This document shows positions 1-60,824 of a stretch of 60,824 bases of DNA, piece after piece; positions within the stretch are counted from its first letter, which is position 1; every line of letters begins with the position of its first letter. The notes beneath the pieces were generated by a model, which worked only from the letters and a program-made list of their open reading frames with translations, ran no database searches and had not been told where the DNA came from. This stretch comes from Patescibacteria group bacterium (lineage in GTDB: Bacteria > Patescibacteriota > Patescibacteriia > UBA10025 > JAHIVO01). Location: contig JAXDBW010000066.1 of assembly GCA_034678405.1 (NCBI GenBank), forward strand, positions 1-60,824, in the 5' to 3' direction. Made by a program: the position numbers and the translations under genes.

Positions 1-663
1 AAATATTGACTTGCGATATCGACGCACCAAAAAGAACAATGGCAATATAAAGCTGACCCAGGCAGTATAAGAATAAGTTAATACAAAGCCCGCCAAAAGA
101 ATAAGTGCCCCAACACCAAATACCCACCGAATACGGGGCGATCGTTCCGTAATAATCAGCATAAGTGACAAGGGTAACATCAATAACAACAAGCTCGAGA
201 TTGCATTTGCATTAAAAAGTAATCCACTCACTCGATTGGCCGACTGACCGACAAATAAATAGAGTCCAGCAGCAGCGGCAACCACGCCAACTCCCCACAC
301 TCCATATGCCAACCAAGCGATGCGACGATCATCACGAAAAAATGTATACGCCGCATAATATACCAGGAGATAGGCGACGAGCATCGCTCCCTGGCTAAGG
401 CTATGATACCAGTGCGTAGAAAATGGAATGGTAGCAATCGCAACACCAATCCACATCAGAAGATATGTATGCGGATTTTTTAATGCCCGTGATACATATC
501 GCGTAGAAACAAAGTTGATCTCTCGCCATACGAGAAATATGAGAAGAAAAGAAAAAACAAGCACAATCGCTTGGACCCATTTACTCCACTCGCCTGAAAA
601 AAAAGACGCGAGTAGAAGTAGCACGATAAATAAAGAGGTGATTACCTTTTCGCGACCAGTCAT
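1..663 (-). CDS. O-antigen ligase (Wzy_C/WaaL/PglL-like) polytopic membrane protein, runs off the left edge
   Basis: Not in the ORF track; manual translation from ATG 663 is open to the window edge (MTGREKVITSLFIVLLLLASFF...RVSGLLFNANAISSLL...FVLTYSYTAW), with many TM helices and RxxGxxxNxN / LTxS motifs. ATGA overlap with the GT2 stop. Confidence 0.7.
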   Translation of the reverse strand, partial: MTGREKVITSLFIVLLLLASFFSGEWSKWVQAIVLVFSFLLIFLVWREINFVSTRYVSRALKNPHTYLLMWIGVAIATIPFSTHWYHSLSQGAMLVAYLLVYYAAYTFFRDDRRIAWLAYGVWGVGVVAAAAGLYLFVGQSANRVSGLLFNANAISSLLLLMLPLSLMLIITERSPRIRWVFGVGALILLAGFVLTYSYTAWVSFILPLFFLVRRYRKSIF

Positions 664-1637
664 GAGGAGATAGAAAACGTATTACGCCACTCCAGTATAT
701 CACGAACTGATATAGTTCGTCTTGACTGAATAGTATGACGCTGGGCCAAGAGGCGTGGCAGTGATATGGCGACCCCCCAAGCAATGCGCACATAGAGCAA
801 CGATCGTGCAATGACGCCAACTCGTGCCCCTGTCGGGAGGCCGCTTCTCCCCTCCAACGCTCTCAGCCATAGTCGTACTGGTAAATTCTTGATGGCCATA
901 TATATACGATTACGTCCAGTAAGAAAGCGTTGGAAAAGTATCGACATTTTCTTTGTAGTGGCGGATACTTTATGATACACCACCGCCTTCGGGGCATACA
1001 TGATCCGCCACCCGCGGAGGCGCGCTCGAACTGATAGGTCAGTATCCTCAACGTAGGCGAAGAAATGACTATCAAAATAATCATTACCCAGTTTGATGTC
1101 CTCAAGCATCGCTCGTCGGTAGAGCGCTGCGCCCGCACGAGCACTGAAGCATTCCTCAGTCGTATCATACTGACCGACATCGCGTTCACCTGCGCCGCGT
1201 GTTACCACTTTTAGTGTATGCGGCAACAAAAAATCACCGGCTGAATCAAACTCATCGCGACGATAATAGTTCATCATTTTACTTGCCACGGCACCAATTT
1301 GTTCATCTGATTCTGCTACGGTGATCATCTCAAGCAGCCAGCCAGCGTCAACCTCCGTATCATTATTAAGAACTGCCACGTACTGAATAGCGGGATCTTT
1401 CAAAACCTCCCGCACACCAACGTTGTTTCCCTCAGCAAAACCTAGATTTTTTCCCGTCTCAATGGTCTCAACTGCAGGGAAGTTTTTTCTCACAAATGCA
1501 ACCGAGTCATCGGTTGAGCCATTATCTACCAGGACGATTCGCGGCCGGACGTCTACGAGCCTAGCGACAGATGACAGGCAGGTTTCGAGATGCTCGAGCC
1601 CATTCCAATTCAAAATAATTATTGCTGAAGTTGGCAT
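660..1637 (-). CDS. Glycosyltransferase family 2
   Basis: IIILNWNG, VDNGSTD, NLGFAEGNNVG, LNNDT, FFAYVEDTDLSVRARLRGW; start set at MPTSAII. Confidence 0.93.
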   Translation of the reverse strand: MPTSAIIILNWNGLEHLETCLSSVARLVDVRPRIVLVDNGSTDDSVAFVRKNFPAVETIETGKNLGFAEGNNVGVREVLKDPAIQYVAVLNNDTEVDAGWLLEMITVAESDEQIGAVASKMMNYYRRDEFDSAGDFLLPHTLKVVTRGAGERDVGQYDTTEECFSARAGAALYRRAMLEDIKLGNDYFDSHFFAYVEDTDLSVRARLRGWRIMYAPKAVVYHKVSATTKKMSILFQRFLTGRNRIYMAIKNLPVRLWLRALEGRSGLPTGARVGVIARSLLYVRIAWGVAISLPRLLAQRHTIQSRRTISVRDILEWRNTFSISS

Positions 1638-1672
1638 AAAGGTATTGCCCACAGTATATCAAACTATACATA

Positions 1673-1712
1673 AACCAAAAAGCGCCCTCATATATTGAAG
1701 ACGCTTTTGGTT
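1673..1712 (-). terminator. Rho-independent terminator after the pilin gene
   Basis: Minus strand GCGTCTTCA-loop-TGAGGGCGC stem (G-U pairs) followed by TTTTTGGTTT. Confidence 0.7.
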
Positions 1713-1740
1713 ATTCCTTTTTTGGACTGCTTTTTGATAA

Positions 1741-2247
1741 TTAGCAGCTACCCATAGCGGCGGCTAAATCGCCATCGCCTGAGGTTCCATCTGATTTGAT
1801 CCAGAAATAGAATGGTCCACCACTACCCGGTGACTCCAGCTGAGTGTAGAGCAAGAAGTCAGCATCACTGTTACATGATTGGTAGACGTAGCGAAGCCCG
1901 TTCGCGCTGTTGGCAGCCGGATCTTCAATTGCTTTACTGATGTACTCTGGAACAATAGGATTGGTAGCTTCGGTCTCATCAAAAATGGAGTTTGTAGTGC
2001 CTACGCAGGTGCTGCCTGTTCCGGCAACGCATGAGTATGCACCGGCGGCGGCAGAAGGATACGAATTACTGTTATCATCAGCGTAGAGGACCAGAGCGGT
2101 CTTCACCTGAGAAATATCAGATTTACGGGTAGCGTCACGGGCCTTTTCCCGGGCACCGTTTAACGCGACCAAACCGATGGTAGCCAAAATACCGATGATC
2201 GCAATAACGACCAATAACTCAATGAGTGTAAAACCTTTTCGTTTCAT
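1741..2247 (-). CDS. Type IV major pilin (class III signal peptide)
   Basis: MKRKG|FTLIELLVVIAIIGILATI N-methylation motif; AREKARDATRKSDI helix; SD-like AGGGGGTGA before ATG 2247; own promoter and terminator. Confidence 0.93.
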   Translation of the reverse strand: MKRKGFTLIELLVVIAIIGILATIGLVALNGAREKARDATRKSDISQVKTALVLYADDNSNSYPSAAAGAYSCVAGTGSTCVGTTNSIFDETEATNPIVPEYISKAIEDPAANSANGLRYVYQSCNSDADFLLYTQLESPGSGGPFYFWIKSDGTSGDGDLAAAMGSC

Positions 2248-2276
2248 GTCTTCACCCCCTTTCATTTTATAGCAAA

Positions 2277-2372
2277 GACATGTAGGGTTCTGCCGTGCCC
2301 TGTTTCTTCACAGATCACGGATCCGCCTGACCCGTGCCTTCCACAAGGCACTAAAAGCGGAAACCACATGTC
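2277..2372 (-). ncRNA. Candidate structured cis-regulatory RNA (three-way junction) in the pilin 5' leader
   Basis: Nested pairings GACATGT/ACATGTC, GGTT/AACC, TCCGC/GCGGA, GTGCCTT/AAGGCAC, CCGTG/CACGG, CTGT/ACAG; extra G-U pairs favour the minus strand. Confidence 0.5.
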
Positions 2373-2451
2373 ATTTACCAGGATGTTTATTTCTAATGAA
2401 AGAACGCTTACGTTAAGATATCAACAATGCACTGATAGATTCTATGCTAGA

Positions 2452-2480
2452 ATCATATCATATTTTTCCTAAAAAGTCAA
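2452..2480 (-). promoter_or_regulatory. Sigma70-type promoter for the pilin
   Basis: TTGACT-17 nt-TATGAT with a TGn extended -10. Confidence 0.7.
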
Positions 2481-2523
2481 CAAACTATAGCAATTATTTT
2501 GCTAACCTTAGAGGAAAAAATGC

Positions 2524-3729
2524 CTAGATCGCGCTCGATAAATTGTATAGCGGCAGGATAATTGCGGAAACGAGGAATCCGACGGCCACACCAATCACTA
2601 TCATAATAATGGGCTCAATGGCTGTCGTCAGATTAGCCAATGAGTTTTCTAGCTCGCGTTGGTAGAAATCAGCTATCTTCTCCAGAATCTTATCCAGCTG
2701 ACCGGACTGCTCACCCACACTCATCATTTGGGAGAGCATCAGCGGGATGTTCTTATCTTTTACAAATACCGTCGTAATCGAAGCGCCGCCCTCAACTTTC
2801 TTGATGGTCTCCTGGGTGAGATCGTGGTACAGGGTGTTGCCAACGACATCCGACACGATATCAAGCGACTTCGTTAAAGGCACGCCAGAGGTGATAAGCG
2901 TGGATAGTGCCCGAGAGAACCGCGTCAGATATAGACGGCTAAACATTACACCAAACATGGGCATTTTTATTTTGAGTAAGTCAATTTTATGACGGCCTCG
3001 ATCAGTTTTGTTATATGCTCGTATGCCAAAGTACAAACCGATTAATACTATCAATACCAACCACCAAAAATTGCGCAGAAAATCACTGATGCCAATAAAA
3101 ATAATCGTGGTAATAGGCAAATCTACATCTGCTCCTTCAAAAATTGACGTAATCTGAGGCAATACAAACATCATCATCATCGCTCCGACGAGTCCCAAGG
3201 CTACTACGATAAAGGTCGGATAAATAAGGGCGCCTTTAGCCTTGGCCCGAAGGTCGTAATCTTTTTCTTGCTGATCAGCAAGGTACTCGAGGATTTCATC
3301 AAGTCGACCAGTGGTCTCGGCCGAGCGGATCATTTGAATAAAAAAATTGCTGAACACTCGCGGATACTTCGCCAAAGCCTGAGATAATTTCGCGCCGCCG
3401 TCGACTTCATCGGCAACATCCGATAGGACCGATTTCAGTTTTACATTATTCGTCTGCGCGACCAATACCTTGAGCGCGCGAACAATCGGCACATTTGAAG
3501 TAATCATCACTGAGAGCTGGCGAGCAAAGACAACGATGTCTTTGGTTTTCACGCCTGAGCCGAGAGAAAACTTGCTCATGAAGCTGGAGGACTTCCGCTC
3601 TTTGAGTGAGATAATAAAAAGCTTCTTATCGCGCAACATGCCATACGCGATATTTTCTGATGGCGCGACAACCACACCATCTACAGTCTGGCCATCATCG
3701 TTTCGTGCTTTGTATGCGTACTCAGCCAT
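2524..3729 (-). CDS. pilC: Type IV pilus platform protein PilC (GspF family)
   Basis: FARQLSVMITSNVPIVRAL, AETTGRLDEIL, GEQSGQLDKIL, EPIIMIVIG; two T2SSF domains. Confidence 0.95.
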   Translation of the reverse strand: MAEYAYKARNDDGQTVDGVVVAPSENIAYGMLRDKKLFIISLKERKSSSFMSKFSLGSGVKTKDIVVFARQLSVMITSNVPIVRALKVLVAQTNNVKLKSVLSDVADEVDGGAKLSQALAKYPRVFSNFFIQMIRSAETTGRLDEILEYLADQQEKDYDLRAKAKGALIYPTFIVVALGLVGAMMMMFVLPQITSIFEGADVDLPITTIIFIGISDFLRNFWWLVLIVLIGLYFGIRAYNKTDRGRHKIDLLKIKMPMFGVMFSRLYLTRFSRALSTLITSGVPLTKSLDIVSDVVGNTLYHDLTQETIKKVEGGASITTVFVKDKNIPLMLSQMMSVGEQSGQLDKILEKIADFYQRELENSLANLTTAIEPIIMIVIGVAVGFLVSAIILPLYNLSSAI

Positions 3730-3746
3730 GAATAAGTATCAGAATA

Positions 3747-4133
3747 TTACGTGACGATTTCTTTTACTTTTTGGACCACCTCGGCCGGCATGAAATGCGC
3801 CTTGACGAGATAATCCTTGGCCCCGAGGTCGAGCCCTTTTTGCACATCTTCTGGTTGGCCGAGATTAGTCAACATGATGACGGGGATGTCTTTTGTTTTT
3901 TCGTCATCCTTGAGATTTTTTAGTACATCAAATCCCGACATCTTTGGCAGAATCACATCGAGTAAAATAATATCCGGATTGGTCGCTCGCGCCTGATCGA
4001 GTCCTTTCTCACCATTATCGGCCAGGACCACTTCGAAATTTTCAAGTTCGAGTTTGGTCACATACATGCCAGCGAGAAATGTATCGTCTTCGACGAGTAG
4101 AATTTTGATTTTTTTCGTTTGGGTATCAGCCAT
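3747..4133 (-). CDS. Single-domain response regulator (CheY-like receiver)
   Basis: KILLVEDD, PDIILLDVILPKMSGFDVL, IPVIMLTN, GAKDYLVK; start set at MADTQ. Confidence 0.92.
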   Translation of the reverse strand: MADTQTKKIKILLVEDDTFLAGMYVTKLELENFEVVLADNGEKGLDQARATNPDIILLDVILPKMSGFDVLKNLKDDEKTKDIPVIMLTNLGQPEDVQKGLDLGAKDYLVKAHFMPAEVVQKVKEIVT

Positions 4134-4149
4134 ATAATTGTCGGGATAG

Positions 4150-5910
4150 TTATTTACGGGTTGCGTGTAATATCTCGTTGAATGACGTCTTGCCCTCGAG
4201 GGCTTTGAGGACGCCATCCTGTGACATGGCAATCATATTCTGTCGGACGGCAGTCTCTCGGATCGCATCAATCGTCGGATTCGAAATGATGACATTTTTC
4301 ATCTCGTCATTAACCTCTATGATTTCATCAATCAAGATACGACCCTTATATCCCGTATTTTCACAACGCGCACATCCCTTGCCTTCGAAAAATTTCAGCT
4401 CTGGTTTTTCGGTACCCAGTCGAGCTTTGTATACCTCGGGAGGGATATTCGCCATTTGTTTCTCGACCTCACGGCGTAACTCATCTGGCAATGCTACTTC
4501 TTCTTGACAGTACTGGCAGAGTCGTCGCACCAAACGTTGGGCGACCACCGTCGATAATGCAGCCGTAATAAGGAACGGCTCAATATTCATGTCGATCAAA
4601 CGGGGAATGGCACCAAATGAATCGTTGGTATGTAGCGTCGACAGGACGAGGTGACCGGTCAGCGCGGCATGCACCGCGAGCTCGGCGGTTTCATTATCAC
4701 GAATTTCACCTACCATGATTACATCGGGATCCTGACGCAAGATTGACCGCAGCCCCGCGGCAAAGGTGAGGCCGACATCGGGATTAATCTGGGATTGGTT
4801 AACTCCCTCGATATAATACTCAACTGGGTCTTCAAGCGTTACGATGTTGACCGATTCATCATTGAGGATAGTCAGCAGCGCTGACAATGTAGTCGACTTA
4901 CCGGAGCCAGTCGGACCAGTCAAGAGGATCATACCCACCGTTTTCTGCGTCGCCTGCTTCATCAGATCCAACGCCCGCCCCTCAAACCCGAGCTTTTCGA
5001 GATCAAGCACAACTGAGGCTCGATCCAAAATACGCATCACGACTTTTTCATTGGCAAAGAGTGGCAGTGTCGAAACACGATAGTCAATAACTCGCCCTCC
5101 CCACTCGGTGCGAAACCGACCGTCCTGCGGCACGCGCGTCTCATCAAGTTTCAAGTTACACATGACCTTAATACGAGCCACGATGGAATTATGGACATAC
5201 CGCGGCAACACCAGTGAGGTATGCAACACACCATCAACCCGATAGCGCACCCGCGTTTCATTTTCGACTGGCTCAATATGAATATCCGAGGCATTGCCCT
5301 CGACCGCGTGCTTGAGGATGACGTTAACCATCTTGGAAACGGGCGCGCTCTTCACGACCTCCTCCATCCCTTTTTCCTGAGATAGGATTGATTCAAGCGA
5401 ATCATCTTCGTCTTTCTTCTCAGTGCTGGCTAGCGCCTCCTCTACTTCAGCGCCGAGAGTGGCATACTGTTTAAACGCCTGGCGAAATCCACTATCAGAA
5501 ATAATATGATAGTTTAATTTGTACCCATTTTCCCGGGCAATAAATTCTATCGCCTCAATCGCCTTGAAATCACCGGGGTTCACCATCGCCACGTCGACAG
5601 TGTTGCCATCTTTTTTGAAGGCGACGACATGATAGTTCTCCGAAAGCTCTCGTGGGATTAGATTCAATACTGACTGCGAAATAGTATTACCAAACAAATC
5701 GACATACGGCACCCCGAGTACCTGCGCTCGTGCTTTCGTTACCTCTTCCTCGGAAATCATGCCTTTTTGCATGAGACGGTTGACGACGTCATTATCATCC
5801 GTGGCCTGTTGTCGAATCTCCGCGAGCTTCTCAGGCGGAATTTGCTTTTGCTGCAGGACGATATCAAGGACGGATTGGTTAGAATATTCAGTTGTAGGGA
5901 TGTTTTGCAT
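4150..5910 (-). CDS. pilB: Type IV pilus assembly ATPase PilB (GspE/PulE family)
   Basis: ASDIHIEP, Walker A GPTGSGKST, TLEDPVEY, LRQDPDVIMVGEIRD, GHLVLSTLHTN, CxxC...CxxC Zn site. Confidence 0.96.
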   Translation of the reverse strand: MQNIPTTEYSNQSVLDIVLQQKQIPPEKLAEIRQQATDDNDVVNRLMQKGMISEEEVTKARAQVLGVPYVDLFGNTISQSVLNLIPRELSENYHVVAFKKDGNTVDVAMVNPGDFKAIEAIEFIARENGYKLNYHIISDSGFRQAFKQYATLGAEVEEALASTEKKDEDDSLESILSQEKGMEEVVKSAPVSKMVNVILKHAVEGNASDIHIEPVENETRVRYRVDGVLHTSLVLPRYVHNSIVARIKVMCNLKLDETRVPQDGRFRTEWGGRVIDYRVSTLPLFANEKVVMRILDRASVVLDLEKLGFEGRALDLMKQATQKTVGMILLTGPTGSGKSTTLSALLTILNDESVNIVTLEDPVEYYIEGVNQSQINPDVGLTFAAGLRSILRQDPDVIMVGEIRDNETAELAVHAALTGHLVLSTLHTNDSFGAIPRLIDMNIEPFLITAALSTVVAQRLVRRLCQYCQEEVALPDELRREVEKQMANIPPEVYKARLGTEKPELKFFEGKGCARCENTGYKGRILIDEIIEVNDEMKNVIISNPTIDAIRETAVRQNMIAMSQDGVLKALEGKTSFNEILHATRK

Positions 5911-5921
5911 GGTGCCCTACC

Positions 5922-6836
5922 TTAAAACTCTATGGGAGCAAATGGATTAGTATTGGCCGGTACCGTTAATAGGTTTTTTGATGACTCATTGCCACTCGCA
6001 TCCACGGCGGTGACGGTATAGTAGTATGGGACATTGGGTTGGACAGTGGAATCCACATATACATACTCTCCATCATCCTCTACCGTGACATCAGCGAGAG
6101 CGACCTCGTTCAGTTGGGTCCCCACCAATCCACGAGTGGTGGAACGATATATGCGCACTGCGGCGACATCGCTCGCGTCGGTAAATGTCCAGCTCACTTG
6201 GAGATTCTCTCCTAGACTTGCCACTGTGATATTTTCCGGCGCATTGGGAGCGAGGGAGTCGGTGGGGATGGCCACTACTTGAGTTGCATTTGTCGATTCA
6301 TTGTCTCCATTTGCCAGTCGTACGAGATAATAATAGCGTGAGCCATTTTCCACATCAGTATCTTGGTACGTCATCAATTGGTGAGCGGCTGATACCGGCA
6401 GGATGGTGACGAGCTCACCGAGCGTTCCCTGTGTAGTCGAGCGGTATACGTGTGCTTCTGTATAATTCACCTGCGCTGGCGTTTCCCAGGAAAGGGTTAA
6501 GACGGCACCGATCGATGGATTGGCGATGGCGATATTAACTGGTGCGAGTGGCGAGGCATCATCAAGCACGACACCCTCATGCTGATCGGCATATCCGGGA
6601 AACTCATCCCGCTCTAGCTGATACAACTGAGGATCATCGAAGATGTCACTTTCAAACGTCGATACTTTCGTCGGGGTAATCACCGCCGCGGGAGCATTAG
6701 CCGTACCCGTATCCGTCGTACTCGGCGTCGCGTAAAACTGGCTATACACGAAATACCCGCCTCCTAACATGATAACTAATAGGGCTAGGAGGAGATATCG
6801 TGTTCGTTTATTGATGCCGCGTTTTTGGATCAACAT
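5922..6836 (-). CDS. Membrane-anchored protein with two fibronectin type III domains
   Basis: N-terminal TM helix; two repeats with LSW, YRST, Y.D..V, YYY.V, GNES patterns. Confidence 0.8.
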   Translation of the reverse strand: MLIQKRGINKRTRYLLLALLVIMLGGGYFVYSQFYATPSTTDTGTANAPAAVITPTKVSTFESDIFDDPQLYQLERDEFPGYADQHEGVVLDDASPLAPVNIAIANPSIGAVLTLSWETPAQVNYTEAHVYRSTTQGTLGELVTILPVSAAHQLMTYQDTDVENGSRYYYLVRLANGDNESTNATQVVAIPTDSLAPNAPENITVASLGENLQVSWTFTDASDVAAVRIYRSTTRGLVGTQLNEVALADVTVEDDGEYVYVDSTVQPNVPYYYTVTAVDASGNESSKNLLTVPANTNPFAPIEF

Positions 6837-6845
6837 AGTACGAAA

Positions 6846-7424
6846 TTATTTATAGTACAGCGTCAGATTTAAACCGTAACTCGTCTCAGAAGGAACATAA
6901 GAAATCGAATGTAACTCCATCAGAGGCAGCTGAGTGCTAATGCTGTCGAGAAAATCCTTGAACTGAAAGTAGCTGGCTATACCGTCTATGGTAAGAGTAA
7001 TATTTAATGTTTTTACTGTCTGCGATACACTATCACTAGACTTGACTGCTTTTAGTGGTCCCGTATCGAGACTCACCAGGTTCAGTCGGTGCTGTGACAC
7101 AAAATTCTTCAACTCAATCATGATTTGCGGTAATTCTGATTCGGTTGGAATCACAGAATCTAACTGGTGCAGTTGGATCGCCGTCAATTCATTGTATTGG
7201 GCACTCAGATCTTCGAGGCGCCCAAGGGTGATGCGTCGATCCTCATACGCCTGGAGTTGAGCCTGGAGATCGGTTTGCCCTGCTTGCTGTATATCAGTGA
7301 CTGTCCCATGAATAAATACTAGATATCCCACCCCTCCAATGATTACTACAATCCCAGCCGCTACCAGTACGAAGTATTGGCTAATGATAAATGCTATGGT
7401 TCGTTTTAGTCGTTTCGTGTTCAT
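6846..7424 (-). CDS. PilO-like pilus alignment protein
   Basis: TM plus coiled coil; IPTESELPQIM, SYFQFKDFLDSI; follows pilM and the pilN-like gene. Confidence 0.75.
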   Translation of the reverse strand: MNTKRLKRTIAFIISQYFVLVAAGIVVIIGGVGYLVFIHGTVTDIQQAGQTDLQAQLQAYEDRRITLGRLEDLSAQYNELTAIQLHQLDSVIPTESELPQIMIELKNFVSQHRLNLVSLDTGPLKAVKSSDSVSQTVKTLNITLTIDGIASYFQFKDFLDSISTQLPLMELHSISYVPSETSYGLNLTLYYK

Positions 7425-9154
7425 AGTGAGGCGGGAAAATAAAATACCTGAGGAGTCACCGTCATAGATATTGAAAATGTTACCGGTGCATCAACGGTTG
7501 TCGTGACTGCTGTCGTGGTCCCCTCAGACACTGATTGGAAAGCAATATCAGAAACCGTAACTGATGTAACGAACGTATCGGCTGCCTGGAGCACCATGAG
7601 CTGTTTGATGGCTGCGTCATAATTCTTCCCTACGGCTGACAGTTGAATAGAACCATTGACGTCTGCGGTCATATTCGTGAAATATACATCGGGGGTAGTA
7701 TGTTGCTCAATCTGTGTAAAAATGGATGACCAATACACATGCTTGTCCAGCAAGGTTTGCACATCGTCAATCTGCTGACGCAATGACGAAACCTCATTCT
7801 GCAAATTCTGATACGAGCTGATCTGGATATCGGCGATAGTTATGTCATTGCTAATTTTGTTAATACTTGTCGTAATCGAGTTATAGTACCAGTTCGCCCA
7901 GAGCCATCCACCAAATACCAAGCCAGCGGCAATAATGGCAAAGGTCGCCAGGGAAAGGACTCGGGAAATGGAAATTTCTTGTTCGAGTGCTTCCTCGGGG
8001 ACGAGGTTGACCTCCCAATTTAAACCAGCCTGGGGTGACAGTACATCGCCCGTGCTTTTTCCTAGGGCAGAGGCTGTCGGCTGGCCGCCTTTTTCTGATT
8101 TCCCTGAGCGCGAGAACATGCCTTTGATACGTGCCCACAGTGAAACATGAGCGGCCTGCTGTACCGGTGGAGGGGGCGGCATTGGAACATCTGCATCTTT
8201 TTTCGGCTCAGGCTTCGGCAAGATATTGCTTTTTTCTTCAGCGACCAATTCAATTGGGCTGACAGGAACAGCCTCCTGTTTTTTGGGTTCAGGCTTCGGC
8301 GCGGGTGGTGGCGGCGGAGGTGGCGCGACGGGTGCTACGGACGGCTTCTGCTCAGGCTGAGAAACTACAGGCGCTGGTGGCGGAGGTGGGAGCGACACTT
8401 TCTTCTCACTGACCACTGTTGGTTCGGGCTGGACCTCGGTAACAAAACTAACAGACGGCTGCTGTGTATCTTTTTCGGTATCTGCCGGCACCGCGGGCAG
8501 TGCTGGGGCTTCCTGGGCCTGACGGGCAAAGAGCGAACGGAACCAGTCCACCATGCGCCCAAAAAATGATCGCCGTTCTGTAGATTTTTCTGCTTCGCGA
8601 TCCACAGGTTCGGGCGTCGGGGTCGTCACCGTAATAACGTCGCCGTTACGCTTTTTGAGTCGCTCGCTCGGTCCTGAAATTTTTTCTGCTTTAATCGTTG
8701 AGTACTTCGGAAATTGCTCGGCCTCTGGGTCATACGCAGGAGCAGTAGGAGTGGCTGCTGGCTCGGGATTGGCCGTCTCACGACGGAAAAGGCGCGCAAT
8801 AAACCCACCCCGATCACGAGACAGTGGTTGGGCCGGTTTATGCGCCTGCGTGGCTGTGGGCTGGGTTTTTTGGTAGGTGATCTTCGGTTTCTCCTGACTC
8901 TGCGGTTGTGCCTGACGCACATGCTCCTCAATCTTCACTTTGTGCTCTGGGACTTGCATATCCTGGCCTGCCTGCGGCTGCTCCGTTGGCTTGCGGAACG
9001 CTCCTTTAAAAAACGTCAAGACGCCGCCCCGTTTGACGCTTGAGCGCTTCTTTTCGCGCCGCGACGGGCCGGTCATGGCAATTACTTTTCGTGGTGTTGA
9101 TTTTGCCTTATCTGCTTTTGTTTTTTCCTCACTGGGGAGGAGATTGATCGCCAT
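7421..9154 (-). CDS. PilN-like protein with a very long Pro-rich cytoplasmic extension
   Basis: MAINLLP start, long Pro/Lys/Glu-rich region, EVNLVP before the TM, then coiled coil and HVYWSSIFTQIE...PDVYF PilN domain. Confidence 0.75.
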   Translation of the reverse strand: MAINLLPSEEKTKADKAKSTPRKVIAMTGPSRREKKRSSVKRGGVLTFFKGAFRKPTEQPQAGQDMQVPEHKVKIEEHVRQAQPQSQEKPKITYQKTQPTATQAHKPAQPLSRDRGGFIARLFRRETANPEPAATPTAPAYDPEAEQFPKYSTIKAEKISGPSERLKKRNGDVITVTTPTPEPVDREAEKSTERRSFFGRMVDWFRSLFARQAQEAPALPAVPADTEKDTQQPSVSFVTEVQPEPTVVSEKKVSLPPPPPAPVVSQPEQKPSVAPVAPPPPPPPAPKPEPKKQEAVPVSPIELVAEEKSNILPKPEPKKDADVPMPPPPPVQQAAHVSLWARIKGMFSRSGKSEKGGQPTASALGKSTGDVLSPQAGLNWEVNLVPEEALEQEISISRVLSLATFAIIAAGLVFGGWLWANWYYNSITTSINKISNDITIADIQISSYQNLQNEVSSLRQQIDDVQTLLDKHVYWSSIFTQIEQHTTPDVYFTNMTADVNGSIQLSAVGKNYDAAIKQLMVLQAADTFVTSVTVSDIAFQSVSEGTTTAVTTTVDAPVTFSISMTVTPQVFYFPASL

Positions 9155-9327
9155 ACGGAGATGGTGATTTATATTTTGGTTTTTCGTTTTTCCCCTATCG
9201 CCACTGAACAATTTTGTTTCAGTGTTTTTCGCGATATAAATGATGAGCCTAGATCTCGATTGAATGAGATAGGCTTTTATTGAGCTTCATGTGGGTCTTT
9301 TGCCCATATTTTGCTCAGTATGTCTTT

Positions 9328-9356
9328 ATTTTAGCACATTTAAATTAGAAAGTCAA
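9328..9356 (-). promoter_or_regulatory. Sigma70-type promoter upstream of the pilN-like gene
   Basis: TTGACT-17 nt-TAAAAT with TGn. Confidence 0.65.
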
Positions 9357-9406
9357 GGATTTTACCCCTTACTTCCCGAGGTGCACTATTGGAAGCCGCT
9401 ACTCCC

Positions 9407-10573
9407 CTAACCCAGTTCGCGCATAGCTAAACCGATCGCCACTGACATACGGGGGCCCAATTCCTTGAGCAGTCCATCAATTTCTACTGGATGCACCACC
9501 CGAGCCCACGGATCACCGACAAACGACCGAATATTGAATGATGACTGAATATACTGAGTGAGATTACCCAGAAATGCAGAACCACCAGTGAGCACGACCT
9601 TGGCAATCGGCTGCTTGTACTGATTCCGGTAGATATTCATGATATACCGGATTTCGTTCATGATGGAGTTAATGACGTATTTCACCTGCTTGGGTAATTT
9701 ATCGAGCTCCTCACCGCCTACCGCGATACTCATGTCACGCTTAAACTGCTCCGCCTGTTCATAGGACACGCCCATGGCATCGACCATAGCGGTCGTGATG
9801 CTTTTGCCACCGAGGTCAATGCTGCGATTGAGAATCGGCACGCCATCAGCGAAGATAATGATACTGGTCGCGGCTCCACCGATGTCAATAACCATAATCG
9901 GATTTTTATCGTTCCCGACCAGAGAGCGCTCAATGGCAAACGACTCAGTCTCAAGTCCGACCAGCCGCAATCCGGTGGTCTTGAAGAGTTCGACGTAATG
10001 ATTAACCAGGTTCTTCGGAGCCGCTGTGAGCAGCACCTTGATATGCTCCTTTTCACCCCCCGTGAGATCCCCGCTATTAGCCGTGTCTTTTTTCTTATCA
10101 TTCTCTTGTGCATCTGTTTCATCTGACCCTTTTTTGTCTTTGTCCTTCTTGTCTTTCTTCTCTTTTTTGTCCTTCTTATCCTTTTTCTCATCCGGCAAGC
10201 CTCCGAGCACTTCCCAGTCCAGGATCATTTCCTCCAGCGGGATTGGTACAAATTTTTTCGCCTCCCAGCGGACCGCTGAAATAAGATCTTTTTTATTCAT
10301 TGCCGGCAGGCTGATAATCGAGCTAAACACACTAAAGCTCGGCAGCGCGGCGATGGCATTCTCTGTACTTACTTTTGATTGTTTGAGTAATTCTTTGAGA
10401 TGAGCACCAATCGCCTGACGCGCCTCAGGTGAATCATCTTTGACGATGTTATACGTTTCATCAATAAAACCATACGTCACGAGTTGCGGACGGTTATTTT
10501 CTGTTTTGAGCTCGACGACTTTGATACTTGATCCGCCGAGATCGATGCCGACATAACTTTGATTCTTGGCCAT
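9407..10573 (-). CDS. pilM: Type IV pilus assembly protein PilM
   Basis: VGIDLGGSSIKVVEL, WEAKKFVPIP, IDIGG, VLTGGSA, VAIGLAMR (actin-like fold). Confidence 0.95.
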   Translation of the reverse strand: MAKNQSYVGIDLGGSSIKVVELKTENNRPQLVTYGFIDETYNIVKDDSPEARQAIGAHLKELLKQSKVSTENAIAALPSFSVFSSIISLPAMNKKDLISAVRWEAKKFVPIPLEEMILDWEVLGGLPDEKKDKKDKKEKKDKKDKDKKGSDETDAQENDKKKDTANSGDLTGGEKEHIKVLLTAAPKNLVNHYVELFKTTGLRLVGLETESFAIERSLVGNDKNPIMVIDIGGAATSIIIFADGVPILNRSIDLGGKSITTAMVDAMGVSYEQAEQFKRDMSIAVGGEELDKLPKQVKYVINSIMNEIRYIMNIYRNQYKQPIAKVVLTGGSAFLGNLTQYIQSSFNIRSFVGDPWARVVHPVEIDGLLKELGPRMSVAIGLAMRELG

Positions 10574-10578
10574 AGTGA

Positions 10579-13500
10579 CTAGGGCGTTACGCGTTGGTAA
10601 ATGGGTAGGGCTTTCGTGAAATCAGCGAGGCCGGGTGGAGTGTTTGCCACGACTCTCCCATCATACATGATCTGTTCCGCCCCTTCAAGGTTCAGCGTGT
10701 ACTTCCGATCAAAATTATATCCGCTGGCGATGAACAAACCAGAGACATGCAGCGGTACCTGATAATCAATATGATACTCTGCGTTCAGCTGCTGATAGGC
10801 GCGCGATTGACCGGCCGCGGCAAACGTTTCGTTACCTCCGCGCCGGAGACGGATGCCGATACTATGACCGGGGGCGTAGCCGGAGTTATTTACCCATGCC
10901 TGGACTAACCGTGCGGAGTCGGTCAGTTGCTGGAGTGCACCATTTATAGGTGCGCCAGCTGGGATATCCTCAGCCACTTCAGCTACCGACTGGGACATAA
11001 TGCTTGTGTACGGATTGACCCCACCAAACCCAGCGGAGATATTTACCTCATCCAACAGCCCTTGGCGCAATTGGAACGTGCCAGCATCGGCATTGCAGTC
11101 AGAGGCATACAGCCGCAGGTATGCTCCGATGATTTCGGCATTATCAGGAATTTCCGTATAGCCGGCGGTTGGCACAAATCTGAAGAATGACCGATAGGGA
11201 CTGCCACTTGTCCAACCGACATTGAGACAGTCGGCCGCAGGATTTGCGGCCCAGTCACCGGCGTTTTCGCCCCATGCTTCTACATCATCAGCGGTATCAG
11301 TCACGGTATAGACTGTCCGGCGGGGTGAATACTCCACTACTAATTCTGCTGGACTGCCAGTGGGGGCAGTAGCCGCATCAAGTGTCTTGTAGTCATCTGG
11401 ACTGGCATTGCCCTCGTGCAGCATGACGCCGAAATAATCGCCGCTTGCGTATTGATCATCAGATACTACCCGCTGAACTAGCGAATGTATGTCAGGGCTG
11501 GTATGCACGCTCTCAGAATTCCAACCCTGCGTGTCATAGACAATGCTACTCCCAATTCCAGCGTTATAGGCGCTTGCATTGCTGAAATCAACTGATGCGG
11601 GGTCGTCGAGTGCGTAGATACGTGCCTCGTAGTCAGAACCGCTCAGCGCTCCTGTCGAGTGCGTGCGAATATATGCACTGCGGATCTCGGCACCAGGAGG
11701 AATGTCGAGCTGCCATCGCATGAGCGTCCGATAGGTCGTGGTAGCGGTTTGGCCAAATCGCATCGCCGTGGTGGCGCCAGAAACAGACCCGTCCAAACCA
11801 ACTGTTGTATCATCAGCTGCCTGAGCAATAACATGGGTGACGGGCTGGACGCGACTCGTACTAATCACACCGCTCTCGATACTATCATTCGGATCAGCGT
11901 CAATGGCGACGAAGACGCCACTCAAATCATGCACGAGTGAATTAACGTACACATTTCCCCGGACAATGAATGCGGCCGATGGCATTTCAGTAATATCCTG
12001 TAATGGCGATGATGCAGTGGTTGGCTCATAGTAAATATCTGCATTGATAGTCAAATCGCCATCAATGATAATCAGTCCATTGCCAGTGGTACCGGCAGTC
12101 ACATCGCCGCGACTGATGGTGATATCTTGGTCGATGGTGGCGTCACCATTATAATAGTAGACACGTCCATCAAGGATGTCAGGATGCGGCAGGGCGGCTA
12201 GCTCAGCATCGACGTCACCAGTGGCGAATGTATCCACGGTGTGCCCAAACCGATTTTGGCCATTCGTCACAGTGATGAGCGCATCGACATCAATCTTCGA
12301 GAGGGCATTCGGCCCAAAGGGTAATCCATAGTTGGGCACAAGCGGATCGAGACCAGGCTCGATGAGTGAACTCGTCGGTGCGCCCGTCTGCGAGGACGCG
12401 TAATTCCCTGCGATGCCCTGGATAGTACCATTAGAGAGGATGAGGTAGGTACCGGTATATTGGTTTGATCCGGCTGGCGGGGGCGCGAGACTAACATCAT
12501 TGCCACCGTAGATATCACCATACTGAGTCTGGATAAATGGGATACCCAGTAGTGCACCCGCGGGAATAAATTCAATCCAGCCGATGCCCGTCGGCGTATG
12601 ACCTGAGGTGAATTTGGTATAGAGAATATTCGATGCCACACAGTATTTCGTCCCTGGGGCAGCCTGGCTATCGAAACAGCGGGGGTAGGCTGATGGACAA
12701 TCAGCGTCAATCGAGCACACAGTGCCACTGTATTCGCGTTCATTCCAGGCAACCTGGGGATTGCTAAATTGGTCGAGCGCGAGCGAGGGGCTACTGGAGT
12801 ACCCCGCGGGCGTCTCGGCCACCGCCAGATGAGCATCATCGATGTGATTGCGAGCAGGATCCAGAGTATAGCCACCGGAGGCGGTGACCCAGGCACCCTG
12901 ACCGCCATCACTCTCCCGACTCCAGTGCCGGTAGTAGATATCACCATCACCGGTCGTAGTCGTATCATCACCCCAGACGATATGCGGCTGGTCATCACGA
13001 TCCATGACAACCTGAGGCGCCTCACCGGTATCGGCAAACCGTTGTAATTCGCCATTGAGATCGTTGTGTATATTGACCCAGAGGTTTGTTTCGTCTATAT
13101 CGCCACTGACGGTCACCCAGTCCACGCCGTCCCACTGCCGATAGAGTATGTATCCCGGATCGCGCCAGACGATACCAGGCCGACCGTCCCGGTACAGAGC
13201 CAGGTCAGGATCCTGCGGATTCTCCGGTATGCCCAGGAGCCCGCCGATGCCCGCGCTCACCGAGAGGCTGCCCGGGGTACCATCAGCCGTGGACCAGGCA
13301 ACGCCGTTCCAGTATTCATAATACACCTGAGTACCATCTACCCAGACGACATGGGGGATGTCCGCCCCATCCAGTTCTAGTTTCGGGAACAGATGTGCAA
13401 TACCACCACCACGGGCACTGATTTCGAGAACGTCATCAGGACCGCCATTGACGTCGGTCCAGGTGCCGGCATTGAGCCATCGATATTGAATTGCCGAATT

Positions 13501-16500
13501 GTTAGCGGGACCATGACGATACGTAACATGTGGATTATTATTAGAATCCAATTCAAGGTCAGGCGTCCCACCGTCATCTACCTTTGTCGGCGTGGTCCAC
13601 GTCGCCGTCACATTATCCCAACGGCTGAAATACACCTCCCCAGTATCGATGTCGGTGCCACCCTGCTGCCAAGCAAGGTATGGTATATCACTGTCTGTGA
13701 GCGCCAGTGAGGGCCACAATGCGTCGACACCGTCGATATTGCTGACATCGACCTGCGTAGCGATAGGATCGGTCGACCCCGAAACAAATGCAGACCCATC
13801 TGCCGATTCCCACGCACCCCGTTTCATCCGGGCATAATAAATATCATATGAGCTATTTGTTTCATTGTACTCAGTCCAGGCAATGTGAGGATCCCCGATC
13901 GAATCGGTCACAATCGATGGCGAACCATGATACTGATCGGTACTGTCAGCGCCTGCCTGCCCGGTCGCACTTAACTGGAGGTGCGGCAACCAAAGAGAAT
14001 TATTTCGTGCCGAAGGGATCAACGCACCCTGCCAGCCCCAGCCAAAAAGTGTATACAGCTGCACATCAGACGGATTGACATCTGGATCTCCGAGGAATTG
14101 CTGAGAATCAATCTCCGTCCCGGACAGTGTGTAGGTCCCTGACTGGGATTGTCGGTCATCGTACGGACCACCGAGTCGAATCCATCCCCAATCGTTAAAG
14201 CCGAGCGCTTCACCGGCTTCTTTGAGCGAGAGCACCCGTGCCCAGCCGGTCACCTCACGGGTGATACCGCTGAAACTGGCGGTCGCGATTGCTTTGCACT
14301 GTTCGTCCGCTCCGGTCGGTACATAGTTTGGACAATCGCTGTCATGCGCGCAGGTGAAATATATACAATGTTCTCCCGAATTACAGTCAGCATCCTCAAT
14401 ACAGCTGGCGCCAGTATCTGAGCACTCGCCGTAGCGCTGTCCATTTTGACCCGCCTGATCAAAACAGTAGCCAAATCCGTTTCCTTCGGCAGTGTCTAGA
14501 TACAGCTTGGCGAAACCGTTGTACCCACGGCTGCTCACGTAGGTCGTATTATCCACCGAGATGATATCATAGGAGCGGTGCCAGGACGTGGGAAACACCT
14601 GATAACTATCAACCAGCGACAGGCTCGACGCCTCATACTGGAATACGCGTGCCTCGGGATTCGTACAGCCACCGCCGACCGCCGCACAGGCGGTTTGTTC
14701 ACAAATATTACCCGCCCCGCACTGATAATCATAATTACAATCGATGGTGCCGTCATTACTGCATTGACCCGTCGGATGGATCCCAGCACAATAGATCGTG
14801 CGATCATTCGTACAGGTCGCTGCCTGGCCCCAGTCAGTCAGCCAGATATAGCGGCCGTCATAGCTGATGCCCTGCGGGTACATCGAAAATCCGGTCTCTA
14901 CCACATCTACAATACTGGCTGTATCAGGATTGACAATCATGATGCCCCCGGTGCCGAATTCCCCAAGCCCGTGCGTGGTATAAGACGTCACCGGGAAATA
15001 CAGCAGCGCGCCGATCCGGACATGGCCATAGAGCGGATATGCATACGGATCGATATCAATCACCGTTTCCGAACCATTCGTCGGATTGAGCTTCGAGAGG
15101 TAAAAACTCTCATACCCGACCCACATAGACTGGGTGGTGGCATCATAGTCCATCGAGGCTGGATTGCCATGGCTCGCTTGGCATTCGGTAGTACCCGGCG
15201 TGGCATCGGCGCAGTTGAGCTCAACACCAGTTGCCGCATCAAACCGGGAGAAGGACCCCTCGAGATACCCATTGCCGTGGGTATCAGGATCTCCATCGGT
15301 ATCGAAATTCTCACGGTTAGCAGTCCAGAGATCACCACTAACCGGATCATACCCGATGTCCACCGGATCACAGTACTTGGTCGGATCAATGCGATCAATA
15401 TTATCCTGGCACGTATCCATAATGATGGTTTGGTCGACTGCTCTCGTCGCAGGATTTATTTCAAATATCACACCCGGCGTATCGGCCGCGAGCGGAGCCA
15501 CGGTCGTTGTAGCGGTCAACCACAGACTGTTTTGCGCCATGATGATGGCGCTGAGTCCGCTGGCGCCCACGGCAGCCATATCTACGGTATTAATCACAGA
15601 AAAATCATCAGGGTCTATCTGCAACAGCAGATCTGCGTCGCCGCTGACCAGAGCCCAGATATAGGGGCCGCCGACTGTCACATCATCAAACGCGAAGTCA
15701 ATCACGTCACTATTCATATCAGGGTAGACCTGCCCCCACTGGACGGTCCAGTCCGTCGTCTGCGGAGGTGAACCGGCACTCTCTATGCAGGCAGCGCCGT
15801 TGCAGTCGAAATTATCCGCGCACCCCCGCTGGGTATCATTGGCACAGACGTTGGTATTGAAACTGATCCAGCCAGCCCCGCTCTGACCGTACCCGCTGTC
15901 CCAGTAGCGCGCATAGACATTCCACGTCCCGTCAGCCTCCTGCAGCCCCCAGACCAGATGTGGATCTCCATTTCCCTCGACGGCCAGTGCCACCCCACGA
16001 ATATCATCACCGAACTGACGCGATACCTCGAGCGCCGACCCGCCAGTGTCACCACTCACCGTCACCCAGGCGCCAGTACCACCATTGGCTGCCGGATCCC
16101 AGAACCGATAATTGATAACCTGGTCTGAGTCCGGCGCACCGCGCAGGAGCCCAGCGACATGCGGATGAGCATTCGCATCCAGCCGCATGGTGATACCATA
16201 CCGCGTCTGTCCGATATTGACATTGAAATTCGCGTTACTGTTTTGGGCTAGTTGACAGTCAGCAGTAACCCATGTACTAGCTCCCAGACCGCAGGCATTG
16301 TAGACATCCAGCCATTCATACCGTGCCCCATCCGCTTCGCCAAACGCGACATGTGGCTGATTGCTGGAGTCCATGATGATGACAGGACTCGCCGGACTGT
16401 TGGTGGCGTCTGACTGGATTGTTTGTTCGGCGGTCCACCCAGCACCGTCCCAATATCGATACACGATGACATTCCCCGATCCGGCCCAGACGATATGAGG

Positions 16501-19500
16501 ATAGCCAGTACCCTGCTCCAGAGCCAGCGATGGAGCCGGATCACCGGAGGTCGTGAGGCTGATATCATCAAATCCAAGTCCATTGTCAGGGCGAACCCAG
16601 TTGGCGCCATTCCATTCGGTGTAGTACACCTCGTATACCCCTCCGCCGATGTCATGTTTGAAAGCAAGGTGCGGTTCATCTGACACATCGATAGCCAGAC
16701 TGGGAGAATTATCTCCTGCGCCGCTTCCCACCGTACCGGAAATATTGATCTGGGTGGCCAGTACGTCGGTCACGCCAGGTTCGTAGATGGCCCCGCTGAG
16801 TGATGTCCAGGCTCCAAATCCGTTATTTGCCTGCGGATTCCAGCGCAGATGCCATACTTCGCCGTTTTCTATCCAGGTAATATGGGGGTTGCCGTTGGTA
16901 TCAAATGCGAGTGTCGGCTCGATTGAGTCGGCCGCCGTCTGAGAGACATTATCCGCGCCGAGTGCCCCTCCGGCCGTCACCCACTCCCGGCCATCCCACC
17001 GCTGATAAAAAATATCCTTTGTCTGACCGCTGGCGGGCCATGATTCTGCCCACACCCGGTGCTCATGATTAAATGCATCGATCAGGACATTTGAATCCGC
17101 TGAATAATGGAAATTCGTTTGGGCCGGCACGTTTGCATTGAGCTGCGTGATGGAGCTCCACCGTTCCTGGGGGATGGTACGGCCTGATGACGCCCAGGCA
17201 TAACCATTGATCGGATTGATATCCCGTGTTTCCTCAAAGAACGTATTGACTCCCCAGTCCTGACCGACACCGCAGCTAAATCCATAACCAGTGAGAGTAT
17301 ACAGATTCAGGCAATTGGTGGAGATCCAGCCCAGGTTTGATGACCAGGCCCAGCCGACGATGTTATTTCGGACGAGGAAGAGTGACGCCTTTGGCCCGAA
17401 ACCGGTTCCGATACAGGTTTGCCCGGCGATGCAGCCTGCATTATCCGTCGGTCCGAGCGAGGGGCTGTTTGTAGCCGCATCGCCGTTGCGGGCTTTGATT
17501 TCGAAATCATATTTCCGGGATGGGTCCAGCGCGACCGTCACACCGTTGTTTTGACCCCAGTTAGTGTAGGTACCCCAGTACCCACTGGTATCCATGGCAC
17601 CGGTATTATCCACGCAGGCTGAACTCAGATCAATGCTGCCGTCATAGCGTACGTAGTGTCGGTATTCGACACCGCCTGATCCATCGTATTTCGTGACACA
17701 GACGGCATACTGCGTATCTGGATCACCGCCGCCTTTGGGATTATCGTCGACATCACGGATCGCGACCGATGCTGAGGTGCCGTCCTCGGCGCGGACAATG
17801 ATCGGTGCGGCGGGAATAGCGGCAAATGTGTAGCGGCATTCTCCGGGAGCTGCCGGCATACGGCCTCCCGAGTAATCCTGATTGCCATTACGCGACTGCG
17901 CCTGATAGCAGTAGTTGAAGTTCGGTGATAAGCCGGCATCAGTCTCAGTCGTATCGCTGCGGTACCCGGTAAACCCGTTTTCGGTGGCACTGTTGGGATG
18001 ACCAGTCGTCTCGAAAAATCGTATCCCCGAACCAGCCACACCGGTATTTGAAAACGTGCCTTCACTCGACCGGGCGGCGATGGAGATCTGGTTGGTGCCA
18101 TCGACCGTCACATCCACACCGGTCACGGTCTCGATGTCGAGGTGTGCCATGGCATACCCACCTTCCAGGAAATTCTTCGCGTCAATAGCGCGACCGACCT
18201 TGCCATTTGCATCTCGTGCCGCGACGGTGATATTACACCGTGTATTCGGTGTATAGCCGGCTGACCGATACTGATCTAACCCTGTGCTTCCGGTCGAAAA
18301 CGACTGATTGCTGCTGCACCCTGATCGGTTACCCTGGTAAGTCAACGGACCGGCCACCTGCGCTCCGTTGACCGGAGCGCTCCATGTCCAGTAGACGCGG
18401 TCCGTGGTCTGTACCGAATCGGTATTATTGAGACTCTGCGGTTCGCAGGGAGGCAGTGTGGCAGTCCAGTAGGTAAAGGTGCCGGGTCCTGATTTATTTT
18501 CTTCATTTCGCACTTCGATACGGTAATTCTGACGGGTATTAGTGGCACTACAGGCGACGTGCGCATCATCATCGTCCTCGAAATGTACCACTGTATCACC
18601 GGTCGCCCAGTTTTTCAGGTAGAAAAACTCCCCGGCCGATTGTAAAGATAATTTATCGTTCAGGTCGACGTTGGTCCAGGTCGATGTCTCATCACAGGTG
18701 CCCACACAATAGCTCAGCCGGTACTTTGTCTTTCCGAGATAGTCAGGAGGGGGACCGATAGGATTAGATGGATTGGTATCCAGGATCGTCACATCACAGT
18801 AATAATCATCGGCTGCGGCCGTGGCTCCATACACGTAATTACAGTCCACGCCGAGATTCGGCAGCAGCGCGTATGTCCAGACATCACCTGAATTGCTAGA
18901 CCACTGGCCACACCGCTCAGCAAAGCCGTTATTCGCATTGCCACTATCACATGACCGGCTCTGGAGGACGTGGTGAGTATTCGGTATCAGATTAGTCTGA
19001 TTCCAGCCAAATTTCAGCGTACCAATATTATTATAGCGCTGGGCGAATATAGTATCATACGCGTCATTGTCAGTGACGGGCTGCGCCGCTGTACCATTCG
19101 TGATATTCCAGAGGATATTGGTCGTACCGATGAGTGTAGCTACTGGCGCGCTCGGCTGACAGGGGGGCAGTGTGTCGCTTTTGACCGGGGAACTCGGAGA
19201 GGCAGCCGTGCCGCCGGCGTTGAGGGCGGCATACACCCGGAAGTACCGTGAACTGTTGCTGCAGGAGTTAATACGGAAACGGATCGTGGTATTGGGAGCA
19301 TGCAGAATCCACGGATCGGTCGAATTGTGAATTACGGTATTGGTATGGGGGGTATAGCCGGTCGGCAACGCACTCACCGTACTGAAATTATCTGTGGAGT
19401 ATTCTACCTTATAGTAGTACGGCGGCGATGGATTCTGAGTATCCTTGATCGTGAGGTCACAGTAGTATCCATCTGACACACCGTCGGCGTTTGCGCCCTC

Positions 19501-22500
19501 TTCTGTATCATATCCACACACCAGGTCAGGCGAGTCGGGGGGGAATAGCGGCGTGCAGAATTGCACCACGTTTGACATGGTGGCATACCCATCGCCGACC
19601 GAACCGTCGGGATTCTGCGACTGCGCCATGGTCACATAGCACGTGGCCGGGCTGAGACCCGTATAGGTCCAGCCCTGATCAGGCGAACCGTTTTGCCATC
19701 GAGGGCTATATGTTATCGGATAGCGATACCACTGGGGGGTCGCATACCGATCAGTCGCGCTATTTGGTCGTAAATACTGCCAGGTGCTACCATTGTCACA
19801 GACGGCGTTGCCCTCCGGGTCATCACAGATGGCCATGGCATACATCGTATGAACGGGATTTGTGTATTTGCTGTCAGTAGAGACGCTGCGGGAATTAAAG
19901 GGAGTGATATCCATCTTCAGGGTGACGGAATTACCCGTACTCGCGGCCACGGTCGGGCCTGACGGTAGGCGGTTCCTGTTATACGTATAGGTGCACTGGG
20001 TGGTAATGATAGACGGTTCATGCAAATACCCGGTCGGGGTGTCTGCTGCATATTCACAGAAGATGTGTTCTCGTCCCGGCCAGACACCCTGCGGTTCCGT
20101 ACCCTGGAGCGTGACAGAGCCGCTCATGGAAATACCAAACCCGAAATTCAGCAACCACTCACCCAGCGTATAGGTATGACAGGCACGCGGGTACGGGGAG
20201 GAGCTGCATGGATCAATCAGGTCCATGTATGGATCTCCACCAGAGTGGTACTGCCCGGCAAATTTACGGATATACCCGACACCGTTGACAAACGGTCCGA
20301 CGATGCCAAAGGCGTATTTCGTATAGCTAGGATTATTATGGGTAGCCGCCCACGCACTTGTGTTGCCATTACCCACCACCCGGAGCCTGTTCCAGGCAGG
20401 GGAATCCAGCGTCAAAACCGTATCCACAAACTGCGCGTGCGTCCAATCGGTATCGATATTGCTGTAGGGAGAATACCCCGACGGCACATCACTCTGGTAG
20501 GCCTGTGCCCGATACCAGTAGGGAGTGTCGGCCGTCAGGCCGGTATTGGTTACGACGCAGGTACCGCCGGTACCCGCCTTGGAGTTAGCAGAGCAGTCAT
20601 AGGTGCCGTTAACTCCGCCGCATGAGCCGGTCAGGCCGCTGCGGGCCGTACACACGTTCGTCCAGCTGCTCGTGCCATCCGGGGAGCGCTGCAGAACGAA
20701 AGACTCCTCTCCGATCGTGGTATCGGTTATTTCAACACGGAGCTGATTGTAGTCCTCAGAAAAACGAGGCTCGAGTACCTGGATGGTCGGCGCCGGCAGG
20801 TAGTGCACCTCGAGATAGGGCCACGGAGGAGTTCCTTCATACCCCCCTCCGATGATGGGCCAGGCTACCACCCCGATGTAGTATGCTCCAGCACGAACAT
20901 TTTCATCCACGAGATCGAGGATAAACTGGGTTTGCTCAGTAGAGGCAAACGGCGTATAGCCATTGATATAATTTGCCGGGACGACCACGGTGCGCTTACA
21001 CTGCGCGGCGCCAGCACCTGCACACGTCTCAGTATTTGACGGGGGCAGCGTCGACAGACTAGTCGCATACGGGAGCGAGCCGATGAGTTCCGCGGTGTCC
21101 ATGCGGTACCAGTTCGCCGCTAAATCATCATTGACATCGGTCCACATCGGCTGCTGATTATACAGCTCCCCATATATATTGAGCGTGCCACTGGTGAGAT
21201 CGCGCTCAGCGGTAGATAGCGTGGCTGTCTTGTAGAGATATAGATTCAGTGTAGCGCCGATGATCTGATCCTGCGTGACCGTGACATTCGTCGGCGAACC
21301 GGTGGTGAAACTCATATAATAGCGCTGTTCATCTTTGGTATAGCCAAAAATGCTCGTATCATAATATGACGTTCCTATAAATCTCCTTCCCTGATTCACT
21401 GCAAATTTACTAGTATTGAAGCCAAAAGTCGGCGGATCGGAGCTGCTTGCCGATGGATTATCTATTTCAATCTCCCCGTGCAGCTCGTTGCTCCAGTGTA
21501 TGCCATAAAACGTATTATCGATGGCCACTGGATAAGCTGCCTCGGCCAGCCAGGCCTGACCAGTCTCGTCTATCACCTTATGCAGTATCAGCGAATCATC
21601 CGTGCCCACCTCTAACTCATAGTGGATGCCGAAATTTTGCTTACCACTCTCCAGCTCATACATGACCGGCCGCGGAGCGGTAAACACTATATGTTTGGTG
21701 TCAGTATCGTGAAACGTGATGCTGCCGTCGTCATGCAATTTATAATATATATTATCCAGCGTAAGTGTCTGGGTATAGGTTGTCTCCGTCGGCATCTCCT
21801 CAGCGATAATCTCCTCTACCAGCCCGTCCGTCACCACTGTATATCGGACATCCATGCCCTCCAGGAGCGCGGGATAGGTTAGCGTACTGCCGTCAGGAAC
21901 GGGGGTGACACCGGCCGCACCAGCGATCGAAAAAGTGACAGACCGGTCCACGATCCGCGTCTTTTCTACCGGAGCAAACGCACTCGCCGAATCATCCTCA
22001 CCCTCCAGGCTGGACAGATCGAGGACTTGGTTCCCGGCTTCATCCTCGGTCATGGGCAGCTCGGGGAATTCGAGGTAGGTCTCAGTCTCGGGTGCGTTGA
22101 ACGTGATAACCGGTGCTGCGTCTGTCACCGGATGAAACGCGACTTCGGTCGTATTTGCGGTGTTCTCATACGCGCCATCACCCGCAGCCGCGGAGACGAC
22201 CGTGGTATCGATCGGCACATACTCGCCGTCATCGGTCAGATACTCGATTGGTACGGGATAGTAGCGACGGGTACGGGTACCGTCGTCATTACTGACATCC
22301 GTGTAGTTTTTACCCCGGATACGCATGGCGGTGTCATATACCGTCTCGGGATCTACCGGCGTCGGGGCCACGCTATGCGGATGGTCGGGGCCGAGTGTTG
22401 AATACGTGATGAGCAGCAGCCCAGCGCCCAGCACCCCGGCAGTCGCCAGGACGAAGAGGCTGCGGATAGTCCAATATGTGATGGGGATCTGTCTGCGTAT

Positions 22501-22503
22501 CAT
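10579..22503 (-). CDS. Giant (~3974 aa) multidomain surface/pilus-associated adhesin
   Basis: N-terminal TM, WapA/RHS-type N-terminal region, FN3-like repeats, GWAWS repeats, beta-propellers, Cys-rich modules, beta-helix-like C-terminus. Start set at MIRRQIP (ATGA overlap with upstream stop). Confidence 0.85.
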   Translation of the reverse strand: MIRRQIPITYWTIRSLFVLATAGVLGAGLLLITYSTLGPDHPHSVAPTPVDPETVYDTAMRIRGKNYTDVSNDDGTRTRRYYPVPIEYLTDDGEYVPIDTTVVSAAAGDGAYENTANTTEVAFHPVTDAAPVITFNAPETETYLEFPELPMTEDEAGNQVLDLSSLEGEDDSASAFAPVEKTRIVDRSVTFSIAGAAGVTPVPDGSTLTYPALLEGMDVRYTVVTDGLVEEIIAEEMPTETTYTQTLTLDNIYYKLHDDGSITFHDTDTKHIVFTAPRPVMYELESGKQNFGIHYELEVGTDDSLILHKVIDETGQAWLAEAAYPVAIDNTFYGIHWSNELHGEIEIDNPSASSSDPPTFGFNTSKFAVNQGRRFIGTSYYDTSIFGYTKDEQRYYMSFTTGSPTNVTVTQDQIIGATLNLYLYKTATLSTAERDLTSGTLNIYGELYNQQPMWTDVNDDLAANWYRMDTAELIGSLPYATSLSTLPPSNTETCAGAGAAQCKRTVVVPANYINGYTPFASTEQTQFILDLVDENVRAGAYYIGVVAWPIIGGGYEGTPPWPYLEVHYLPAPTIQVLEPRFSEDYNQLRVEITDTTIGEESFVLQRSPDGTSSWTNVCTARSGLTGSCGGVNGTYDCSANSKAGTGGTCVVTNTGLTADTPYWYRAQAYQSDVPSGYSPYSNIDTDWTHAQFVDTVLTLDSPAWNRLRVVGNGNTSAWAATHNNPSYTKYAFGIVGPFVNGVGYIRKFAGQYHSGGDPYMDLIDPCSSSPYPRACHTYTLGEWLLNFGFGISMSGSVTLQGTEPQGVWPGREHIFCEYAADTPTGYLHEPSIITTQCTYTYNRNRLPSGPTVAASTGNSVTLKMDITPFNSRSVSTDSKYTNPVHTMYAMAICDDPEGNAVCDNGSTWQYLRPNSATDRYATPQWYRYPITYSPRWQNGSPDQGWTYTGLSPATCYVTMAQSQNPDGSVGDGYATMSNVVQFCTPLFPPDSPDLVCGYDTEEGANADGVSDGYYCDLTIKDTQNPSPPYYYKVEYSTDNFSTVSALPTGYTPHTNTVIHNSTDPWILHAPNTTIRFRINSCSNSSRYFRVYAALNAGGTAASPSSPVKSDTLPPCQPSAPVATLIGTTNILWNITNGTAAQPVTDNDAYDTIFAQRYNNIGTLKFGWNQTNLIPNTHHVLQSRSCDSGNANNGFAERCGQWSSNSGDVWTYALLPNLGVDCNYVYGATAAADDYYCDVTILDTNPSNPIGPPPDYLGKTKYRLSYCVGTCDETSTWTNVDLNDKLSLQSAGEFFYLKNWATGDTVVHFEDDDDAHVACSATNTRQNYRIEVRNEENKSGPGTFTYWTATLPPCEPQSLNNTDSVQTTDRVYWTWSAPVNGAQVAGPLTYQGNRSGCSSNQSFSTGSTGLDQYRSAGYTPNTRCNITVAARDANGKVGRAIDAKNFLEGGYAMAHLDIETVTGVDVTVDGTNQISIAARSSEGTFSNTGVAGSGIRFFETTGHPNSATENGFTGYRSDTTETDAGLSPNFNYCYQAQSRNGNQDYSGGRMPAAPGECRYTFAAIPAAPIIVRAEDGTSASVAIRDVDDNPKGGGDPDTQYAVCVTKYDGSGGVEYRHYVRYDGSIDLSSACVDNTGAMDTSGYWGTYTNWGQNNGVTVALDPSRKYDFEIKARNGDAATNSPSLGPTDNAGCIAGQTCIGTGFGPKASLFLVRNNIVGWAWSSNLGWISTNCLNLYTLTGYGFSCGVGQDWGVNTFFEETRDINPINGYAWASSGRTIPQERWSSITQLNANVPAQTNFHYSADSNVLIDAFNHEHRVWAESWPASGQTKDIFYQRWDGREWVTAGGALGADNVSQTAADSIEPTLAFDTNGNPHITWIENGEVWHLRWNPQANNGFGAWTSLSGAIYEPGVTDVLATQINISGTVGSGAGDNSPSLAIDVSDEPHLAFKHDIGGGVYEVYYTEWNGANWVRPDNGLGFDDISLTTSGDPAPSLALEQGTGYPHIVWAGSGNVIVYRYWDGAGWTAEQTIQSDATNSPASPVIIMDSSNQPHVAFGEADGARYEWLDVYNACGLGASTWVTADCQLAQNSNANFNVNIGQTRYGITMRLDANAHPHVAGLLRGAPDSDQVINYRFWDPAANGGTGAWVTVSGDTGGSALEVSRQFGDDIRGVALAVEGNGDPHLVWGLQEADGTWNVYARYWDSGYGQSGAGWISFNTNVCANDTQRGCADNFDCNGAACIESAGSPPQTTDWTVQWGQVYPDMNSDVIDFAFDDVTVGGPYIWALVSGDADLLLQIDPDDFSVINTVDMAAVGASGLSAIIMAQNSLWLTATTTVAPLAADTPGVIFEINPATRAVDQTIIMDTCQDNIDRIDPTKYCDPVDIGYDPVSGDLWTANRENFDTDGDPDTHGNGYLEGSFSRFDAATGVELNCADATPGTTECQASHGNPASMDYDATTQSMWVGYESFYLSKLNPTNGSETVIDIDPYAYPLYGHVRIGALLYFPVTSYTTHGLGEFGTGGIMIVNPDTASIVDVVETGFSMYPQGISYDGRYIWLTDWGQAATCTNDRTIYCAGIHPTGQCSNDGTIDCNYDYQCGAGNICEQTACAAVGGGCTNPEARVFQYEASSLSLVDSYQVFPTSWHRSYDIISVDNTTYVSSRGYNGFAKLYLDTAEGNGFGYCFDQAGQNGQRYGECSDTGASCIEDADCNSGEHCIYFTCAHDSDCPNYVPTGADEQCKAIATASFSGITREVTGWARVLSLKEAGEALGFNDWGWIRLGGPYDDRQSQSGTYTLSGTEIDSQQFLGDPDVNPSDVQLYTLFGWGWQGALIPSARNNSLWLPHLQLSATGQAGADSTDQYHGSPSIVTDSIGDPHIAWTEYNETNSSYDIYYARMKRGAWESADGSAFVSGSTDPIATQVDVSNIDGVDALWPSLALTDSDIPYLAWQQGGTDIDTGEVYFSRWDNVTATWTTPTKVDDGGTPDLELDSNNNPHVTYRHGPANNSAIQYRWLNAGTWTDVNGGPDDVLEISARGGGIAHLFPKLELDGADIPHVVWVDGTQVYYEYWNGVAWSTADGTPGSLSVSAGIGGLLGIPENPQDPDLALYRDGRPGIVWRDPGYILYRQWDGVDWVTVSGDIDETNLWVNIHNDLNGELQRFADTGEAPQVVMDRDDQPHIVWGDDTTTTGDGDIYYRHWSRESDGGQGAWVTASGGYTLDPARNHIDDAHLAVAETPAGYSSSPSLALDQFSNPQVAWNEREYSGTVCSIDADCPSAYPRCFDSQAAPGTKYCVASNILYTKFTSGHTPTGIGWIEFIPAGALLGIPFIQTQYGDIYGGNDVSLAPPPAGSNQYTGTYLILSNGTIQGIAGNYASSQTGAPTSSLIEPGLDPLVPNYGLPFGPNALSKIDVDALITVTNGQNRFGHTVDTFATGDVDAELAALPHPDILDGRVYYYNGDATIDQDITISRGDVTAGTTGNGLIIIDGDLTINADIYYEPTTASSPLQDITEMPSAAFIVRGNVYVNSLVHDLSGVFVAIDADPNDSIESGVISTSRVQPVTHVIAQAADDTTVGLDGSVSGATTAMRFGQTATTTYRTLMRWQLDIPPGAEIRSAYIRTHSTGALSGSDYEARIYALDDPASVDFSNASAYNAGIGSSIVYDTQGWNSESVHTSPDIHSLVQRVVSDDQYASGDYFGVMLHEGNASPDDYKTLDAATAPTGSPAELVVEYSPRRTVYTVTDTADDVEAWGENAGDWAANPAADCLNVGWTSGSPYRSFFRFVPTAGYTEIPDNAEIIGAYLRLYASDCNADAGTFQLRQGLLDEVNISAGFGGVNPYTSIMSQSVAEVAEDIPAGAPINGALQQLTDSARLVQAWVNNSGYAPGHSIGIRLRRGGNETFAAAGQSRAYQQLNAEYHIDYQVPLHVSGLFIASGYNFDRKYTLNLEGAEQIMYDGRVVANTPPGLADFTKALPIYQRVTP

Positions 22504-24875
22504 AAGCCGCGACAAATAATGCTCTCTATCTGGCTGGTGTCGCCGATGACCACTCCTTTGACAAAGGTACCGTCGGTGGCACACTGCGCCGAACCACCGG
22601 TGACCGTGACCGTTTCATCACTGCCTGCCCACTGATTCTCAGGACTGCTGACATCATCACCGACCATGACATTTCCCCCGCGACAGCTGCCGCCAGGTAG
22701 GTCAGAACACGTCGCATCGGACGTACAGGGCCGATTGTAGTACGTCTGTCCGCCGGCCTGGCAGTAGCCGTGGCGCACTTCCACCGAACCGCTGAGATGC
22801 GTATGACCTATCTGGACTGTATTGCCCGTGGAACATACTTCCGTGCCGGGACAGTGCCAATCATAGAGGCACTGCTGGCTCGTCGTCACCGAACACGTAC
22901 CCGGGTTTGCCTTCAGCTGCACTACCGTCCCATAGTCCGGCTGGGTCCTCCCTTGGTTGACTCGTACTTTACTGAGGCGGAGTGGGCGATTGCTGCCATC
23001 AGCGCAGACACCCGCATCGGTACAGCCCGCCAGTACCCAGAGATACTGCCCGTCAAAGAGACTCGCGTTGGCTGCTGAATTTGTCTGCAGACCTGAAACC
23101 TGGATCGTCATCGTATCCGTCGCTGCATTAATCCGAAGGGCCCGACTCTCTCCGACGATCCACACGTAGGTACCATCAAATGTGAGTGCCCTCGGCTGAT
23201 CCGGAAGATCCATCGGATAACCAGGCATGATCAGGCCATCTGACATGCGCACTTTGCTGATTTGAATCTGACCCGTAATGGTCGGGTCAGACACGACCCA
23301 GAGGTAGACTCCGTCAGAGAGTGCTCGTGCGACATGGGGAAATCCAGCAGCATATCTATTTCGTACCGCACCAGTTGCCGGATCAATCTCGACTATGTTC
23401 TGTGGGTTTTGGATACAGATGAAACCAGCTCCGCATGACACATCGGCCCGGCAAACCGAGGCCGTCGTGGGTGCGCCGTCGCTGCATACGCTGGGTGTCA
23501 GCGCCCAGATCGAGTCGCTGGTGCTCAGCAGATCCACCGGCTGCAACAGATAGCCGGCATCATTGAGCCGGTTTTCATATTCTCCCGCTCCGCTCGTGCC
23601 CAGCGGGTACACCCCGACCTGGGTACAGTTTTGGTCAAATTTCGTCAGATCGCCGCCCCCGACATTCGCTGTCCAGATATATACTTGTCCGCGCTCAGTA
23701 CTGATACTCACCCGGGAGGGTATCTCCCCCCAGCCTGACCCGACCGGTCGATCCTCCGGTACGGTCGAGCAGCGCGCGATGACCCGGCCTGCCTCGGGAT
23801 CAAACTTCATAACGCTCGTATCCCCGGAACCCGAACTGACAAACCACAGGAAGCGACCGTCAAAGGCGATGTCGCGGATAGTCGGATCAATGCCCGATAC
23901 GTGATACCCCCCTACGACCTCACCATCAGCGGTCCGGATTTGGTACAGGTTATTGCCCGCCTGATCATCACTCTGGTTCATAACCCAGAGATAGGTGCCA
24001 TCGAATGTCATCCGTGGTATATATCCAGAGCCGGCTGATCCATCAGAAATCCGTGCGTTACTGAGCACGGCCGGAACTGCGAAATTACTACGCGATGCGG
24101 GGATGTATGTCTGGAGGAATCGCTCGGCAATAATATCTCCATTGACACCGAGTCGCCCCTGAAAATAAGCCGCCCAGCCATTATTTGTATTGCGCGCGTA
24201 GACAGCGGCGTTGACTGAGGACTGATTGGTCGCATAGATGCCGGTTCCGGTTTCGCTCTCGCCGCGCACACCAACCTGGCTGGCCGACTCACCGCGGACG
24301 GCCCAGCCACCCGTACCCGCATACAGGCCATAGACACCGGCCAATCCAGTCGCACCGCTATCAGCATAGATGCCCGTGCTATCAGCACTCGTCGCCCGGA
24401 CTGCCCGGCCGCTGACCGGCGCGGCCAGATCACCAGCCCGCAGCGTCCCCTCATCCACGACCAGCTGGTATCCTGCGGTGGGAGTCGCAGTTCCGACACC
24501 GACCCAGTCGTCAGCAGAGGATACATAGAGCGTATCCGTATCGACCAGCAGCTGATCGATATACATGGCTGGCGTGCTGACTTGGAGACCAGTGCCACGA
24601 ACGTCGAGCGGGCGCTGGGGATCGAAACTCAGGGACGTTTCTTCATTTGGATTGTATTCCGGATCGAGCTGCAGGTACCCCGATTTAGCCTGATTCTCAC
24701 CGCCGATGGTCAGCGGTACGGGAAATGCCTGTTGCGGGGGTGGCAACTGCGGCTCATTCCACTCAGCCGAGGCTATGCGTGCACCCATGGCACAGACGAC
24801 AGCAATAATCACGATGACAAATGCAACTCGTGAATAGATAAGGGAAGATAATTTTTTTATTTCGTGTTTATGCAT
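22500..24875 (-). CDS. Secreted beta-propeller/fibre-like protein, paralog 3
   Basis: Signal peptide, WNEPQLPPP...QAKSGYL motif, FDGxYLW repeats, Cys-rich modules, ends CRGL. Confidence 0.82.
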   Translation of the reverse strand: MHKHEIKKLSSLIYSRVAFVIVIIAVVCAMGARIASAEWNEPQLPPPQQAFPVPLTIGGENQAKSGYLQLDPEYNPNEETSLSFDPQRPLDVRGTGLQVSTPAMYIDQLLVDTDTLYVSSADDWVGVGTATPTAGYQLVVDEGTLRAGDLAAPVSGRAVRATSADSTGIYADSGATGLAGVYGLYAGTGGWAVRGESASQVGVRGESETGTGIYATNQSSVNAAVYARNTNNGWAAYFQGRLGVNGDIIAERFLQTYIPASRSNFAVPAVLSNARISDGSAGSGYIPRMTFDGTYLWVMNQSDDQAGNNLYQIRTADGEVVGGYHVSGIDPTIRDIAFDGRFLWFVSSGSGDTSVMKFDPEAGRVIARCSTVPEDRPVGSGWGEIPSRVSISTERGQVYIWTANVGGGDLTKFDQNCTQVGVYPLGTSGAGEYENRLNDAGYLLQPVDLLSTSDSIWALTPSVCSDGAPTTASVCRADVSCGAGFICIQNPQNIVEIDPATGAVRNRYAAGFPHVARALSDGVYLWVVSDPTITGQIQISKVRMSDGLIMPGYPMDLPDQPRALTFDGTYVWIVGESRALRINAATDTMTIQVSGLQTNSAANASLFDGQYLWVLAGCTDAGVCADGSNRPLRLSKVRVNQGRTQPDYGTVVQLKANPGTCSVTTSQQCLYDWHCPGTEVCSTGNTVQIGHTHLSGSVEVRHGYCQAGGQTYYNRPCTSDATCSDLPGGSCRGGNVMVGDDVSSPENQWAGSDETVTVTGGSAQCATDGTFVKGVVIGDTSQIESIICRGL

Positions 24876-24880
24876 ACTAT

Positions 24881-27800
24881 TTATAATGGTCGGCAATATA
24901 CCATCCCAGTAGCGCTATCAACACCCTTAGCAAATTCTCCATCAGGACACGACTCCTCGTAACTGACGACGCTGTCCGCATTTCCTCCCCAGACGTTCTG
25001 ATGCACGATGAGGTCATCTCCGATGATCAGCTGCCGTCCGACAGATGCGTCCCCGTAGGTAGCGACACTCCCCGACTGCGTCCTGCCCGGAATCGTCGAT
25101 TGCAGTCCGAGCACCCCCTCATAATCGGTCGTGCCCTGTCCTGTCCCGGCATAGTATTGGTGCAATATATATGAATCACAATTATTCGTCGTCTGATTGA
25201 TCCAGATACTGGCGCCATCAAACGCCAGACTATTTGGATTGCAGTAGCCGGCATAGTATATGCTCTCGATAAATTGGCTCGTGCCGGCATTGATGCGGCT
25301 CAGGTGGCCGGCGCTCGGCCGTGCTTGCTCAGAAATATCGTTTGGCCCGCTGCACCAAGGATCGGGAGTCCCACTGCATCCAGGAGAACCGGCGGCACCA
25401 TCCCAGTCGCACCGACCATTACCGTCATTGTCGATTCCATCCGAACATTCTGCATCGGTCGATGTGCCAAATACCGCACTGCTCTGCTGCTCGTGCGTAT
25501 CCCAGTCATCCGCGCAGTCAGGATCGCTGCCGGCATCGGTCAGGCCGTCGCCATCATTATCAATCCCGTCATCACATTCGCGGGTGCCGGCCTCACGCTC
25601 CTGAACGGCCCAGATATGTGTCCCGTCATAAGTCAGCGCACTGACATGGCTGCCGCGTTCTGAGCACGAACCGCCGCCGGTGCACTGGGTATTGGTCGTA
25701 CATTCGAGACGATCCCGATCCCCACCAGAGCAGACGCCCGGCTCATTATATAGACTGATCGTATCTACGAGCTCTCCATCGGCGAGACGGAATTTGTACA
25801 GGCTATGTCCGTCAGCATCACGGTTGTCGGTCCCGATCCAGAGATACGTCCCGTCGGAGAGGATTGAGTTGAGATTATTAGTCGCATTGTACGCGTCAGC
25901 AATAGTATACGTGTCGAGGATCGCCCCGGTGTCACGGTCCAGGCGGGAAAAAGTATTCACCAACCCCCGGCGGGTTACCCAGATGTTAGTCCCGTCATAT
26001 GCCAGATAGTATGGGTTATCCGGCACACTATATTGGGCCACTGCAGTACATACGCCGGACGAGCAGGTGCGCGTATCAACCCGCCGGACGATGTTGTGAT
26101 TGTCATCACTGATCCAGAGATAGCGACCGTCATATATCATATCTGCCCCACTGGCCAGGCCGCCCGTTTGATAGTCATAATCGCCGATCAGCGTGCCATC
26201 GCGTGCATTGAGCTGGGCCAACTCGACGCCACTCCGTTCCTGGTGGGTCACCCACATGGAGCTGCCATCATAAGTAATATGCTCGGGCTGCCAATTTGCG
26301 TAATAATCACCGATCTTCGTCCCGTCGCTGGCGCGAAATTTGCTGACGGTATTGCCGGCACTGTTGGTAGACCAGACATTCGCCCCATCAAATGCCAGAT
26401 CCTCAGAATACGATCCTTTCGGAATGTAGGTGATCGTTTCATACGGCGCAGTCATGGTGCTACGGCTGACCAAACTTGAGGTCCCGTGCGCTCCCCAGAT
26501 GTACGGTGATGCTCCCGATGTCCGGTCGATGGTAAAATCACCTCCTCCATCTGGCAGTTCGTACTGGTTGATGATCGTACCGGCGGTATCGAGTTTGAAT
26601 AGCTGCCAGTAGTTCATCCCCCAGATAAACGGACCGCCGTCCGTCGCATCGTCATAGCGGATGCGCGTCACACCGGCGCCTGCCGCATAGTGCGTAAATG
26701 TCCCGGTCACCGGATCCAGCCGGGCGATGCCATCGCCGCCCTGGTGTTTAGTCCAGTGTGGATATTTACCTATCCAGATAGCATCATCACCATAGGTGAT
26801 CGACTGTGGTTGCTGGGACGGGCCGGGACAAAAGACCTGCTGATTTGTGGTATTGGTCGGATCATTACCATCGAACCGAGCAACCGCTTCTCCGAAATAC
26901 TGATACGGGCGGCTATCGATAAGACCACCAAATGAAACCCAGATAGTTGGATTGCTCGGTGCGGCCGCATTTGGCTGGATGGTTATGCCCGTTGGGCCAT
27001 TTGGTGTGCGCGGGGCAACCCGTTCGTCGGCGGCTGTCCAGGTGGCGCCGGCATTCGTACAGTCGGTGTAGTTTGTCAGGCCTGCGTTGCTGCAGGATCC
27101 CGACGTCATAGGATTGACTGCTTGGTTGTTGATGCACTCCGGATCTCCCAGCGCGGCATTCCATGTGCCACCATTGTCCTGACAACTACTTTGAGTATGA
27201 TAGGTCGGATCACTGCACACCCCTGCGTCAGTGAGGCCGTCGCCGTCATTGTCTAGGCCATCCTCACAGAGGCTCTGGTCATATGACAGACAGGACTGTC
27301 CGCTCGTGGGATTTAGTTTGAAATTGAGATACGAGCCGTCGGCTGGCCGAAGCCGGCTTATAGAGTAATCCCAATCGTTACCCGAGTCATTGACAGTCCA
27401 GATATACGGCCCACCGCTGGAATAATTATCATAGACGAGGGCAGCCGCTCCGTCATAGGCGCCACCGGCATGAGACCCAATCATGAAATGAGTAGCGGTA
27501 TGAGTGGGATCATTGAGATCCACGCGAGATACTCCTCGATTATCATCCCAATGGTTGGCTATCCAGACATACCCATTGGCCAGGATCATTTCTGATATGG
27601 AATGAGCGGCATTTCCGCCACTGTCGACGAGGCGGAATTCTTCGCTGATCGAACCGGTCTCAGGATCGAGTAAGTAAAAATACGGCTCAGAATCCCAGCT
27701 GGCACTGATGTGTGTCCAGAGCCAGGTACCATCATACAGGATGTGCTGCGGCTCAATGCGCTCACTGCCGATGATCTCGCGCATTTCCCATCCGATGGTA

Positions 27801-28606
27801 TAGGGATACTGTGACTGCTGCAGACGGTTGGGGACAAACGCACGGGCCAGCACCTCGTCACTACCGATGACTTGTTTGGTGAAATACCCCGCCCAGGCAC
27901 CGAGGCCCTCTGCCTGCGCATAAATTCCCGCTACCTTACTGACACCCGAATTCCGATCAAGTGCGGCTGCCGTGCTGCCGACGACGGCCGAACCGGAGAT
28001 GCTCTGAGCGCGGATACCGATACCACTCGTGTGCAGGCCATATACACCAATGCTACCCGCGCCGATACCGCGACCGAGGACAGAGGCGACGGTGTCAGCC
28101 TGCGTCTCTCCGAGGACGCCATAGCTCAGCTCACTACCGGACACCAGGGCCGAGCCGGAAACACCAGTCGCGTCGTCGCCGATCACAACCCCGCCCGCCA
28201 CCTCGAGGAGTGTATCGGGCGATGCGGTTCTGACACCGATCCGATGGTCATCACCACTGACATAGAGCGTATCGTTGTCCACTCCTAGGGTGCCATTTGG
28301 TGTGACTATGAAATCATTGATATAGGTATCGCGCGACCCTCGGACGGTCAGCTGATACTGAAAACTCGGCAATTCACCATATGGATTATAAAACGGGTCA
28401 AGCAGCAGACGGCCTTTTTTCGCCTGGTTGTCTGGACTCGTATTCAGCGGCGCAAACACATTGCCGGCGGGCGGCTGGGCGGCGGGAGGATTCCAAGCCG
28501 CGCTGACATCTCGTCCGATGAGCAGGACGGATATCACCCCGAGGAGTACGAGCGACCATATGACAGGTACAGTCCAGCGGTTTATTTTGTAGGTATGATG
28601 GGACAT
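24881..28606 (-). CDS. Secreted beta-propeller/fibre-like protein, paralog 2
   Basis: Signal peptide, WNPPAAQPPAGN...QAKKGRL motif, YDGxxxW repeats, CxDGxDNDGxG repeats, ends CRPL. Confidence 0.82.
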   Translation of the reverse strand: MSHHTYKINRWTVPVIWSLVLLGVISVLLIGRDVSAAWNPPAAQPPAGNVFAPLNTSPDNQAKKGRLLLDPFYNPYGELPSFQYQLTVRGSRDTYINDFIVTPNGTLGVDNDTLYVSGDDHRIGVRTASPDTLLEVAGGVVIGDDATGVSGSALVSGSELSYGVLGETQADTVASVLGRGIGAGSIGVYGLHTSGIGIRAQSISGSAVVGSTAAALDRNSGVSKVAGIYAQAEGLGAWAGYFTKQVIGSDEVLARAFVPNRLQQSQYPYTIGWEMREIIGSERIEPQHILYDGTWLWTHISASWDSEPYFYLLDPETGSISEEFRLVDSGGNAAHSISEMILANGYVWIANHWDDNRGVSRVDLNDPTHTATHFMIGSHAGGAYDGAAALVYDNYSSGGPYIWTVNDSGNDWDYSISRLRPADGSYLNFKLNPTSGQSCLSYDQSLCEDGLDNDGDGLTDAGVCSDPTYHTQSSCQDNGGTWNAALGDPECINNQAVNPMTSGSCSNAGLTNYTDCTNAGATWTAADERVAPRTPNGPTGITIQPNAAAPSNPTIWVSFGGLIDSRPYQYFGEAVARFDGNDPTNTTNQQVFCPGPSQQPQSITYGDDAIWIGKYPHWTKHQGGDGIARLDPVTGTFTHYAAGAGVTRIRYDDATDGGPFIWGMNYWQLFKLDTAGTIINQYELPDGGGDFTIDRTSGASPYIWGAHGTSSLVSRSTMTAPYETITYIPKGSYSEDLAFDGANVWSTNSAGNTVSKFRASDGTKIGDYYANWQPEHITYDGSSMWVTHQERSGVELAQLNARDGTLIGDYDYQTGGLASGADMIYDGRYLWISDDNHNIVRRVDTRTCSSGVCTAVAQYSVPDNPYYLAYDGTNIWVTRRGLVNTFSRLDRDTGAILDTYTIADAYNATNNLNSILSDGTYLWIGTDNRDADGHSLYKFRLADGELVDTISLYNEPGVCSGGDRDRLECTTNTQCTGGGSCSERGSHVSALTYDGTHIWAVQEREAGTRECDDGIDNDGDGLTDAGSDPDCADDWDTHEQQSSAVFGTSTDAECSDGIDNDGNGRCDWDGAAGSPGCSGTPDPWCSGPNDISEQARPSAGHLSRINAGTSQFIESIYYAGYCNPNSLAFDGASIWINQTTNNCDSYILHQYYAGTGQGTTDYEGVLGLQSTIPGRTQSGSVATYGDASVGRQLIIGDDLIVHQNVWGGNADSVVSYEESCPDGEFAKGVDSATGMVYCRPL

Positions 28607-28617
28607 AGTGTTGCGGG

Positions 28618-31600
28618 TCACAGTGAACGGCATTCTAGTTTCATGATCTCTCCAAGGAAATTTTTCTTAATGTCCATGAGGAAATTACCCTCGCTGCAGG
28701 TGTAGGTACCGGCCGGGAGAGGATCGTTGCGATAGACAGCGGCGGGCACCCCGGTGCCGACATAGTAGTATCCGTCCCCGGTGATGGCCATCGAGTTAAT
28801 GCTGCTAGTACCCGCTATTTCCTGCGTGAGCGTCCAGTCGGCGCCCCCCACCGATCGGTAAATCCTCCCGTGTGAGACGCCAGCAACAATTTCGTGCGTA
28901 CCGATGAAGAACACGTCATTGTACTCGATGATGGTATGCACATCTGAATCGGTAGTATCCACCGTATTGATATCTCCGACTTGGGTCCAAGTAAACCCAT
29001 CCCGCGAACGAAACACATATCCCTCGGGAGCAGTGCCCGTCCCCGAAGCGGCATCCGAACCGGTGATGGCGTAGAGATATCCGTCACTGGCCGCGTAGAG
29101 ATCATACACACTATGTACTCCCGGCACCGGTTGTATCTGCTGCCATGTCACCCCACCGTCGTTGCTCCGGCTCACGATATTATGCAGTTTTGACGCGGCA
29201 TAGATATACCCATCAAATACTTCGAGCGAGTCGATATCACCACCCGGTACATCGCTCGTCGTCGTCCATGTGGCGCCGCCGTTATTTGATTTATAGAGCG
29301 CACTCCGAGTGTAAATGCCGAGATAGATGTTCCAGTCGCCCCCCTCCTGATATTCTTCTATTTCATAGATCCATGCATTCGCAAAGGGCGCTGTGGTTGC
29401 TGTCCACCCCACACCGTCAGTGTAGTACGATGCGTATCCCTGGTCGTCGCCCGCACCAGGGGTCGATTCGTCCTGCGAGGTGACAGCCCAGACCGTACCA
29501 GTATGATCCTCGATCAGTTTCCAGACCCACATCAGCCCCGTCGCATTTCCGCCAGGAAGCCGGCCGGTATCTTCCCAGGTCTGCCCATTATCATTTGATC
29601 TGAAGACGTGACCATTGTATGTCACACCGGCATACATGTATCCGTCACTCGCGGCAAGCATGGTGTCGGTCCGTGAGCCAGCTTCGGGAAAGGCAGTCGT
29701 CTGACTCCACCCGTTACTGACGAAGAGGTCACGTTCATCACCCCAGACATTCTCCGGACTGTCTAGATCCCCGTCGATACGATACTGGTCGTCGACACGT
29801 GTATCACCGGTGCTGGCATAGCTACCCACCTGTCCCGTGAGGCTACCCGATGACTGGAGGAGGAGCCCATCGGCCAGCGACTGCTGGTCATATCCCATCC
29901 CGGTAAAATACGAGGTAATACCCGCAAATCCCGATATCCCTGTGCCACTGGTCCAGAGAAACGATCCGTCAGAAATGATCCCCTGCGGACTGAAGTTCAG
30001 AGAAATATCTTGGCGGACGGTGGGCGCCGCTGCCGTCAGCCTGGTGAGACTATCGGCCGTGGCATTGGCGGTCCAGATATGAGCGCCGTCAAACACGATA
30101 TCGGTCGGCTCGGTATCAGTCGCGTAATCTCCCTGGACCTGTGGCACCGCGAAACAGCCGCCGCTGCCGGCACAGTCTGCATCCGTGCTGCAGCTCACTG
30201 TCTGATCCTGTGAACATACTTTTGCATTTGTCAGAAAAAACGCGGTCACAGAATTTGATTCACTGTTTGCTACCCAATAATGAAAATTATCAAATACAAT
30301 ATCAGCCGGACTCGCCCCAGCGAGGTTCGTCCAGAGCACCGGCTCCTCGGTGGCGGGATTAATATTAACCACCGCGTTGTCTGCCGGTGACACTGCCCAG
30401 AGGTAGCTACCGTTGTACATGAGCGAATCAAGTGAGTCCGGCGCGCTCGTAATCGGGATACGACCCAGCTCAGTACAAGTGTTGCTGACATGCACGACGC
30501 TCCCGGTACCGCGTGCCGTCACCCAGTATGAACTCCCGTCAAATACAATAGACGATGGTGCATCGCCTGCCTCAAGCACCAAAGAACACGAGGTGGCGCC
30601 CGTGTAGGGATCTAGTTTGCGGATCAGATCATCTCCGGCGACGGTAACCCAGATTGCATTGCTATCAGAGATCACATCCGTCGGATCGGTTCCGACTGTC
30701 ACGGCAAAGGCGGTCAGTCCGTCTGCGGCACGAATTTTGTAGAGCTGGTCATCGCGAGTCGCCCAGAGGTAGGTGCCATCATGATACCGCACGACGAAAT
30801 CAGTCTGACCATAATCAAAAAAGTGATCAATCTCTCCGGTGCTCGCCGTAATACCGCTGATACTGCTGCCATACCAGCTCGGCACCCAGACGGTATCGAT
30901 GGTATCGTCATAGAGCACGTCCTGGTATGCTGCCGCGCCGTTGGTCGGATAATGGGCGATGGTAGCCGGATCGTCTGCGGGAAACATATCCAGCGATCCT
31001 GAGAGACCATTTGATGTTGCCACCCAGATGCGCGCGCCGTCATAGATGATGGCCTGTGGACCGAGTGTCCCCGAGTATACGCCGATCGGATCAGATACCG
31101 TACCCGCACCAATATCAATATAGTATGCTCCGTCATTGGCATTATTATTATCATCGCTGGCAATCCAGAGATACTGCCGATCTGAGTCGTACGCCAGGTC
31201 AACCGGACCAGGTACGTCGTATCGTGTGTATTCCGAACTCTCAATCGTCTGGTCACCATTTCCTGGGTCGGCAGCATCGATCTGGTACACGGCATCATTA
31301 TCATAGAGCGCAATCCAGATACTTCCAGTCGTCGTATCATAGGCGAGAGACCGCACCCCCTGCGCATAGGGCGGGTCAGGCGTTTCATCGTGGAGTATTT
31401 CGTAGCGCGCGACCGGCTCCCAGTGACGCGGATCAGTATCATAATCAGCGATACTGAATTTCAGCAATCGATCATGATAATCACGGCCAAAGCACACGCC
31501 ACCAGGCTGTAATACCCAGAGAATATCCGCATCCGTAGGATCCTGTATGAGGTACCCAAGCGGGCAAGTGTCATGCCCGTCTGTATCAACTACTTGTCGA

Positions 31601-32649
31601 CTCTCGGCTAGTCCCTCGGCGAGATCAATCCTGCCGATCTGCCCGGGATATGTCAGGGCGGCCTGCCAAATATACCCATGTACAGAATCATATATCATAT
31701 CCTGAGTCGGGCCGAGATTATACCTCGTGAGGACCCTTCCGGTTCCTGTATCAACCTGCAGTACATCAGTATGATCAGCGCCGCCCTGTCCGACCCACAG
31801 CCACTGGCCATCACTCACCACGCGCTGGGGAAAATACTCACGGAAATATTGATCCGCCATCTGGCCGTCAGTATATCCGAGGAACGACTGACGCTGCGTA
31901 GTAGGCAGAACTTTGGCGCCACTGACAATTTCCGAGGACTCGGCCAGTCCGGAGAAGTAGCCGGACCAGAGATTGCTGGCACTCGTATTCGCCCCATAGA
32001 GAGCGATGCCCCGCGTGCTATAGGCACCGACTGAGGAATGTGCCGGCGGATCCTCCGTCGTCATCCCCTCCAGTGCCGTGCTGAGCGTGCTGACGGCCCA
32101 GATACCATAGCCGAGCGGATTAGCGCTCACACCTTTAATACCTGCCAACGGCGGCGGGCCATAGGTTGTTCCAACGATTGACTCGGCATCACTGCTGAGC
32201 GCCTGCGTACCTACTTCATCAATGCCGGTTACGAGGACGTTGCCGGTGCTCACTTCCAGCGCAGCCTGGTCATCTCCTAGGCAGGGGCCGATACATACAT
32301 CGTGCGTGACCGGGTCGACATAGAGCGTTTGGGTGGACTGACTGACACTGAGTACATTATCCACAAAAGCATTGGACGACTGCGCCCCCTGACCCAGGAC
32401 CTCGAGCTGATAGGTAAATGGCGAGCTTAGATCATCACTGCCAAGCCGCAGCGCGCCACTTTTTGTCTGATTCGTATCATCAATCCGTAAATATTCAGGC
32501 AGGTTGTCCTCCGGAGGAGCGGCACTGGGCGTCAGCACTGCCTTTGCCTGATGTACCGTCAAGTAGCAAAAGACCCCTAACATAATAAAAAATAGGCTAA
32601 AATAAGCCCATTTTTCAAAATGTAACACAGTTTTTCTTTTGCTTTTCAC
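28618..32649 (-). CDS. Secreted beta-propeller/fibre-like protein, paralog 1, with BNR/Asp-box domain
   Basis: GTG start after GGGGGAGG; PSAAPPEDN...QTKSGAL motif; DGxxxW repeats; SxDxGxTW Asp-boxes; ends CRSL. Confidence 0.82.
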   Translation of the reverse strand: MKSKRKTVLHFEKWAYFSLFFIMLGVFCYLTVHQAKAVLTPSAAPPEDNLPEYLRIDDTNQTKSGALRLGSDDLSSPFTYQLEVLGQGAQSSNAFVDNVLSVSQSTQTLYVDPVTHDVCIGPCLGDDQAALEVSTGNVLVTGIDEVGTQALSSDAESIVGTTYGPPPLAGIKGVSANPLGYGIWAVSTLSTALEGMTTEDPPAHSSVGAYSTRGIALYGANTSASNLWSGYFSGLAESSEIVSGAKVLPTTQRQSFLGYTDGQMADQYFREYFPQRVVSDGQWLWVGQGGADHTDVLQVDTGTGRVLTRYNLGPTQDMIYDSVHGYIWQAALTYPGQIGRIDLAEGLAESRQVVDTDGHDTCPLGYLIQDPTDADILWVLQPGGVCFGRDYHDRLLKFSIADYDTDPRHWEPVARYEILHDETPDPPYAQGVRSLAYDTTTGSIWIALYDNDAVYQIDAADPGNGDQTIESSEYTRYDVPGPVDLAYDSDRQYLWIASDDNNNANDGAYYIDIGAGTVSDPIGVYSGTLGPQAIIYDGARIWVATSNGLSGSLDMFPADDPATIAHYPTNGAAAYQDVLYDDTIDTVWVPSWYGSSISGITASTGEIDHFFDYGQTDFVVRYHDGTYLWATRDDQLYKIRAADGLTAFAVTVGTDPTDVISDSNAIWVTVAGDDLIRKLDPYTGATSCSLVLEAGDAPSSIVFDGSSYWVTARGTGSVVHVSNTCTELGRIPITSAPDSLDSLMYNGSYLWAVSPADNAVVNINPATEEPVLWTNLAGASPADIVFDNFHYWVANSESNSVTAFFLTNAKVCSQDQTVSCSTDADCAGSGGCFAVPQVQGDYATDTEPTDIVFDGAHIWTANATADSLTRLTAAAPTVRQDISLNFSPQGIISDGSFLWTSGTGISGFAGITSYFTGMGYDQQSLADGLLLQSSGSLTGQVGSYASTGDTRVDDQYRIDGDLDSPENVWGDERDLFVSNGWSQTTAFPEAGSRTDTMLAASDGYMYAGVTYNGHVFRSNDNGQTWEDTGRLPGGNATGLMWVWKLIEDHTGTVWAVTSQDESTPGAGDDQGYASYYTDGVGWTATTAPFANAWIYEIEEYQEGGDWNIYLGIYTRSALYKSNNGGATWTTTSDVPGGDIDSLEVFDGYIYAASKLHNIVSRSNDGGVTWQQIQPVPGVHSVYDLYAASDGYLYAITGSDAASGTGTAPEGYVFRSRDGFTWTQVGDINTVDTTDSDVHTIIEYNDVFFIGTHEIVAGVSHGRIYRSVGGADWTLTQEIAGTSSINSMAITGDGYYYVGTGVPAAVYRNDPLPAGTYTCSEGNFLMDIKKNFLGEIMKLECRSL

Positions 32650-32776
32650 GGTATTCCTCCCCCTTTAACACTCTTGAAAAAGGCTCTAAACAGTACTTTT
32701 CGAAAAATTTTCCCGATTGACAAATCCGGTACTATCTGCAATAATTTAATCGAAAAATAGTCGAGCAGTGTATTTA

Positions 32777-32805
32777 ATAGTAACATAATTTACCGATAAA
32801 GTCAA
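32777..32805 (-). promoter_or_regulatory. Sigma70-type promoter of the adhesin/pil operon
   Basis: TTGACT-17 nt-TACTAT with TGn. Confidence 0.6.
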
Positions 32806-32813
32806 CACAGCAT

Positions 32814-33329
32814 ATGCCGGACACGGTGAATATGAGAAAGGAAACAATATTTGGCTGGTCAAAACTAGCAGTATACAGCTCCTTGGGACTGCTCGTGGTT
32901 ATCCTGCTCGTAGCAGCTATCAGTTATTATGCCGGACGGAATCAGTCCCCCGCTTCAACGGCAATTGCTCCGGTTATCGATCTCGGAAATCAGCGGCAAG
33001 TGCTGGGTCTTCATACATATAACTGGAATGGTACCATCACTGATATTACTGATAACCCAGCAAGCATCACCCTCTTGGCAAAATACCGTGATGCAGGCGG
33101 GGTAATACAGTCAAAACAGGTCCGGACAATGATTACCGAGGATACAGTCATCCGCAGCTGGGACGTCACCACTCCCACTCCTGACGAAGATGGTCTCAGC
33201 GAGAAAAGCATCTCGATCTCCGACCTCGCGACTGGGCAACAGGTGACCATCCAGACCGATGCAGATATTGCTGAGTCAGATCACCTGACGGCGCAATCAA
33301 TCACTGTACTCGTTTCTCCCACACAATAA
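32814..33329 (+). CDS. Hypothetical membrane-anchored protein (OB-fold/DUF5666-like)
   Basis: N-terminal TM; GTITDI...ISISDLATGQQVTI...LTAQSITV. Confidence 0.65.
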   Translation: MPDTVNMRKETIFGWSKLAVYSSLGLLVVILLVAAISYYAGRNQSPASTAIAPVIDLGNQRQVLGLHTYNWNGTITDITDNPASITLLAKYRDAGGVIQSKQVRTMITEDTVIRSWDVTTPTPDEDGLSEKSISISDLATGQQVTIQTDADIAESDHLTAQSITVLVSPTQ

Positions 33330-33369
33330 TTCACAATATACTTTTAATTAATATTAACACAAAACCAGT

Positions 33370-33927
33370 ATGTCCATAGGTTTATGGATTCTCATCGGGG
33401 CCGCTTTCCTGATCGCCCTGTGGCTGATCAGTGTCTACAATGGTCTGATCAAGCTCCGCAACCAGACTGACGAAGCCTGGTCAGATATTGACGTCCAACT
33501 CAAACGACGTCATGATCTGATTCCCAATCTCGTCGAGACGGTCAAAGGGTATGCCAAGCATGAACGTGAACTCTTTGAAAAAGTTACCCAAGCTCGAGCT
33601 CAGGCTGTCAGCGCGCAGGGTGCCGCCGCTCAGGGACAGGCCGAAAACGCCCTCACTGATACGCTGAAAAGTTTATTTGCTGTAGCTGAAAATTATCCTG
33701 ATCTGAAAGCAAATCAAAACTTCCTCAAGCTCCAGGACGAACTCTCTGACACAGAAAACAAGATCCAGGCATCACGCCGCTTCTACAATGGCAACGTCCG
33801 CGACTTCAATACGAAGATTCAGGTATTCCCTAACAATATGGTCGCCAACATGCTTGGCTTCAAGAAATATGAATTCTTTGAAGTGGAAGAGCCGGGTGAA
33901 CGCGAAAACATAGAAGTAAAATTCTAA
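33370..33927 (+). CDS. lemA: LemA family protein
   Basis: [42 protein letters not shown]. Confidence 0.96.
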
Positions 33928-33993
33928 CTCTCCAACCCTACTCAGTAATCGCGCGGCCTCTCTTATTCAAAGAAGGACGCGCGATTTGCGACT

Positions 33994-34869
33994 ATGGCTA
34001 CTATATATACACACATCGCAGCAAACAAAAGACGCTCATGGTTTCTGCTCCTGATTACTCTGGCAGTGGTGGGATGTATCGGTTACGCGCTCGACCGGTA
34101 CTATGTCGAGGGTGGCTATTTCTTCGTCGCTATCGCCATTATCTATTCAGCGGTGAGTGGGCTCGTCGGCTACTATGCCGGAGACAAGATTGCGCTGCGC
34201 ATGTCAGGAGCGAGCCCAATTACCAAAGAAGAAAACCCCTACGTCTACCGCATAGTAGAAAATCTATGCATTACTGCCGGACTTCCAGTGCCGAAGATAT
34301 ATATAATTCCCGATCCTGATATTAACGCATTCGCCACTGGCCGTGACCCCGAACACGCATCGATAGCGGTGACCGAGGGGGCTATTCAAAAACTCGAGAA
34401 TGAGGAACTAGAGGGTGTCCTAGCCCACGAGCTATCACATATCGGTAATTATGACATCCGCTACATGACACTAGTCATCATCCTCGTCGGAACAATTATC
34501 ATTCTCTCTGATTTATTTTGGCGGCTTGCCTTCTTCGGGGGGCGAGGCAGGAAATCCGGCGGCAGTCCCGCTATTTTCATCGGTCTCGGGCTCCTATTGT
34601 TGGCGGCGATATTTGCCCCACTTATTAAATTTGCGGTTTCGCGTAAACGTGAGTATCTCGCTGACGCATCGGGATCACTCCTGACCCGCTACCCCGAGGG
34701 TTTGGCCAGAGCACTTGAGAAAATTCGCGAGCAGGGCAGTACGATCGAACGGGCAAATAAATCAACGGCGCACCTATATATCGCCAATCCTCTCAAGAAG
34801 GGAATATTTAATCTTTTTTCTACTCATCCACCAATTGAAGAGCGTATCTCCATCCTGCGCTCAATGTAA
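33994..34869 (+). CDS. htpX: M48 zinc metalloprotease HtpX
   Basis: NAFATG, AHELSH (HExxH), SRKREYLAD, FSTHPP; follows lemA. Confidence 0.95.
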   Translation: MATIYTHIAANKRRSWFLLLITLAVVGCIGYALDRYYVEGGYFFVAIAIIYSAVSGLVGYYAGDKIALRMSGASPITKEENPYVYRIVENLCITAGLPVPKIYIIPDPDINAFATGRDPEHASIAVTEGAIQKLENEELEGVLAHELSHIGNYDIRYMTLVIILVGTIIILSDLFWRLAFFGGRGRKSGGSPAIFIGLGLLLLAAIFAPLIKFAVSRKREYLADASGSLLTRYPEGLARALEKIREQGSTIERANKSTAHLYIANPLKKGIFNLFSTHPPIEERISILRSM

Positions 34870-34881
34870 CTATGCATACCT

Positions 34882-35019
34882 ATGACGTCATCTTCGCCAC
34901 GGGTCGACACGGCGGTCGCGACCAAAACTACGACCGCCACTAAAATATCTCTCGGGGTTACGATCACCACAGGCATCGTAGCCTGTATCGCCATCATCGC
35001 TGGGCTGATTATTTCGTAG
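34882..35019 (+). CDS. Small 45 aa protein with a C-terminal TM helix
   Basis: Manual translation MTSSSPRVDTAVATKTTTATKISLGVTITTGIVACIAIIAGLIIS*; fills the htpX-clpC gap. Confidence 0.45.
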   Translation: MTSSSPRVDTAVATKTTTATKISLGVTITTGIVACIAIIAGLIIS

Positions 35020-35072
35020 CCAGTCAGCGATCCGAGTGCACACCGGCGTGTCAAATGCACGTTCATTTTTGC

Positions 35073-35101
35073 TTGCACTACATGAGATAAATTCGTATAC
35101 T
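35073..35101 (+). promoter_or_regulatory. Sigma70-type promoter of clpC
   Basis: TTGCAC-17 nt-TATACT. Confidence 0.55.
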
Positions 35102-35126
35102 AACCCTACTTTTCCGAAGTATTTAT

Positions 35127-37628
35127 ATGGATAAAATCACCGACAAATTTACTACGCATCTGAAGAATGCGCTCAAGAAAGCCCGCGAGCTGACCAGCTC
35201 GATGGGATCGCGTTTTATCAATCCCGAGCATCTCGTCTATGGGCTCATCATGCAAAAAGGCAGCATCGCCGGTGAAATTCTGATCCAGTCGGGACTCACG
35301 GCTGAGCGTATCCGCACGGTGATTATCAAAAATAACCAAGGCGTCCTCGATGATAGTGTCACCGCTGAAGCAAAAAAACAATCATTCTCCCTCCATACAA
35401 AAAAAGCTATCGAAAAAGCCGCCCTCATCGCCCACCAAAACGGACACAAGTATATCGGCACCGAGCATCTACTCTCAAGCCTGGCGCAGATCAATACACC
35501 CTCCATGCTCGAGCTGTGGGAAAAAAATAATATTAATCTGAATGACATCGAATCACAACTTGGGACCGTCATGCGCAGCACGTCACGGTTTCCTGATCTG
35601 ACTCAAATATTTGAGCAGTCCCAAAAAGAATCCAGCTCGGATAAATCAGCTACGGATGACTCAAAGACCCCGGCATTGGATTTCTTCGCGACTGACCTGA
35701 CCAATGTCAACCAGCAAAAATCAATTGACCCCGTGATTGGCCGTCGTGATGAAATCGATCGACTCATCCATATCCTCTCACGTCGAACCAAGAATAATCC
35801 CGTCCTGATCGGCGAACCGGGTGTCGGCAAGACCGCCATCGTCGAGGGTCTCGCCAAGAAAATTCTCGCGGGTGATGTACCAGATATGCTGCTGAATAAA
35901 CGAGTATTGAAGCTTGACCTCAGTCTCGTCGTGGCGGGGACAATTTACCGCGGTGAATTTGAAAGTCGATTTAAACAAATCATGGATGAAATAAAACGTG
36001 ATCCAAATATTATCTTATTTATTGACGAGCTCCATACGATCATTGGAACTGGCTCAGCGGCCGGCTCAATGGACGCGGCGAATATTTTGAAACCGGCCCT
36101 GGCCAAAGGAGAAATCCGCACTATTGGCGCTACGACCCTCGATGAATACCGCAAACATATAGAGTCAGACCCGGCTCTTGAGCGCCGCTTCCAGCCGATT
36201 ATCATCGAGGAGGCAACTCCGATCGAGACCAAAGAAGTCCTCCGCGGCATCAAACAGAACTACGAGCGGTATCATCTCGTCCATATCACTGATGATGCGA
36301 TCGATGCGGCGGTCGAAATGAGCGATCGCTATATCCAGGAGAAATTTCTCCCGGACAAGGCTATTGATCTGATCGACGAAGCCGCCTCGAAGATAAAGAT
36401 TTCTCACAAAGGCAGCGGCCTGATCAAAGAGATTTATCAAACTGAAAAAGAGATCGAAAAGATCCAGGAAGAAAAAAACTCGCTGGTCAATAAAGAAAAT
36501 TTCGAGCGAGCGCTCCAGACCAAGGCGCAAGAAAATAAATTGCGTGAGCGTCTGGCTATCCTCAGGCAGAAACAAGCCAAGACGGAAAATCAATTCATTG
36601 GCAAAATTACCAAACACGACATAGCTGAAGTTATTTCCCGCATCACCAAGATCCCGCTCCGTGACCTCGTCGTCGAGGAAAAGGAACGGCTTCTGCACCT
36701 CGAGGAAGAACTCGGACAGTATGTCCTCGGCCAGGACGAAGCACTGAAGGCAGTAGCTGACTTTATTCGCCGCTCACGCGTCGGCCTGGCGGATCCAAAT
36801 AGACCCATCGCCTCATTTATTTTCCTCGGTCCCTCTGGGGTAGGTAAAACAGAAACGGCGAAAGTACTGGCAAAGACAGTATTTGAGGACGAGCACGCGC
36901 TCATCCGGATTGACATGTCAGAATTCGCCGAGGGATTCAATATGTCAAAATTACTTGGTGCACCCGCGGGCTACGTCGGCTACAAGGAGGGCAATAAACT
37001 AACCGAGCCAGTCCGCCGGAAACCCTACTCGGTCGTCCTCTTCGATGAGATAGAAAAAGCTCACCCCGAAGTATTTAATATCCTTCTCCAAATACTCGAA
37101 GATGGCCACCTCACTGATGCGACCGGGCGCAAAGTGAATTTCAAAAATACGATTGTGATCATGACATCCAACGTCGGTCTCTCGAGCCTGACGAAAAGCG
37201 CTGAAATGGGATTTGGCGCCGAAACTGCCGCGCAGAAAAACGCTGCCGAGAAAGAATACGAACATATCAAAGAGCGTGTCCTCGGCGACCTCGAGAAATC
37301 ATTCCGTCCCGAGCTCCTCAATCGGATTGATAAGATTATCGTCTATAAACCCCTCTCGCGTGACACCCTCAGTCATATCGTGAAACTCCATGTCGACGCC
37401 CTCGCCGAGCGTCTCGCGCAGCAGGATATCAAACTGACGGTGACTAAAGGCGCTATCAACCTGATTGCCGACCAGAGCTTCCAACCAAATCAGGGCGCTC
37501 GGGCGGTACGCAAACAAATTCAAGAACATATTGAGAGTGTGGTGGCGCAGCGCCTACTCGCTGGGAGCATCGCCCCCGGCTCTACGGTAAAGGTAACGAC
37601 CAAAGCGAAGGAATTAGCTATCGTTTAA
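35127..37628 (+). CDS. clpC: ATP-dependent Clp protease ATPase subunit ClpC
   Basis: Clp-N repeats, two AAA+ modules ([16 protein letters not shown]), short UVR-type middle domain, MGF ClpP-binding loop. Confidence 0.93.
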
Positions 37629-37675
37629 TTCTAGCTATTCCCAAAAAACCTTCCCTATCATAATGGAAGGTTTTT

Positions 37676-38359
37676 ATGTGGCATATCGCCCGCTTCGTAC
37701 AATACTCCATACAATTGATATTTCCCATCAATTGTATTTGCTGTGGCCGAGAAGATGTCTGGCTGTGCGAGCCCTGCCTCAGACAGATACCCCGGCTGCA
37801 CGAGCAACTGACCGCTCCTGCTCCGCTTGATGGGCTCACGGCTGCAACCAGCTACGAATCTCGTCCCGTCCAGACGCTCATCCACTTGCTCAAATACCAT
37901 GGTGTCAGAGACGTCGCTTGGCCCCTGGCTTTGCTGGTGCGCCGAAGACTTACGTCCGTTGACAAAAATGGTCTGACCGATATACTGTACCGTACTCACG
38001 ATACGGTGGTTATCCCTGTCCCACTCCATACGAAACGGCTCCGCGAACGGGGATATAACCAGTCCGCGCTCCTCGCCACACTCGTCGCGCAGCACTTATC
38101 ATTACCCTATCGCGACGACATCCTGCAGCGAAACCGGTGGACCACTCCCCAGGCCCAGCTGAATCGGGCAGCGCGTGAGCAGAATCTCAAGGGAGCATTT
38201 ACGGTCTTAAGCACCTTTAAAAATTTACCAAAAAATGTTATACTCATTGATGACGTTGCCACGACCGCATCGACACTCCGCACCTGTGCTGCAGCCCTGA
38301 AGGCGCACGGTGTCCAGCAGGTATTCGGGCTCGTCATCGCGAGCGATCGCGATGGATGA
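37676..38359 (+). CDS. comF: ComF family competence protein (zinc ribbon + PRTase)
   Basis: CICC..LCEPC, PVPLH...RERGYNQS, LIDDVATTASTL. Confidence 0.92.
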   Translation: MWHIARFVQYSIQLIFPINCICCGREDVWLCEPCLRQIPRLHEQLTAPAPLDGLTAATSYESRPVQTLIHLLKYHGVRDVAWPLALLVRRRLTSVDKNGLTDILYRTHDTVVIPVPLHTKRLRERGYNQSALLATLVAQHLSLPYRDDILQRNRWTTPQAQLNRAAREQNLKGAFTVLSTFKNLPKNVILIDDVATTASTLRTCAAALKAHGVQQVFGLVIASDRDG

Positions 38360-38383
38360 TCTATAGTATGACGCTCCATCTAT

Positions 38384-38472
38384 GGAGAGTTGCGCCGAAT
38401 TGGTAAGGCAGCGGTTTGCTAAACCGTAACGGTGTAAAAAGCCGTTTGTGGGTTCGAGTCCCACACTCTCCG
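38384..38472 (+). tRNA. tRNA-Ser(GCT)
   Basis: Acceptor GGAGAGT/ACTCTCC, anticodon arm GCGGT-TTGCTAA-ACCGT, long variable arm, GTTCGAGT T-loop; no encoded CCA. Confidence 0.92.
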
Positions 38473-38481
38473 AATTTGAAA

Positions 38482-38602
38482 AATGAGGCAGAGTGAGCGA
38501 CACACGAGTGTGTGTCGCGGTGGGACGAGAAGGGCGAGTGATGTGCTGAGCAACGCCGAAGCACCACGAGCCCCGGCCTGAAAGGGAGTCCCACACTCTC
38601 CG
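38482..38602 (+). repeat. tRNA-linked structured repeat, copy 1, ending in a 17 nt duplicate of the tRNA-Ser(GCT) 3' end
   Basis: Core near-identical to 38726-38829; GAGTCCCACACTCTCCG at 38456-38472 and 38586-38602. Confidence 0.85.
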
Positions 38603-38625
38603 TTTTCTCCTTATAGTGCATTCGG

Positions 38626-38712
38626 GGAGGCGTGCCTGAGTGGTTGAAAGGGACGGTCTTGAAAACCGTTAGGCCCTCACGGGTCTCGGGGGTTCGAATC
38701 CCTCCGCCTCCG
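38626..38712 (+). tRNA. tRNA-Ser(TGA)
   Basis: Acceptor GGAGGCG/CGCCTCC, anticodon arm ACGGT-CTTGAAA-ACCGT, long variable arm, GTTCGAAT; no encoded CCA. Confidence 0.95.
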
Positions 38713-38725
38713 AATACACGCAGTG

Positions 38726-38847
38726 AATGAGGAGCGGAGCGATGCACGAGTGTGCATCGCGGTGGGATGAGAAGGGCGAACGATGTGCTGAGCAACGCCG
38801 AAGCACCACGAGCCCCGGCCCGCAGGGGAAGACGTCCGCCTCCGAAT
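38726..38847 (+). repeat. tRNA-linked structured repeat, copy 2, ending in a duplicate of the tRNA-Ser(TGA) 3' end
   Basis: Core matches copy 1; TCCGCCTCCGAAT at 38703-38715 and 38835-38847. Confidence 0.85.
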
Positions 38848-38905
38848 TCGTTATATAGGTATAGAGAGTATTATTCATTAGCTAACTATTTAGAGAAAGA
38901 TAGTT

Positions 38906-39415
38906 ATGGCTGACTCAACATCACGACCAACGAATCAACCCGATCTCGGAAATGCCATCACGGCGTGGGAATTCCCTGAGTTTATCAAATACGAACGCAG
39001 TCGAACCTGGTATATCACGGCTATTATTGTCGGCATCCTTCTCATTATCTTCAGTATCAGCACCCAAAATTATCTATTCATTGTCCTGATTCTCTTGTTT
39101 GGTTTGATTATCTACCTCCAGGGAAATCGACAACCGCGCATGCTGACATTTACCATCCACGAACGCGGTATCTCAATCGGAGAACGGATGCACCATCCGT
39201 GGAGTGACCTCAACAGTTTCTGGATCATCTATGAACCACCGCAGGTTAAGAATCTCTATCTTGATTTCAAAGGTATCCGCCCTGACCTGACCGTCCAGCT
39301 CCAGGACCAAAACCCCCTTGAGATTCGTAAACTGCTCAGCCAGTATATATCCGAAGATCTCGAGAAAGAAAATGAGTCGTTTTCTGATGGGGTCAGTCGG
39401 ATGTTCAAATTCTAG
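38906..39415 (+). CDS. Conserved two-TM membrane protein (DUF5673-like)
   Basis: WEFPEFIKYERSRTWY, two TM helices, PH-like C-terminal region. Confidence 0.7.
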   Translation: MADSTSRPTNQPDLGNAITAWEFPEFIKYERSRTWYITAIIVGILLIIFSISTQNYLFIVLILLFGLIIYLQGNRQPRMLTFTIHERGISIGERMHHPWSDLNSFWIIYEPPQVKNLYLDFKGIRPDLTVQLQDQNPLEIRKLLSQYISEDLEKENESFSDGVSRMFKF

Positions 39416-39540
39416 CGACAACTCAGTAATAAAAAAAATATCCGAGCCCGGCTCTGCGGGGCGAGGAAAAGGAGGAATGCTATGCAAGGTGCAGTCCAGT
39501 CCGCCAGGACGGGACGGAACCTGGAATAGTATTCCGACGT

Positions 39541-39614
39541 GCGCCCGTAGCTCAGCTGGATAGAGCGCAAGCTTGCGGAGCTTGAGGCCGTAGGTTCGAC
39601 TCCTGCCGGGCGCA
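39541..39614 (+). tRNA. tRNA-Arg(GCG)
   Basis: Acceptor GCGCCCG/CGGGCGC, D-arm GCTCAGCTGGATAGAGC, anticodon arm CAAGC-TTGCGGA-GCTTG, GTTCGACT T-loop. Confidence 0.93.
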
Positions 39615-39834
39615 AATAGCACCACATACAACTGACTACCGCGGGTGAGACAATGTAGCACTGCAAGCTCCCACACACGCTCGGAGGTGCCGTGCGAACG
39701 AAGTGAGTCTACGGTACCGGGCACTCATGAGCTCATGCCCCCTTGACAAGGAGGCTTTTTTTGTGATAGGGTCATGCGTTAGTCACTGAACCATAACAAT
39801 ATAACCACCCATCATCAATCAGAGGAGGTACCAC

Positions 39835-40503
39835 ATGGTACACGGACGAACTGCTCCACTCACGGTCACGCATCCCGGTATTCTGGATGTGACGACCGCG
39901 ACGGTTATGCTCCAATTCCACGTCCCCGACATCAATAAGGTGCCGGGAGCACAGGAACTCGAGCAAGATCAGGATTCGCTCACAGCCGACGGACAGCAGC
40001 GAGTCCCCGGCGTTCAGTTTATTCAGCCATCACCGCAAGTCACTGGTCACGCACTTCCGAGTCAGCTCATCCGAGCCGGCTATCGACTGTTCGACGCCTA
40101 CCGCCAGGAACGTCGTGCCGACAAGGGAGGCACTCACTGGGTCCTGCGGTTCCTCTTCGGCCGAGCCGAGGAGACTGAAATCCCAGGAGAGGTCGCCTCC
40201 TACCTCGACCAGAGCGCAGCTGTGATCACCAAACTCTTCACCGACGCGCTCTGGGATGTCCGCGCCTGGCACAACTGCTACTACGAAAAGAACAGGCCGA
40301 TAAAGGATCGCTTTGCGATCAGTATCAACTTCTCGGGCCGTGATCCCTACCGCAACACCAAGGGTGAAGCGCTGCTGGTCTACCCGCGCGACGTCCGGGG
40401 GCACAAAATTCCGGGCAAGAAAAAACGGCCCGTCCATCCTCAGGCGACGATCAGCATCGTCAATTCGAACATTTTGCTCATTCCGGTCAAATCCCCTCGC
40501 TGA
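39835..40503 (+). CDS. Hypothetical protein
   Basis: 222 aa ORF with strong SD GAGGAGGT and a downstream terminator. Confidence 0.7.
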   Translation: MVHGRTAPLTVTHPGILDVTTATVMLQFHVPDINKVPGAQELEQDQDSLTADGQQRVPGVQFIQPSPQVTGHALPSQLIRAGYRLFDAYRQERRADKGGTHWVLRFLFGRAEETEIPGEVASYLDQSAAVITKLFTDALWDVRAWHNCYYEKNRPIKDRFAISINFSGRDPYRNTKGEALLVYPRDVRGHKIPGKKKRPVHPQATISIVNSNILLIPVKSPR

Positions 40504-40527
40504 CCGGCCTCACCAAAAACTTCTACT

Positions 40528-40559
40528 CACAGGGCGCCACCGATGTGCCCTGTGTTTTT
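40528..40559 (+). terminator. Rho-independent terminator
   Basis: CACAGGGCGC/GTGCCCTGTG stem followed by TTTTT. Confidence 0.7.
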
Positions 40560-40593
40560 ATTTCTGCGATGCTTTTTATGATACAATAGGCAT

Positions 40594-42660
40594 ATGAAAG
40601 CCACCCTCTCCACTCGGATTGCCGACCTGCCGCGCGTGGGTCCAGTTCTCACTAAACGACTCCAGAAGCTCGGACTCGAGACAGTTGCTGACCTGCTCTG
40701 GCACTACCCCTTCCGGTATCAGGATTTCAGTGTGATTTCTGATATTGTGGCTCTCCACCAGCACAGCGAGGCCACTATCACTGGACAAATTACCCTCATC
40801 GCAAATAAAAGAGCCTTTCGCCGCCGGATGTATGTCACTGAGGCGATCATTACCGATGACACCGGTAGTATCAAGGCCGTTTGGTTTAATCAGCCCTTCA
40901 TTACCAAGCTGCTGAAGCAGGGTGATACGGCATACTTCTCCGGCAAGGTAGAGATGACGAAATATGGGTTGCAATTGGTCAGCCCCACGTATGAAAAAGT
41001 AAAAAAAGAGCAGTCACATACCGCGCGGATCGTACCAGTTTATTCATTGACGGAGAAGCTGACAGAGAAACAGATTCGCTACCTGATCCGGCTGGTCTTG
41101 CCACTGGCAAAAGACATGCCGGATTGGCTCCCTGAGGACATCCGCACCGAATACAAACTGATCCCCCTCGGGCATGCGCTCCGGGAAATACACTATCCCA
41201 CAAATAAACAAACACTCGTTCAGGCCAGGACTCGCCTAAAATTTAACGAGCTACTCCTGGTGCAGCTCACGGCTGAGAGTATGCGGCAGCATATTCGTCA
41301 GCGCCCCGCCCCGGCTATACCCTTTGATGAGCAGCAAACTAGAGAATTTGTCGCCTCGCTGCCCTTTACCCTGACCGATGACCAGCGGACGGCGGCCTGG
41401 ACCATCCTGAAGGATATTGCCGAGCCACATCCGATGAATCGCCTCCTCCAGGGAGACGTCGGGTCGGGTAAGACAGTCGTCGCGACCATCGCCATGCTCA
41501 ATGCTATCTCCCGGGGCTACCAGGCAGCGCTCATGGCACCGACAGAAATTCTCGCTCTGCAGCACTACCAGACAATCACCCAGATGCTGCGCCGTGATGA
41601 ACGTATCGCCCTCATAACCCGTTCGCAGAAACTACTCAACGACACGCCCGTCTCATCAAAAGTGATCACTGAGGCGATAGAACGACACGATGTCGATATC
41701 ATTATCGGTACCCACTCACTCATACAGTCCTCGGTCACCTTTAGCTCCATCGGCCTCGTCGTCATAGATGAACAGCACCGTTTCGGCGTCGACCAGCGTA
41801 AACAGCTAAAATACCAGGCACGCGACACGACTCAGGTGCCACATCTGCTCTCTATGACGGCAACCCCGATTCCCCGCTCCCTCGCCCTGACCGTCTATGG
41901 TGATCTCGATGTCTCGACGATCGCTGAGCTACCCAAAGGGCGAAAGAAAATAATTACTAAAATCGTCCCCCCTGAGAAACGGGAAGCAGCGTATGGCTTC
42001 CTCCGCAAAGAGATACAGAGTGGCCGACAGGTATTTGTCATCTGCCCACTGATCGACGAGTCAGATAAACTGGGGGTGAAGGCCGCCACGGCAGAATACG
42101 AGCGGCTGCAGCGGCATATCTTCCCTGATCTGCACGTCGGGCTACTGCATGGTAAGCTCAAAGCAGCGGATAAAGAAACAGCCATGCGTGATTTCCAGGA
42201 GAAAAAAACTGACATCCTGGTCGCCACCGCCGTAGTAGAAGTGGGCATCGACATCCCAAATGCCTCGGTCATGATGATTGAGGGCGCTGAGCGATTTGGC
42301 CTGGCGCAGCTGCACCAATTCCGCGGACGAGTCGGTCGAGCCGAACATCAGTCATACTGCCTAGTCTTCACTGACTCGGACAGCGACAAGACGCTCGAGC
42401 GACTCACTGCCCTCGTCGAAGCGAAAAATGGATTTGAGCTCGCCGAAAAAGACCTCGAATTCCGTGGGCCCGGTGACCTCTACGGCATCCGCCAGTCCGG
42501 CTTCCCTGAGCTGAAGATCGCCACCCTGGCTGACACTCAGATCATCCAGCACACACGCAGCGTGGCAAAACGTATCATCGCTGATGATCCAAAACTAAAA
42601 CAGTTCCCGCAGGTGCGAGAACGGCTAGAGCGGTTTGCTGAGCAGATTCACCCGGAGTAG
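40594..42660 (+). CDS. recG: ATP-dependent DNA helicase RecG
   Basis: MNRLLQGDVGSGKT, DEQHRFGV, MTATPIPRSL, QLHQFRGRVGR, DLEFRGPG. Confidence 0.97.
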   Translation: MKATLSTRIADLPRVGPVLTKRLQKLGLETVADLLWHYPFRYQDFSVISDIVALHQHSEATITGQITLIANKRAFRRRMYVTEAIITDDTGSIKAVWFNQPFITKLLKQGDTAYFSGKVEMTKYGLQLVSPTYEKVKKEQSHTARIVPVYSLTEKLTEKQIRYLIRLVLPLAKDMPDWLPEDIRTEYKLIPLGHALREIHYPTNKQTLVQARTRLKFNELLLVQLTAESMRQHIRQRPAPAIPFDEQQTREFVASLPFTLTDDQRTAAWTILKDIAEPHPMNRLLQGDVGSGKTVVATIAMLNAISRGYQAALMAPTEILALQHYQTITQMLRRDERIALITRSQKLLNDTPVSSKVITEAIERHDVDIIIGTHSLIQSSVTFSSIGLVVIDEQHRFGVDQRKQLKYQARDTTQVPHLLSMTATPIPRSLALTVYGDLDVSTIAELPKGRKKIITKIVPPEKREAAYGFLRKEIQSGRQVFVICPLIDESDKLGVKAATAEYERLQRHIFPDLHVGLLHGKLKAADKETAMRDFQEKKTDILVATAVVEVGIDIPNASVMMIEGAERFGLAQLHQFRGRVGRAEHQSYCLVFTDSDSDKTLERLTALVEAKNGFELAEKDLEFRGPGDLYGIRQSGFPELKIATLADTQIIQHTRSVAKRIIADDPKLKQFPQVRERLERFAEQIHPE

Positions 42661-44016
42661 CTAGACCGACTCACGCAGGATATCACCGAGAGTGCCACTA
42701 TGAATGATAGCGAGATTTTTTGGCGACTCAAGGAGCTTCATCTGCGGCATGATCACCTGGGTAAATCCCATTTTCTTCACCTCTTCGAGCCGCTTCTCGA
42801 CATTACTCACTGAGCGTAATTCACCACCAAGGCCCACCTCACCGAAGACAACCATGTCACTCGCGAGGGGCTTGTTTTTCATGGCTGAGGCGATGGCGAG
42901 ACACACGGCGAGATCAACTGCCGGCTCATTGACCCGGAAACCTCCGGCAACATTGATATGGACGTCTTGATTACCCAGGAAAAGCCCGGCTTTCTTGATG
43001 AGTACGGCGATCAAGACCTGCAGGCGATTCAGGCTAAACCCGACGGCTCGGCGCTGCGGATACCCGAAGTTTGAGCGTGTCACCAGTGCCTGCACCTCCA
43101 CCATAAATGCCCGCGACCCCTCGACGACGACGGTGACGACTGATCCGGGCTGACTGCTCTTGCGCTCGGAGAGGAATATCTCCGAGGGGTTTTTCACTTC
43201 CTGGAGGCCACTCTGGCGCATATCAAAGACGCCCACTTCATTCGTCGAGCCAAAGCGGTTTTTCACAGCGCGGAGGATGCGGAAGGCATGATGCTGATCC
43301 CCCTCGAGATAGAGGACCACGTCCACGAGGTGCTCCAGTGATCGCGGGCCAGCCACCGAGCCCTCTTTCGTCACGTGTCCAATGACGACAATCGGCACAT
43401 TCAGCTCTTTCGCTAAGGCAACTAATTGGCCAGTAGCTGTGCGTACCTGACTGACACTGCCGGGGTCGCCATCCACTTCACTCGAGTGGATGGTCTGGAT
43501 AGAGTCAAGCACCACGAAATCGGGCCGATGCTCTCGGACAGTACTGGCGATCACATCGATGTCCGTCTCCCCGAGGAATTTCAGATTCGCTGCTTTCAGA
43601 CCCAGCCGTTCAAATCGCCCCTTCACCTGACTGCCGGATTCCTCCCCGGAAATATACAGTACCTCTTTACCACTCTCAGCCAGCTGACCACCGATTTGTA
43701 ATATCAACGTCGATTTCCCAATGCCGGGATCACCGCCGAGGAGAATCAACCCGCCAGGGACGATACCGCCACCGAGCACCCGGTCAAACTCGCCCATAGT
43801 GCTGGGAAGTCGAGCCAGCTGCTCATCCGACATATCGGCCAGGGACTGCACTTGCCCGGCTGGTGCGCCAACCTTCTCACTGCCTTTTTTCTTCTTTACT
43901 ACCTGCGCTTTCTCGAGCGTGCCCCACTGCCCACACTCAGGACAGCGACCCAGCCATTTGGGTGACTGGGCATCGCAATTCGAACAGGTGTAGACAGTCT
44001 GTATCTTTGCAGTCAT
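42661..44016 (-). CDS. radA: DNA repair protein RadA/Sms
   Basis: CxxC..CxxC finger, GGDPGIGKST, KNRFG, Lon-like C-terminus. Confidence 0.97.
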   Translation of the reverse strand: MTAKIQTVYTCSNCDAQSPKWLGRCPECGQWGTLEKAQVVKKKKGSEKVGAPAGQVQSLADMSDEQLARLPSTMGEFDRVLGGGIVPGGLILLGGDPGIGKSTLILQIGGQLAESGKEVLYISGEESGSQVKGRFERLGLKAANLKFLGETDIDVIASTVREHRPDFVVLDSIQTIHSSEVDGDPGSVSQVRTATGQLVALAKELNVPIVVIGHVTKEGSVAGPRSLEHLVDVVLYLEGDQHHAFRILRAVKNRFGSTNEVGVFDMRQSGLQEVKNPSEIFLSERKSSQPGSVVTVVVEGSRAFMVEVQALVTRSNFGYPQRRAVGFSLNRLQVLIAVLIKKAGLFLGNQDVHINVAGGFRVNEPAVDLAVCLAIASAMKNKPLASDMVVFGEVGLGGELRSVSNVEKRLEEVKKMGFTQVIMPQMKLLESPKNLAIIHSGTLGDILRESV

Positions 44017-44022
44017 AGTGCT

Positions 44023-45429
44023 TTAGTTACCACCGGTGGCGAGCTCGGCACAGGTCGGCGTACTTATATCCCAGTCGTATTTCGTTTCAGCCGAGCTGGC
44101 GTTAGAAGCAATGATATTTTCATATGCGGTGCGGACCTTCGTGACATACGCACGCGTCTCGGCATATCCCGAGTTTTGCTCGCACTCCCACCACGTCTGT
44201 CCCGGACAGGTGAGGCTCGAGCAGTTAGCCCCGAGACCGCCGTTATACGCAGCATTGGCATAATCATGATCGCCATCCTTGCACTTGGTTTCCTCGGGGT
44301 TACACTCAACCGTCTGACCACTTTTATATCGCGCACGATCGGGACACGTATTATAGAGTAAATCTCGATAGTGCTGACCCGCGATACTGAGATTAAGCGC
44401 TGGATTGAGGAGCTCAGTACCACTGACGCCGGGTTTGTATTTCTGGGCGGTCGAGGGTAATAGCTGTACGAGACCATATGCCCCTGCGTTTGATTTAGCC
44501 TTCGGATTGCCGTTTGATTCGACGAGCATGAGCGCCTTCAGCCAGGTACGATCGATGCCATTTGCTGCCGCCACCTCAGTAATACAATTATCAAATTGAT
44601 TGACATTGGTCGAGACTACGTATCCACCGGCTTTCTCCGTCCCCGTAGCCAGCTCGAGACTGCGTAGCGGCTGAATATGCTCCAGCTTAAACCCATCAAA
44701 CTGTACCAAAGTGGGATTGATAGTTAATAAAATGGTATACGACGCAACAGCGATACCAAGGCCGACGAGGGCTGAGGTAATAGTTTCTTTCGCCCCCTGT
44801 ATCTGAGACGGATTGCCGGTGGAGATGACATACCGGATACCCCCATACATGATGAAGACGGTTGAGAGGATGCCGGCTACCCCAACGAAAAATACATAGA
44901 TGGCTGCGATGTACTCACCCATAGTTTTGCCGGTGACGATGACAGGCACGCCTTTGTTAAATATGGAAGAGCCGGGGATGGTGAGTGAGGGGATAAATTT
45001 AACGAGTACCGGATCGGTGCTAGTATCCGGAAAGTCTATCCCTTCGCCACGCCAGATGCGGCATTGTTCAATTTCGGTACAGGCAGTGAAGTCACCATGG
45101 CACTCCCCTTGATTGCATGCCCGTGCCTGTTCGACATATTGAATCGGATTACAAGTACCGCGATCCTGCCCCCCCGATGGGTTGCAGACGCAGCATTTAT
45201 AGTCAGGGGCCGGTTGGGTAGGATTTTGACATGAGCCAATATCTGCACAATTCCGCGAATTATAGATATAGTATGTGCCTCCGCTACTACCAGCCAAACA
45301 GTCATTTGGCTGAGTAGCATCAAAACAGTATGTCGCGCTGGTACAGCATCCGGCTAACGCCGTTCGGGGGACCAAAAATATACCCCCTAAAATTACCACG
45401 ATGCTCAGTACTAGAAACCAGCGTCGCAT
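44023..45429 (-). CDS. VirB2/TrbC-like pilin fused to a lytic transglycosylase (SLT) domain
   Basis: Signal peptide, Cys-rich region, pilin core (GVAGILS...YGGIRY..S.GNP....AK..I..AL.G...INP), then ES / GLVQL / AAYNGG SLT motifs. Confidence 0.82.
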   Translation of the reverse strand: MRRWFLVLSIVVILGGIFLVPRTALAGCCTSATYCFDATQPNDCLAGSSGGTYYIYNSRNCADIGSCQNPTQPAPDYKCCVCNPSGGQDRGTCNPIQYVEQARACNQGECHGDFTACTEIEQCRIWRGEGIDFPDTSTDPVLVKFIPSLTIPGSSIFNKGVPVIVTGKTMGEYIAAIYVFFVGVAGILSTVFIMYGGIRYVISTGNPSQIQGAKETITSALVGLGIAVASYTILLTINPTLVQFDGFKLEHIQPLRSLELATGTEKAGGYVVSTNVNQFDNCITEVAAANGIDRTWLKALMLVESNGNPKAKSNAGAYGLVQLLPSTAQKYKPGVSGTELLNPALNLSIAGQHYRDLLYNTCPDRARYKSGQTVECNPEETKCKDGDHDYANAAYNGGLGANCSSLTCPGQTWWECEQNSGYAETRAYVTKVRTAYENIIASNASSAETKYDWDISTPTCAELATGGN

Positions 45430-45441
45430 AGTGACTATCTC

Positions 45442-46707
45442 CTAGCGTAATCTAAAACTAAAAATATTGCCCGTATTAGCATCAGTGAAATACAATACCT
45501 GATCCGTCCCTGAGACGACGAGGTTGGTAGCAGTATAGTCACTGTCGCCTGTCGTCAGCGTCGGTATAGCAATCGGGGTTCTCTGACCTGTTTGGAGATC
45601 AATTTTATAGAATGTATCGTTTGTATCAACTGCTGCTTCAGGTACGATTCCCGATCCGTCGGGGAGAAACCGCGGGACAGCGCAGTATGCAGCTGACTCC
45701 GTATGAGCAAATGTACATTTTGAGGACCACGTTTGCAGGCCAAGGTTGATCGTGTTTGCCCCGACATTGTCACCAGTCGCATCGACGAGATACAGCACTG
45801 GATTAAACCGCGTATCGGAACTATACACACTGTAGAGTAATTGCGAACCGCTGGGGGACCAGGTACCCTCAAATCCGCGGCCAGTGGTCGTGATAGATTT
45901 AAAATTCTCTCCCTGGGTGCCGATGAGGATTATTTGCTGCGCGGTTCCATTGAGCGCCTCACGATAGGTAGCGAGGACTTGACCAGTCGGCGACCAGTTG
46001 ACATCTACATTATTTGCCTGATCACCGAGCGGTTCGATGGCGCGCACTTCTGATCCGTCATCAGCTGACACGGCGAGCCAGCGTTCACTCTCGACATCTG
46101 AATCATTTTTAAATCCGAGGGCATCTCCTCCCGGCGAAAAAGTAATATCATTCCATGAGCTCGGCAATGATATTTGATCTTCGCGATCAAAATCATAAAT
46201 AATATTCCGTCCATCAGGAAAAGTAATAATCGCCCGATTATCGGCTGGGGACCAGGATATCGATTCCGCTTGAGGAAATATGTTATCCGATAATAATACC
46301 CGGTTGCCGAGCGCATCCAGTAAGTAAAACTGGCCAGTGTCCCTATCGTAGTACCGGAGACTATTACCATCGGGAGTTGCGGTAAAACCCTGGGCATTCG
46401 CAAATTCCACAACCGAGGTTCGCGTCTCTCCGCCATCCGCTATTTGGCTTGGGCCGATGTTGACATTGCCGACGATCCTCGTATTGACGAGACTATTTGC
46501 ATTGCTGATAGTATTGGTAGGGACACCATTGACGATGTTGGTATTGGGCAGAGTAGTATTTGTCGGCAGATTGCCGGACTGGTTGGTATTATCATTAGTG
46601 TTTGTCGGCTGAACGATATCCCGCAAGAATACAAAATAAATGAGCGCCCCAAAGGCGATCACCAGGAGGATAAATACGATAATAAGTAATATTCGTCGTG
46701 ATTTCAT
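45442..46707 (-). CDS. Membrane-anchored TolB-like beta-propeller protein
   Basis: TM, Asn/Thr linker, repeated W/FSPxG motifs, CAVP; start set at MKSRRILL. Confidence 0.75.
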   Translation of the reverse strand: MKSRRILLIIVFILLVIAFGALIYFVFLRDIVQPTNTNDNTNQSGNLPTNTTLPNTNIVNGVPTNTISNANSLVNTRIVGNVNIGPSQIADGGETRTSVVEFANAQGFTATPDGNSLRYYDRDTGQFYLLDALGNRVLLSDNIFPQAESISWSPADNRAIITFPDGRNIIYDFDREDQISLPSSWNDITFSPGGDALGFKNDSDVESERWLAVSADDGSEVRAIEPLGDQANNVDVNWSPTGQVLATYREALNGTAQQIILIGTQGENFKSITTTGRGFEGTWSPSGSQLLYSVYSSDTRFNPVLYLVDATGDNVGANTINLGLQTWSSKCTFAHTESAAYCAVPRFLPDGSGIVPEAAVDTNDTFYKIDLQTGQRTPIAIPTLTTGDSDYTATNLVVSGTDQVLYFTDANTGNIFSFRLR

Positions 46708-46733
46708 ATTACCCTTTTTAAGTAAATTACAAA

Positions 46734-47798
46734 TTACTGAGCTGAGAGCGGTCGACACTCTACGCCAAATTTCGAATATCCCGATGCAATGCCCTCGTCG
46801 TGCATGATAACTGGCGGGATGGAATACCCGACACATTGTTCATTGTCATCACAATCGGTACCAAAGAGGTAGTCAGCATCATTGCCCCATCCTGTATTAG
46901 GAGTAAAAAGTGTTTCCTCACATCCTTCATTAAACAACGCAAAATCAAAGGCTCCACCACTGAAAAAATCATTATCAGGATGGATCATCAACCTGTACTT
47001 TTCTGCGCTTGGATTATCCTCTTCGGTATCTTCGACTCCTTCGAGCACTGAAAAAGAATTAAAACATCTCCCCTGAGTATAAATTGGCTCGGGCAGAGTA
47101 CCATATCCACCATCTGGATCTTCCCTCGGATCATAAAATCCTTGTCCTGAAAGCGCACACAGCGCATGATCTTCCGGGCAATAATAACCCATACAGTAAA
47201 ACTGTTCCGCCTCGGGATCATCGGACGCCTCACTGATTAGTTGCTTCTGACCGCAGTGGACAGGGCTCCCACCCGGCGTACGATCTGTTGTTTTACTGAA
47301 ATCACAGAGCCTGACAATTTCTCCACTCTTGGCAGCTGGTATAGGATCGGCGCTGATAGCATCGAAGCGCGTCAAATTTGGATTAATAAAATACAAGATC
47401 GAGTATGACCCAACAGCGAGCACTAGCCCCACGAGTGCGCTGGCGATCGTATCCTTCGCCCCCTGGATCTGTGAGGGGTTGCCGAGGGAGATGACATAGC
47501 GGATACCGCCATACATGACGAAGACAGTCGAGAGGATGCCAGCGACACCGATAAAATAGCGATACACACCAACAATATAACATCCAAGATTTTTGATGTA
47601 GTGCGCATCACCCTGATCTATCGTCACGCCGGGGATTTCGAGCTGTAATTTGATAGCTTTATTAAAATCGGTAATATAGCATGGGTCGTTGGCGGCAGTA
47701 TTTGCCGCTTGCGCCATGACCACGCTCGGTACCAATATTAATCCAATCGCCAGAATGGCGATCATGCGCTTCCCTATGGTCGAGGTGAACACGGTCAT
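46734..47798 (-). CDS. VirB2/TrbC-like pilin with a Cys-rich C-terminal domain
   Basis: Same pilin core as 44023-45429 with a different C-terminal domain; exact start uncertain. Confidence 0.75.
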   Translation of the reverse strand: MTVFTSTIGKRMIAILAIGLILVPSVVMAQAANTAANDPCYITDFNKAIKLQLEIPGVTIDQGDAHYIKNLGCYIVGVYRYFIGVAGILSTVFVMYGGIRYVISLGNPSQIQGAKDTIASALVGLVLAVGSYSILYFINPNLTRFDAISADPIPAAKSGEIVRLCDFSKTTDRTPGGSPVHCGQKQLISEASDDPEAEQFYCMGYYCPEDHALCALSGQGFYDPREDPDGGYGTLPEPIYTQGRCFNSFSVLEGVEDTEEDNPSAEKYRLMIHPDNDFFSGGAFDFALFNEGCEETLFTPNTGWGNDADYLFGTDCDDNEQCVGYSIPPVIMHDEGIASGYSKFGVECRPLSAQ

Positions 47799-47846
47799 GT
47801 GTTAACGTTTATATAAGATATGAGTTACCATCAGAGATGTTCGCCA

Positions 47847-48521
47847 CTACTGCATGAAATCATCGGCCGTAACGTCACTATCCGGAGGGGTATCATCTCC
47901 CTGCCCAGCTAACTCAGTCGGGGTCCATGCTGCGGATGCCACTTTCCAGATGTCTCCGTCTTTGACCAGATTCATGAGGAGATCCTCATAGTAGACATCA
48001 TTCTCCGCAAAAGCGTCACCCGATTTGGTCCGCTGAGTGGTTACTCGGATTGTGCCGCTGGCCTCCGCGAGTGACTGGATATCGGTCGATAGCACCTTTG
48101 TCACGATCTCGGTATAGCTGCCGGCTGTACTAGTCCCCTGGCTCGCCACAAACGCGTCCGCGCTCCTTTGCATTTGCTGAGTCATATATGGTTTGAGGTT
48201 TTGAATATTCGCAAAGTTTGATGCTGAAGTATAACTGCCGTACCGCTCAGCAAAGAATTGGGCGAGCTGGACAGGCTCGAGCGGTGCAGCCACGTCTGGT
48301 TCGTTGGATGGAGTCGTTGACTCATTGGTAGCCACCGTACTATTAACGATCTCGACATTTGTCGTGGTTGACTGATTGGTGACCGCGACGTCATCAGCGG
48401 GAGTCCGATTGATGAACCAAAATACAACGCCGAGGATGACCAAAATAATAATCGCCAGCCCAATCGCCACATATCGCTGACGAAGCATGCTTTCTTGGGG
48501 GCGAGGTGGTTTCTGAGCCAT
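47847..48521 (-). CDS. Bitopic protein, VirB8/TcpC-like
   Basis: TM, Thr-rich linker, FFAERYGSY...WKV NTF2-like pattern; T4SS-like context. Confidence 0.55.
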   Translation of the reverse strand: MAQKPPRPQESMLRQRYVAIGLAIIILVILGVVFWFINRTPADDVAVTNQSTTTNVEIVNSTVATNESTTPSNEPDVAAPLEPVQLAQFFAERYGSYTSASNFANIQNLKPYMTQQMQRSADAFVASQGTSTAGSYTEIVTKVLSTDIQSLAEASGTIRVTTQRTKSGDAFAENDVYYEDLLMNLVKDGDIWKVASAAWTPTELAGQGDDTPPDSDVTADDFMQ

Positions 48522-48563
48522 AAAGGAAAAGGTTAGTGATTTTTAAAAACCGTACGCTATACC

Positions 48564-50453
48564 TTAGCGCGCTGCCTCGGTCTGTTCCTGGACAAACTCC
48601 TTTTTCGCCTGTTCAATTTCGAGGAGTTGTCGGGGATCTGAGGTGATGATTTGATCCTCGGTGTATGAAGCGACGACTTTTATAGCGGCGTGTTTTGAAC
48701 CGGCGAAGAAGATGCCTTCACCAACACCACACTCAAGGAGAAGGTATTTCTCCCCCTCTGTCAGGAGGAATGTCTTTGCTACGAGGTCAATGGCGGCCGG
48801 GGACTGCTTCATCAATAGTTGGATTGAGGAGTTTGTGACAATAGCCTGGCCATACGGGGAGCGGAGGAAATCATTGACATCCTGAGTGATGGTCGTCACA
48901 CCGAGATAGTATTTACGACAGCGCTTCACGAGAGCGAAGATAAATTTGGCTGAGTCCTCCTGCTGCATGAGCCACCAGGCCTCATCAATCACCATGATAC
49001 GTTTCTTCAGCTGAGAGCGGACGGTATTCCAAATATATGACACGATGAGTTGGATACCAATCGGTTTGAGTTCATCCTCGAGATCACGGACCGAAAACAC
49101 CACCAGTTGATTTTTCATTTCCACATTGGTTGGACTATTGAGCAGCCCGGCAAACGTACCTTCGGTATACTTTTTCAGCCGGGTGACAAGTTCGTCGGCC
49201 CCCACCATACCCTCGAGCACTTCTTGGAAATCCTGGAAGAGGGGTGGCTCAGCGGTCGTCAGATCCGTATCCCCCGTGATGTCCTTCTTCGCGTAGGTTT
49301 CGATCAGCGCACGATCAATGATTGAGTCCTCCTCATGGGTGAATTGACCAAGCATCAGACGGAGGAGACCCTTCAGGGTGATGACTGCTGAGCGAATGAT
49401 ATCCGACGCTTTTTCGTCGCGTCGTGTCGGGCGGGGCAGATCAAATGGATTGATTTTGCTCTCAGAACTCAGCGAAATATTGATATAGGTACCACCGACC
49501 GCATCTGAGAGATATTTGTATTCCATTTCTGGATCAATAACGATGACATCCGTACCGAGCATCATACTCCGGAGAATTTCTAGTTTGACCGCATAGCTTT
49601 TGCCGGCACCAGAGGTAGCGAAGACGACTGAGTTCGCATTTTGCAGAGAGAATCGATCAAAGAGAATCAGGCTGTTATTGTGCCGATTGATGCCATAGAG
49701 AATGCCGTTATCACTGGTCAACTCGGAGGAGATAAATGGGAAGGATGAGGCCACTGGCGAGCTCGCCATGTTAAAGGTGATATTCAATTCATCGGTCGAG
49801 AGGGGGAGCGTCGACATAAACCCTTGCTCCGCTTGATAGAGAACCCGCTTCGTATAGACCAGCCGGGACCCGAAGAGCGATTCGACCTTCTCAGTGATCT
49901 TATCCAGCTCATCTTTTTCCTCGTCGTAGATCGTGACATACAGAGCAAACTGGAAGAAATGCTCAATCCCTTGCGTCAGATCATCACGGAGTTTCTCGAT
50001 GTCTCGCAGGGCCGTCTCCCGGATCGGGTCACGGGGAGCGCCCTTCTCTGCGTCAGCGAGGATCTGTGCTTCGAGCGCACCTACTTTATTACGGAGTTGC
50101 TTCAGGATGATTTCGGAATTCACTGGGTAGAAAAACATCGAGATATCCAACGGAACATTGAGATTGATGACTGGCGCAAACCAGCCAACCCGGATATACC
50201 GCGGATAGGCCACGACGAAAATCGTCCGGACGAACCGGGACCCCAGCTCGAGATACCGCGACTCGATTTTCATGGACGCCGGCGCGATCAAATCTCGCAC
50301 CGTGGTGATACCACGCCGATATACCTTTTCTGACTCGAGAAGCGCTTTCTTTTCTTCTATTTGCTCGCGTGCCAGCTGCTCTTTTTGCTGCTGGGTGAGC
50401 TCAGGCTCTCGCTCAGTCGGGATGGATTGGGTTGATCGATAGAGTTCAACCAT
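48564..50453 (-). CDS. VirB4-like ATPase
   Basis: Walker A ATSGAGKS, VIDPEMEY, INPFD, Walker B IDEAW, RKY..G...ITQ. Confidence 0.9.
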   Translation of the reverse strand: MVELYRSTQSIPTEREPELTQQQKEQLAREQIEEKKALLESEKVYRRGITTVRDLIAPASMKIESRYLELGSRFVRTIFVVAYPRYIRVGWFAPVINLNVPLDISMFFYPVNSEIILKQLRNKVGALEAQILADAEKGAPRDPIRETALRDIEKLRDDLTQGIEHFFQFALYVTIYDEEKDELDKITEKVESLFGSRLVYTKRVLYQAEQGFMSTLPLSTDELNITFNMASSPVASSFPFISSELTSDNGILYGINRHNNSLILFDRFSLQNANSVVFATSGAGKSYAVKLEILRSMMLGTDVIVIDPEMEYKYLSDAVGGTYINISLSSESKINPFDLPRPTRRDEKASDIIRSAVITLKGLLRLMLGQFTHEEDSIIDRALIETYAKKDITGDTDLTTAEPPLFQDFQEVLEGMVGADELVTRLKKYTEGTFAGLLNSPTNVEMKNQLVVFSVRDLEDELKPIGIQLIVSYIWNTVRSQLKKRIMVIDEAWWLMQQEDSAKFIFALVKRCRKYYLGVTTITQDVNDFLRSPYGQAIVTNSSIQLLMKQSPAAIDLVAKTFLLTEGEKYLLLECGVGEGIFFAGSKHAAIKVVASYTEDQIITSDPRQLLEIEQAKKEFVQEQTEAAR

Positions 50454-50455
50454 AG

Positions 50456-51136
50456 TTATTCGACATTCAGTTTACTGACGTCGACCAGCTTCTGCTGATC
50501 ATACGTATCAGGATTGTATGTGTTATAGTAGAGTTCGATGAGACTCTGCGTATCGAGCTGGACGGCCTTGAGGCCGATAGAGCTCAAGCCATCAATAATA
50601 AATTCAATGCGCTTGGCCATTTCGATTCGGTGTTCCTCAAATTTCTTCTGCTTGATAGTGATCACGTTCGTCGGTGAGAGGACTTCCTTCAGCCGCGAGA
50701 AAAACCCCTTGGCTTTGATCGTGCCGCTGGCATAGGGCACGACGATGTAGAATCGTTTGCTCATGATGTCAGCGAGCGAGACGAGTTCCTGGATGTACTG
50801 CCGATACTCACGCGTTTGGACTTTTAGGAGCTCGTTGGTCTGTTCTTTCTCTACCGTTTTTAATCGCTCGAGGTATTCATCAATATTCAGTTTGCGAGAT
50901 TGGATTAATATTTGGAGAGGAAACTCGATGGAATTCAGAAATTGTACATACCCCTGGATGACGGCATTTTGTTCGTCTTCTGATTTGAGAGCGAAATTAA
51001 TCGATGATACCAGTACGACCGAACGAAGCGTGCCATCTTTCAGGATGACGGTATTATCCTTGATCTCCAGGATATTCATGTATTGCTGTGTCGACTGAAC
51101 GGCGGTGGTTTGTTTGTTGATCTTTTCCTCAGCCAT
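50456..51136 (-). CDS. TraC/VirB4 N-terminal-like protein
   Basis: SINFALKSEDEQ, FLNSIEFPLQI, KRFYIVVP; lies between PrgI and VirB4. Confidence 0.75.
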   Translation of the reverse strand: MAEEKINKQTTAVQSTQQYMNILEIKDNTVILKDGTLRSVVLVSSINFALKSEDEQNAVIQGYVQFLNSIEFPLQILIQSRKLNIDEYLERLKTVEKEQTNELLKVQTREYRQYIQELVSLADIMSKRFYIVVPYASGTIKAKGFFSRLKEVLSPTNVITIKQKKFEEHRIEMAKRIEFIIDGLSSIGLKAVQLDTQSLIELYYNTYNPDTYDQQKLVDVSKLNVE

Positions 51137-51144
51137 AGATGAAA

Positions 51145-51576
51145 TTAATTCTGATCCTCAAGACCCTCCTGATAGGCTCCTCCCGTATCCACGACGAGAG
51201 ACAGATCACTTAAACGTGATTCGGTGAGTCGCTGCTTTTTGGTGGGTTTGGGTGGTGGGGCTTTCTCTTTTTCTTCTTTGACCTTGCCCATCTCATAGTG
51301 TTTGTGCCAGACGGTCATTGATGGCCGGCGCAGCGTTTGCAGCATGTTCAGAAGAAAATGATGAAATGGGCGTCCATTGATTTTTGCGAAAGCGAAGATG
51401 CCCGTCACCGCAAAGATGAGAACCCCTTCAATTGCCGCTGCCCAAAAGGTGGCGAGTTTAAATACCAGAAAAATCGCACCCGCTCCTATCAAAAACGTAA
51501 TAAACTGTCGGACCGTCAGCGGCCCAATAATCTTACTCTCGACATCGAGAAATTGGGGAACGATAAACTGCTGCAT
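51145..51576 (-). CDS. PrgI family (VirB3-like) protein
   Basis: MQQFIVPQFLDVESKIIGPLTVRQF, two TMs, INGRPF. Confidence 0.85.
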   Translation of the reverse strand: MQQFIVPQFLDVESKIIGPLTVRQFITFLIGAGAIFLVFKLATFWAAAIEGVLIFAVTGIFAFAKINGRPFHHFLLNMLQTLRRPSMTVWHKHYEMGKVKEEKEKAPPPKPTKKQRLTESRLSDLSLVVDTGGAYQEGLEDQN

Positions 51577-51577
51577 A

Positions 51578-52906
51578 CTAAATCTGCATCGACATATTTA
51601 ATTCATTAATAGCGTAAAACTCTTCTGCCAGTAAAAATGCTTTTTGCTCTTCTGTGCGCTTGATAATAATATTCTCTACCGAGGAGTTGGTATCGAGACT
51701 AGCTCGTCCAATAGCAACATATAGTGAAAACACTGGAGACTCCTTCCAAGCACGGATGCCCTGGACCCGCATCTCCCATGATTCTTCCTCGAGCAGATCA
51801 ATTTTCTCTTTTACCTTTTCAGCTGATTCGGTCGGATTGGTACCCATCCGACGAAATTCTTTGAGATCAATCTGCCTGATCTCTTCAACTGGACCGATGA
51901 CCTGGCTCGGCTGCCGGATATCGACCACGTGTGGCTTGTCTGAGCGCAAGGGACGAATCCGAGGCATTTCTTCTGCTGGCTGACCATAGAGCTCGTGGGG
52001 CTCATCGCTCGGAATGGGACGAGGCTGTGGTGCCGTCGGTGGAGGAGTGGGCTGCGGTTTCGGTGGAGCAGGAGGGGGGGTGGCTGGGGCAGTAGATTTC
52101 TGCAGTTCCGCGAGCTGCGCCTGAACTTCAGCCTGCGCATCAGTTGCGGGAAGAGTTGGCTTCGGCTGGGCTGGCGACGGTGAGGCGGCTCCGCCAGGAC
52201 GTGGGACAAAAGCTGGCGGCGCGCTCGAATAGAGCGCCTCCCCTGACGAAGGCTTAGTTGGCTTCGGCTGGGCTGGCGGGGGCGTCGGGGATGGCTGTTT
52301 CCGTCCCTGTCCTTGCAGATCTGGAATTTCTGCCTCGAGCCTCTGGATAACTTGATCGGCCTGCTCTTGTGACAGATGTAACCCGCCGATTTTTTCGGGA
52401 CGAGTGAGGACATCTGCTGTCTCTATTGAATTGCGAAGGTTTCGTAGTCGGGACTCCAACACTTTTTCAAAACGTTTTTGGAGTACATCATTGGCAAATG
52501 TCAGATGCTGAGAATTAATAATCCCTGACACAATCGACTCAACTCGCGAGGACACATCTGGTTTCGGTTGACTCACCATCCGCTGCAATGCCTCCTGATG
52601 CTGCTTAATCTCAGCTGCATCTTCTTCATCATCGAACTGCACCGGCGCGGGGCTCTGCTGACTGACAGGAGGCTGGGGGGCGGGTGGTGTAGGGGGCGCG
52701 GGTGGTGGTGACGCTGGCGACACTGGTTTTGGCACTGGTGGCCGGGTCTGGGGAGTGGATGACGCAGCGGGTGCCTGAGGTTTTTCTTGAGGAGCTGACT
52801 CGTCCAAATCTAACGACGAATCATCAGTCACTTTGGTAAAGCGACCTGAGGTGTCCTTCACGAGGAATCCGTGCTGCCAGTCGTTTTGGTTTTGGTCGTT
52901 TGGCAT
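51578..52906 (-). CDS. Pro-rich hypothetical protein, first gene of the T4SS-like operon
   Basis: Pro-rich linkers between helical domains; C-terminal GPVEEI...AWKESP.F..Y; start set at MPNDQ. Confidence 0.75.
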   Translation of the reverse strand: MPNDQNQNDWQHGFLVKDTSGRFTKVTDDSSLDLDESAPQEKPQAPAASSTPQTRPPVPKPVSPASPPPAPPTPPAPQPPVSQQSPAPVQFDDEEDAAEIKQHQEALQRMVSQPKPDVSSRVESIVSGIINSQHLTFANDVLQKRFEKVLESRLRNLRNSIETADVLTRPEKIGGLHLSQEQADQVIQRLEAEIPDLQGQGRKQPSPTPPPAQPKPTKPSSGEALYSSAPPAFVPRPGGAASPSPAQPKPTLPATDAQAEVQAQLAELQKSTAPATPPPAPPKPQPTPPPTAPQPRPIPSDEPHELYGQPAEEMPRIRPLRSDKPHVVDIRQPSQVIGPVEEIRQIDLKEFRRMGTNPTESAEKVKEKIDLLEEESWEMRVQGIRAWKESPVFSLYVAIGRASLDTNSSVENIIIKRTEEQKAFLLAEEFYAINELNMSMQI

Positions 52907-53066
52907 GGGCCAGATGAGGTGGAGCATCACTGGATGATGCATCCGTAGTGTATTTTATTATTTTTTTATGCCCATTTGCGATCACCTGAAGTCCTATTAC
53001 CCGCGGTGCGTCAAGATATCAAAATTAGTGTAATTTCCTGAAAAAAAACTTCAGGAAAGTGGATTC

Positions 53067-53095
53067 ATTATAGCATAATTTCCTCATAAAATCAA
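53067..53095 (-). promoter_or_regulatory. Sigma70-type promoter of the T4SS-like operon
   Basis: TTGATT-17 nt-TATAAT with TGn. Confidence 0.65.
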
Positions 53096-53168
53096 ACCAT
53101 ACAATACCACCGCACTACCCAACCATATAATTGCTTATTTACGAAAAAAATGGCATGCTAAACATACT

Positions 53169-55313
53169 ATGGCTGACATTGAAATAGAAAAACAGCGGCT
53201 CCAAAATAGAAAAAACTCTGGCCAGTCCCCGGACCAACCGGGCGGACTTTCTAGTGGTGGGGGTTCTGCGAACCCTCCAACCAGCCCCCACACATCCGCC
53301 AATGAAGATGATGATATTGAACAACTTCTCGAACGAGAACTAGCAAACATGAACAGCGGCTCACACTCGGATACTGGTGGCATGGAAGAGGTGCGGCCTT
53401 CTTCATCATTGGGTACCCACACAACGGGGGACGCGACCGCAGAAAACGCAAACCTGCAGCAAGCTGCAGAGCTCATCAATGAAGGATTCAAGGACTTTAC
53501 CGACCAATATGCCCGAGCAAGCCAGGAAATGGGCCGTGCCATGGGCGAAACTATTGGCGACAAAATCGGCTCACTCTCGAACTCTCTAAACAAGATATTT
53601 ACCTCCGCGGCCGCAACCATAGATCAGCTCCGGCAGCAGGGACGTGAGACAGAGGCTCGGGACGCCGCGCTCACAGCTATCGACCGGGGTCGGGAGCAAA
53701 CGAACAATACCCTCGGCGCATCGACACAGAAATGGTTTCAGCACTACGATCGCATCCTCTCTCAAACAAACCGACAGCCGAGCGCCAACAAAAAAGAAGC
53801 AATCAAGAAAGTAGCTATCGAGGCAGTTGACTTTATACCATTTGTCGGTTCGGCAAAGATGCTGACAGAGGCGGCGAGAGGAAAGACATTCCAGGGCACA
53901 CAACTAACGAATAAGCAACGTGCAATTCATGCACTCGAAGGGGGTGTCTACCTCCTGCTTGACTCGGCGACTCTCGGGACGGGTGGCGCAGCTGCCAAGG
54001 GCGGGCTACGGGCATCTAAACTACTAACTCGGAATGCCGCATTGGCCCGGAAGATAGGACTCAGTCGCCGCCTCTACAAACCTGTCTACAAAGCCGGTCG
54101 GGCCATAGCTAAAAATGAACGAATAGAAGGAGCACTTACCAGAGGCTTGCGAAAAATTGAGTCTAAACGAAAACGCTTCAACATTGACATTGAGAACACA
54201 GAAAAAATAATATCGGAGCGAGATTCTTCGCTCGACCAAACGCTGACAGCTGGCGCTACTCCCTCATCACAAACAACACGCTCTATCCCCGTCGAGCGCC
54301 TGGATCCAGCGGCACCGACTGTTACAACATCAAAGACGCAGCCAGCAACTCAAACCCCAACGGCGACTCAACCAGACAGTCTACCGCAACAGGAACCGGC
54401 ACAGATCAATCAATTGGATCAAGCGCCAAATAGTGGAATGGTGCCCACTCCAATCAATGCTACCCCCACCCAACCGAAACTGTCTCAAGCAGAGCAAGAA
54501 CAGCAGTGGCAAAGTGAGCTACAGCGAGCCCAGCGCGGCCCTCAGTCGAATCGAACTGGACTGGGAAAGACTGCTTTAGGACGACCAGTAACAATACCGA
54601 GCGGCGTTGGCCGCTCACGCACCCAGTCCGCGACCGATGACGATGATGCCGGTCCTACTGAGGAGCAGGAACAAGAATGGGGAAACCAGCTCCGGACTGA
54701 CCGGCTCAATCAGCTCCGGGGTCCCATGCGAGAACAACGGCTCAAAGAAATTATAAAAATGCACACGGGTGACCTTTCCGCGGCCAATCTAGATCCTGAC
54801 ACTAAGAAATTGGCAAAAATCCTAGAGACGGAATCGGGTACCGATGAGCGCCGACAGGCCATCCGTGAAGCACTCAAGGTAAGCAAATTATACAAAAGTT
54901 CATTCTTGACTAGTACCGGCGGATTTGGCTACGCTCTGGCCCTCGGGGTTGCGCTGGCCAAAGATTTGGGCGACGGATTTCTGGACTTCATCGACGCCGG
55001 CACAGTCACGACATGGATCACGACTACAGTTATTTCGGTTATCATGTGGATTATCATTCACAAAGGCTGGCTGCAAAAACTCTTGTACCGCTTCCGCTTC
55101 ATCGCCCGCGCCAAATATGCAATCAAGAAGGCTATTGCTCGGCGGATCTGGATGTGGCTGACCATGCCGATCATCGAGCTACTCCCCTTCCTCAATGTGT
55201 TTCCGTCAATGACTTTTACGGTATGGTTCTTCAAACGAGGCGTAGACCGGGCGCTCGCAGACGCAGAACGAGAAATTGACGAACTGGAGAAACAAATACG
55301 AAATTCTCTCTGA
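53169..55313 (+). CDS. Protein with a pre-toxin-TG-like domain, disordered linker and C-terminal membrane domain
   Basis: DFIPFVGSAKMLTEAARGKTFQGTQLTNKQR; Gln/Pro/Thr linker; hydrophobic C-terminus with ELLPFLNVFP. Confidence 0.75.
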   Translation: MADIEIEKQRLQNRKNSGQSPDQPGGLSSGGGSANPPTSPHTSANEDDDIEQLLERELANMNSGSHSDTGGMEEVRPSSSLGTHTTGDATAENANLQQAAELINEGFKDFTDQYARASQEMGRAMGETIGDKIGSLSNSLNKIFTSAAATIDQLRQQGRETEARDAALTAIDRGREQTNNTLGASTQKWFQHYDRILSQTNRQPSANKKEAIKKVAIEAVDFIPFVGSAKMLTEAARGKTFQGTQLTNKQRAIHALEGGVYLLLDSATLGTGGAAAKGGLRASKLLTRNAALARKIGLSRRLYKPVYKAGRAIAKNERIEGALTRGLRKIESKRKRFNIDIENTEKIISERDSSLDQTLTAGATPSSQTTRSIPVERLDPAAPTVTTSKTQPATQTPTATQPDSLPQQEPAQINQLDQAPNSGMVPTPINATPTQPKLSQAEQEQQWQSELQRAQRGPQSNRTGLGKTALGRPVTIPSGVGRSRTQSATDDDDAGPTEEQEQEWGNQLRTDRLNQLRGPMREQRLKEIIKMHTGDLSAANLDPDTKKLAKILETESGTDERRQAIREALKVSKLYKSSFLTSTGGFGYALALGVALAKDLGDGFLDFIDAGTVTTWITTTVISVIMWIIIHKGWLQKLLYRFRFIARAKYAIKKAIARRIWMWLTMPIIELLPFLNVFPSMTFTVWFFKRGVDRALADAEREIDELEKQIRNSL

Positions 55314-55320
55314 TATAGCA

Positions 55321-55349
55321 TTGACATGATTGATGGTATATAATATAAT
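55321..55349 (+). promoter_or_regulatory. Consensus sigma70 promoter
   Basis: TTGACA-17 nt-TATAAT, exact consensus. Confidence 0.85.
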
Positions 55350-55399
55350 AGTCCGTTATCCTATAATAATATTACTCAATAAATAATCACCCGAGTCTT

Positions 55400-56461
55400 A
55401 TGAATAAGTTTGAATTCCCGCCACAGGAGGGATCCCACAAAAAAGAAACTGAATTAGATAAGATCCCTCGATCTGACGAGGAAGTAGAGGAGGCTCTCGA
55501 GCTGGAGTCTGAGGAGACTCAACCAATCGAAGAGATACGAGACATGCAGTCTGGGCCAGAAGATACTGAAGCAGTGAAGTCGGCCGAAATGCCTGAGTCC
55601 GTCGAACCCGCGGAAACAGAAGCGGCAGAGGCGGCTTTTGAGCAAGAGTTTTCTCCAGAAGAGCAGCAAGAAATGATAGATGAAATTGACGCGGGAACCG
55701 AAGCGTACGCCAAAGCCGAGCAAGAACGCGCCGAGCAAGCTGCAGAGGCAGAGGAAAAGGCCAGTCCACTAGAAATGGCTAAGCGCTTTTTCGCTGAGCA
55801 TCGTGAAGAATTTGACAAAATCGCCGAGGAGCTCAATGAACTCATCAATAAAAATCTTATCCCCGAAGCTCAAGAACTAGCAAGCAAATTCCTCTCGGAT
55901 GTCAGACAGAAAAGTGAAAAATACTTCGGCGACAAAGCTGACGAATGGTTCCAAGAATATGATGACCTGATGGCCAAGGCTGGCCAAGAAAAAAGCCAAA
56001 ACCGCAAACGACGCCTTATCAGTTTGGCTATTGAGGGGGTTGATTTCATCCCGGTCATCGGCCCGGTTAAGATGATTGCTGAAAGCACAAAAGGGTCTAC
56101 CTTCAACGGCAAAGAGCTGAAAAGCTGGAGTCGGGCGCTGCACGCGACGAGTGGCGTAGCTTTCCTCGCGCTTGACCTGACCGGTCTCGGCGCACTCGGC
56201 AAGAGCGTCAAAGCCGGAAAATTGATGACGCGTACCGCGGCACTGATGCGCAAAGTCGGACTCCCCCGCCAGATGTACAAACCAGCCTACAAAATAGGTC
56301 GATTTGTCTTGAATAATCCGACGGCCGCCCGAGCCGCTGACAAAGCGCTACGCTTCCAGATCGGAGCGCGCTCGAAACGCGCAAGAAAATGGAAGGACCA
56401 GGTATCTGATGAAGTTGAGGATATCTTCGTCAATGAAACTCAATCGCGTACCGCAGCGTAA
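55400..56461 (+). CDS. Acidic helical protein with a pre-toxin-TG-like domain
   Basis: Glu-rich N-terminus; DFIPVIGPVKMIAESTKGSTFNGKELKSWSR; paralogous to the upstream gene. Confidence 0.78.
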   Translation: MNKFEFPPQEGSHKKETELDKIPRSDEEVEEALELESEETQPIEEIRDMQSGPEDTEAVKSAEMPESVEPAETEAAEAAFEQEFSPEEQQEMIDEIDAGTEAYAKAEQERAEQAAEAEEKASPLEMAKRFFAEHREEFDKIAEELNELINKNLIPEAQELASKFLSDVRQKSEKYFGDKADEWFQEYDDLMAKAGQEKSQNRKRRLISLAIEGVDFIPVIGPVKMIAESTKGSTFNGKELKSWSRALHATSGVAFLALDLTGLGALGKSVKAGKLMTRTAALMRKVGLPRQMYKPAYKIGRFVLNNPTAARAADKALRFQIGARSKRARKWKDQVSDEVEDIFVNETQSRTAA

Positions 56462-56501
56462 ACTGAGCGCCGCCCGCTGATTTAATCAATAACATACTTA
56501 T

Positions 56502-57224
56502 ATGTTCATATTATTTGGGGCAGCCTTATTCATCGGCGTATCGCTGTTGTACTATTTTGTCGACTTCGGCGTCGTGACATTTTCTGAGATTTTTCTGACC
56601 ATCTCTAGTTTTCTTTTCGCGATTTTTACCGGATTTTTCATTTCCCGACAGGGAAACCGCTACAGCGAAATTCGAGATGTCATCACTCATTTTGATGGCG
56701 CCCTATCATCGATCTATCGACACAGCGGACATTTCGGCGAAAAAACCCAGCACGCCATCGGCGCTATCGTCAAAGATCATTACGAAAAAATACTCTCCCA
56801 CCATGCTTGGGACTACCATTTCGTACATCCATCAACAACTATCACTTCCATTCACCGAACGCTGACTGAATACTGCGGGGATCAGAAACTTCCTTCCCAG
56901 CAGAACGAATCCCTCGCCTCCATCATGACCAGCCTCGAGTCACTCCAAATCAGCCGAAAACGTATGGTTGCGCTCCAGGCCGAACGTATCCCTCGGCCAC
57001 AATGGGGATTGGTCTATTTCCTAGGCATTCTCCTTTTTATCACCGTGACCATCATACCCTCAGCCGGCGTATTACTCAATACCATACTAAAGGCGTCATT
57101 TAGTACATCCGTCATCCTGGTCATTTGGCTATTACATGAATTTGACCGGCTACGGTTCTTCGAGGGAACTATGGGGGAGCATTCTGCGAGTGACGTGCTC
57201 GGGATTATTACAGGAAATAAATAG
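56502..57224 (+). CDS. DUF4239/bestrophin-like membrane protein
   Basis: 2 TM + helical soluble region + 2 TM layout; RxxRxxxxxERIP..W motif. Confidence 0.6.
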   Translation: MFILFGAALFIGVSLLYYFVDFGVVTFSEIFLTISSFLFAIFTGFFISRQGNRYSEIRDVITHFDGALSSIYRHSGHFGEKTQHAIGAIVKDHYEKILSHHAWDYHFVHPSTTITSIHRTLTEYCGDQKLPSQQNESLASIMTSLESLQISRKRMVALQAERIPRPQWGLVYFLGILLFITVTIIPSAGVLLNTILKASFSTSVILVIWLLHEFDRLRFFEGTMGEHSASDVLGIITGNK

Positions 57225-57421
57225 TCTGAAACAAAATTGGCCGAAACCCGTTATGGGACATCTGCCTTAATTTTTGCCTTATCGAATGCCCGCCGACCTA
57301 GTGTACTAGGGTATCGCGAAAACCAGAAAAACAACCGCGTTGTGGCAGCATCCATAGAAAAGCTGGCAAACCAAATAAAATCACATCGATTCCCAAAAAG
57401 CGGCATAACCACGTAGCCTGG

Positions 57422-58390
57422 TTAGAGCCGAGCAACGATACGCGCGATATTACCATACATAATATCGCGGATTTCGTCGTCAGTGAAATGTCCTTCTTCC
57501 GAAAGTTTTTCGGCAATAACAGACATTTTGCCGACGTTGTCTAACTGAGTAAATAGCTGATCAGCATCCACGCCACCGAAATCGCTGCCAACAGCTACAT
57601 GCTTGGCAGAGCCGGCACTATCACTTGCCTGTTTGAATGTTTCGATAAACTTTTCCAGTGATGGAAAAAATGCCTGGTTTGGGGTAAACCCCACTACTCC
57701 ACCCCGATCGGCAATGGCGCGCAACAGCTTCTCATCGATCATACGCTCGGATGATCCAAGGGCGGTATGCGTCGCGGCAATTTTTTCATAATTACGCACC
57801 CGTTCCAAAATATCCTGGGCTGTCTTACGATTGGCGTGGGCAATATCAATAATCATGCCTTTTTCCATCAAGCTGTCGATAATTCGTTTCCCGAGGTCAG
57901 TGAGTCCGCGCCTCTTGTCTCCACGAGCGCCACCTCCGAGCTGATTATCGTGATTATAGAGTGGTCCGACCGACCTGACACCTCGTTCATACAGCTCACT
58001 CACGACTGCCGGATCACTAATAATATCGCCACCTTCTTTGTGTAGGACGACCGAATGGGCATCTGGGGTTCGCTCAATGTGCAGATCCTCTGGTCGCGTG
58101 ATAATCCGAAAATCTTCACTGGCATTGTAAAAATCAAGTAGCGCCGACTCGTCTGCCCGTAGTTGTTCGAGGCCGGATGTATCACCACTCGTGGCGGCCT
58201 GCTGTTCAGTTTCGGTAAGTCGTCGGTACACTGACGAAAAAATAAGATCCAGCTTGGCCAGGCCCTCTCGGGGTAACTGTTTGTTCCGTTCCCGCGCATG
58301 GTCCAATTCTGGATTTTCTAAAATTTCTGCAAGTTGAGGATTCAGGGTATCCTGATGGAAATCAGCAATGGGCATTCGTTCTCGATTCAT
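57422..58390 (-). CDS. Membrane dipeptidase family (peptidase M19)
   Basis: DFHQD, EGG, GLTDLGK, DIAH, THT, GGVVG, GSDFGG, GNIAR. Confidence 0.85.
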   Translation of the reverse strand: MNRERMPIADFHQDTLNPQLAEILENPELDHARERNKQLPREGLAKLDLIFSSVYRRLTETEQQAATSGDTSGLEQLRADESALLDFYNASEDFRIITRPEDLHIERTPDAHSVVLHKEGGDIISDPAVVSELYERGVRSVGPLYNHDNQLGGGARGDKRRGLTDLGKRIIDSLMEKGMIIDIAHANRKTAQDILERVRNYEKIAATHTALGSSERMIDEKLLRAIADRGGVVGFTPNQAFFPSLEKFIETFKQASDSAGSAKHVAVGSDFGGVDADQLFTQLDNVGKMSVIAEKLSEEGHFTDDEIRDIMYGNIARIVARL

Positions 58391-58394
58391 GGGA

Positions 58395-59339
58395 TTATGA
58401 CCGTAACGATAATTGATAAAATTTCAAAAAGAGATCATTGAGTGACTCTCCTCGATACTCTGCACTAAGGGTAGTGGCACTGCGAGCACGGAAACCAGGA
58501 TGCACATCAACCTCCAATAAGTACAACCGGCCACCGCGTATCAGTATATCAGCTCGCGAAAATGTCCGGCAACCCAGAGCCCGGTGCGCCGCGACTGACA
58601 GCTTCTTGACCCGAGCTCGAACTGCGGGTGAGAGCCGAGCGGGGGCGCTGACCGTACATGACATCAAATCCTTATGTTTAGCTGATAGCAGCGCCTCGGT
58701 CACTGGTCGCTCCATACCGACTGGCTCATACGCAGTCGGTCGGGCATTGCCAACGACCATGCACGTCACTTCTGCATCGGCTCTGATATACTCCTCGACT
58801 AGCACATCGTGACCACTCCGCTGGATCCGCTCGATGGTCTGCTGGCATTCACGTGGTGTACGAACTAAATAGAGACCACGGCTATCGGTGCCGTGCACGT
58901 CCTTGATCACACACGGATAACCAATCTGCCGTTGCATGCGACTAAGTATCCCAGGAGAGACCCGCGTGGCATGTCGAATACATATATCATCAGCTACTGA
59001 CAATCCCGCCCGACGAAACGCTCTTTTTGACAGATATTTAGAGGTGCCGAGATGAACGGCACGTGCGTCAGAACCGAGATATGGGATATGGTAGCGCTCG
59101 AGGAATTGTTCGACATCATTCTGATGATCTCGACCGTATGCATTTTTTAACACAACGGCAAATGCCCCTCGATCAAAATTAGTACGGAGGCGCATGCGCC
59201 CTGATGAAGTCCACGAACACACCGATACAGAAAAGCTGGATAACAGCCGACGAAGATCACGAACCTGCTCAGCATTTACTGCTCGCTGATTGCGGGCACC
59301 GGTATCTATGATCGCCAAGCCTATCAGTTGACTACTCAT
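58395..59339 (-). CDS. ATP-grasp ligase, divergent D-Ala-D-Ala ligase-like
   Basis: IPYLGS, SKYLSK, GYPCVIK, VLVEEYI, SRADI, LLEVDVHPG. Confidence 0.8.
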   Translation of the reverse strand: MSSQLIGLAIIDTGARNQRAVNAEQVRDLRRLLSSFSVSVCSWTSSGRMRLRTNFDRGAFAVVLKNAYGRDHQNDVEQFLERYHIPYLGSDARAVHLGTSKYLSKRAFRRAGLSVADDICIRHATRVSPGILSRMQRQIGYPCVIKDVHGTDSRGLYLVRTPRECQQTIERIQRSGHDVLVEEYIRADAEVTCMVVGNARPTAYEPVGMERPVTEALLSAKHKDLMSCTVSAPARLSPAVRARVKKLSVAAHRALGCRTFSRADILIRGGRLYLLEVDVHPGFRARSATTLSAEYRGESLNDLFLKFYQLSLRS

Positions 59340-60805
59340 ATCCAGTCAAAGGCTAAATGAGATAAGTCATCGAAGTTTATGGCTGGCTGGATCCGCTCGG
59401 CTACCGGGATGTATTTCTGGGAATAGTAATCGTACATATCAGCCACCCCAACTGAGAGAATCTCGCCGAATTTCATATCCAAAATCTTTTTGAGGTATTC
59501 CTCTGACATGCCCCCTTCATAAAAAATATCATAGGCATAGAGGGTGCGGAGATCATTATTTACTTTTTGGAAAAATAAGGCCAATCCGGCGGTAAATCCG
59601 TTTGTTTCCACCTCAGTGACTAGTCGCGCCTCCTCATCCATGCCAAACTGCGACAATGTCTTCAGCCAGGCCTGCTTCATCAGGTGCAGATACATGACCG
59701 ACCCATAGCCAACTAGTGGCTTCACCCCGGCATAAAAATGTAATACTCCAAAAATCATAAACAGGCTGGGATATATTTCTCGTGCTCGCAGTAAGCGAAT
59801 AATTTCGTCTTTTTCGAGAGAGATCGTCAAATCAGTAAATCGCTGGTCAGCCGGCCGCAGCGTATCGCCATCGACATACATCCGCAGAGACTGACTGCGT
59901 CCAGGGTATTTCCGCCAGAAGAAGTGTGTGCCCCGCTGATCCGACTCCTGCCACGTAACGACATTGCCGCGGAAATTATCCAGGACTGCCTCACGAAAAT
60001 CCGGATCAAACAGACACCGACTGATCATCGTATCTTCTTCAAGCAAGGTAATCAAACACTGGGTTGTAATCTCCTCTTGGGTCACATACAATAATTCCGG
60101 CAGGGTCTCCCGAAGTTTCGTCTCGAAGAGACGCGGCCATGTATTCTTCACTATTACCGTAATCTGATCACAGTAATCTCGGCACTGGCTATAGTCAAAT
60201 GACCGCATCCGCTCTTCCTCAGCGGTGAGAAACGCCTGCTCCTCGGCCGAAAAATCGTTCCAGCGATCTGATGTCTGGAGCCGCTCGGTCATATTGAAAT
60301 CACGCCGAGGTATGTAGTATGACGATTTTTCCCGTTCCGCATTGCTAAAGAGCGGCACCCGCTTACCGTGCAGCATAAACCCGTTTTTACTGAAATAGTT
60401 ATTTGGCGGGACGTCCCCGCTAGATAAAACAATTATTGCATCTTGTTTCTGTGGCTGGAGTAGCCTCCGAGTGTTCCCAATGATATTAGCCGAGGCGAGA
60501 AACGGATGATTGATAACTTGATGATGGTCAGCAATATTACATGCGAGTTTACCATCGAGATTCACCTGAAATTTCGTCGCGTAGTCAGCACCGAATAGTG
60601 TAGATAGCTTCGCGCGAATGTTATCCTTTACTAATTCCTGGCGCTGCTGATGGATAGGGTCGATCTGGAATTTATACAAGAACCCATGATAGTCCCTGAG
60701 CTTCATGTCCAGCTCAAAAAACTGCTCAATGACTGGGCAGTACTTAGTGATTTGCTCGATAAGGAAATCACGCTGTTTGATAATTTCTGCACGGTTTTTT
60801 GACAT
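59336..60805 (-). CDS. Hypothetical protein (489 aa), translationally coupled to the ATP-grasp gene
   Basis: Long ORF with DHHQVINHPF and GTHFFW motifs; ATGA overlap. Confidence 0.78.
   Translation of the reverse strand: MSKNRAEIIKQRDFLIEQITKYCPVIEQFFELDMKLRDYHGFLYKFQIDPIHQQRQELVKDNIRAKLSTLFGADYATKFQVNLDGKLACNIADHHQVINHPFLASANIIGNTRRLLQPQKQDAIIVLSSGDVPPNNYFSKNGFMLHGKRVPLFSNAEREKSSYYIPRRDFNMTERLQTSDRWNDFSAEEQAFLTAEEERMRSFDYSQCRDYCDQITVIVKNTWPRLFETKLRETLPELLYVTQEEITTQCLITLLEEDTMISRCLFDPDFREAVLDNFRGNVVTWQESDQRGTHFFWRKYPGRSQSLRMYVDGDTLRPADQRFTDLTISLEKDEIIRLLRAREIYPSLFMIFGVLHFYAGVKPLVGYGSVMYLHLMKQAWLKTLSQFGMDEEARLVTEVETNGFTAGLALFFQKVNNDLRTLYAYDIFYEGGMSEEYLKKILDMKFGEILSVGVADMYDYYSQKYIPVAERIQPAINFDDLSHLAFDWI

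Positions 60806-60824: not shown

Follow-up and report, generated by a model that had tools for sequence, protein, structure and literature searches.

Three tandem secreted paralogues at the head of a patescibacterial type IV pilus operon as candidate subunits of one fibre adhesin

The window, the whole stretch of 60,824 nucleotides of Patescibacteria DNA analysed here, carries on its minus strand three adjacent genes encoding large proteins with secretion signals (A, B and C), followed by a giant secreted protein and type IV pilus genes. This arrangement raises the question of whether the three products are separate proteins or the parts of one assembly. Little is understood of the means by which Patescibacteria find their hosts and stay bound to them; genetic data on host binding are confined to Saccharibacteria, where they cover pilins and a single propeller protein (PMC12206443). 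The locus comprises the following features:

32777..32805, minus strand: promoter-like site upstream of A, TTGACT-17-TACTAT with extended TG (a consensus match only)
28618..32649, minus strand: gene A, 1343 aa, position-1 subunit
24881..28633, minus strand: gene B, 1250 aa as an ORF, likely start M10 at 28606, position-2 subunit
22500..24896, minus strand: gene C, 798 aa as an ORF, likely start M8 at 24875, position-3 subunit
10579..22503, minus strand: giant secreted protein, 4001 aa (ORF listing)
1741..10573, minus strand: type IV pilus genes (Pfam and synteny)

The GTG start of gene A (32649) is preceded at 7 nt by a GGAGG Shine-Dalgarno sequence, M10 of gene B is nearly invariant among relatives, and C read from M8 has 791 aa, equal to the database form. 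The A/B, B/C and C/giant junctions measure 11 nt, 5 nt and -4 nt, the ATG of the giant protein overlapping the stop codon of gene C (ATGA), and such tight junctions suggest equimolar synthesis. The giant protein has a conserved core at aa ~3325-3570 and 3940-4001. Downstream of it, Pfam identified PilM (PF11104, 5.8e-43), a PilO-like protein, T2SSE, T2SSF and a pilin, the gene order being PilM, PilN-like (596 aa), PilO-like, a 304-aa protein, PilB ATPase, response regulator, PilC and pilin. The pilus operon encodes an extension ATPase but lacks a retraction ATPase, PilT-like genes being present at other genomic sites. The G+C content of the four-gene block is 0.54-0.58, against 0.47-0.50 in the flanks. 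Gene order, junctions and Pfam together confirmed the proposal of an earlier note that A, B and C head an operon containing the giant protein and pilM.

The same note had described three tandem paralogues with a common frame, and the ORFs, which align at 25-28% identity, bear this out, since every motif it named has invariant columns in the three-way alignment. The invariant columns are P41/P45/P46 followed by N60, Q61, K63, G65, L67 and L69 in the leader, T108 L109 Y110 V111 (TLYV) and W228, Y231 and F232 (WxxYF) in the stalk, and N967, W969 and G970 (NxWG) and C1340, R1341 and L1343 (CRxL) at the C-terminus. Common to all three are a Sec-type signal peptide, a Gly-rich N-module, beta-propeller payloads and a C-terminal segment with a disulfide hairpin and C-R-x-L. 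The signal peptides were assigned by eye, each N-terminus showing a basic stretch, some 20 hydrophobic residues and an A-x-A site (AKA/V, VSA/A and ASA/E). The parts of the three proteins were delimited as follows:

32539..32649, minus strand: A signal peptide, aa 1-37, AKA/V (sequence inspection)
31864..32538, minus strand: A leader motif and Gly-rich stalk module, aa 38-262 (alignment; complex prediction)
29911..31863, minus strand: A NHL/YVTN-like propeller blades, aa 263-913 (11 'DGxxxW' blade motifs)
29695..29910, minus strand: A C-terminal frame, first part (YFTGMG...QxGS...NVWG), aa 914-985 (alignment, motifs)
28720..29694, minus strand: A BNR/Asp-box propeller, aa 986-1310, interrupting the C-terminal frame (Pfam/NCBIfam below cut-off)
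28621..28719, minus strand: A terminal Cys hairpin with CRSL end, aa 1311-1343 (alignment)
27809..28498, minus strand: B leader motif and Gly-rich stalk module, aa 46-275 (alignment; complex prediction)
25157..27808, minus strand: B payload of propeller blades and Cys-rich acidic DGxDNDG repeats, aa 276-1159 (motifs; NF033662)
24884..25156, minus strand: B C-terminal frame, uninterrupted (YYAGTG...QSGS...NVWGG...C-x17-CRPL), aa 1160-1250 (alignment; AF2 monomer)
24081..24767, minus strand: C leader motif and Gly-rich stalk module, aa 44-272 (alignment; AF2; complex prediction)
22947..24080, minus strand: C seven-bladed beta-propeller, aa 273-650 (AF2 pLDDT 80-93; Foldseek; PDB profiles)
22503..22946, minus strand: C Cys-rich inserts and C-terminal frame with CRGL end, aa 651-798 (motifs; AF2)

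The payloads claimed for the three chains, namely Asp-boxes, DGxDNDG repeats and Cys clusters, are all present, while the assignment of the A region to the BNR family fell below cut-off. A pattern search located six Asp-box-like motifs at aa 1018-1273 of A, where Pfam BNR, BNR_2 and Sortilin-Vps10 stay at 18-19 bits, short of their cut-offs (27-33). B carries three DGxDNDGxG repeats, matched in three stretches by the 'acidic double-disulfide repeat' NF033662 (43.7 bits, cut-off 41), and the Cys clusters of C lie at aa 625-738. The propeller of C resembles generic NHL/YVTN/lactonase folds (Foldseek matches 2z2n, 3vgz and 1l0q, and also PDB profile matches), and by likeness to it aa 263-913 of A would also fold as a propeller.

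The N-module is a Gly-rich segment of ~190-230 residues made up of ~10-residue repeats, with one 'DTDTLYV..VGIGT' unit, and no family in Pfam, NCBIfam or the PDB covers it. Among 2,898 six-frame ORFs of the 1.23-Mb assembly the N-modules match only one another (B-C at E=2e-25, A-C at 6e-10), and CRxL-type ends recur in database proteins, so that their likeness is not due to chance. Database proteins with the N-module end in C-x-x-[L/I] in 75 of 80 cases and in CRxL in 61 of 80; the N-terminal class equals the C-terminal class in 63 of 77, and the TLYV-to-WxxYF length of the stalk differs steadily by class (A ~116, B ~124, C ~119). Type IV pilins or minor pilins were rejected as an identity for A, B and C, in which Pfam found no class III signal and no PF07963 N-methylation motif (the operon pilin matches at 3.3e-10) and whose N-termini carry A-x-A sites. 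Trimeric autotransporter adhesins were likewise rejected, as Pfam found no YadA-type anchor and the C-terminus of each chain is a Cys hairpin of 33 residues.

Both the three copies and the pil linkage, on whose conservation the earlier proposal depended, are kept across relatives. The order A-B-C-giant-PilM-PilN-PilO-p304-PilB-RR-PilC, in one direction, was found in 10/10 relatives examined, with the slot between LemA and pilM unchanged in all ten and held in more distant families too. Three tandem ORFs are present in 12 of 16 same-family relatives, the other four being cut at contig ends or 81-88% complete, and in none of these relatives does the copy number exceed three. The same number is found in a second family of the order (G018), and in 3/4 genomes of a third family the slot is occupied by three secreted proteins that are divergent. 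Other families of the class place one or two leader-bearing proteins there (L064, L071, L075), which indicates that the module can work without three chains. When 44 N-modules, taken from 15 genomes, were placed in a tree, gene positions 1, 2 and 3 formed three groups with one change each (support 100/99, 97/85 and 79/34). The fibre-like termini are conserved, and the heads differ in number and kind among genomes. Gene anatomy, conservation, orthology and linkage are established by these comparisons, and A, B and C are probably anciently diverged, non-redundant subunits.

How these subunits might come together was examined by structure prediction. The C monomer (AlphaFold2, 26-row alignment) gave pLDDT values of 25-48 for aa 39-273 against 80-93 for the propeller. 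When the N-modules of A, B and C were co-folded (ESMFold2), ipSAE values of 0.92, 0.91 and 0.76 and ~1300-1400 contacts were obtained, with a partner pLDDT of 83-88, a rise that is not a clean comparison since two different programs and unpaired alignments were used. The three-module complex scores 0.91 and its controls 0.00, 0.00 and 0.43; in the calibration of the method, 116 of 157 solved complexes attain its mark, as do 2 of 215 mismatched pairs. The control at 0.43 (1100 contacts) retained A and C with an unrelated protein in place of B, and the chains thus pair promiscuously in silico. As the N-modules have no sequence relative in the PDB, the complex score is unlikely to be recall of a solved structure. 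Among the 25 best contacts, C meets B at the homologous residue -10 and A at +8 (medians), equal to one sequence repeat, and this predicted stagger of about 10 residues is like that of a parallel three-chain beta-helix.

The idea of a phage-fibre-like three-chain stalk is supported in silico as regards predicted intertwining and phage kinship, and the predicted stalk is the N-module. The last ~40 residues with CRxL are predicted to fold alone, as a small three-stranded sheet (AF2 pLDDT 74-90), and for this part the result goes against the earlier note, which had named monomeric termini as speaking against its proposal. None of the analyses pointed to CRxL as the assembly or sorting signal suggested in that note. 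The kinship concerns the TLYV unit, which weakly matches phrog_5906 in C (E=3.5e-5) and B (1.2e-3), with no such match for A. Among 26 distant database matches, 24 match phrog_5906 and 23 match tail-fibre PHROGs. Viral contigs yielded 319 candidate stretches, of which 231 code for relatives covering profile positions ~46-211, and 3 of 5 such viral ORFs tested match tail-fibre PHROGs; none of the viral contigs searched has the whole module with its leader. Sequence likeness thus supports a relationship between the N-module core and phage tail-fibre segments.

Our preferred reading, which we hold to be probable by a modest degree, is that a single secreted fibre adhesin is built from A, B and C, most likely 1:1:1, and is tied to the type IV pilus. 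Points that tell against it are the promiscuous pairing in silico, the homotrimeric habit of phage fibres, the one or two leader-bearing proteins of other families and the steady class differences in stalk length. After Sec export, the Gly-rich N-modules, most likely one copy each of A, B and C, would wind into a parallel, staggered three-chain beta-helical stalk, both trimerisation and register being predictions of the model. Beyond the stalk each chain would form its own head, with NHL/YVTN propellers throughout, to which A adds a BNR propeller, B acidic disulfide repeats and C Cys knots, before ending in the second shared segment and a small hairpin, closed by a disulfide, whose C-R-x-L carboxy terminus is free. 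We infer the 1:1:1 stoichiometry, the pilus link and the adhesive function; gene order points to the link, and genomic context suggests host attachment. Fibre, giant surface protein and pilus machine would be made from one transcript in equal amounts, and a fibre so made is a good candidate for host holding, presumably as the multi-headed adhesin of the pilus apparatus for binding host cells.

If A, B and C each formed a homotrimeric fibre of their own instead, so that the cell displayed three kinds of fibre with different heads, they would share the usual state of phage tail fibres with this repeat. That other families of the class have just one or two of these genes in the slot would fit this, and the pairing of A and C without B would fit modules that accept partners beyond the full set. 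We regard this as rather improbable, given that exactly three genes in one-to-one orthology and fixed order occur in at least two families, with no gains and no clear losses, whereas fibres that work independently of one another should be gained and lost over time; the score of 0.91 for three chains against 0.43 for two, and the equimolar synthesis suggested by the junctions, argue in the same direction. More doubtful still are monomeric PilY1-like pilus adhesins whose N-module is a monomeric beta-helix or docking domain, the trimer being an artefact of repetitive sequence. Like PilY1, A, B and C are propeller proteins with a Sec-type signal whose genes lie among those of a type IV pilus, predictors may set repeat-rich chains side by side, and the saccharibacterial PilX2 has been proposed to act so (PMC12206443). 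Against monomers stand the low pLDDT of the N-module alone despite its alignment, the high pLDDT and regular one-repeat stagger in the complex, the scores of 0.00 with unrelated partners, and the failure of Pfam to find the PilY1/PilC propeller family.

The three proteins could also be secreted enzymes or cargo, for example glycan-degrading, pushed through the envelope by the pilus-like machine in the style of type II secretion. The BNR region of A is faintly like the glycosylhydrolase family NF045728 (34.5 bits, cut-off 175), virginiamycin B lyase and lactonase propellers head the fold matches of C, and the operon has an extension ATPase without its own retraction ATPase. However, every enzyme-family match is far under cut-off, no catalytic motif came to notice, and it is the fibre-like termini that are conserved while the putative catalytic heads vary in number and kind, making this very improbable. 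A prophage or tailocin fibre remnant adjoining pil genes by chance would account for the viral kinship of the stalk core and the raised G+C of the four-gene block, but is hardly credible in view of the constant LemA-pilM slot in 10/10 relatives and more distant families, the Sec signal peptides, the absence of the whole module with its leader from the viral contigs searched, and the lack of other phage genes near A-B-C.

The preferred reading of one A, B and C fibre can be carried further, to an obligate A:B:C beta-helical fibre derived from phage repeats that is a built-in, leader-docked part of the type IV pilus in Kerfeldbacteria-like Patescibacteria, which we put forward as tentative and on the doubtful side. 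Here the leader W-x-E-P-x3-PP...Q-x-K-x-G-x-L would dock the fibre to the pilus or the core of the giant protein, and three different heads presented at once would allow combinatorial recognition of host surfaces; the leader might then be a general 'attach to pilus machine' signal for non-pilin cargo in the class. A relative assigned to Candidatus Kerfeldbacteria (L050) carries the same module, and unusually firm host attachment is reported for that lineage (PMC7906910), to which one may speculate that the module is tied. The locus offers a concrete conserved candidate apparatus, consisting of a pilus machine, a giant protein and a putative three-chain fibre with exchangeable heads, and its layout of termini as frame and heads as payload could guide host prediction from metagenomes.

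Among known systems, PilY1/PilC are the tip adhesins of type IV pili in Pseudomonas, Neisseria and Myxococcus, PilY1 being probably seated on the pilus, where it would bind the target. Like A, B and C, these are large beta-propeller proteins that bear a signal of the Sec type and no prepilin signal, and their genes belong to type IV pilus clusters; for A, B and C the signal was read from sequence. Membership of the family was rejected as no PilY1-type propeller is among the Pfam matches at E<=0.1, and PilY1 acts as one chain attached to minor pilins, whereas here three paralogues share an N-module of fibre-like character for which trimerisation is predicted. PilX2 of Nanosynbacter lyticus TM7x (Saccharibacteria T4P-2), a proposed host-binding adhesin, is likewise a pilus-locus protein of Patescibacteria with a seven-bladed propeller and without a PilD-type signal, but is a single gene from a different class, and no fibre stalk, triplet or CRxL is described for it (PMC12206443).

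Phage tail fibres (phrog_5906 / phrog_9942-type) share with A, B and C the 'DTDTLYVD..VGIGT..P..L.V.G' unit and Gly-rich strands, and both are predicted to be parallel intertwined trimers. Phage fibres with this repeat are homotrimers as a rule; they repeat the unit many times, have no signal peptide and often a chaperone-like C-terminus, in contrast to the one unit, Sec signal, class-wide leader, propeller heads, CRxL hairpin and chromosomal pilus operon of A, B and C. Adjacent paralogous fibre genes in threes also occur for the tail of virophage DSLV2, a precedent for the preferred reading, where three consecutive genes are reported to form a 1:1:1 heterotrimer by AlphaFold3 comparison and co-purification, with gp37-tip-like chains of ~58 kDa in total and one shared head (PMC12724248). 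Unlike this viral tail, A, B and C are cellular, with chains of 80-145 kDa and a separate head on each. Complement C1q and heterotrimeric collagens are encoded by three tandem paralogous genes, each providing one stalk strand and one globular head; they are eukaryotic, wind as a collagen triple helix and have no homology to A, B and C. If our reading is correct, a cellular heterotrimeric fibre from three fixed tandem paralogues would be a bacterial parallel to the C1q-type design, and would show a cell taking over parts of phage fibres.

The three paralogs A, B and C lie in tandem on the minus strand, and the giant, a secreted protein of 4001 aa, separates them from the pil genes.

32649-28618, minus strand: A ORF, 1343 aa
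28633-24881, minus strand: B ORF, 1250 aa, with a probable start at M10 (28606)
24896-22500, minus strand: C ORF, 798 aa, with a probable start at M8, matching the 791-aa database form
32398-32538 (A), 28346-28501 (B) and 24612-24767 (C), minus strand: the leader copies, ~35 residues after the signal peptide

Sequence matching placed a promoter-like site upstream of A, along with GGAGG as a ribosome-binding site. The stop codon of A is separated from the ATG of B by 11 nt and that of B from the ATG of C by 5 nt, and the ATG of the giant (10579-22503) overlaps the stop codon of C (ATGA). Pfam searches identified, after the giant and on the same strand, PilM (PF11104, 5.8e-43), a 596-aa PilN-like protein, a PilO-like protein and a 304-aa protein, followed in series by a PilB-type ATPase (1.2e-127), a response regulator, PilC, a pilin with an N-methylation motif and a glycosyltransferase. 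More pilus loci and PilT-like ATPases were present on other contigs of the same genome (assembly of 1.23 Mb, 72 contigs), while A, B, C and the giant were found at the window locus only. The G+C content is 0.54-0.58 in the fibre/giant block (22001-32000) versus 0.47-0.50 in both flanks, which may be caused by the Gly/Ala/Asp/Thr-rich proteins encoded there instead of by foreign origin. Elsewhere in the window lies a type IV secretion-like cluster.

44023-52942, minus strand: the type IV secretion-like cluster
Within 44023-52942, minus strand: an SLT transglycosylase fused to a T4SS-pilin domain, and a second T4SS-pilin protein
48564-50453, minus strand: a TraG/VirB4-like P-loop ATPase
51145-51576, minus strand: a PrgI-family protein

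Three-way alignment of A, B and C, whose overall identity is 25-28%, gave invariant columns at each of the motifs that the earlier note had listed as common to them, and confirmed its observation of three paralogs with a common frame and differing payloads. All three begin with a signal-peptide-like segment with an A-x-A site, followed by the leader (W-x-x-P-x3-PP ... N-Q-x-K-x-G-x-L-x-L) and one 'TLYV..VGIGT' unit; the N-module, the shared leader and Gly-rich stalk of ~230 residues, ends with ~110 residues of ~10-residue Gly-rich repeats closed by W-x-G-Y-F. The motif order of the C-terminal frame is Y-Y-x-G-x-G ... L-Q ... Q-x-G-S ... G-D-L ... N-x-W-G-G ... C-x2-G-x-F-x-K-G ... C-R-x-L-stop. 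Neither part matched a family in Pfam, NCBIfam or PDB sequence searches, and A, B and C were the only carriers of the N-module in the organism's own genome. The payloads occupy the region between the shared parts: a pattern search found eleven propeller-blade motifs in A, whose putative BNR/Asp-box propeller is an insert within its C-terminal frame; B combines blades with three acidic double-disulfide repeats that reach the NF033662 cut-off (NCBIfam); and C carries Cys-rich inserts and a propeller of seven blades that was modelled with confidence. In the database protein P0010, Laminin_G_3 and DUF2341 are inserted in the stalk module after the TLYV unit, and the position-1 (A-class) genes of one genus (G004, G015; L032, L044) have a ~155-residue insert between TLYV and WxxYF; the stalk module of one chain can take up whole inserted domains.

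The stalk core has relatives among phage proteins. B and C weakly matched phrog_5906 at the TLYV unit, and 24 of 26 weaker database matches that repeat this unit also match phrog_5906, with 23/26 matching tail-fibre PHROGs. On viral contigs, relatives were encoded by 231/319 candidate stretches; these span at most profile positions ~10-211, and none of them comprised the whole module with its leader. Three of five viral ORFs matched tail-fibre PHROGs, one phrog_5906 and one only an unknown family, and P0099, a phage repeat protein, had no PDB sequence relative. The PHROG and viral-contig matches thus argue, at the level of sequence, that the stalk core is of the phage tail-fibre kind, set in a cellular, conserved context.

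In the AlphaFold2 monomer of C (26-row alignment), the propeller was modelled at pLDDT 80-93 and residues 39-273 at 25-48. The N-modules (A 38-262, B 45-275 and C 44-272), each with its own class alignment, were then predicted as an A+B+C complex with 1300-1400 contacts and a partner pLDDT of 83-88, monomer and complex pLDDT being from different programs. The ipSAE values were 0.92, 0.91 and 0.76, as compared with controls of 0.00 (two, with an unrelated partner) and 0.43 (with B replaced); the mark of the complex tool is reached by 116/157 solved complexes and 2/215 mismatches, a calibration that did not include user-made alignments such as those supplied here. Among the 25 most confident contacts, C meets B ~10 residues ahead of the homologous position and A ~8 after it, and this regular -10/+8 offset is expected of a helix of three parallel chains that repeats every ~10 residues. 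The models support a trimeric intertwined stalk, the prediction not telling A:B:C apart from homotrimers.

The C-terminal frame of B, modelled alone (21 rows), was disordered over its first 59 residues (pLDDT 39-45), and its last ~40 residues, containing two Cys and CRPL, formed a confident three-stranded sheet (pLDDT 74-90). VIA-align found no meaningful structural match to this sheet, the single trivial match being a defensin (Z 2.2). The idea that the terminal hairpin is one VMO-I-like beta-prism blade common to the three chains was without support and was dropped. Generic propellers were the sole Foldseek matches of the whole-C model, and the ESM Atlas matches, all scoring below 0.9, were to viral clusters, the N-terminus of T4 gp9/10 and HylP, and are leads at most.

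A profile of the three N-modules retrieved 425 proteins from 1.84 billion cluster representatives at E<=1e-3, of which 59 reached E<=1e-30. Among 80 database proteins with the module directly after the signal peptide, 75 have C-x-x-[L/I] and 61 CRxL as the C-terminus, the remaining five of the 80 being fragments or bearing a 7-residue extension. The module proteins form three classes, N- and C-terminal class being concordant in 63/77. The module was present in 15/16 same-family genomes and, for a second family of the order, in the one genome that was searched. It was found in 0/4 genomes of a third family at E<=1e-10; in 3/4 of these, the slot is filled by three secreted proteins that are divergent and have a similar leader, the fourth being broken by a contig end. 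Twelve of the 16 same-family relatives have three ORFs in tandem, the other four being broken by contig ends or 81-88% complete, and more than three module ORFs were not found in any of the 16. At 10/10 relatives' loci examined the order was identical (A-B-C-giant-PilM-PilN-PilO-p304-PilB-RR-PilC), with LemA and a small gene, oppositely oriented, beside A. Maximum-likelihood analysis of 44 N-modules (15 genomes) gave a tree whose groups follow gene position strictly, with one change per group and support of 100/99, 97/85 and 79/34, which indicates that the triplication arose before at least two families diverged and that gene order has been unchanged since. The earlier note had taken a copy number and pil linkage that are not conserved as evidence against its reading; neither loss was seen, three copies and the pil linkage being kept. 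As a heterotrimer test, within-genome co-variation of stalk length among A, B and C had no power, the lengths being nearly constant and the motif patterns missing many rows.

Among 17 sequencing runs listed, none was an RNA data set containing the locus. DNA contigs from the runs of a second study (X5, X6) also carry it, with 0-7 differences from the window per 600-1400-base piece in the fibre genes. From 32158 onward (32158-34000), 37 of ~990 positions differ and there is a 5-base deletion at 32806. This stretch takes in the intergenic region, with the beginning of A on one side and the divergent small gene on the other, and the step at 32158 looks like a recombination boundary. Several public records with this Patescibacteria-type locus (L046, L049, L057) bear the title 'uncultured Gammaproteobacteria bacterium', apparently a mislabel.

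Across the class, the leader follows the motif W-x-E-P-x3-PP..P-L-N..Q-x-K-x-G-x-L, and the 35-residue leader alone was found in 21/119 other sampled genomes, on proteins of 127-3847 aa; it is a portable element. At 6/12 loci examined (among L064-L075), one, two or three leader-bearing proteins occupy the slot between LemA and PilM, its far border being a homolog of the C-terminal core of the giant and then PilM. The giant itself is conserved across the class only at aa ~3325-3570 and 3940-4001. Proteins of 600-790 aa limited to this core adjoin PilM in other families (L068, L074, L075) and have an ending in common with it ('...DGR...N.PPG...LP...'), and the giant thus represents a core pilus-operon protein in expanded form. 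In the relatives G001 (L013) and G002 (L015), of the same genus, an extra ORF of 490-579 aa lies between C and the giant; it resembles aa ~72-198 of the giant and is absent from the window. The B-class payload of another relative, G012 (L021/L022), has a ~300-residue segment in common with aa 3036-3325 of the window giant (75 bits), which suggests an exchange of head domains between fibre and giant.

The best reading of the locus, which we rate at slightly better than even, is a secreted phage-fibre-like stalk that is built from three chains and bears three different heads. The interpretation in the earlier note, a pil-linked heterotrimeric stalk for host attachment, is upheld in part, through the predicted three-chain stalk, the kept copy number and pil linkage, and the tail-fibre kinship. 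As to composition, three separate homotrimers would be the alternative; we infer a 1:1:1 heterotrimer in preference, since the triplication is fixed, the orthology one-to-one and the coupling tight. The three-chain fibre would be synthesised in stoichiometry with the giant and the pilus machine, and would serve as a host-binding device.

No description of the triplet was found in the openly accessible literature on Patescibacteria/CPR pili, large surface proteins and adhesins. A virophage provides a precedent, in which three consecutive fibre genes form a heterotrimer (PMC12724248). One module-bearing relative (L050) is titled Candidatus Kerfeldbacteria, a lineage reported to be especially firmly attached to its host (PMC7906910), and a tie between the fibre module and this attachment is suggestive only. 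The closest functional analogs of A, B and C are the PilY1-type adhesins and PilX2 of TM7x (PMC12206443). Membership in either is not supported. The A/B/C system is a variant of fibre adhesins and pilus-associated adhesins.

Follow-up and report, generated by a model that had tools for sequence, protein, structure and literature searches.

The locus examined here raises the question of what follows two tRNA-Ser genes in the genome of a Patescibacteria group bacterium, and of how it came to lie there. The window is the whole stretch of DNA analysed, the 60,824 nucleotides of contig JAXDBW010000066.1 from assembly GCA_034678405.1. The original prediction held that both genes are followed by the same core and then by a repeat of their own 3' end, and it offered a tRNA-targeting mini-element, a phage attB decoy and a pre-tRNA processing switch as readings. 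ARAGORN, with which Rfam agrees, places the two tRNA-Ser genes and a tRNA-Arg(GCG) (39540-39615) in this region. The parts of the two units are as follows, with the evidence for each in brackets.

38383-38473, plus strand: tRNA-Ser(GCT), CCA not encoded (ARAGORN; Rfam tRNA, 55.1 bits)
38456-38472, plus strand: T-loop-to-discriminator segment of tRNA-Ser(GCT), the proximal repeat copy (exact repeat)
38474-38486, plus strand: element 1 linker, directly 3' of the tRNA end called by ARAGORN, the discriminator being G38472 (sequence)
38487-38495, plus strand: element 1 arm S5, GGCAGAGTG, antisense to the 3' strand of the acceptor, a single C being bulged (fold)
38497-38518, plus strand: element 1 hairpin H1, 9 bp, loop GAGT (fold, covariance-model alignment, covariation)
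38519-38526, plus strand: element 1 arm T5', GGTGGGAC, antisense to T-loop 59-60 and the T-stem 3' strand (fold; alignment columns 76-79 pair with 241-244)
38527-38585, plus strand: element 1 three-way-junction core, including the junction GAGAA (covariance-model alignment, type-A pair counts, sequence)
38532-38574, plus strand: element 1 P1/P1b/P2 arm, part of the core
38577-38585, plus strand: element 1 mini-P3, 3 bp with a GAA triloop, part of the core
38586-38602, plus strand: element 1 distal copy of the tRNA-Ser(GCT) end from T-loop to discriminator, followed by TTTTCT (exact repeat; terminator-like call)
38626-38712, plus strand: tRNA-Ser(TGA), CCA not encoded (ARAGORN, Rfam)
38713-38730, plus strand: element 2 linker, AATACACGCAGTGAATGA (sequence, alignment of both units)
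38731-38738, plus strand: element 2 arm S5, GGAGCGGA, pairing with TCCG-C-CTCC of the tRNA end (fold)
38739-38760, plus strand: element 2 hairpin H1, 9 bp, loop GAGT (fold, covariance-model alignment, type-A pair counts)
38761-38768, plus strand: element 2 arm T5', GGTGGGAT, matching ATCCC of the real tRNA (sequence, covariance-model alignment)
38769-38834, plus strand: element 2 core with junction GAGAA, P1/P1b/P2 arm and mini-P3 with a GCA triloop, then the degenerate T-stem part of the copy (covariance-model alignment, type-A pair counts)
38835-38847, plus strand: element 2 distal copy, comprising the discriminator and acceptor 3' strand of tRNA-Ser(TGA) followed by 3 trailer bases (exact repeat)

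The repeats that frame the two units are exact. The window contains the 17-mer GAGTCCCACACTCTCCG at exactly two places, 38456-38472 and 38586-38602, an offset of 130 nt, and the 13-mer TCCGCCTCCGAAT likewise at two, 38703-38715 and 38835-38847, an offset of 132 nt; for either word none of 100 shuffles contained two matches, and the predicted core-plus-repeat arrangement is borne out at both genes. The first repeat starts at tRNA position 57 (GAGT...). In the second, the match to the tRNA begins only within the 3' strand of the T-stem (TCCGCCTCCG) and continues through 3 trailer bases, so the T-stem part of copy 2 is degenerate. The interval between tRNA gene and end copy is ~113-122 nt, and the core common to both units (38745-38820 against 38500-38580) is 93% identical over 76 nt; BLAST finds only these two copies of it in the 1.23-Mb genome. 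The only open frames in the interval are antisense ones that run across the tRNAs (38225-38596 and 38361-38795), and they have no Pfam match. A local misassembly is contradicted by unitigs from the runs of two studies (X3; X5 and X7), which bridge every junction between tRNA, element, repeat and flank; for the run of a third study (X9), the listed pieces extend from the first tRNA no further than the beginning of the first element.

The two window units, each ~130 nt long, represent the compact "type A" of a larger family, whose members are gene-less sequences of 125-200 nt that sit at the 3' end of tRNA genes. The family layout features a linker, two arms antisense to tRNA positions ~59-73 that are split by a covarying hairpin, a three-way-junction core, and a copy of the tRNA from C56 to the discriminator. 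The linker in relatives has the conserved form AATGAAC..GTGAATGAGG, and arms equivalent to S5 are present in ~50 relatives. In the T5' arm, the 7 nt before the junction GAGAA pair with T-loop 59-60 and the T-stem 3' strand of the cognate tRNA; the anti-T-arm segment of the original prediction is real, and it is general in the family. In element 2 this arm is partnerless in the distal copy, and a strain variant carries GTAGGGAT in its place.

A covariance model was built from 30 type-B elements, which are longer relatives, none of them from the window. This model matches both window units over the full length of the model with genome-wide scores of 53.3 bits (E 6.7e-10) and 35.6 bits (E 9.4e-6) and has only two other matches in the genome. 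Types A and B are homologous. In the type-B alignment 93.2% of the paired cells can pair, compared with 70.9% in shuffles (0 of 500 reach the observed value) and 36-42% when the partner is slid, which extends the covariation beyond the two window copies. Of the 37 pairs that RNAalifold predicts, 27 show compensatory changes. The 7 type-A sequences by themselves give 95.9% paired against 81.0%, with compensatory changes in 13 of 21 pairs. The hairpin covariation that had been quoted from the two copies was confirmed as two compensatory positions in H1, and across the 7 type-A members, from 5 genomes, double changes are found in 5 of the 9 H1 pairs. The junction nucleotides are invariant across two phyla, and stems P2 and P3 vary in length and sequence. 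Rfam 15 does not cover the element: only tRNA models match in the window at E up to 10, and no element match was found in 8 relatives at E up to 0.01. Weak Rfam matches to sX4 and to a plastid UTR turned out to be the tRNAs themselves.

The covariation bears directly on one explanation, which is that the units are inert scars, left when larger islands or prophages in the tRNA genes lost everything but their att sites by later deletion. Such integration classically leaves behind a direct repeat of the tRNA 3' end, as described in the Islander study (PMC4383910). The interior, however, is conserved across phyla with compensatory changes, one 100-nt core lies behind 19 tRNA species, and the core is common to both window copies, which is not expected of random deletion remnants. 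The covariation in both types contradicts inert scars and makes them very improbable.

The alignment also indicates which strand folds. G.U pairs are more common than A.C pairs, which points to the sense strand as the folded strand, and P3 features a conserved G.U pair in 23 of the 30 sequences. The fold on the tRNA-sense strand is under selection, whether as RNA, in the tRNA 3' trailer, or in the form of single-stranded DNA. The distal copy takes part in acceptor-like and T-like helices, with the core in place of the T-loop; the helix is bulged, and some arms also pair with the discriminator. The computed fold of a co-transcript of tRNA and element is a domain-swapped, diverse ensemble that is ambiguous between two topologies.

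Members of the family are found downstream of at least 19 tRNA kinds in Patescibacteria and Elusimicrobia, at 1-15 copies per genome. Genome and metagenome scans with a core motif gave 89 unique matches, of which 6 are coding false positives and 13 are without upstream sequence; 57 of the 89 have a same-strand ARAGORN tRNA within 400 nt upstream, representing 19 anticodon species. Within the order of the window genome, 16 of 22 genomes have matches. Among the 36 order-level matches examined, a tRNA lies within 500 nt upstream of 32, in keeping with the prediction that matches follow tRNAs, and an exact end copy of at least 12 nt is found in 21; in the family as a whole, an element almost always stands behind a tRNA whose end it repeats. 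A strict type-A pattern was too narrow, missing type B, and found only 3 of 401 genomes of the class; a BLAST search with the element in 61 relatives, which gave 6 genomes, is superseded by the covariance model. In the window genome 13 of the 47 tRNA genes have an exact copy of their own end (at least 12 nt of the last 24 nt) within 400 nt downstream, and one, a tandem tRNA-Asn, has such a copy upstream. A 1.6-Mb Elusimicrobia genome has up to 15 model matches.

The occupied sites differ between close relatives. The window genome has type A at Ser-GCT and Ser-TGA and type B at Tyr and on a further contig (C52); one congeneric genome has type B at Ser-GCT, Ser-GGA and Lys-TTT, and a second has type B at Ser-GCT and Pro-CGG. 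An empty site and a decayed remnant are also seen at Ser-TGA. Cores at different tRNAs can be 94% identical with unrelated arms and hairpins, and some elements form tandem arrays of 3, the periods being 135 and 201 nt. An intrinsic terminator separates tRNA and element in Elusimicrobia and some Patescibacteria and is included in the repeat.

The likeness of the two window copies is a separate matter. P1b of element 2 is mismatched in the window and fully paired in a strain variant (38808 A>G, 38809 C>T). Seen from this variant, copy 2 in the window carries copy-1-like bases that disrupt its own P1b helix, which indicates gene conversion between the copies. Gene conversion can account for their likeness, instead of recent transposition.

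The tRNA-end copies are asymmetric in several respects. Repeats of at least 9 nt in proximal elements start exactly at T-loop C56 in 26 of 41 cases, and none reaches further 5' except for one stray match. Where the proximal and distal copies differ (n=12), the T5' arm is the better match for the proximal tRNA in 8 and for the distal copy in 1, and it pairs equally well with both in 3. Some elements have a non-cognate distal copy and arms that still match the proximal tRNA; one such copy is like the end of another Ser tRNA, and another has an acceptor strand identical to that of Arg-TCG in the window genome. A CCA follows the distal copy and is absent from the proximal gene in 7 elements, with the reverse in 1. 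In the window genome the end repeat is found at 11 of 22 CCA-less tRNA genes compared with 2 of 25 CCA-encoding ones. A test for an excess of wobble or mismatched pairs in the acceptor and T stems gave no decisive result for element-bearing tRNAs, with 13 of 168 pairs compared with 20 of 396.

These copies also bear on the suggestion that the second tRNA end acts as a decoy attB, drawing phage integrases away from the gene itself. Nothing speaks for a decoy beyond the presence of that end. The copy starts at C56 and so is without the T-stem 5' half of the T-arm site, it is often degenerate, and no phage link was seen, a 21-mer core motif having 0 matches in 2.9 million viral contigs. The decoy was dropped from the readings first offered and is hardly probable at all.

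The best explanation of the window units is that they are gene-less integrative mini-elements joined to the tRNA gene in the T-loop, a reading to which slightly less than an even chance is given. The insertion would have been joined to the gene by recombination within the block common to element and gene, from C56 to N73, giving the topology of islands that integrate in tRNA genes. The working tRNA would now end in element-borne sequence, which the two antisense arms would match, and the former end of the gene, often still followed by CCA, would be displaced ~130 nt downstream. The three-way junction is closed by the helix of the antisense arms with the tRNA-end copy. Since the element encodes no enzyme, the joint must be made in trans, possibly by a host Xer-type or another recombinase. 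Alternatively, DNA uptake might be followed by homologous or homology-facilitated recombination, for which the tRNA body and the terminal copy would supply the two homology arms. The mini-element is thus the best fit among the readings first offered with respect to wide occurrence, tRNA linkage, turnover and the C56 start; against it, no enzyme, empty/filled polymorphism or circle was seen, and the fold exceeds what an att site needs. A 130-nt att scar needs no conserved three-way junction, and the fold therefore argues for an extra function. A puzzle for this reading is how a gene-less 130-nt unit re-matches its arms and end copy to a new tRNA.

The search for an enzyme and for movement covered the genome, its relatives and the contigs of 4 runs. 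The predicted absence of an integrase holds for the window contig, which has no Pfam integrase match (none to PF00589); the 3 matches in the genome are all on other contigs. The genome encodes three Xer-like tyrosine recombinases and two large serine recombinases, and it has no match to the reverse transcriptase, IS110, TnpB and Y1 transposase families (PF00078, PF01548, PF07282, PF01797). Over 22 related genomes and 5 distant carriers, recombinase numbers do not track element numbers: two incomplete genomes have 0 tyrosine recombinases and 2-3 elements, several have 1 and 2, respectively, and Elusimicrobia with 6-15 element copies have 2-4. Elements persist where the sole tyrosine recombinase is Xer-like. 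These contigs showed no join across an element, no circle joint, no empty site and no empty/filled polymorphism; candidate "skip" joints among these contigs lie between tRNA genes of other organisms. The idea that arm S5 complements the CCA tail, in the manner of a primer-binding site, was also rejected, as the complement is inconsistently present and the genome has no reverse transcriptase.

There is a different view in which the units are not mobile. The element could be a resident, cis-acting functional trailer RNA whose copies arose by local duplication and were homogenised by gene conversion. In one form it could be a tRNA-like minihelix with an acceptor-like and a T-like helix and a three-way junction in place of the T-loop, matured by the tRNA end-processing enzymes; in another the arms could alternate between the terminal copy (the closed form) and the 3' half of the real tRNA, making the element a switch with the junction as its sensor. 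The strong sense-strand-specific covariation and the conserved G.U pair are consistent with such an RNA, and invariant junction nucleotides across two phyla together with variable P2 and P3 are typical of structured RNA. The arms match the real tRNA, and their better fit to the proximal tRNA would be equally expected from selection on RNA pairing with it. The two pairings compete in the computed fold of tRNA plus element, and the architecture may be compatible with a riboswitch-like cis regulator. The gene conversion between the window copies and the lack of a mobilising enzyme in the genome also fit this view. However, no Rfam family matches, the arms are intact where the terminal copy is lost or non-cognate, and the CCA asymmetry is not predicted. 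Presence, type and copy number vary among congeneric genomes and decayed copies are found, which is unusual for a housekeeping RNA. In many relatives the intrinsic terminator separates the tRNA from the element as part of the repeat. The pre-tRNA processing switch of the original prediction accordingly keeps its match of arms to the real tRNA and its two topologies and is weakened by this terminator; a resident trailer RNA is the main rival of the mini-element, possible but less likely.

The same sense-strand fold could instead be a single-strand recombination or transposition substrate, in which the arms and the tRNA-end copy mimic the target duplex beside a protein-binding junction and a host enzyme inserts the element at the arm-matched tRNA. 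The one-strand fold with its conserved bulges and G.U pair agrees with this, as do cores that move between tRNA identities, the independence of the element from tRNA transcription where the terminator intervenes, and its persistence with an Xer-like enzyme as the only tyrosine recombinase. GNA-type triloops, which are expected to be very stable in DNA, are found in 5 of the 6 distinct type-A mini-P3 hairpins. Against it, there is no demonstrated likeness to dif or attC, no HUH/Y1 enzyme was found in the genome, and the present data do not separate DNA from RNA folding. Such a substrate is considered improbable.

A broader statement of the mini-element reading is that the family constitutes a class of protein-less elements in which two programmable antisense arms guide a ~100-nt three-way-junction module to the final ~16 nt of a particular tRNA, or of the gene for it, and let it dock there. 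Such elements would insert between the discriminator and the genomic CCA, swap in their own tRNA 3' end and spread across tRNA identities and phyla (Patescibacteria, Elusimicrobia), and both the CCA-less tRNA genes and the turnover of tRNA 3' ends in these reduced genomes would have them as a main cause. In this full form the statement is tentative and rather doubtful. If the reading holds, at least a third of all tRNA genes of some reduced genomes bear an uncatalogued structured element (13 of 47 here; up to 15 model matches in an Elusimicrobia genome), and there would be a concrete explanation for the missing encoded CCA in some tRNA genes of these lineages and for the odd tRNA 3'-end fragments that litter their trailers. 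The family adds a conserved fold that is absent from Rfam. Such units also affect annotation, as they break assemblies and give rise to pseudo-tRNA calls and spurious antisense reading frames.

The full-text literature, largely outside subscription journals, gave no description of such elements. They are compared here with known systems that share some of their features, among them the islands that integrate in tRNA genes. In the Islander study (PMC4383910), a 3' fragment is present in 3760 of 3919 islands, the site lies in the T-stem region in 1836, and the island length criterion is 2-200 kb. Like these islands (PMC4383910), the elements consist of an intact tRNA gene and a displaced cognate 3' fragment in direct orientation, with a repeat that spans the T-loop to the 3' end as at the T-stem/T-loop sublocation. 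Newer inserts adjoin the tRNA with older ones outside in both cases, and the evidence fits an element-borne, regenerated tRNA end in both; in contrast to the islands described there, the elements measure 125-200 nt (window offsets of 130 and 132 nt) instead of 2-200 kb and have no integrase or other gene between tRNA and fragment. The element interior also differs from that of an island, being a conserved, covarying three-way junction with two arms antisense to the tRNA end around a hairpin, and the T5' arm and end copy are parted by the core and do not form a contiguous att site.

Non-autonomous derivatives of integrative elements (cis-mobilisable elements) and MITEs are small, gene-less, multicopy and patchy and are presumably moved in trans. 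The elements resemble them in size, lack of genes, copy number, patchiness between relatives and presumed mobilisation in trans. They differ from MITEs in that no autonomous parent was found and the genome has no reverse transcriptase, IS110, TnpB or Y1 transposase. The "terminal inverted repeat" of the element is derived from the target and is different for each tRNA instead of being common to all copies, and the repeat is anchored to tRNA structure (C56 to N73) and is not a fixed short target duplication.

Integron attC and the CTX phage attP(+) used by XerCD are folded single-strand recombination sites, and the ends of IS200/IS605, which use guide pairing, are an analogy for the arms. Like attC and attP(+), the element has an imperfect inverted repeat whose bulged fold is specific to one strand, and its arrays build up at one site; a host recombinase could suffice, with no enzyme encoded by the element. 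Unlike them, the element has shown no dif-like or attC-like sequence, and its target is a tRNA end. Compared with IMEX, the Xer-exploiting integrative elements that carry a dif-like site and integrate at dif, the elements sit at many tRNA ends and have no single site; Xer-like genes are present. The last comparison is with tRNA-like RNAs and tRNA trailers (tmRNA, YrlA and 3' external transcribed spacers), with which the elements share an acceptor-like helix with the cognate discriminator and a position in the 3' trailer. They are without the T-loop, D arm, anticodon arm and Rfam match of such RNAs, and their arms extend past the natural stems into T-loop 59-60 and sometimes to the discriminator and C74.

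The duplicated tRNA ends at the two tRNA-Ser genes of the window are real and far from chance. Each gene is followed on its 3′ side by a unit of ~130 nt, and the end of the unit is an exact copy of that gene's own end. The tRNA genes were located by a tRNA gene search in agreement with Rfam, and the features are the following:

38383-38473, tRNA-Ser(GCT) gene
38456-38472 and 38586-38602, end-copy pair of tRNA-Ser(GCT), exact repeat
38626-38712, tRNA-Ser(TGA) gene
38703-38715 and 38835-38847, end-copy pair of tRNA-Ser(TGA), exact repeat
39540-39615, tRNA-Arg(GCG) gene

Each end-copy string occurs twice in the window, and two matches were seen in 0 of 100 shuffles. The units share a core with 93% identity over 76 nt, and BLAST found no further copy of this core in the 1.23-Mb genome. 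A local misassembly, which had been named as a possible source of the pattern, is excluded because unitigs from the runs of two studies (X3; X5 and X7) bridge all junctions of the locus, so that the units are not an assembly artefact; run X9, from a third study, covers the locus only in part. The tRNA genes sit among ordinary housekeeping genes, which encode a Clp-type ATPase, a ComF-like phosphoribosyltransferase, and a small membrane protein. No open frame covers the units except antisense ones that run across the tRNA genes and have no Pfam match, and no Rfam family covers either unit. A TTTTCT stretch follows the closing helix of element 1 (38584-38609), a pattern that is terminator-like by a simple scan, and element 1 might also end the transcript of the first tRNA.

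The window units (type A) belong to one family with longer elements (type B), first met behind Ser tRNAs of relatives and tRNA-Tyr of the window's own genome (G000). A covariance model built from an alignment of 30 type-B elements matched both window units over the full length of the model, with scores of 53.3 and 35.6 bits (genome-wide E 6.7e-10 and 9.4e-6), which makes type A a compact form of type B. The tRNA-Tyr locus (L043, contig C10:6549-6918) features two elements in series. The first starts with GGATTCGAACGGGTAG and finishes with a copy of the tRNA-Tyr end; it is of a different module type, which is also found at tRNA-Trp on the same contig and at tRNA-Lys(TTT) on contig C63. The second, a full type-B element, has another copy of the Tyr end. 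A truncated type-A start, GGGGATGAGAAGGGCGA, lies in the trailer directly after tRNA-Gln(CTG) (contig C42, 14142-14214, minus strand). Because the covariance model misses it, this start is probably what is left of a decayed element.

Each window unit folded alone adopts a tRNA-like outline, with energies of -54.1 kcal/mol (z -3.7) and -53.5 kcal/mol (z -2.2). The unit consists of a short linker, the arm S5, the 9-bp hairpin H1, the arm T5′, a GAGAA junction, a long irregular P1/P1b/P2 arm, a 3-bp hairpin, and the tRNA-end copy. S5 pairs with the acceptor 3′ strand of the terminal copy, and T5′ with T-loop positions 59-60 and the 3′ strand of the T-stem. In type B a long P3 arm takes the place of the 3-bp hairpin. 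Of the 37 pairs in the consensus of the 30 type-B elements, 27 show compensatory changes; 93.2% of cells are paired versus 70.9% in shuffles (0 of 500 as high), and sliding the partner gives 36-42%. A G.U pair in P3 is conserved in 23 of the 30 sequences and G.U exceeds A.C, which identifies the tRNA-sense strand as the folding strand. The original prediction had allowed that covariation might stop at the two window copies; it extends to seven type-A members from five genomes, with 95.9% pairing and compensatory changes in 13 of 21 pairs. Since the junction is deeply conserved and the arms covary, the fold itself is under selection. Such a fold is superfluous for an att scar, which speaks against a simple mobile element; that the units are inert scars is unlikely.

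A 21-nt type-B core motif was scanned against 185,579 species genomes and a metagenome collection, giving 19 and 76 loci, respectively, and 89 unique matches after reduction. A same-strand tRNA lies at most 400 nt upstream in 57 of these 89, with the upstream sequence too short to judge in 13; 19 anticodon species are represented (Asn, Ser, Gln, Tyr, Arg, Pro, Leu, His, Cys, Thr, and Val). Six matches lie inside protein-coding sequence, where the rest of the element is absent. The family is carried by Patescibacteria, Saccharibacteria among them, and also, which was unexpected, by gut Elusimicrobia. The covariance model matched 6, 15, and 9 times in three Elusimicrobia genomes, 3 times in one Saccharibacteria genome, and 1-9 times in each of 16 of the 22 genomes of the window's order. 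Of 39 order-level matches listed, 36 were examined, two being without loci and one lying outside the loci retrieved. A tRNA lies at most 500 nt upstream in 32 of the 36, an exact end copy of 12 nt or more is present in 21, and three of the four matches without a tRNA are at contig ends. End copies are a general feature of G000: a downstream one follows 13 of 47 tRNA genes, versus an upstream copy at 1 of 47. A literature search found no published description of tRNA-trailing elements of this kind.

The best supported reading, held tentatively, is that the units are non-autonomous elements which target tRNA genes and have att-like ends. This was the first option of the original prediction, and it leads the others even though the units carry no enzyme and recombinase numbers do not track element numbers (22 relatives, 5 distant carriers). 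The three tyrosine recombinases of G000 are all Xer-like, and a genome search found no reverse transcriptase, IS110, TnpB, or Y1 transposase. Viral contigs gave no match to the core motif; that the units are decoys is unlikely. In the contigs examined, neither an excision product nor an empty allele was seen. Congeneric genomes differ in their sets of element-bearing tRNAs and in element types, and Ser(TGA) is followed by a decayed remnant without an end copy in one congener and by nothing in another. Identical units are also found as arrays of three, with a repeat period of 135 nt or 201 nt. Cores behind different tRNAs can be near-identical with unrelated arms and hairpins, the best case being the Ser(GCT) core of congener G001 and the Tyr core of G000 (94%). 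A strain variant of element 2, seen in two runs of another study, carries GT>TA at 38762-38763 and AC>GT at 38808-38809, the latter making helix P1b fully paired again. In the window, copy 2 has copy-1-like bases at these sites and a broken P1b helix, a sequence signature that indicates gene conversion between neighbouring copies in the window's strain, and thus recent transposition is not required to explain how similar the two copies are.

A resident functional trailer RNA is possible but less probable than the mobile element. The conservation pattern is RNA-like, the arms fit the real tRNA, and the computed fold of tRNA plus element places the tRNA 5′ strand against the distal copy and S5 against the proximal 3′ strand; the computed ensemble is diverse, so the two co-transcript topologies are about equally stable. 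However, this reading is weakened by the turnover among close relatives and the decayed copies, by an intrinsic terminator between tRNA and element in Elusimicrobia and several Patescibacteria, itself within the repeat, and by the CCA asymmetry, which it leaves unexplained. The mobile-element and RNA readings are compatible, as a mobile unit may well act via a transcribed or single-stranded fold. That the unit is a guide-bearing substrate for single-strand recombination is improbable.

Other tRNA loci of G000 are also unusual. A structured D-loop insert after ..AGCTCA.TGG is present in partial second copies of tRNA-Asn, Thr(CGT), Ile(TAT), Thr(TGT), and Val(CAC) (C54:2300-3030, C48:1300-1640, C53:2580-2900, and trailers on C10 and C34), and the third Asn copy is interrupted by inserts in its anticodon and T regions as well. 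These loop-inserting modules are a separate family. The tRNA-Ser(GGA) gene (C54:8929-9017) lies between the halves of a perfect 12-nt inverted repeat, CCTCACCAGTGC and GCACTGGTGAGG, which lengthen its acceptor stem; within 200 nt 3′ of it are two fragments from the 3′ ends of other Ser-type tRNAs, one with a small T-loop hairpin, and in the syntenic gene of a congener the acceptor stem is different. Judged by frame length, two genes for large serine recombinases (C20:325-1890, 522 aa; C43:13118-14663, 516 aa) seem to finish, convergently, over the 3′ ends of tRNA-Glu(TTC) and tRNA-Ala(GGC), which suggests integrated elements there. Two divergent Xer-like tyrosine recombinase genes (C10:5171-6133 and C46:15346-16368) are directly upstream of the two-element tRNA-Tyr and of tRNA-Arg(TCT). 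At C43:11625-11800, the sequence downstream of tRNA-Ala(CGC) holds a tandem repeat with a period of 48, made up of the last 24 nt of the gene and a 24-nt spacer. ARAGORN, run with the tmRNA option, reported 47 tRNA genes, no tmRNA gene, and no tRNA-Ser(CGA) in G000; a type-B element at C52:120-285 has a Ser(CGA)-type end as its target.

The proximal and distal ends of the elements differ in several respects. In 26 of 41 cases the first base of the repeat is T-loop position C56, which follows directly on the 3′ strand of P3, and apart from one stray match no repeat extends 5′ of C56. The arms track the working tRNA and not the terminal copy. In 12 cases where the T-part differs between copies (one row mis-anchored), T5′ fits the proximal tRNA better in 8, the distal copy in 1, and both equally in 3. 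Additionally, some elements have a non-cognate terminal copy, one resembling the end of another Ser tRNA and one with an acceptor 3′ strand identical to G000 Arg-TCG, and their arms still fit the upstream tRNA. CCA is absent from the working gene and present directly after the terminal copy in 7 elements (two near-identical loci included), with the reverse in 1, both in 5, and neither in 16; in G000 an end repeat is found at 11 of 22 CCA-less tRNA genes versus 2 of 25 CCA-encoding ones. These asymmetries argue against a simple insertion after the discriminator that brings the distal copy, and against a target-site duplication in which both copies are host-derived. A crossover near the T-loop would give the fixed repeat start, the arms that fit the working tRNA, and the CCA pattern. 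The body of the gene would then be continued by the element's own tRNA end, linker, and arms, and the former end of the gene would move outwards together with its CCA and native flank. This proposed outcome resembles the logic of tDNA islands, which, as laid out in passages of PMC4383910, is that of a regenerated target and a displaced fragment.
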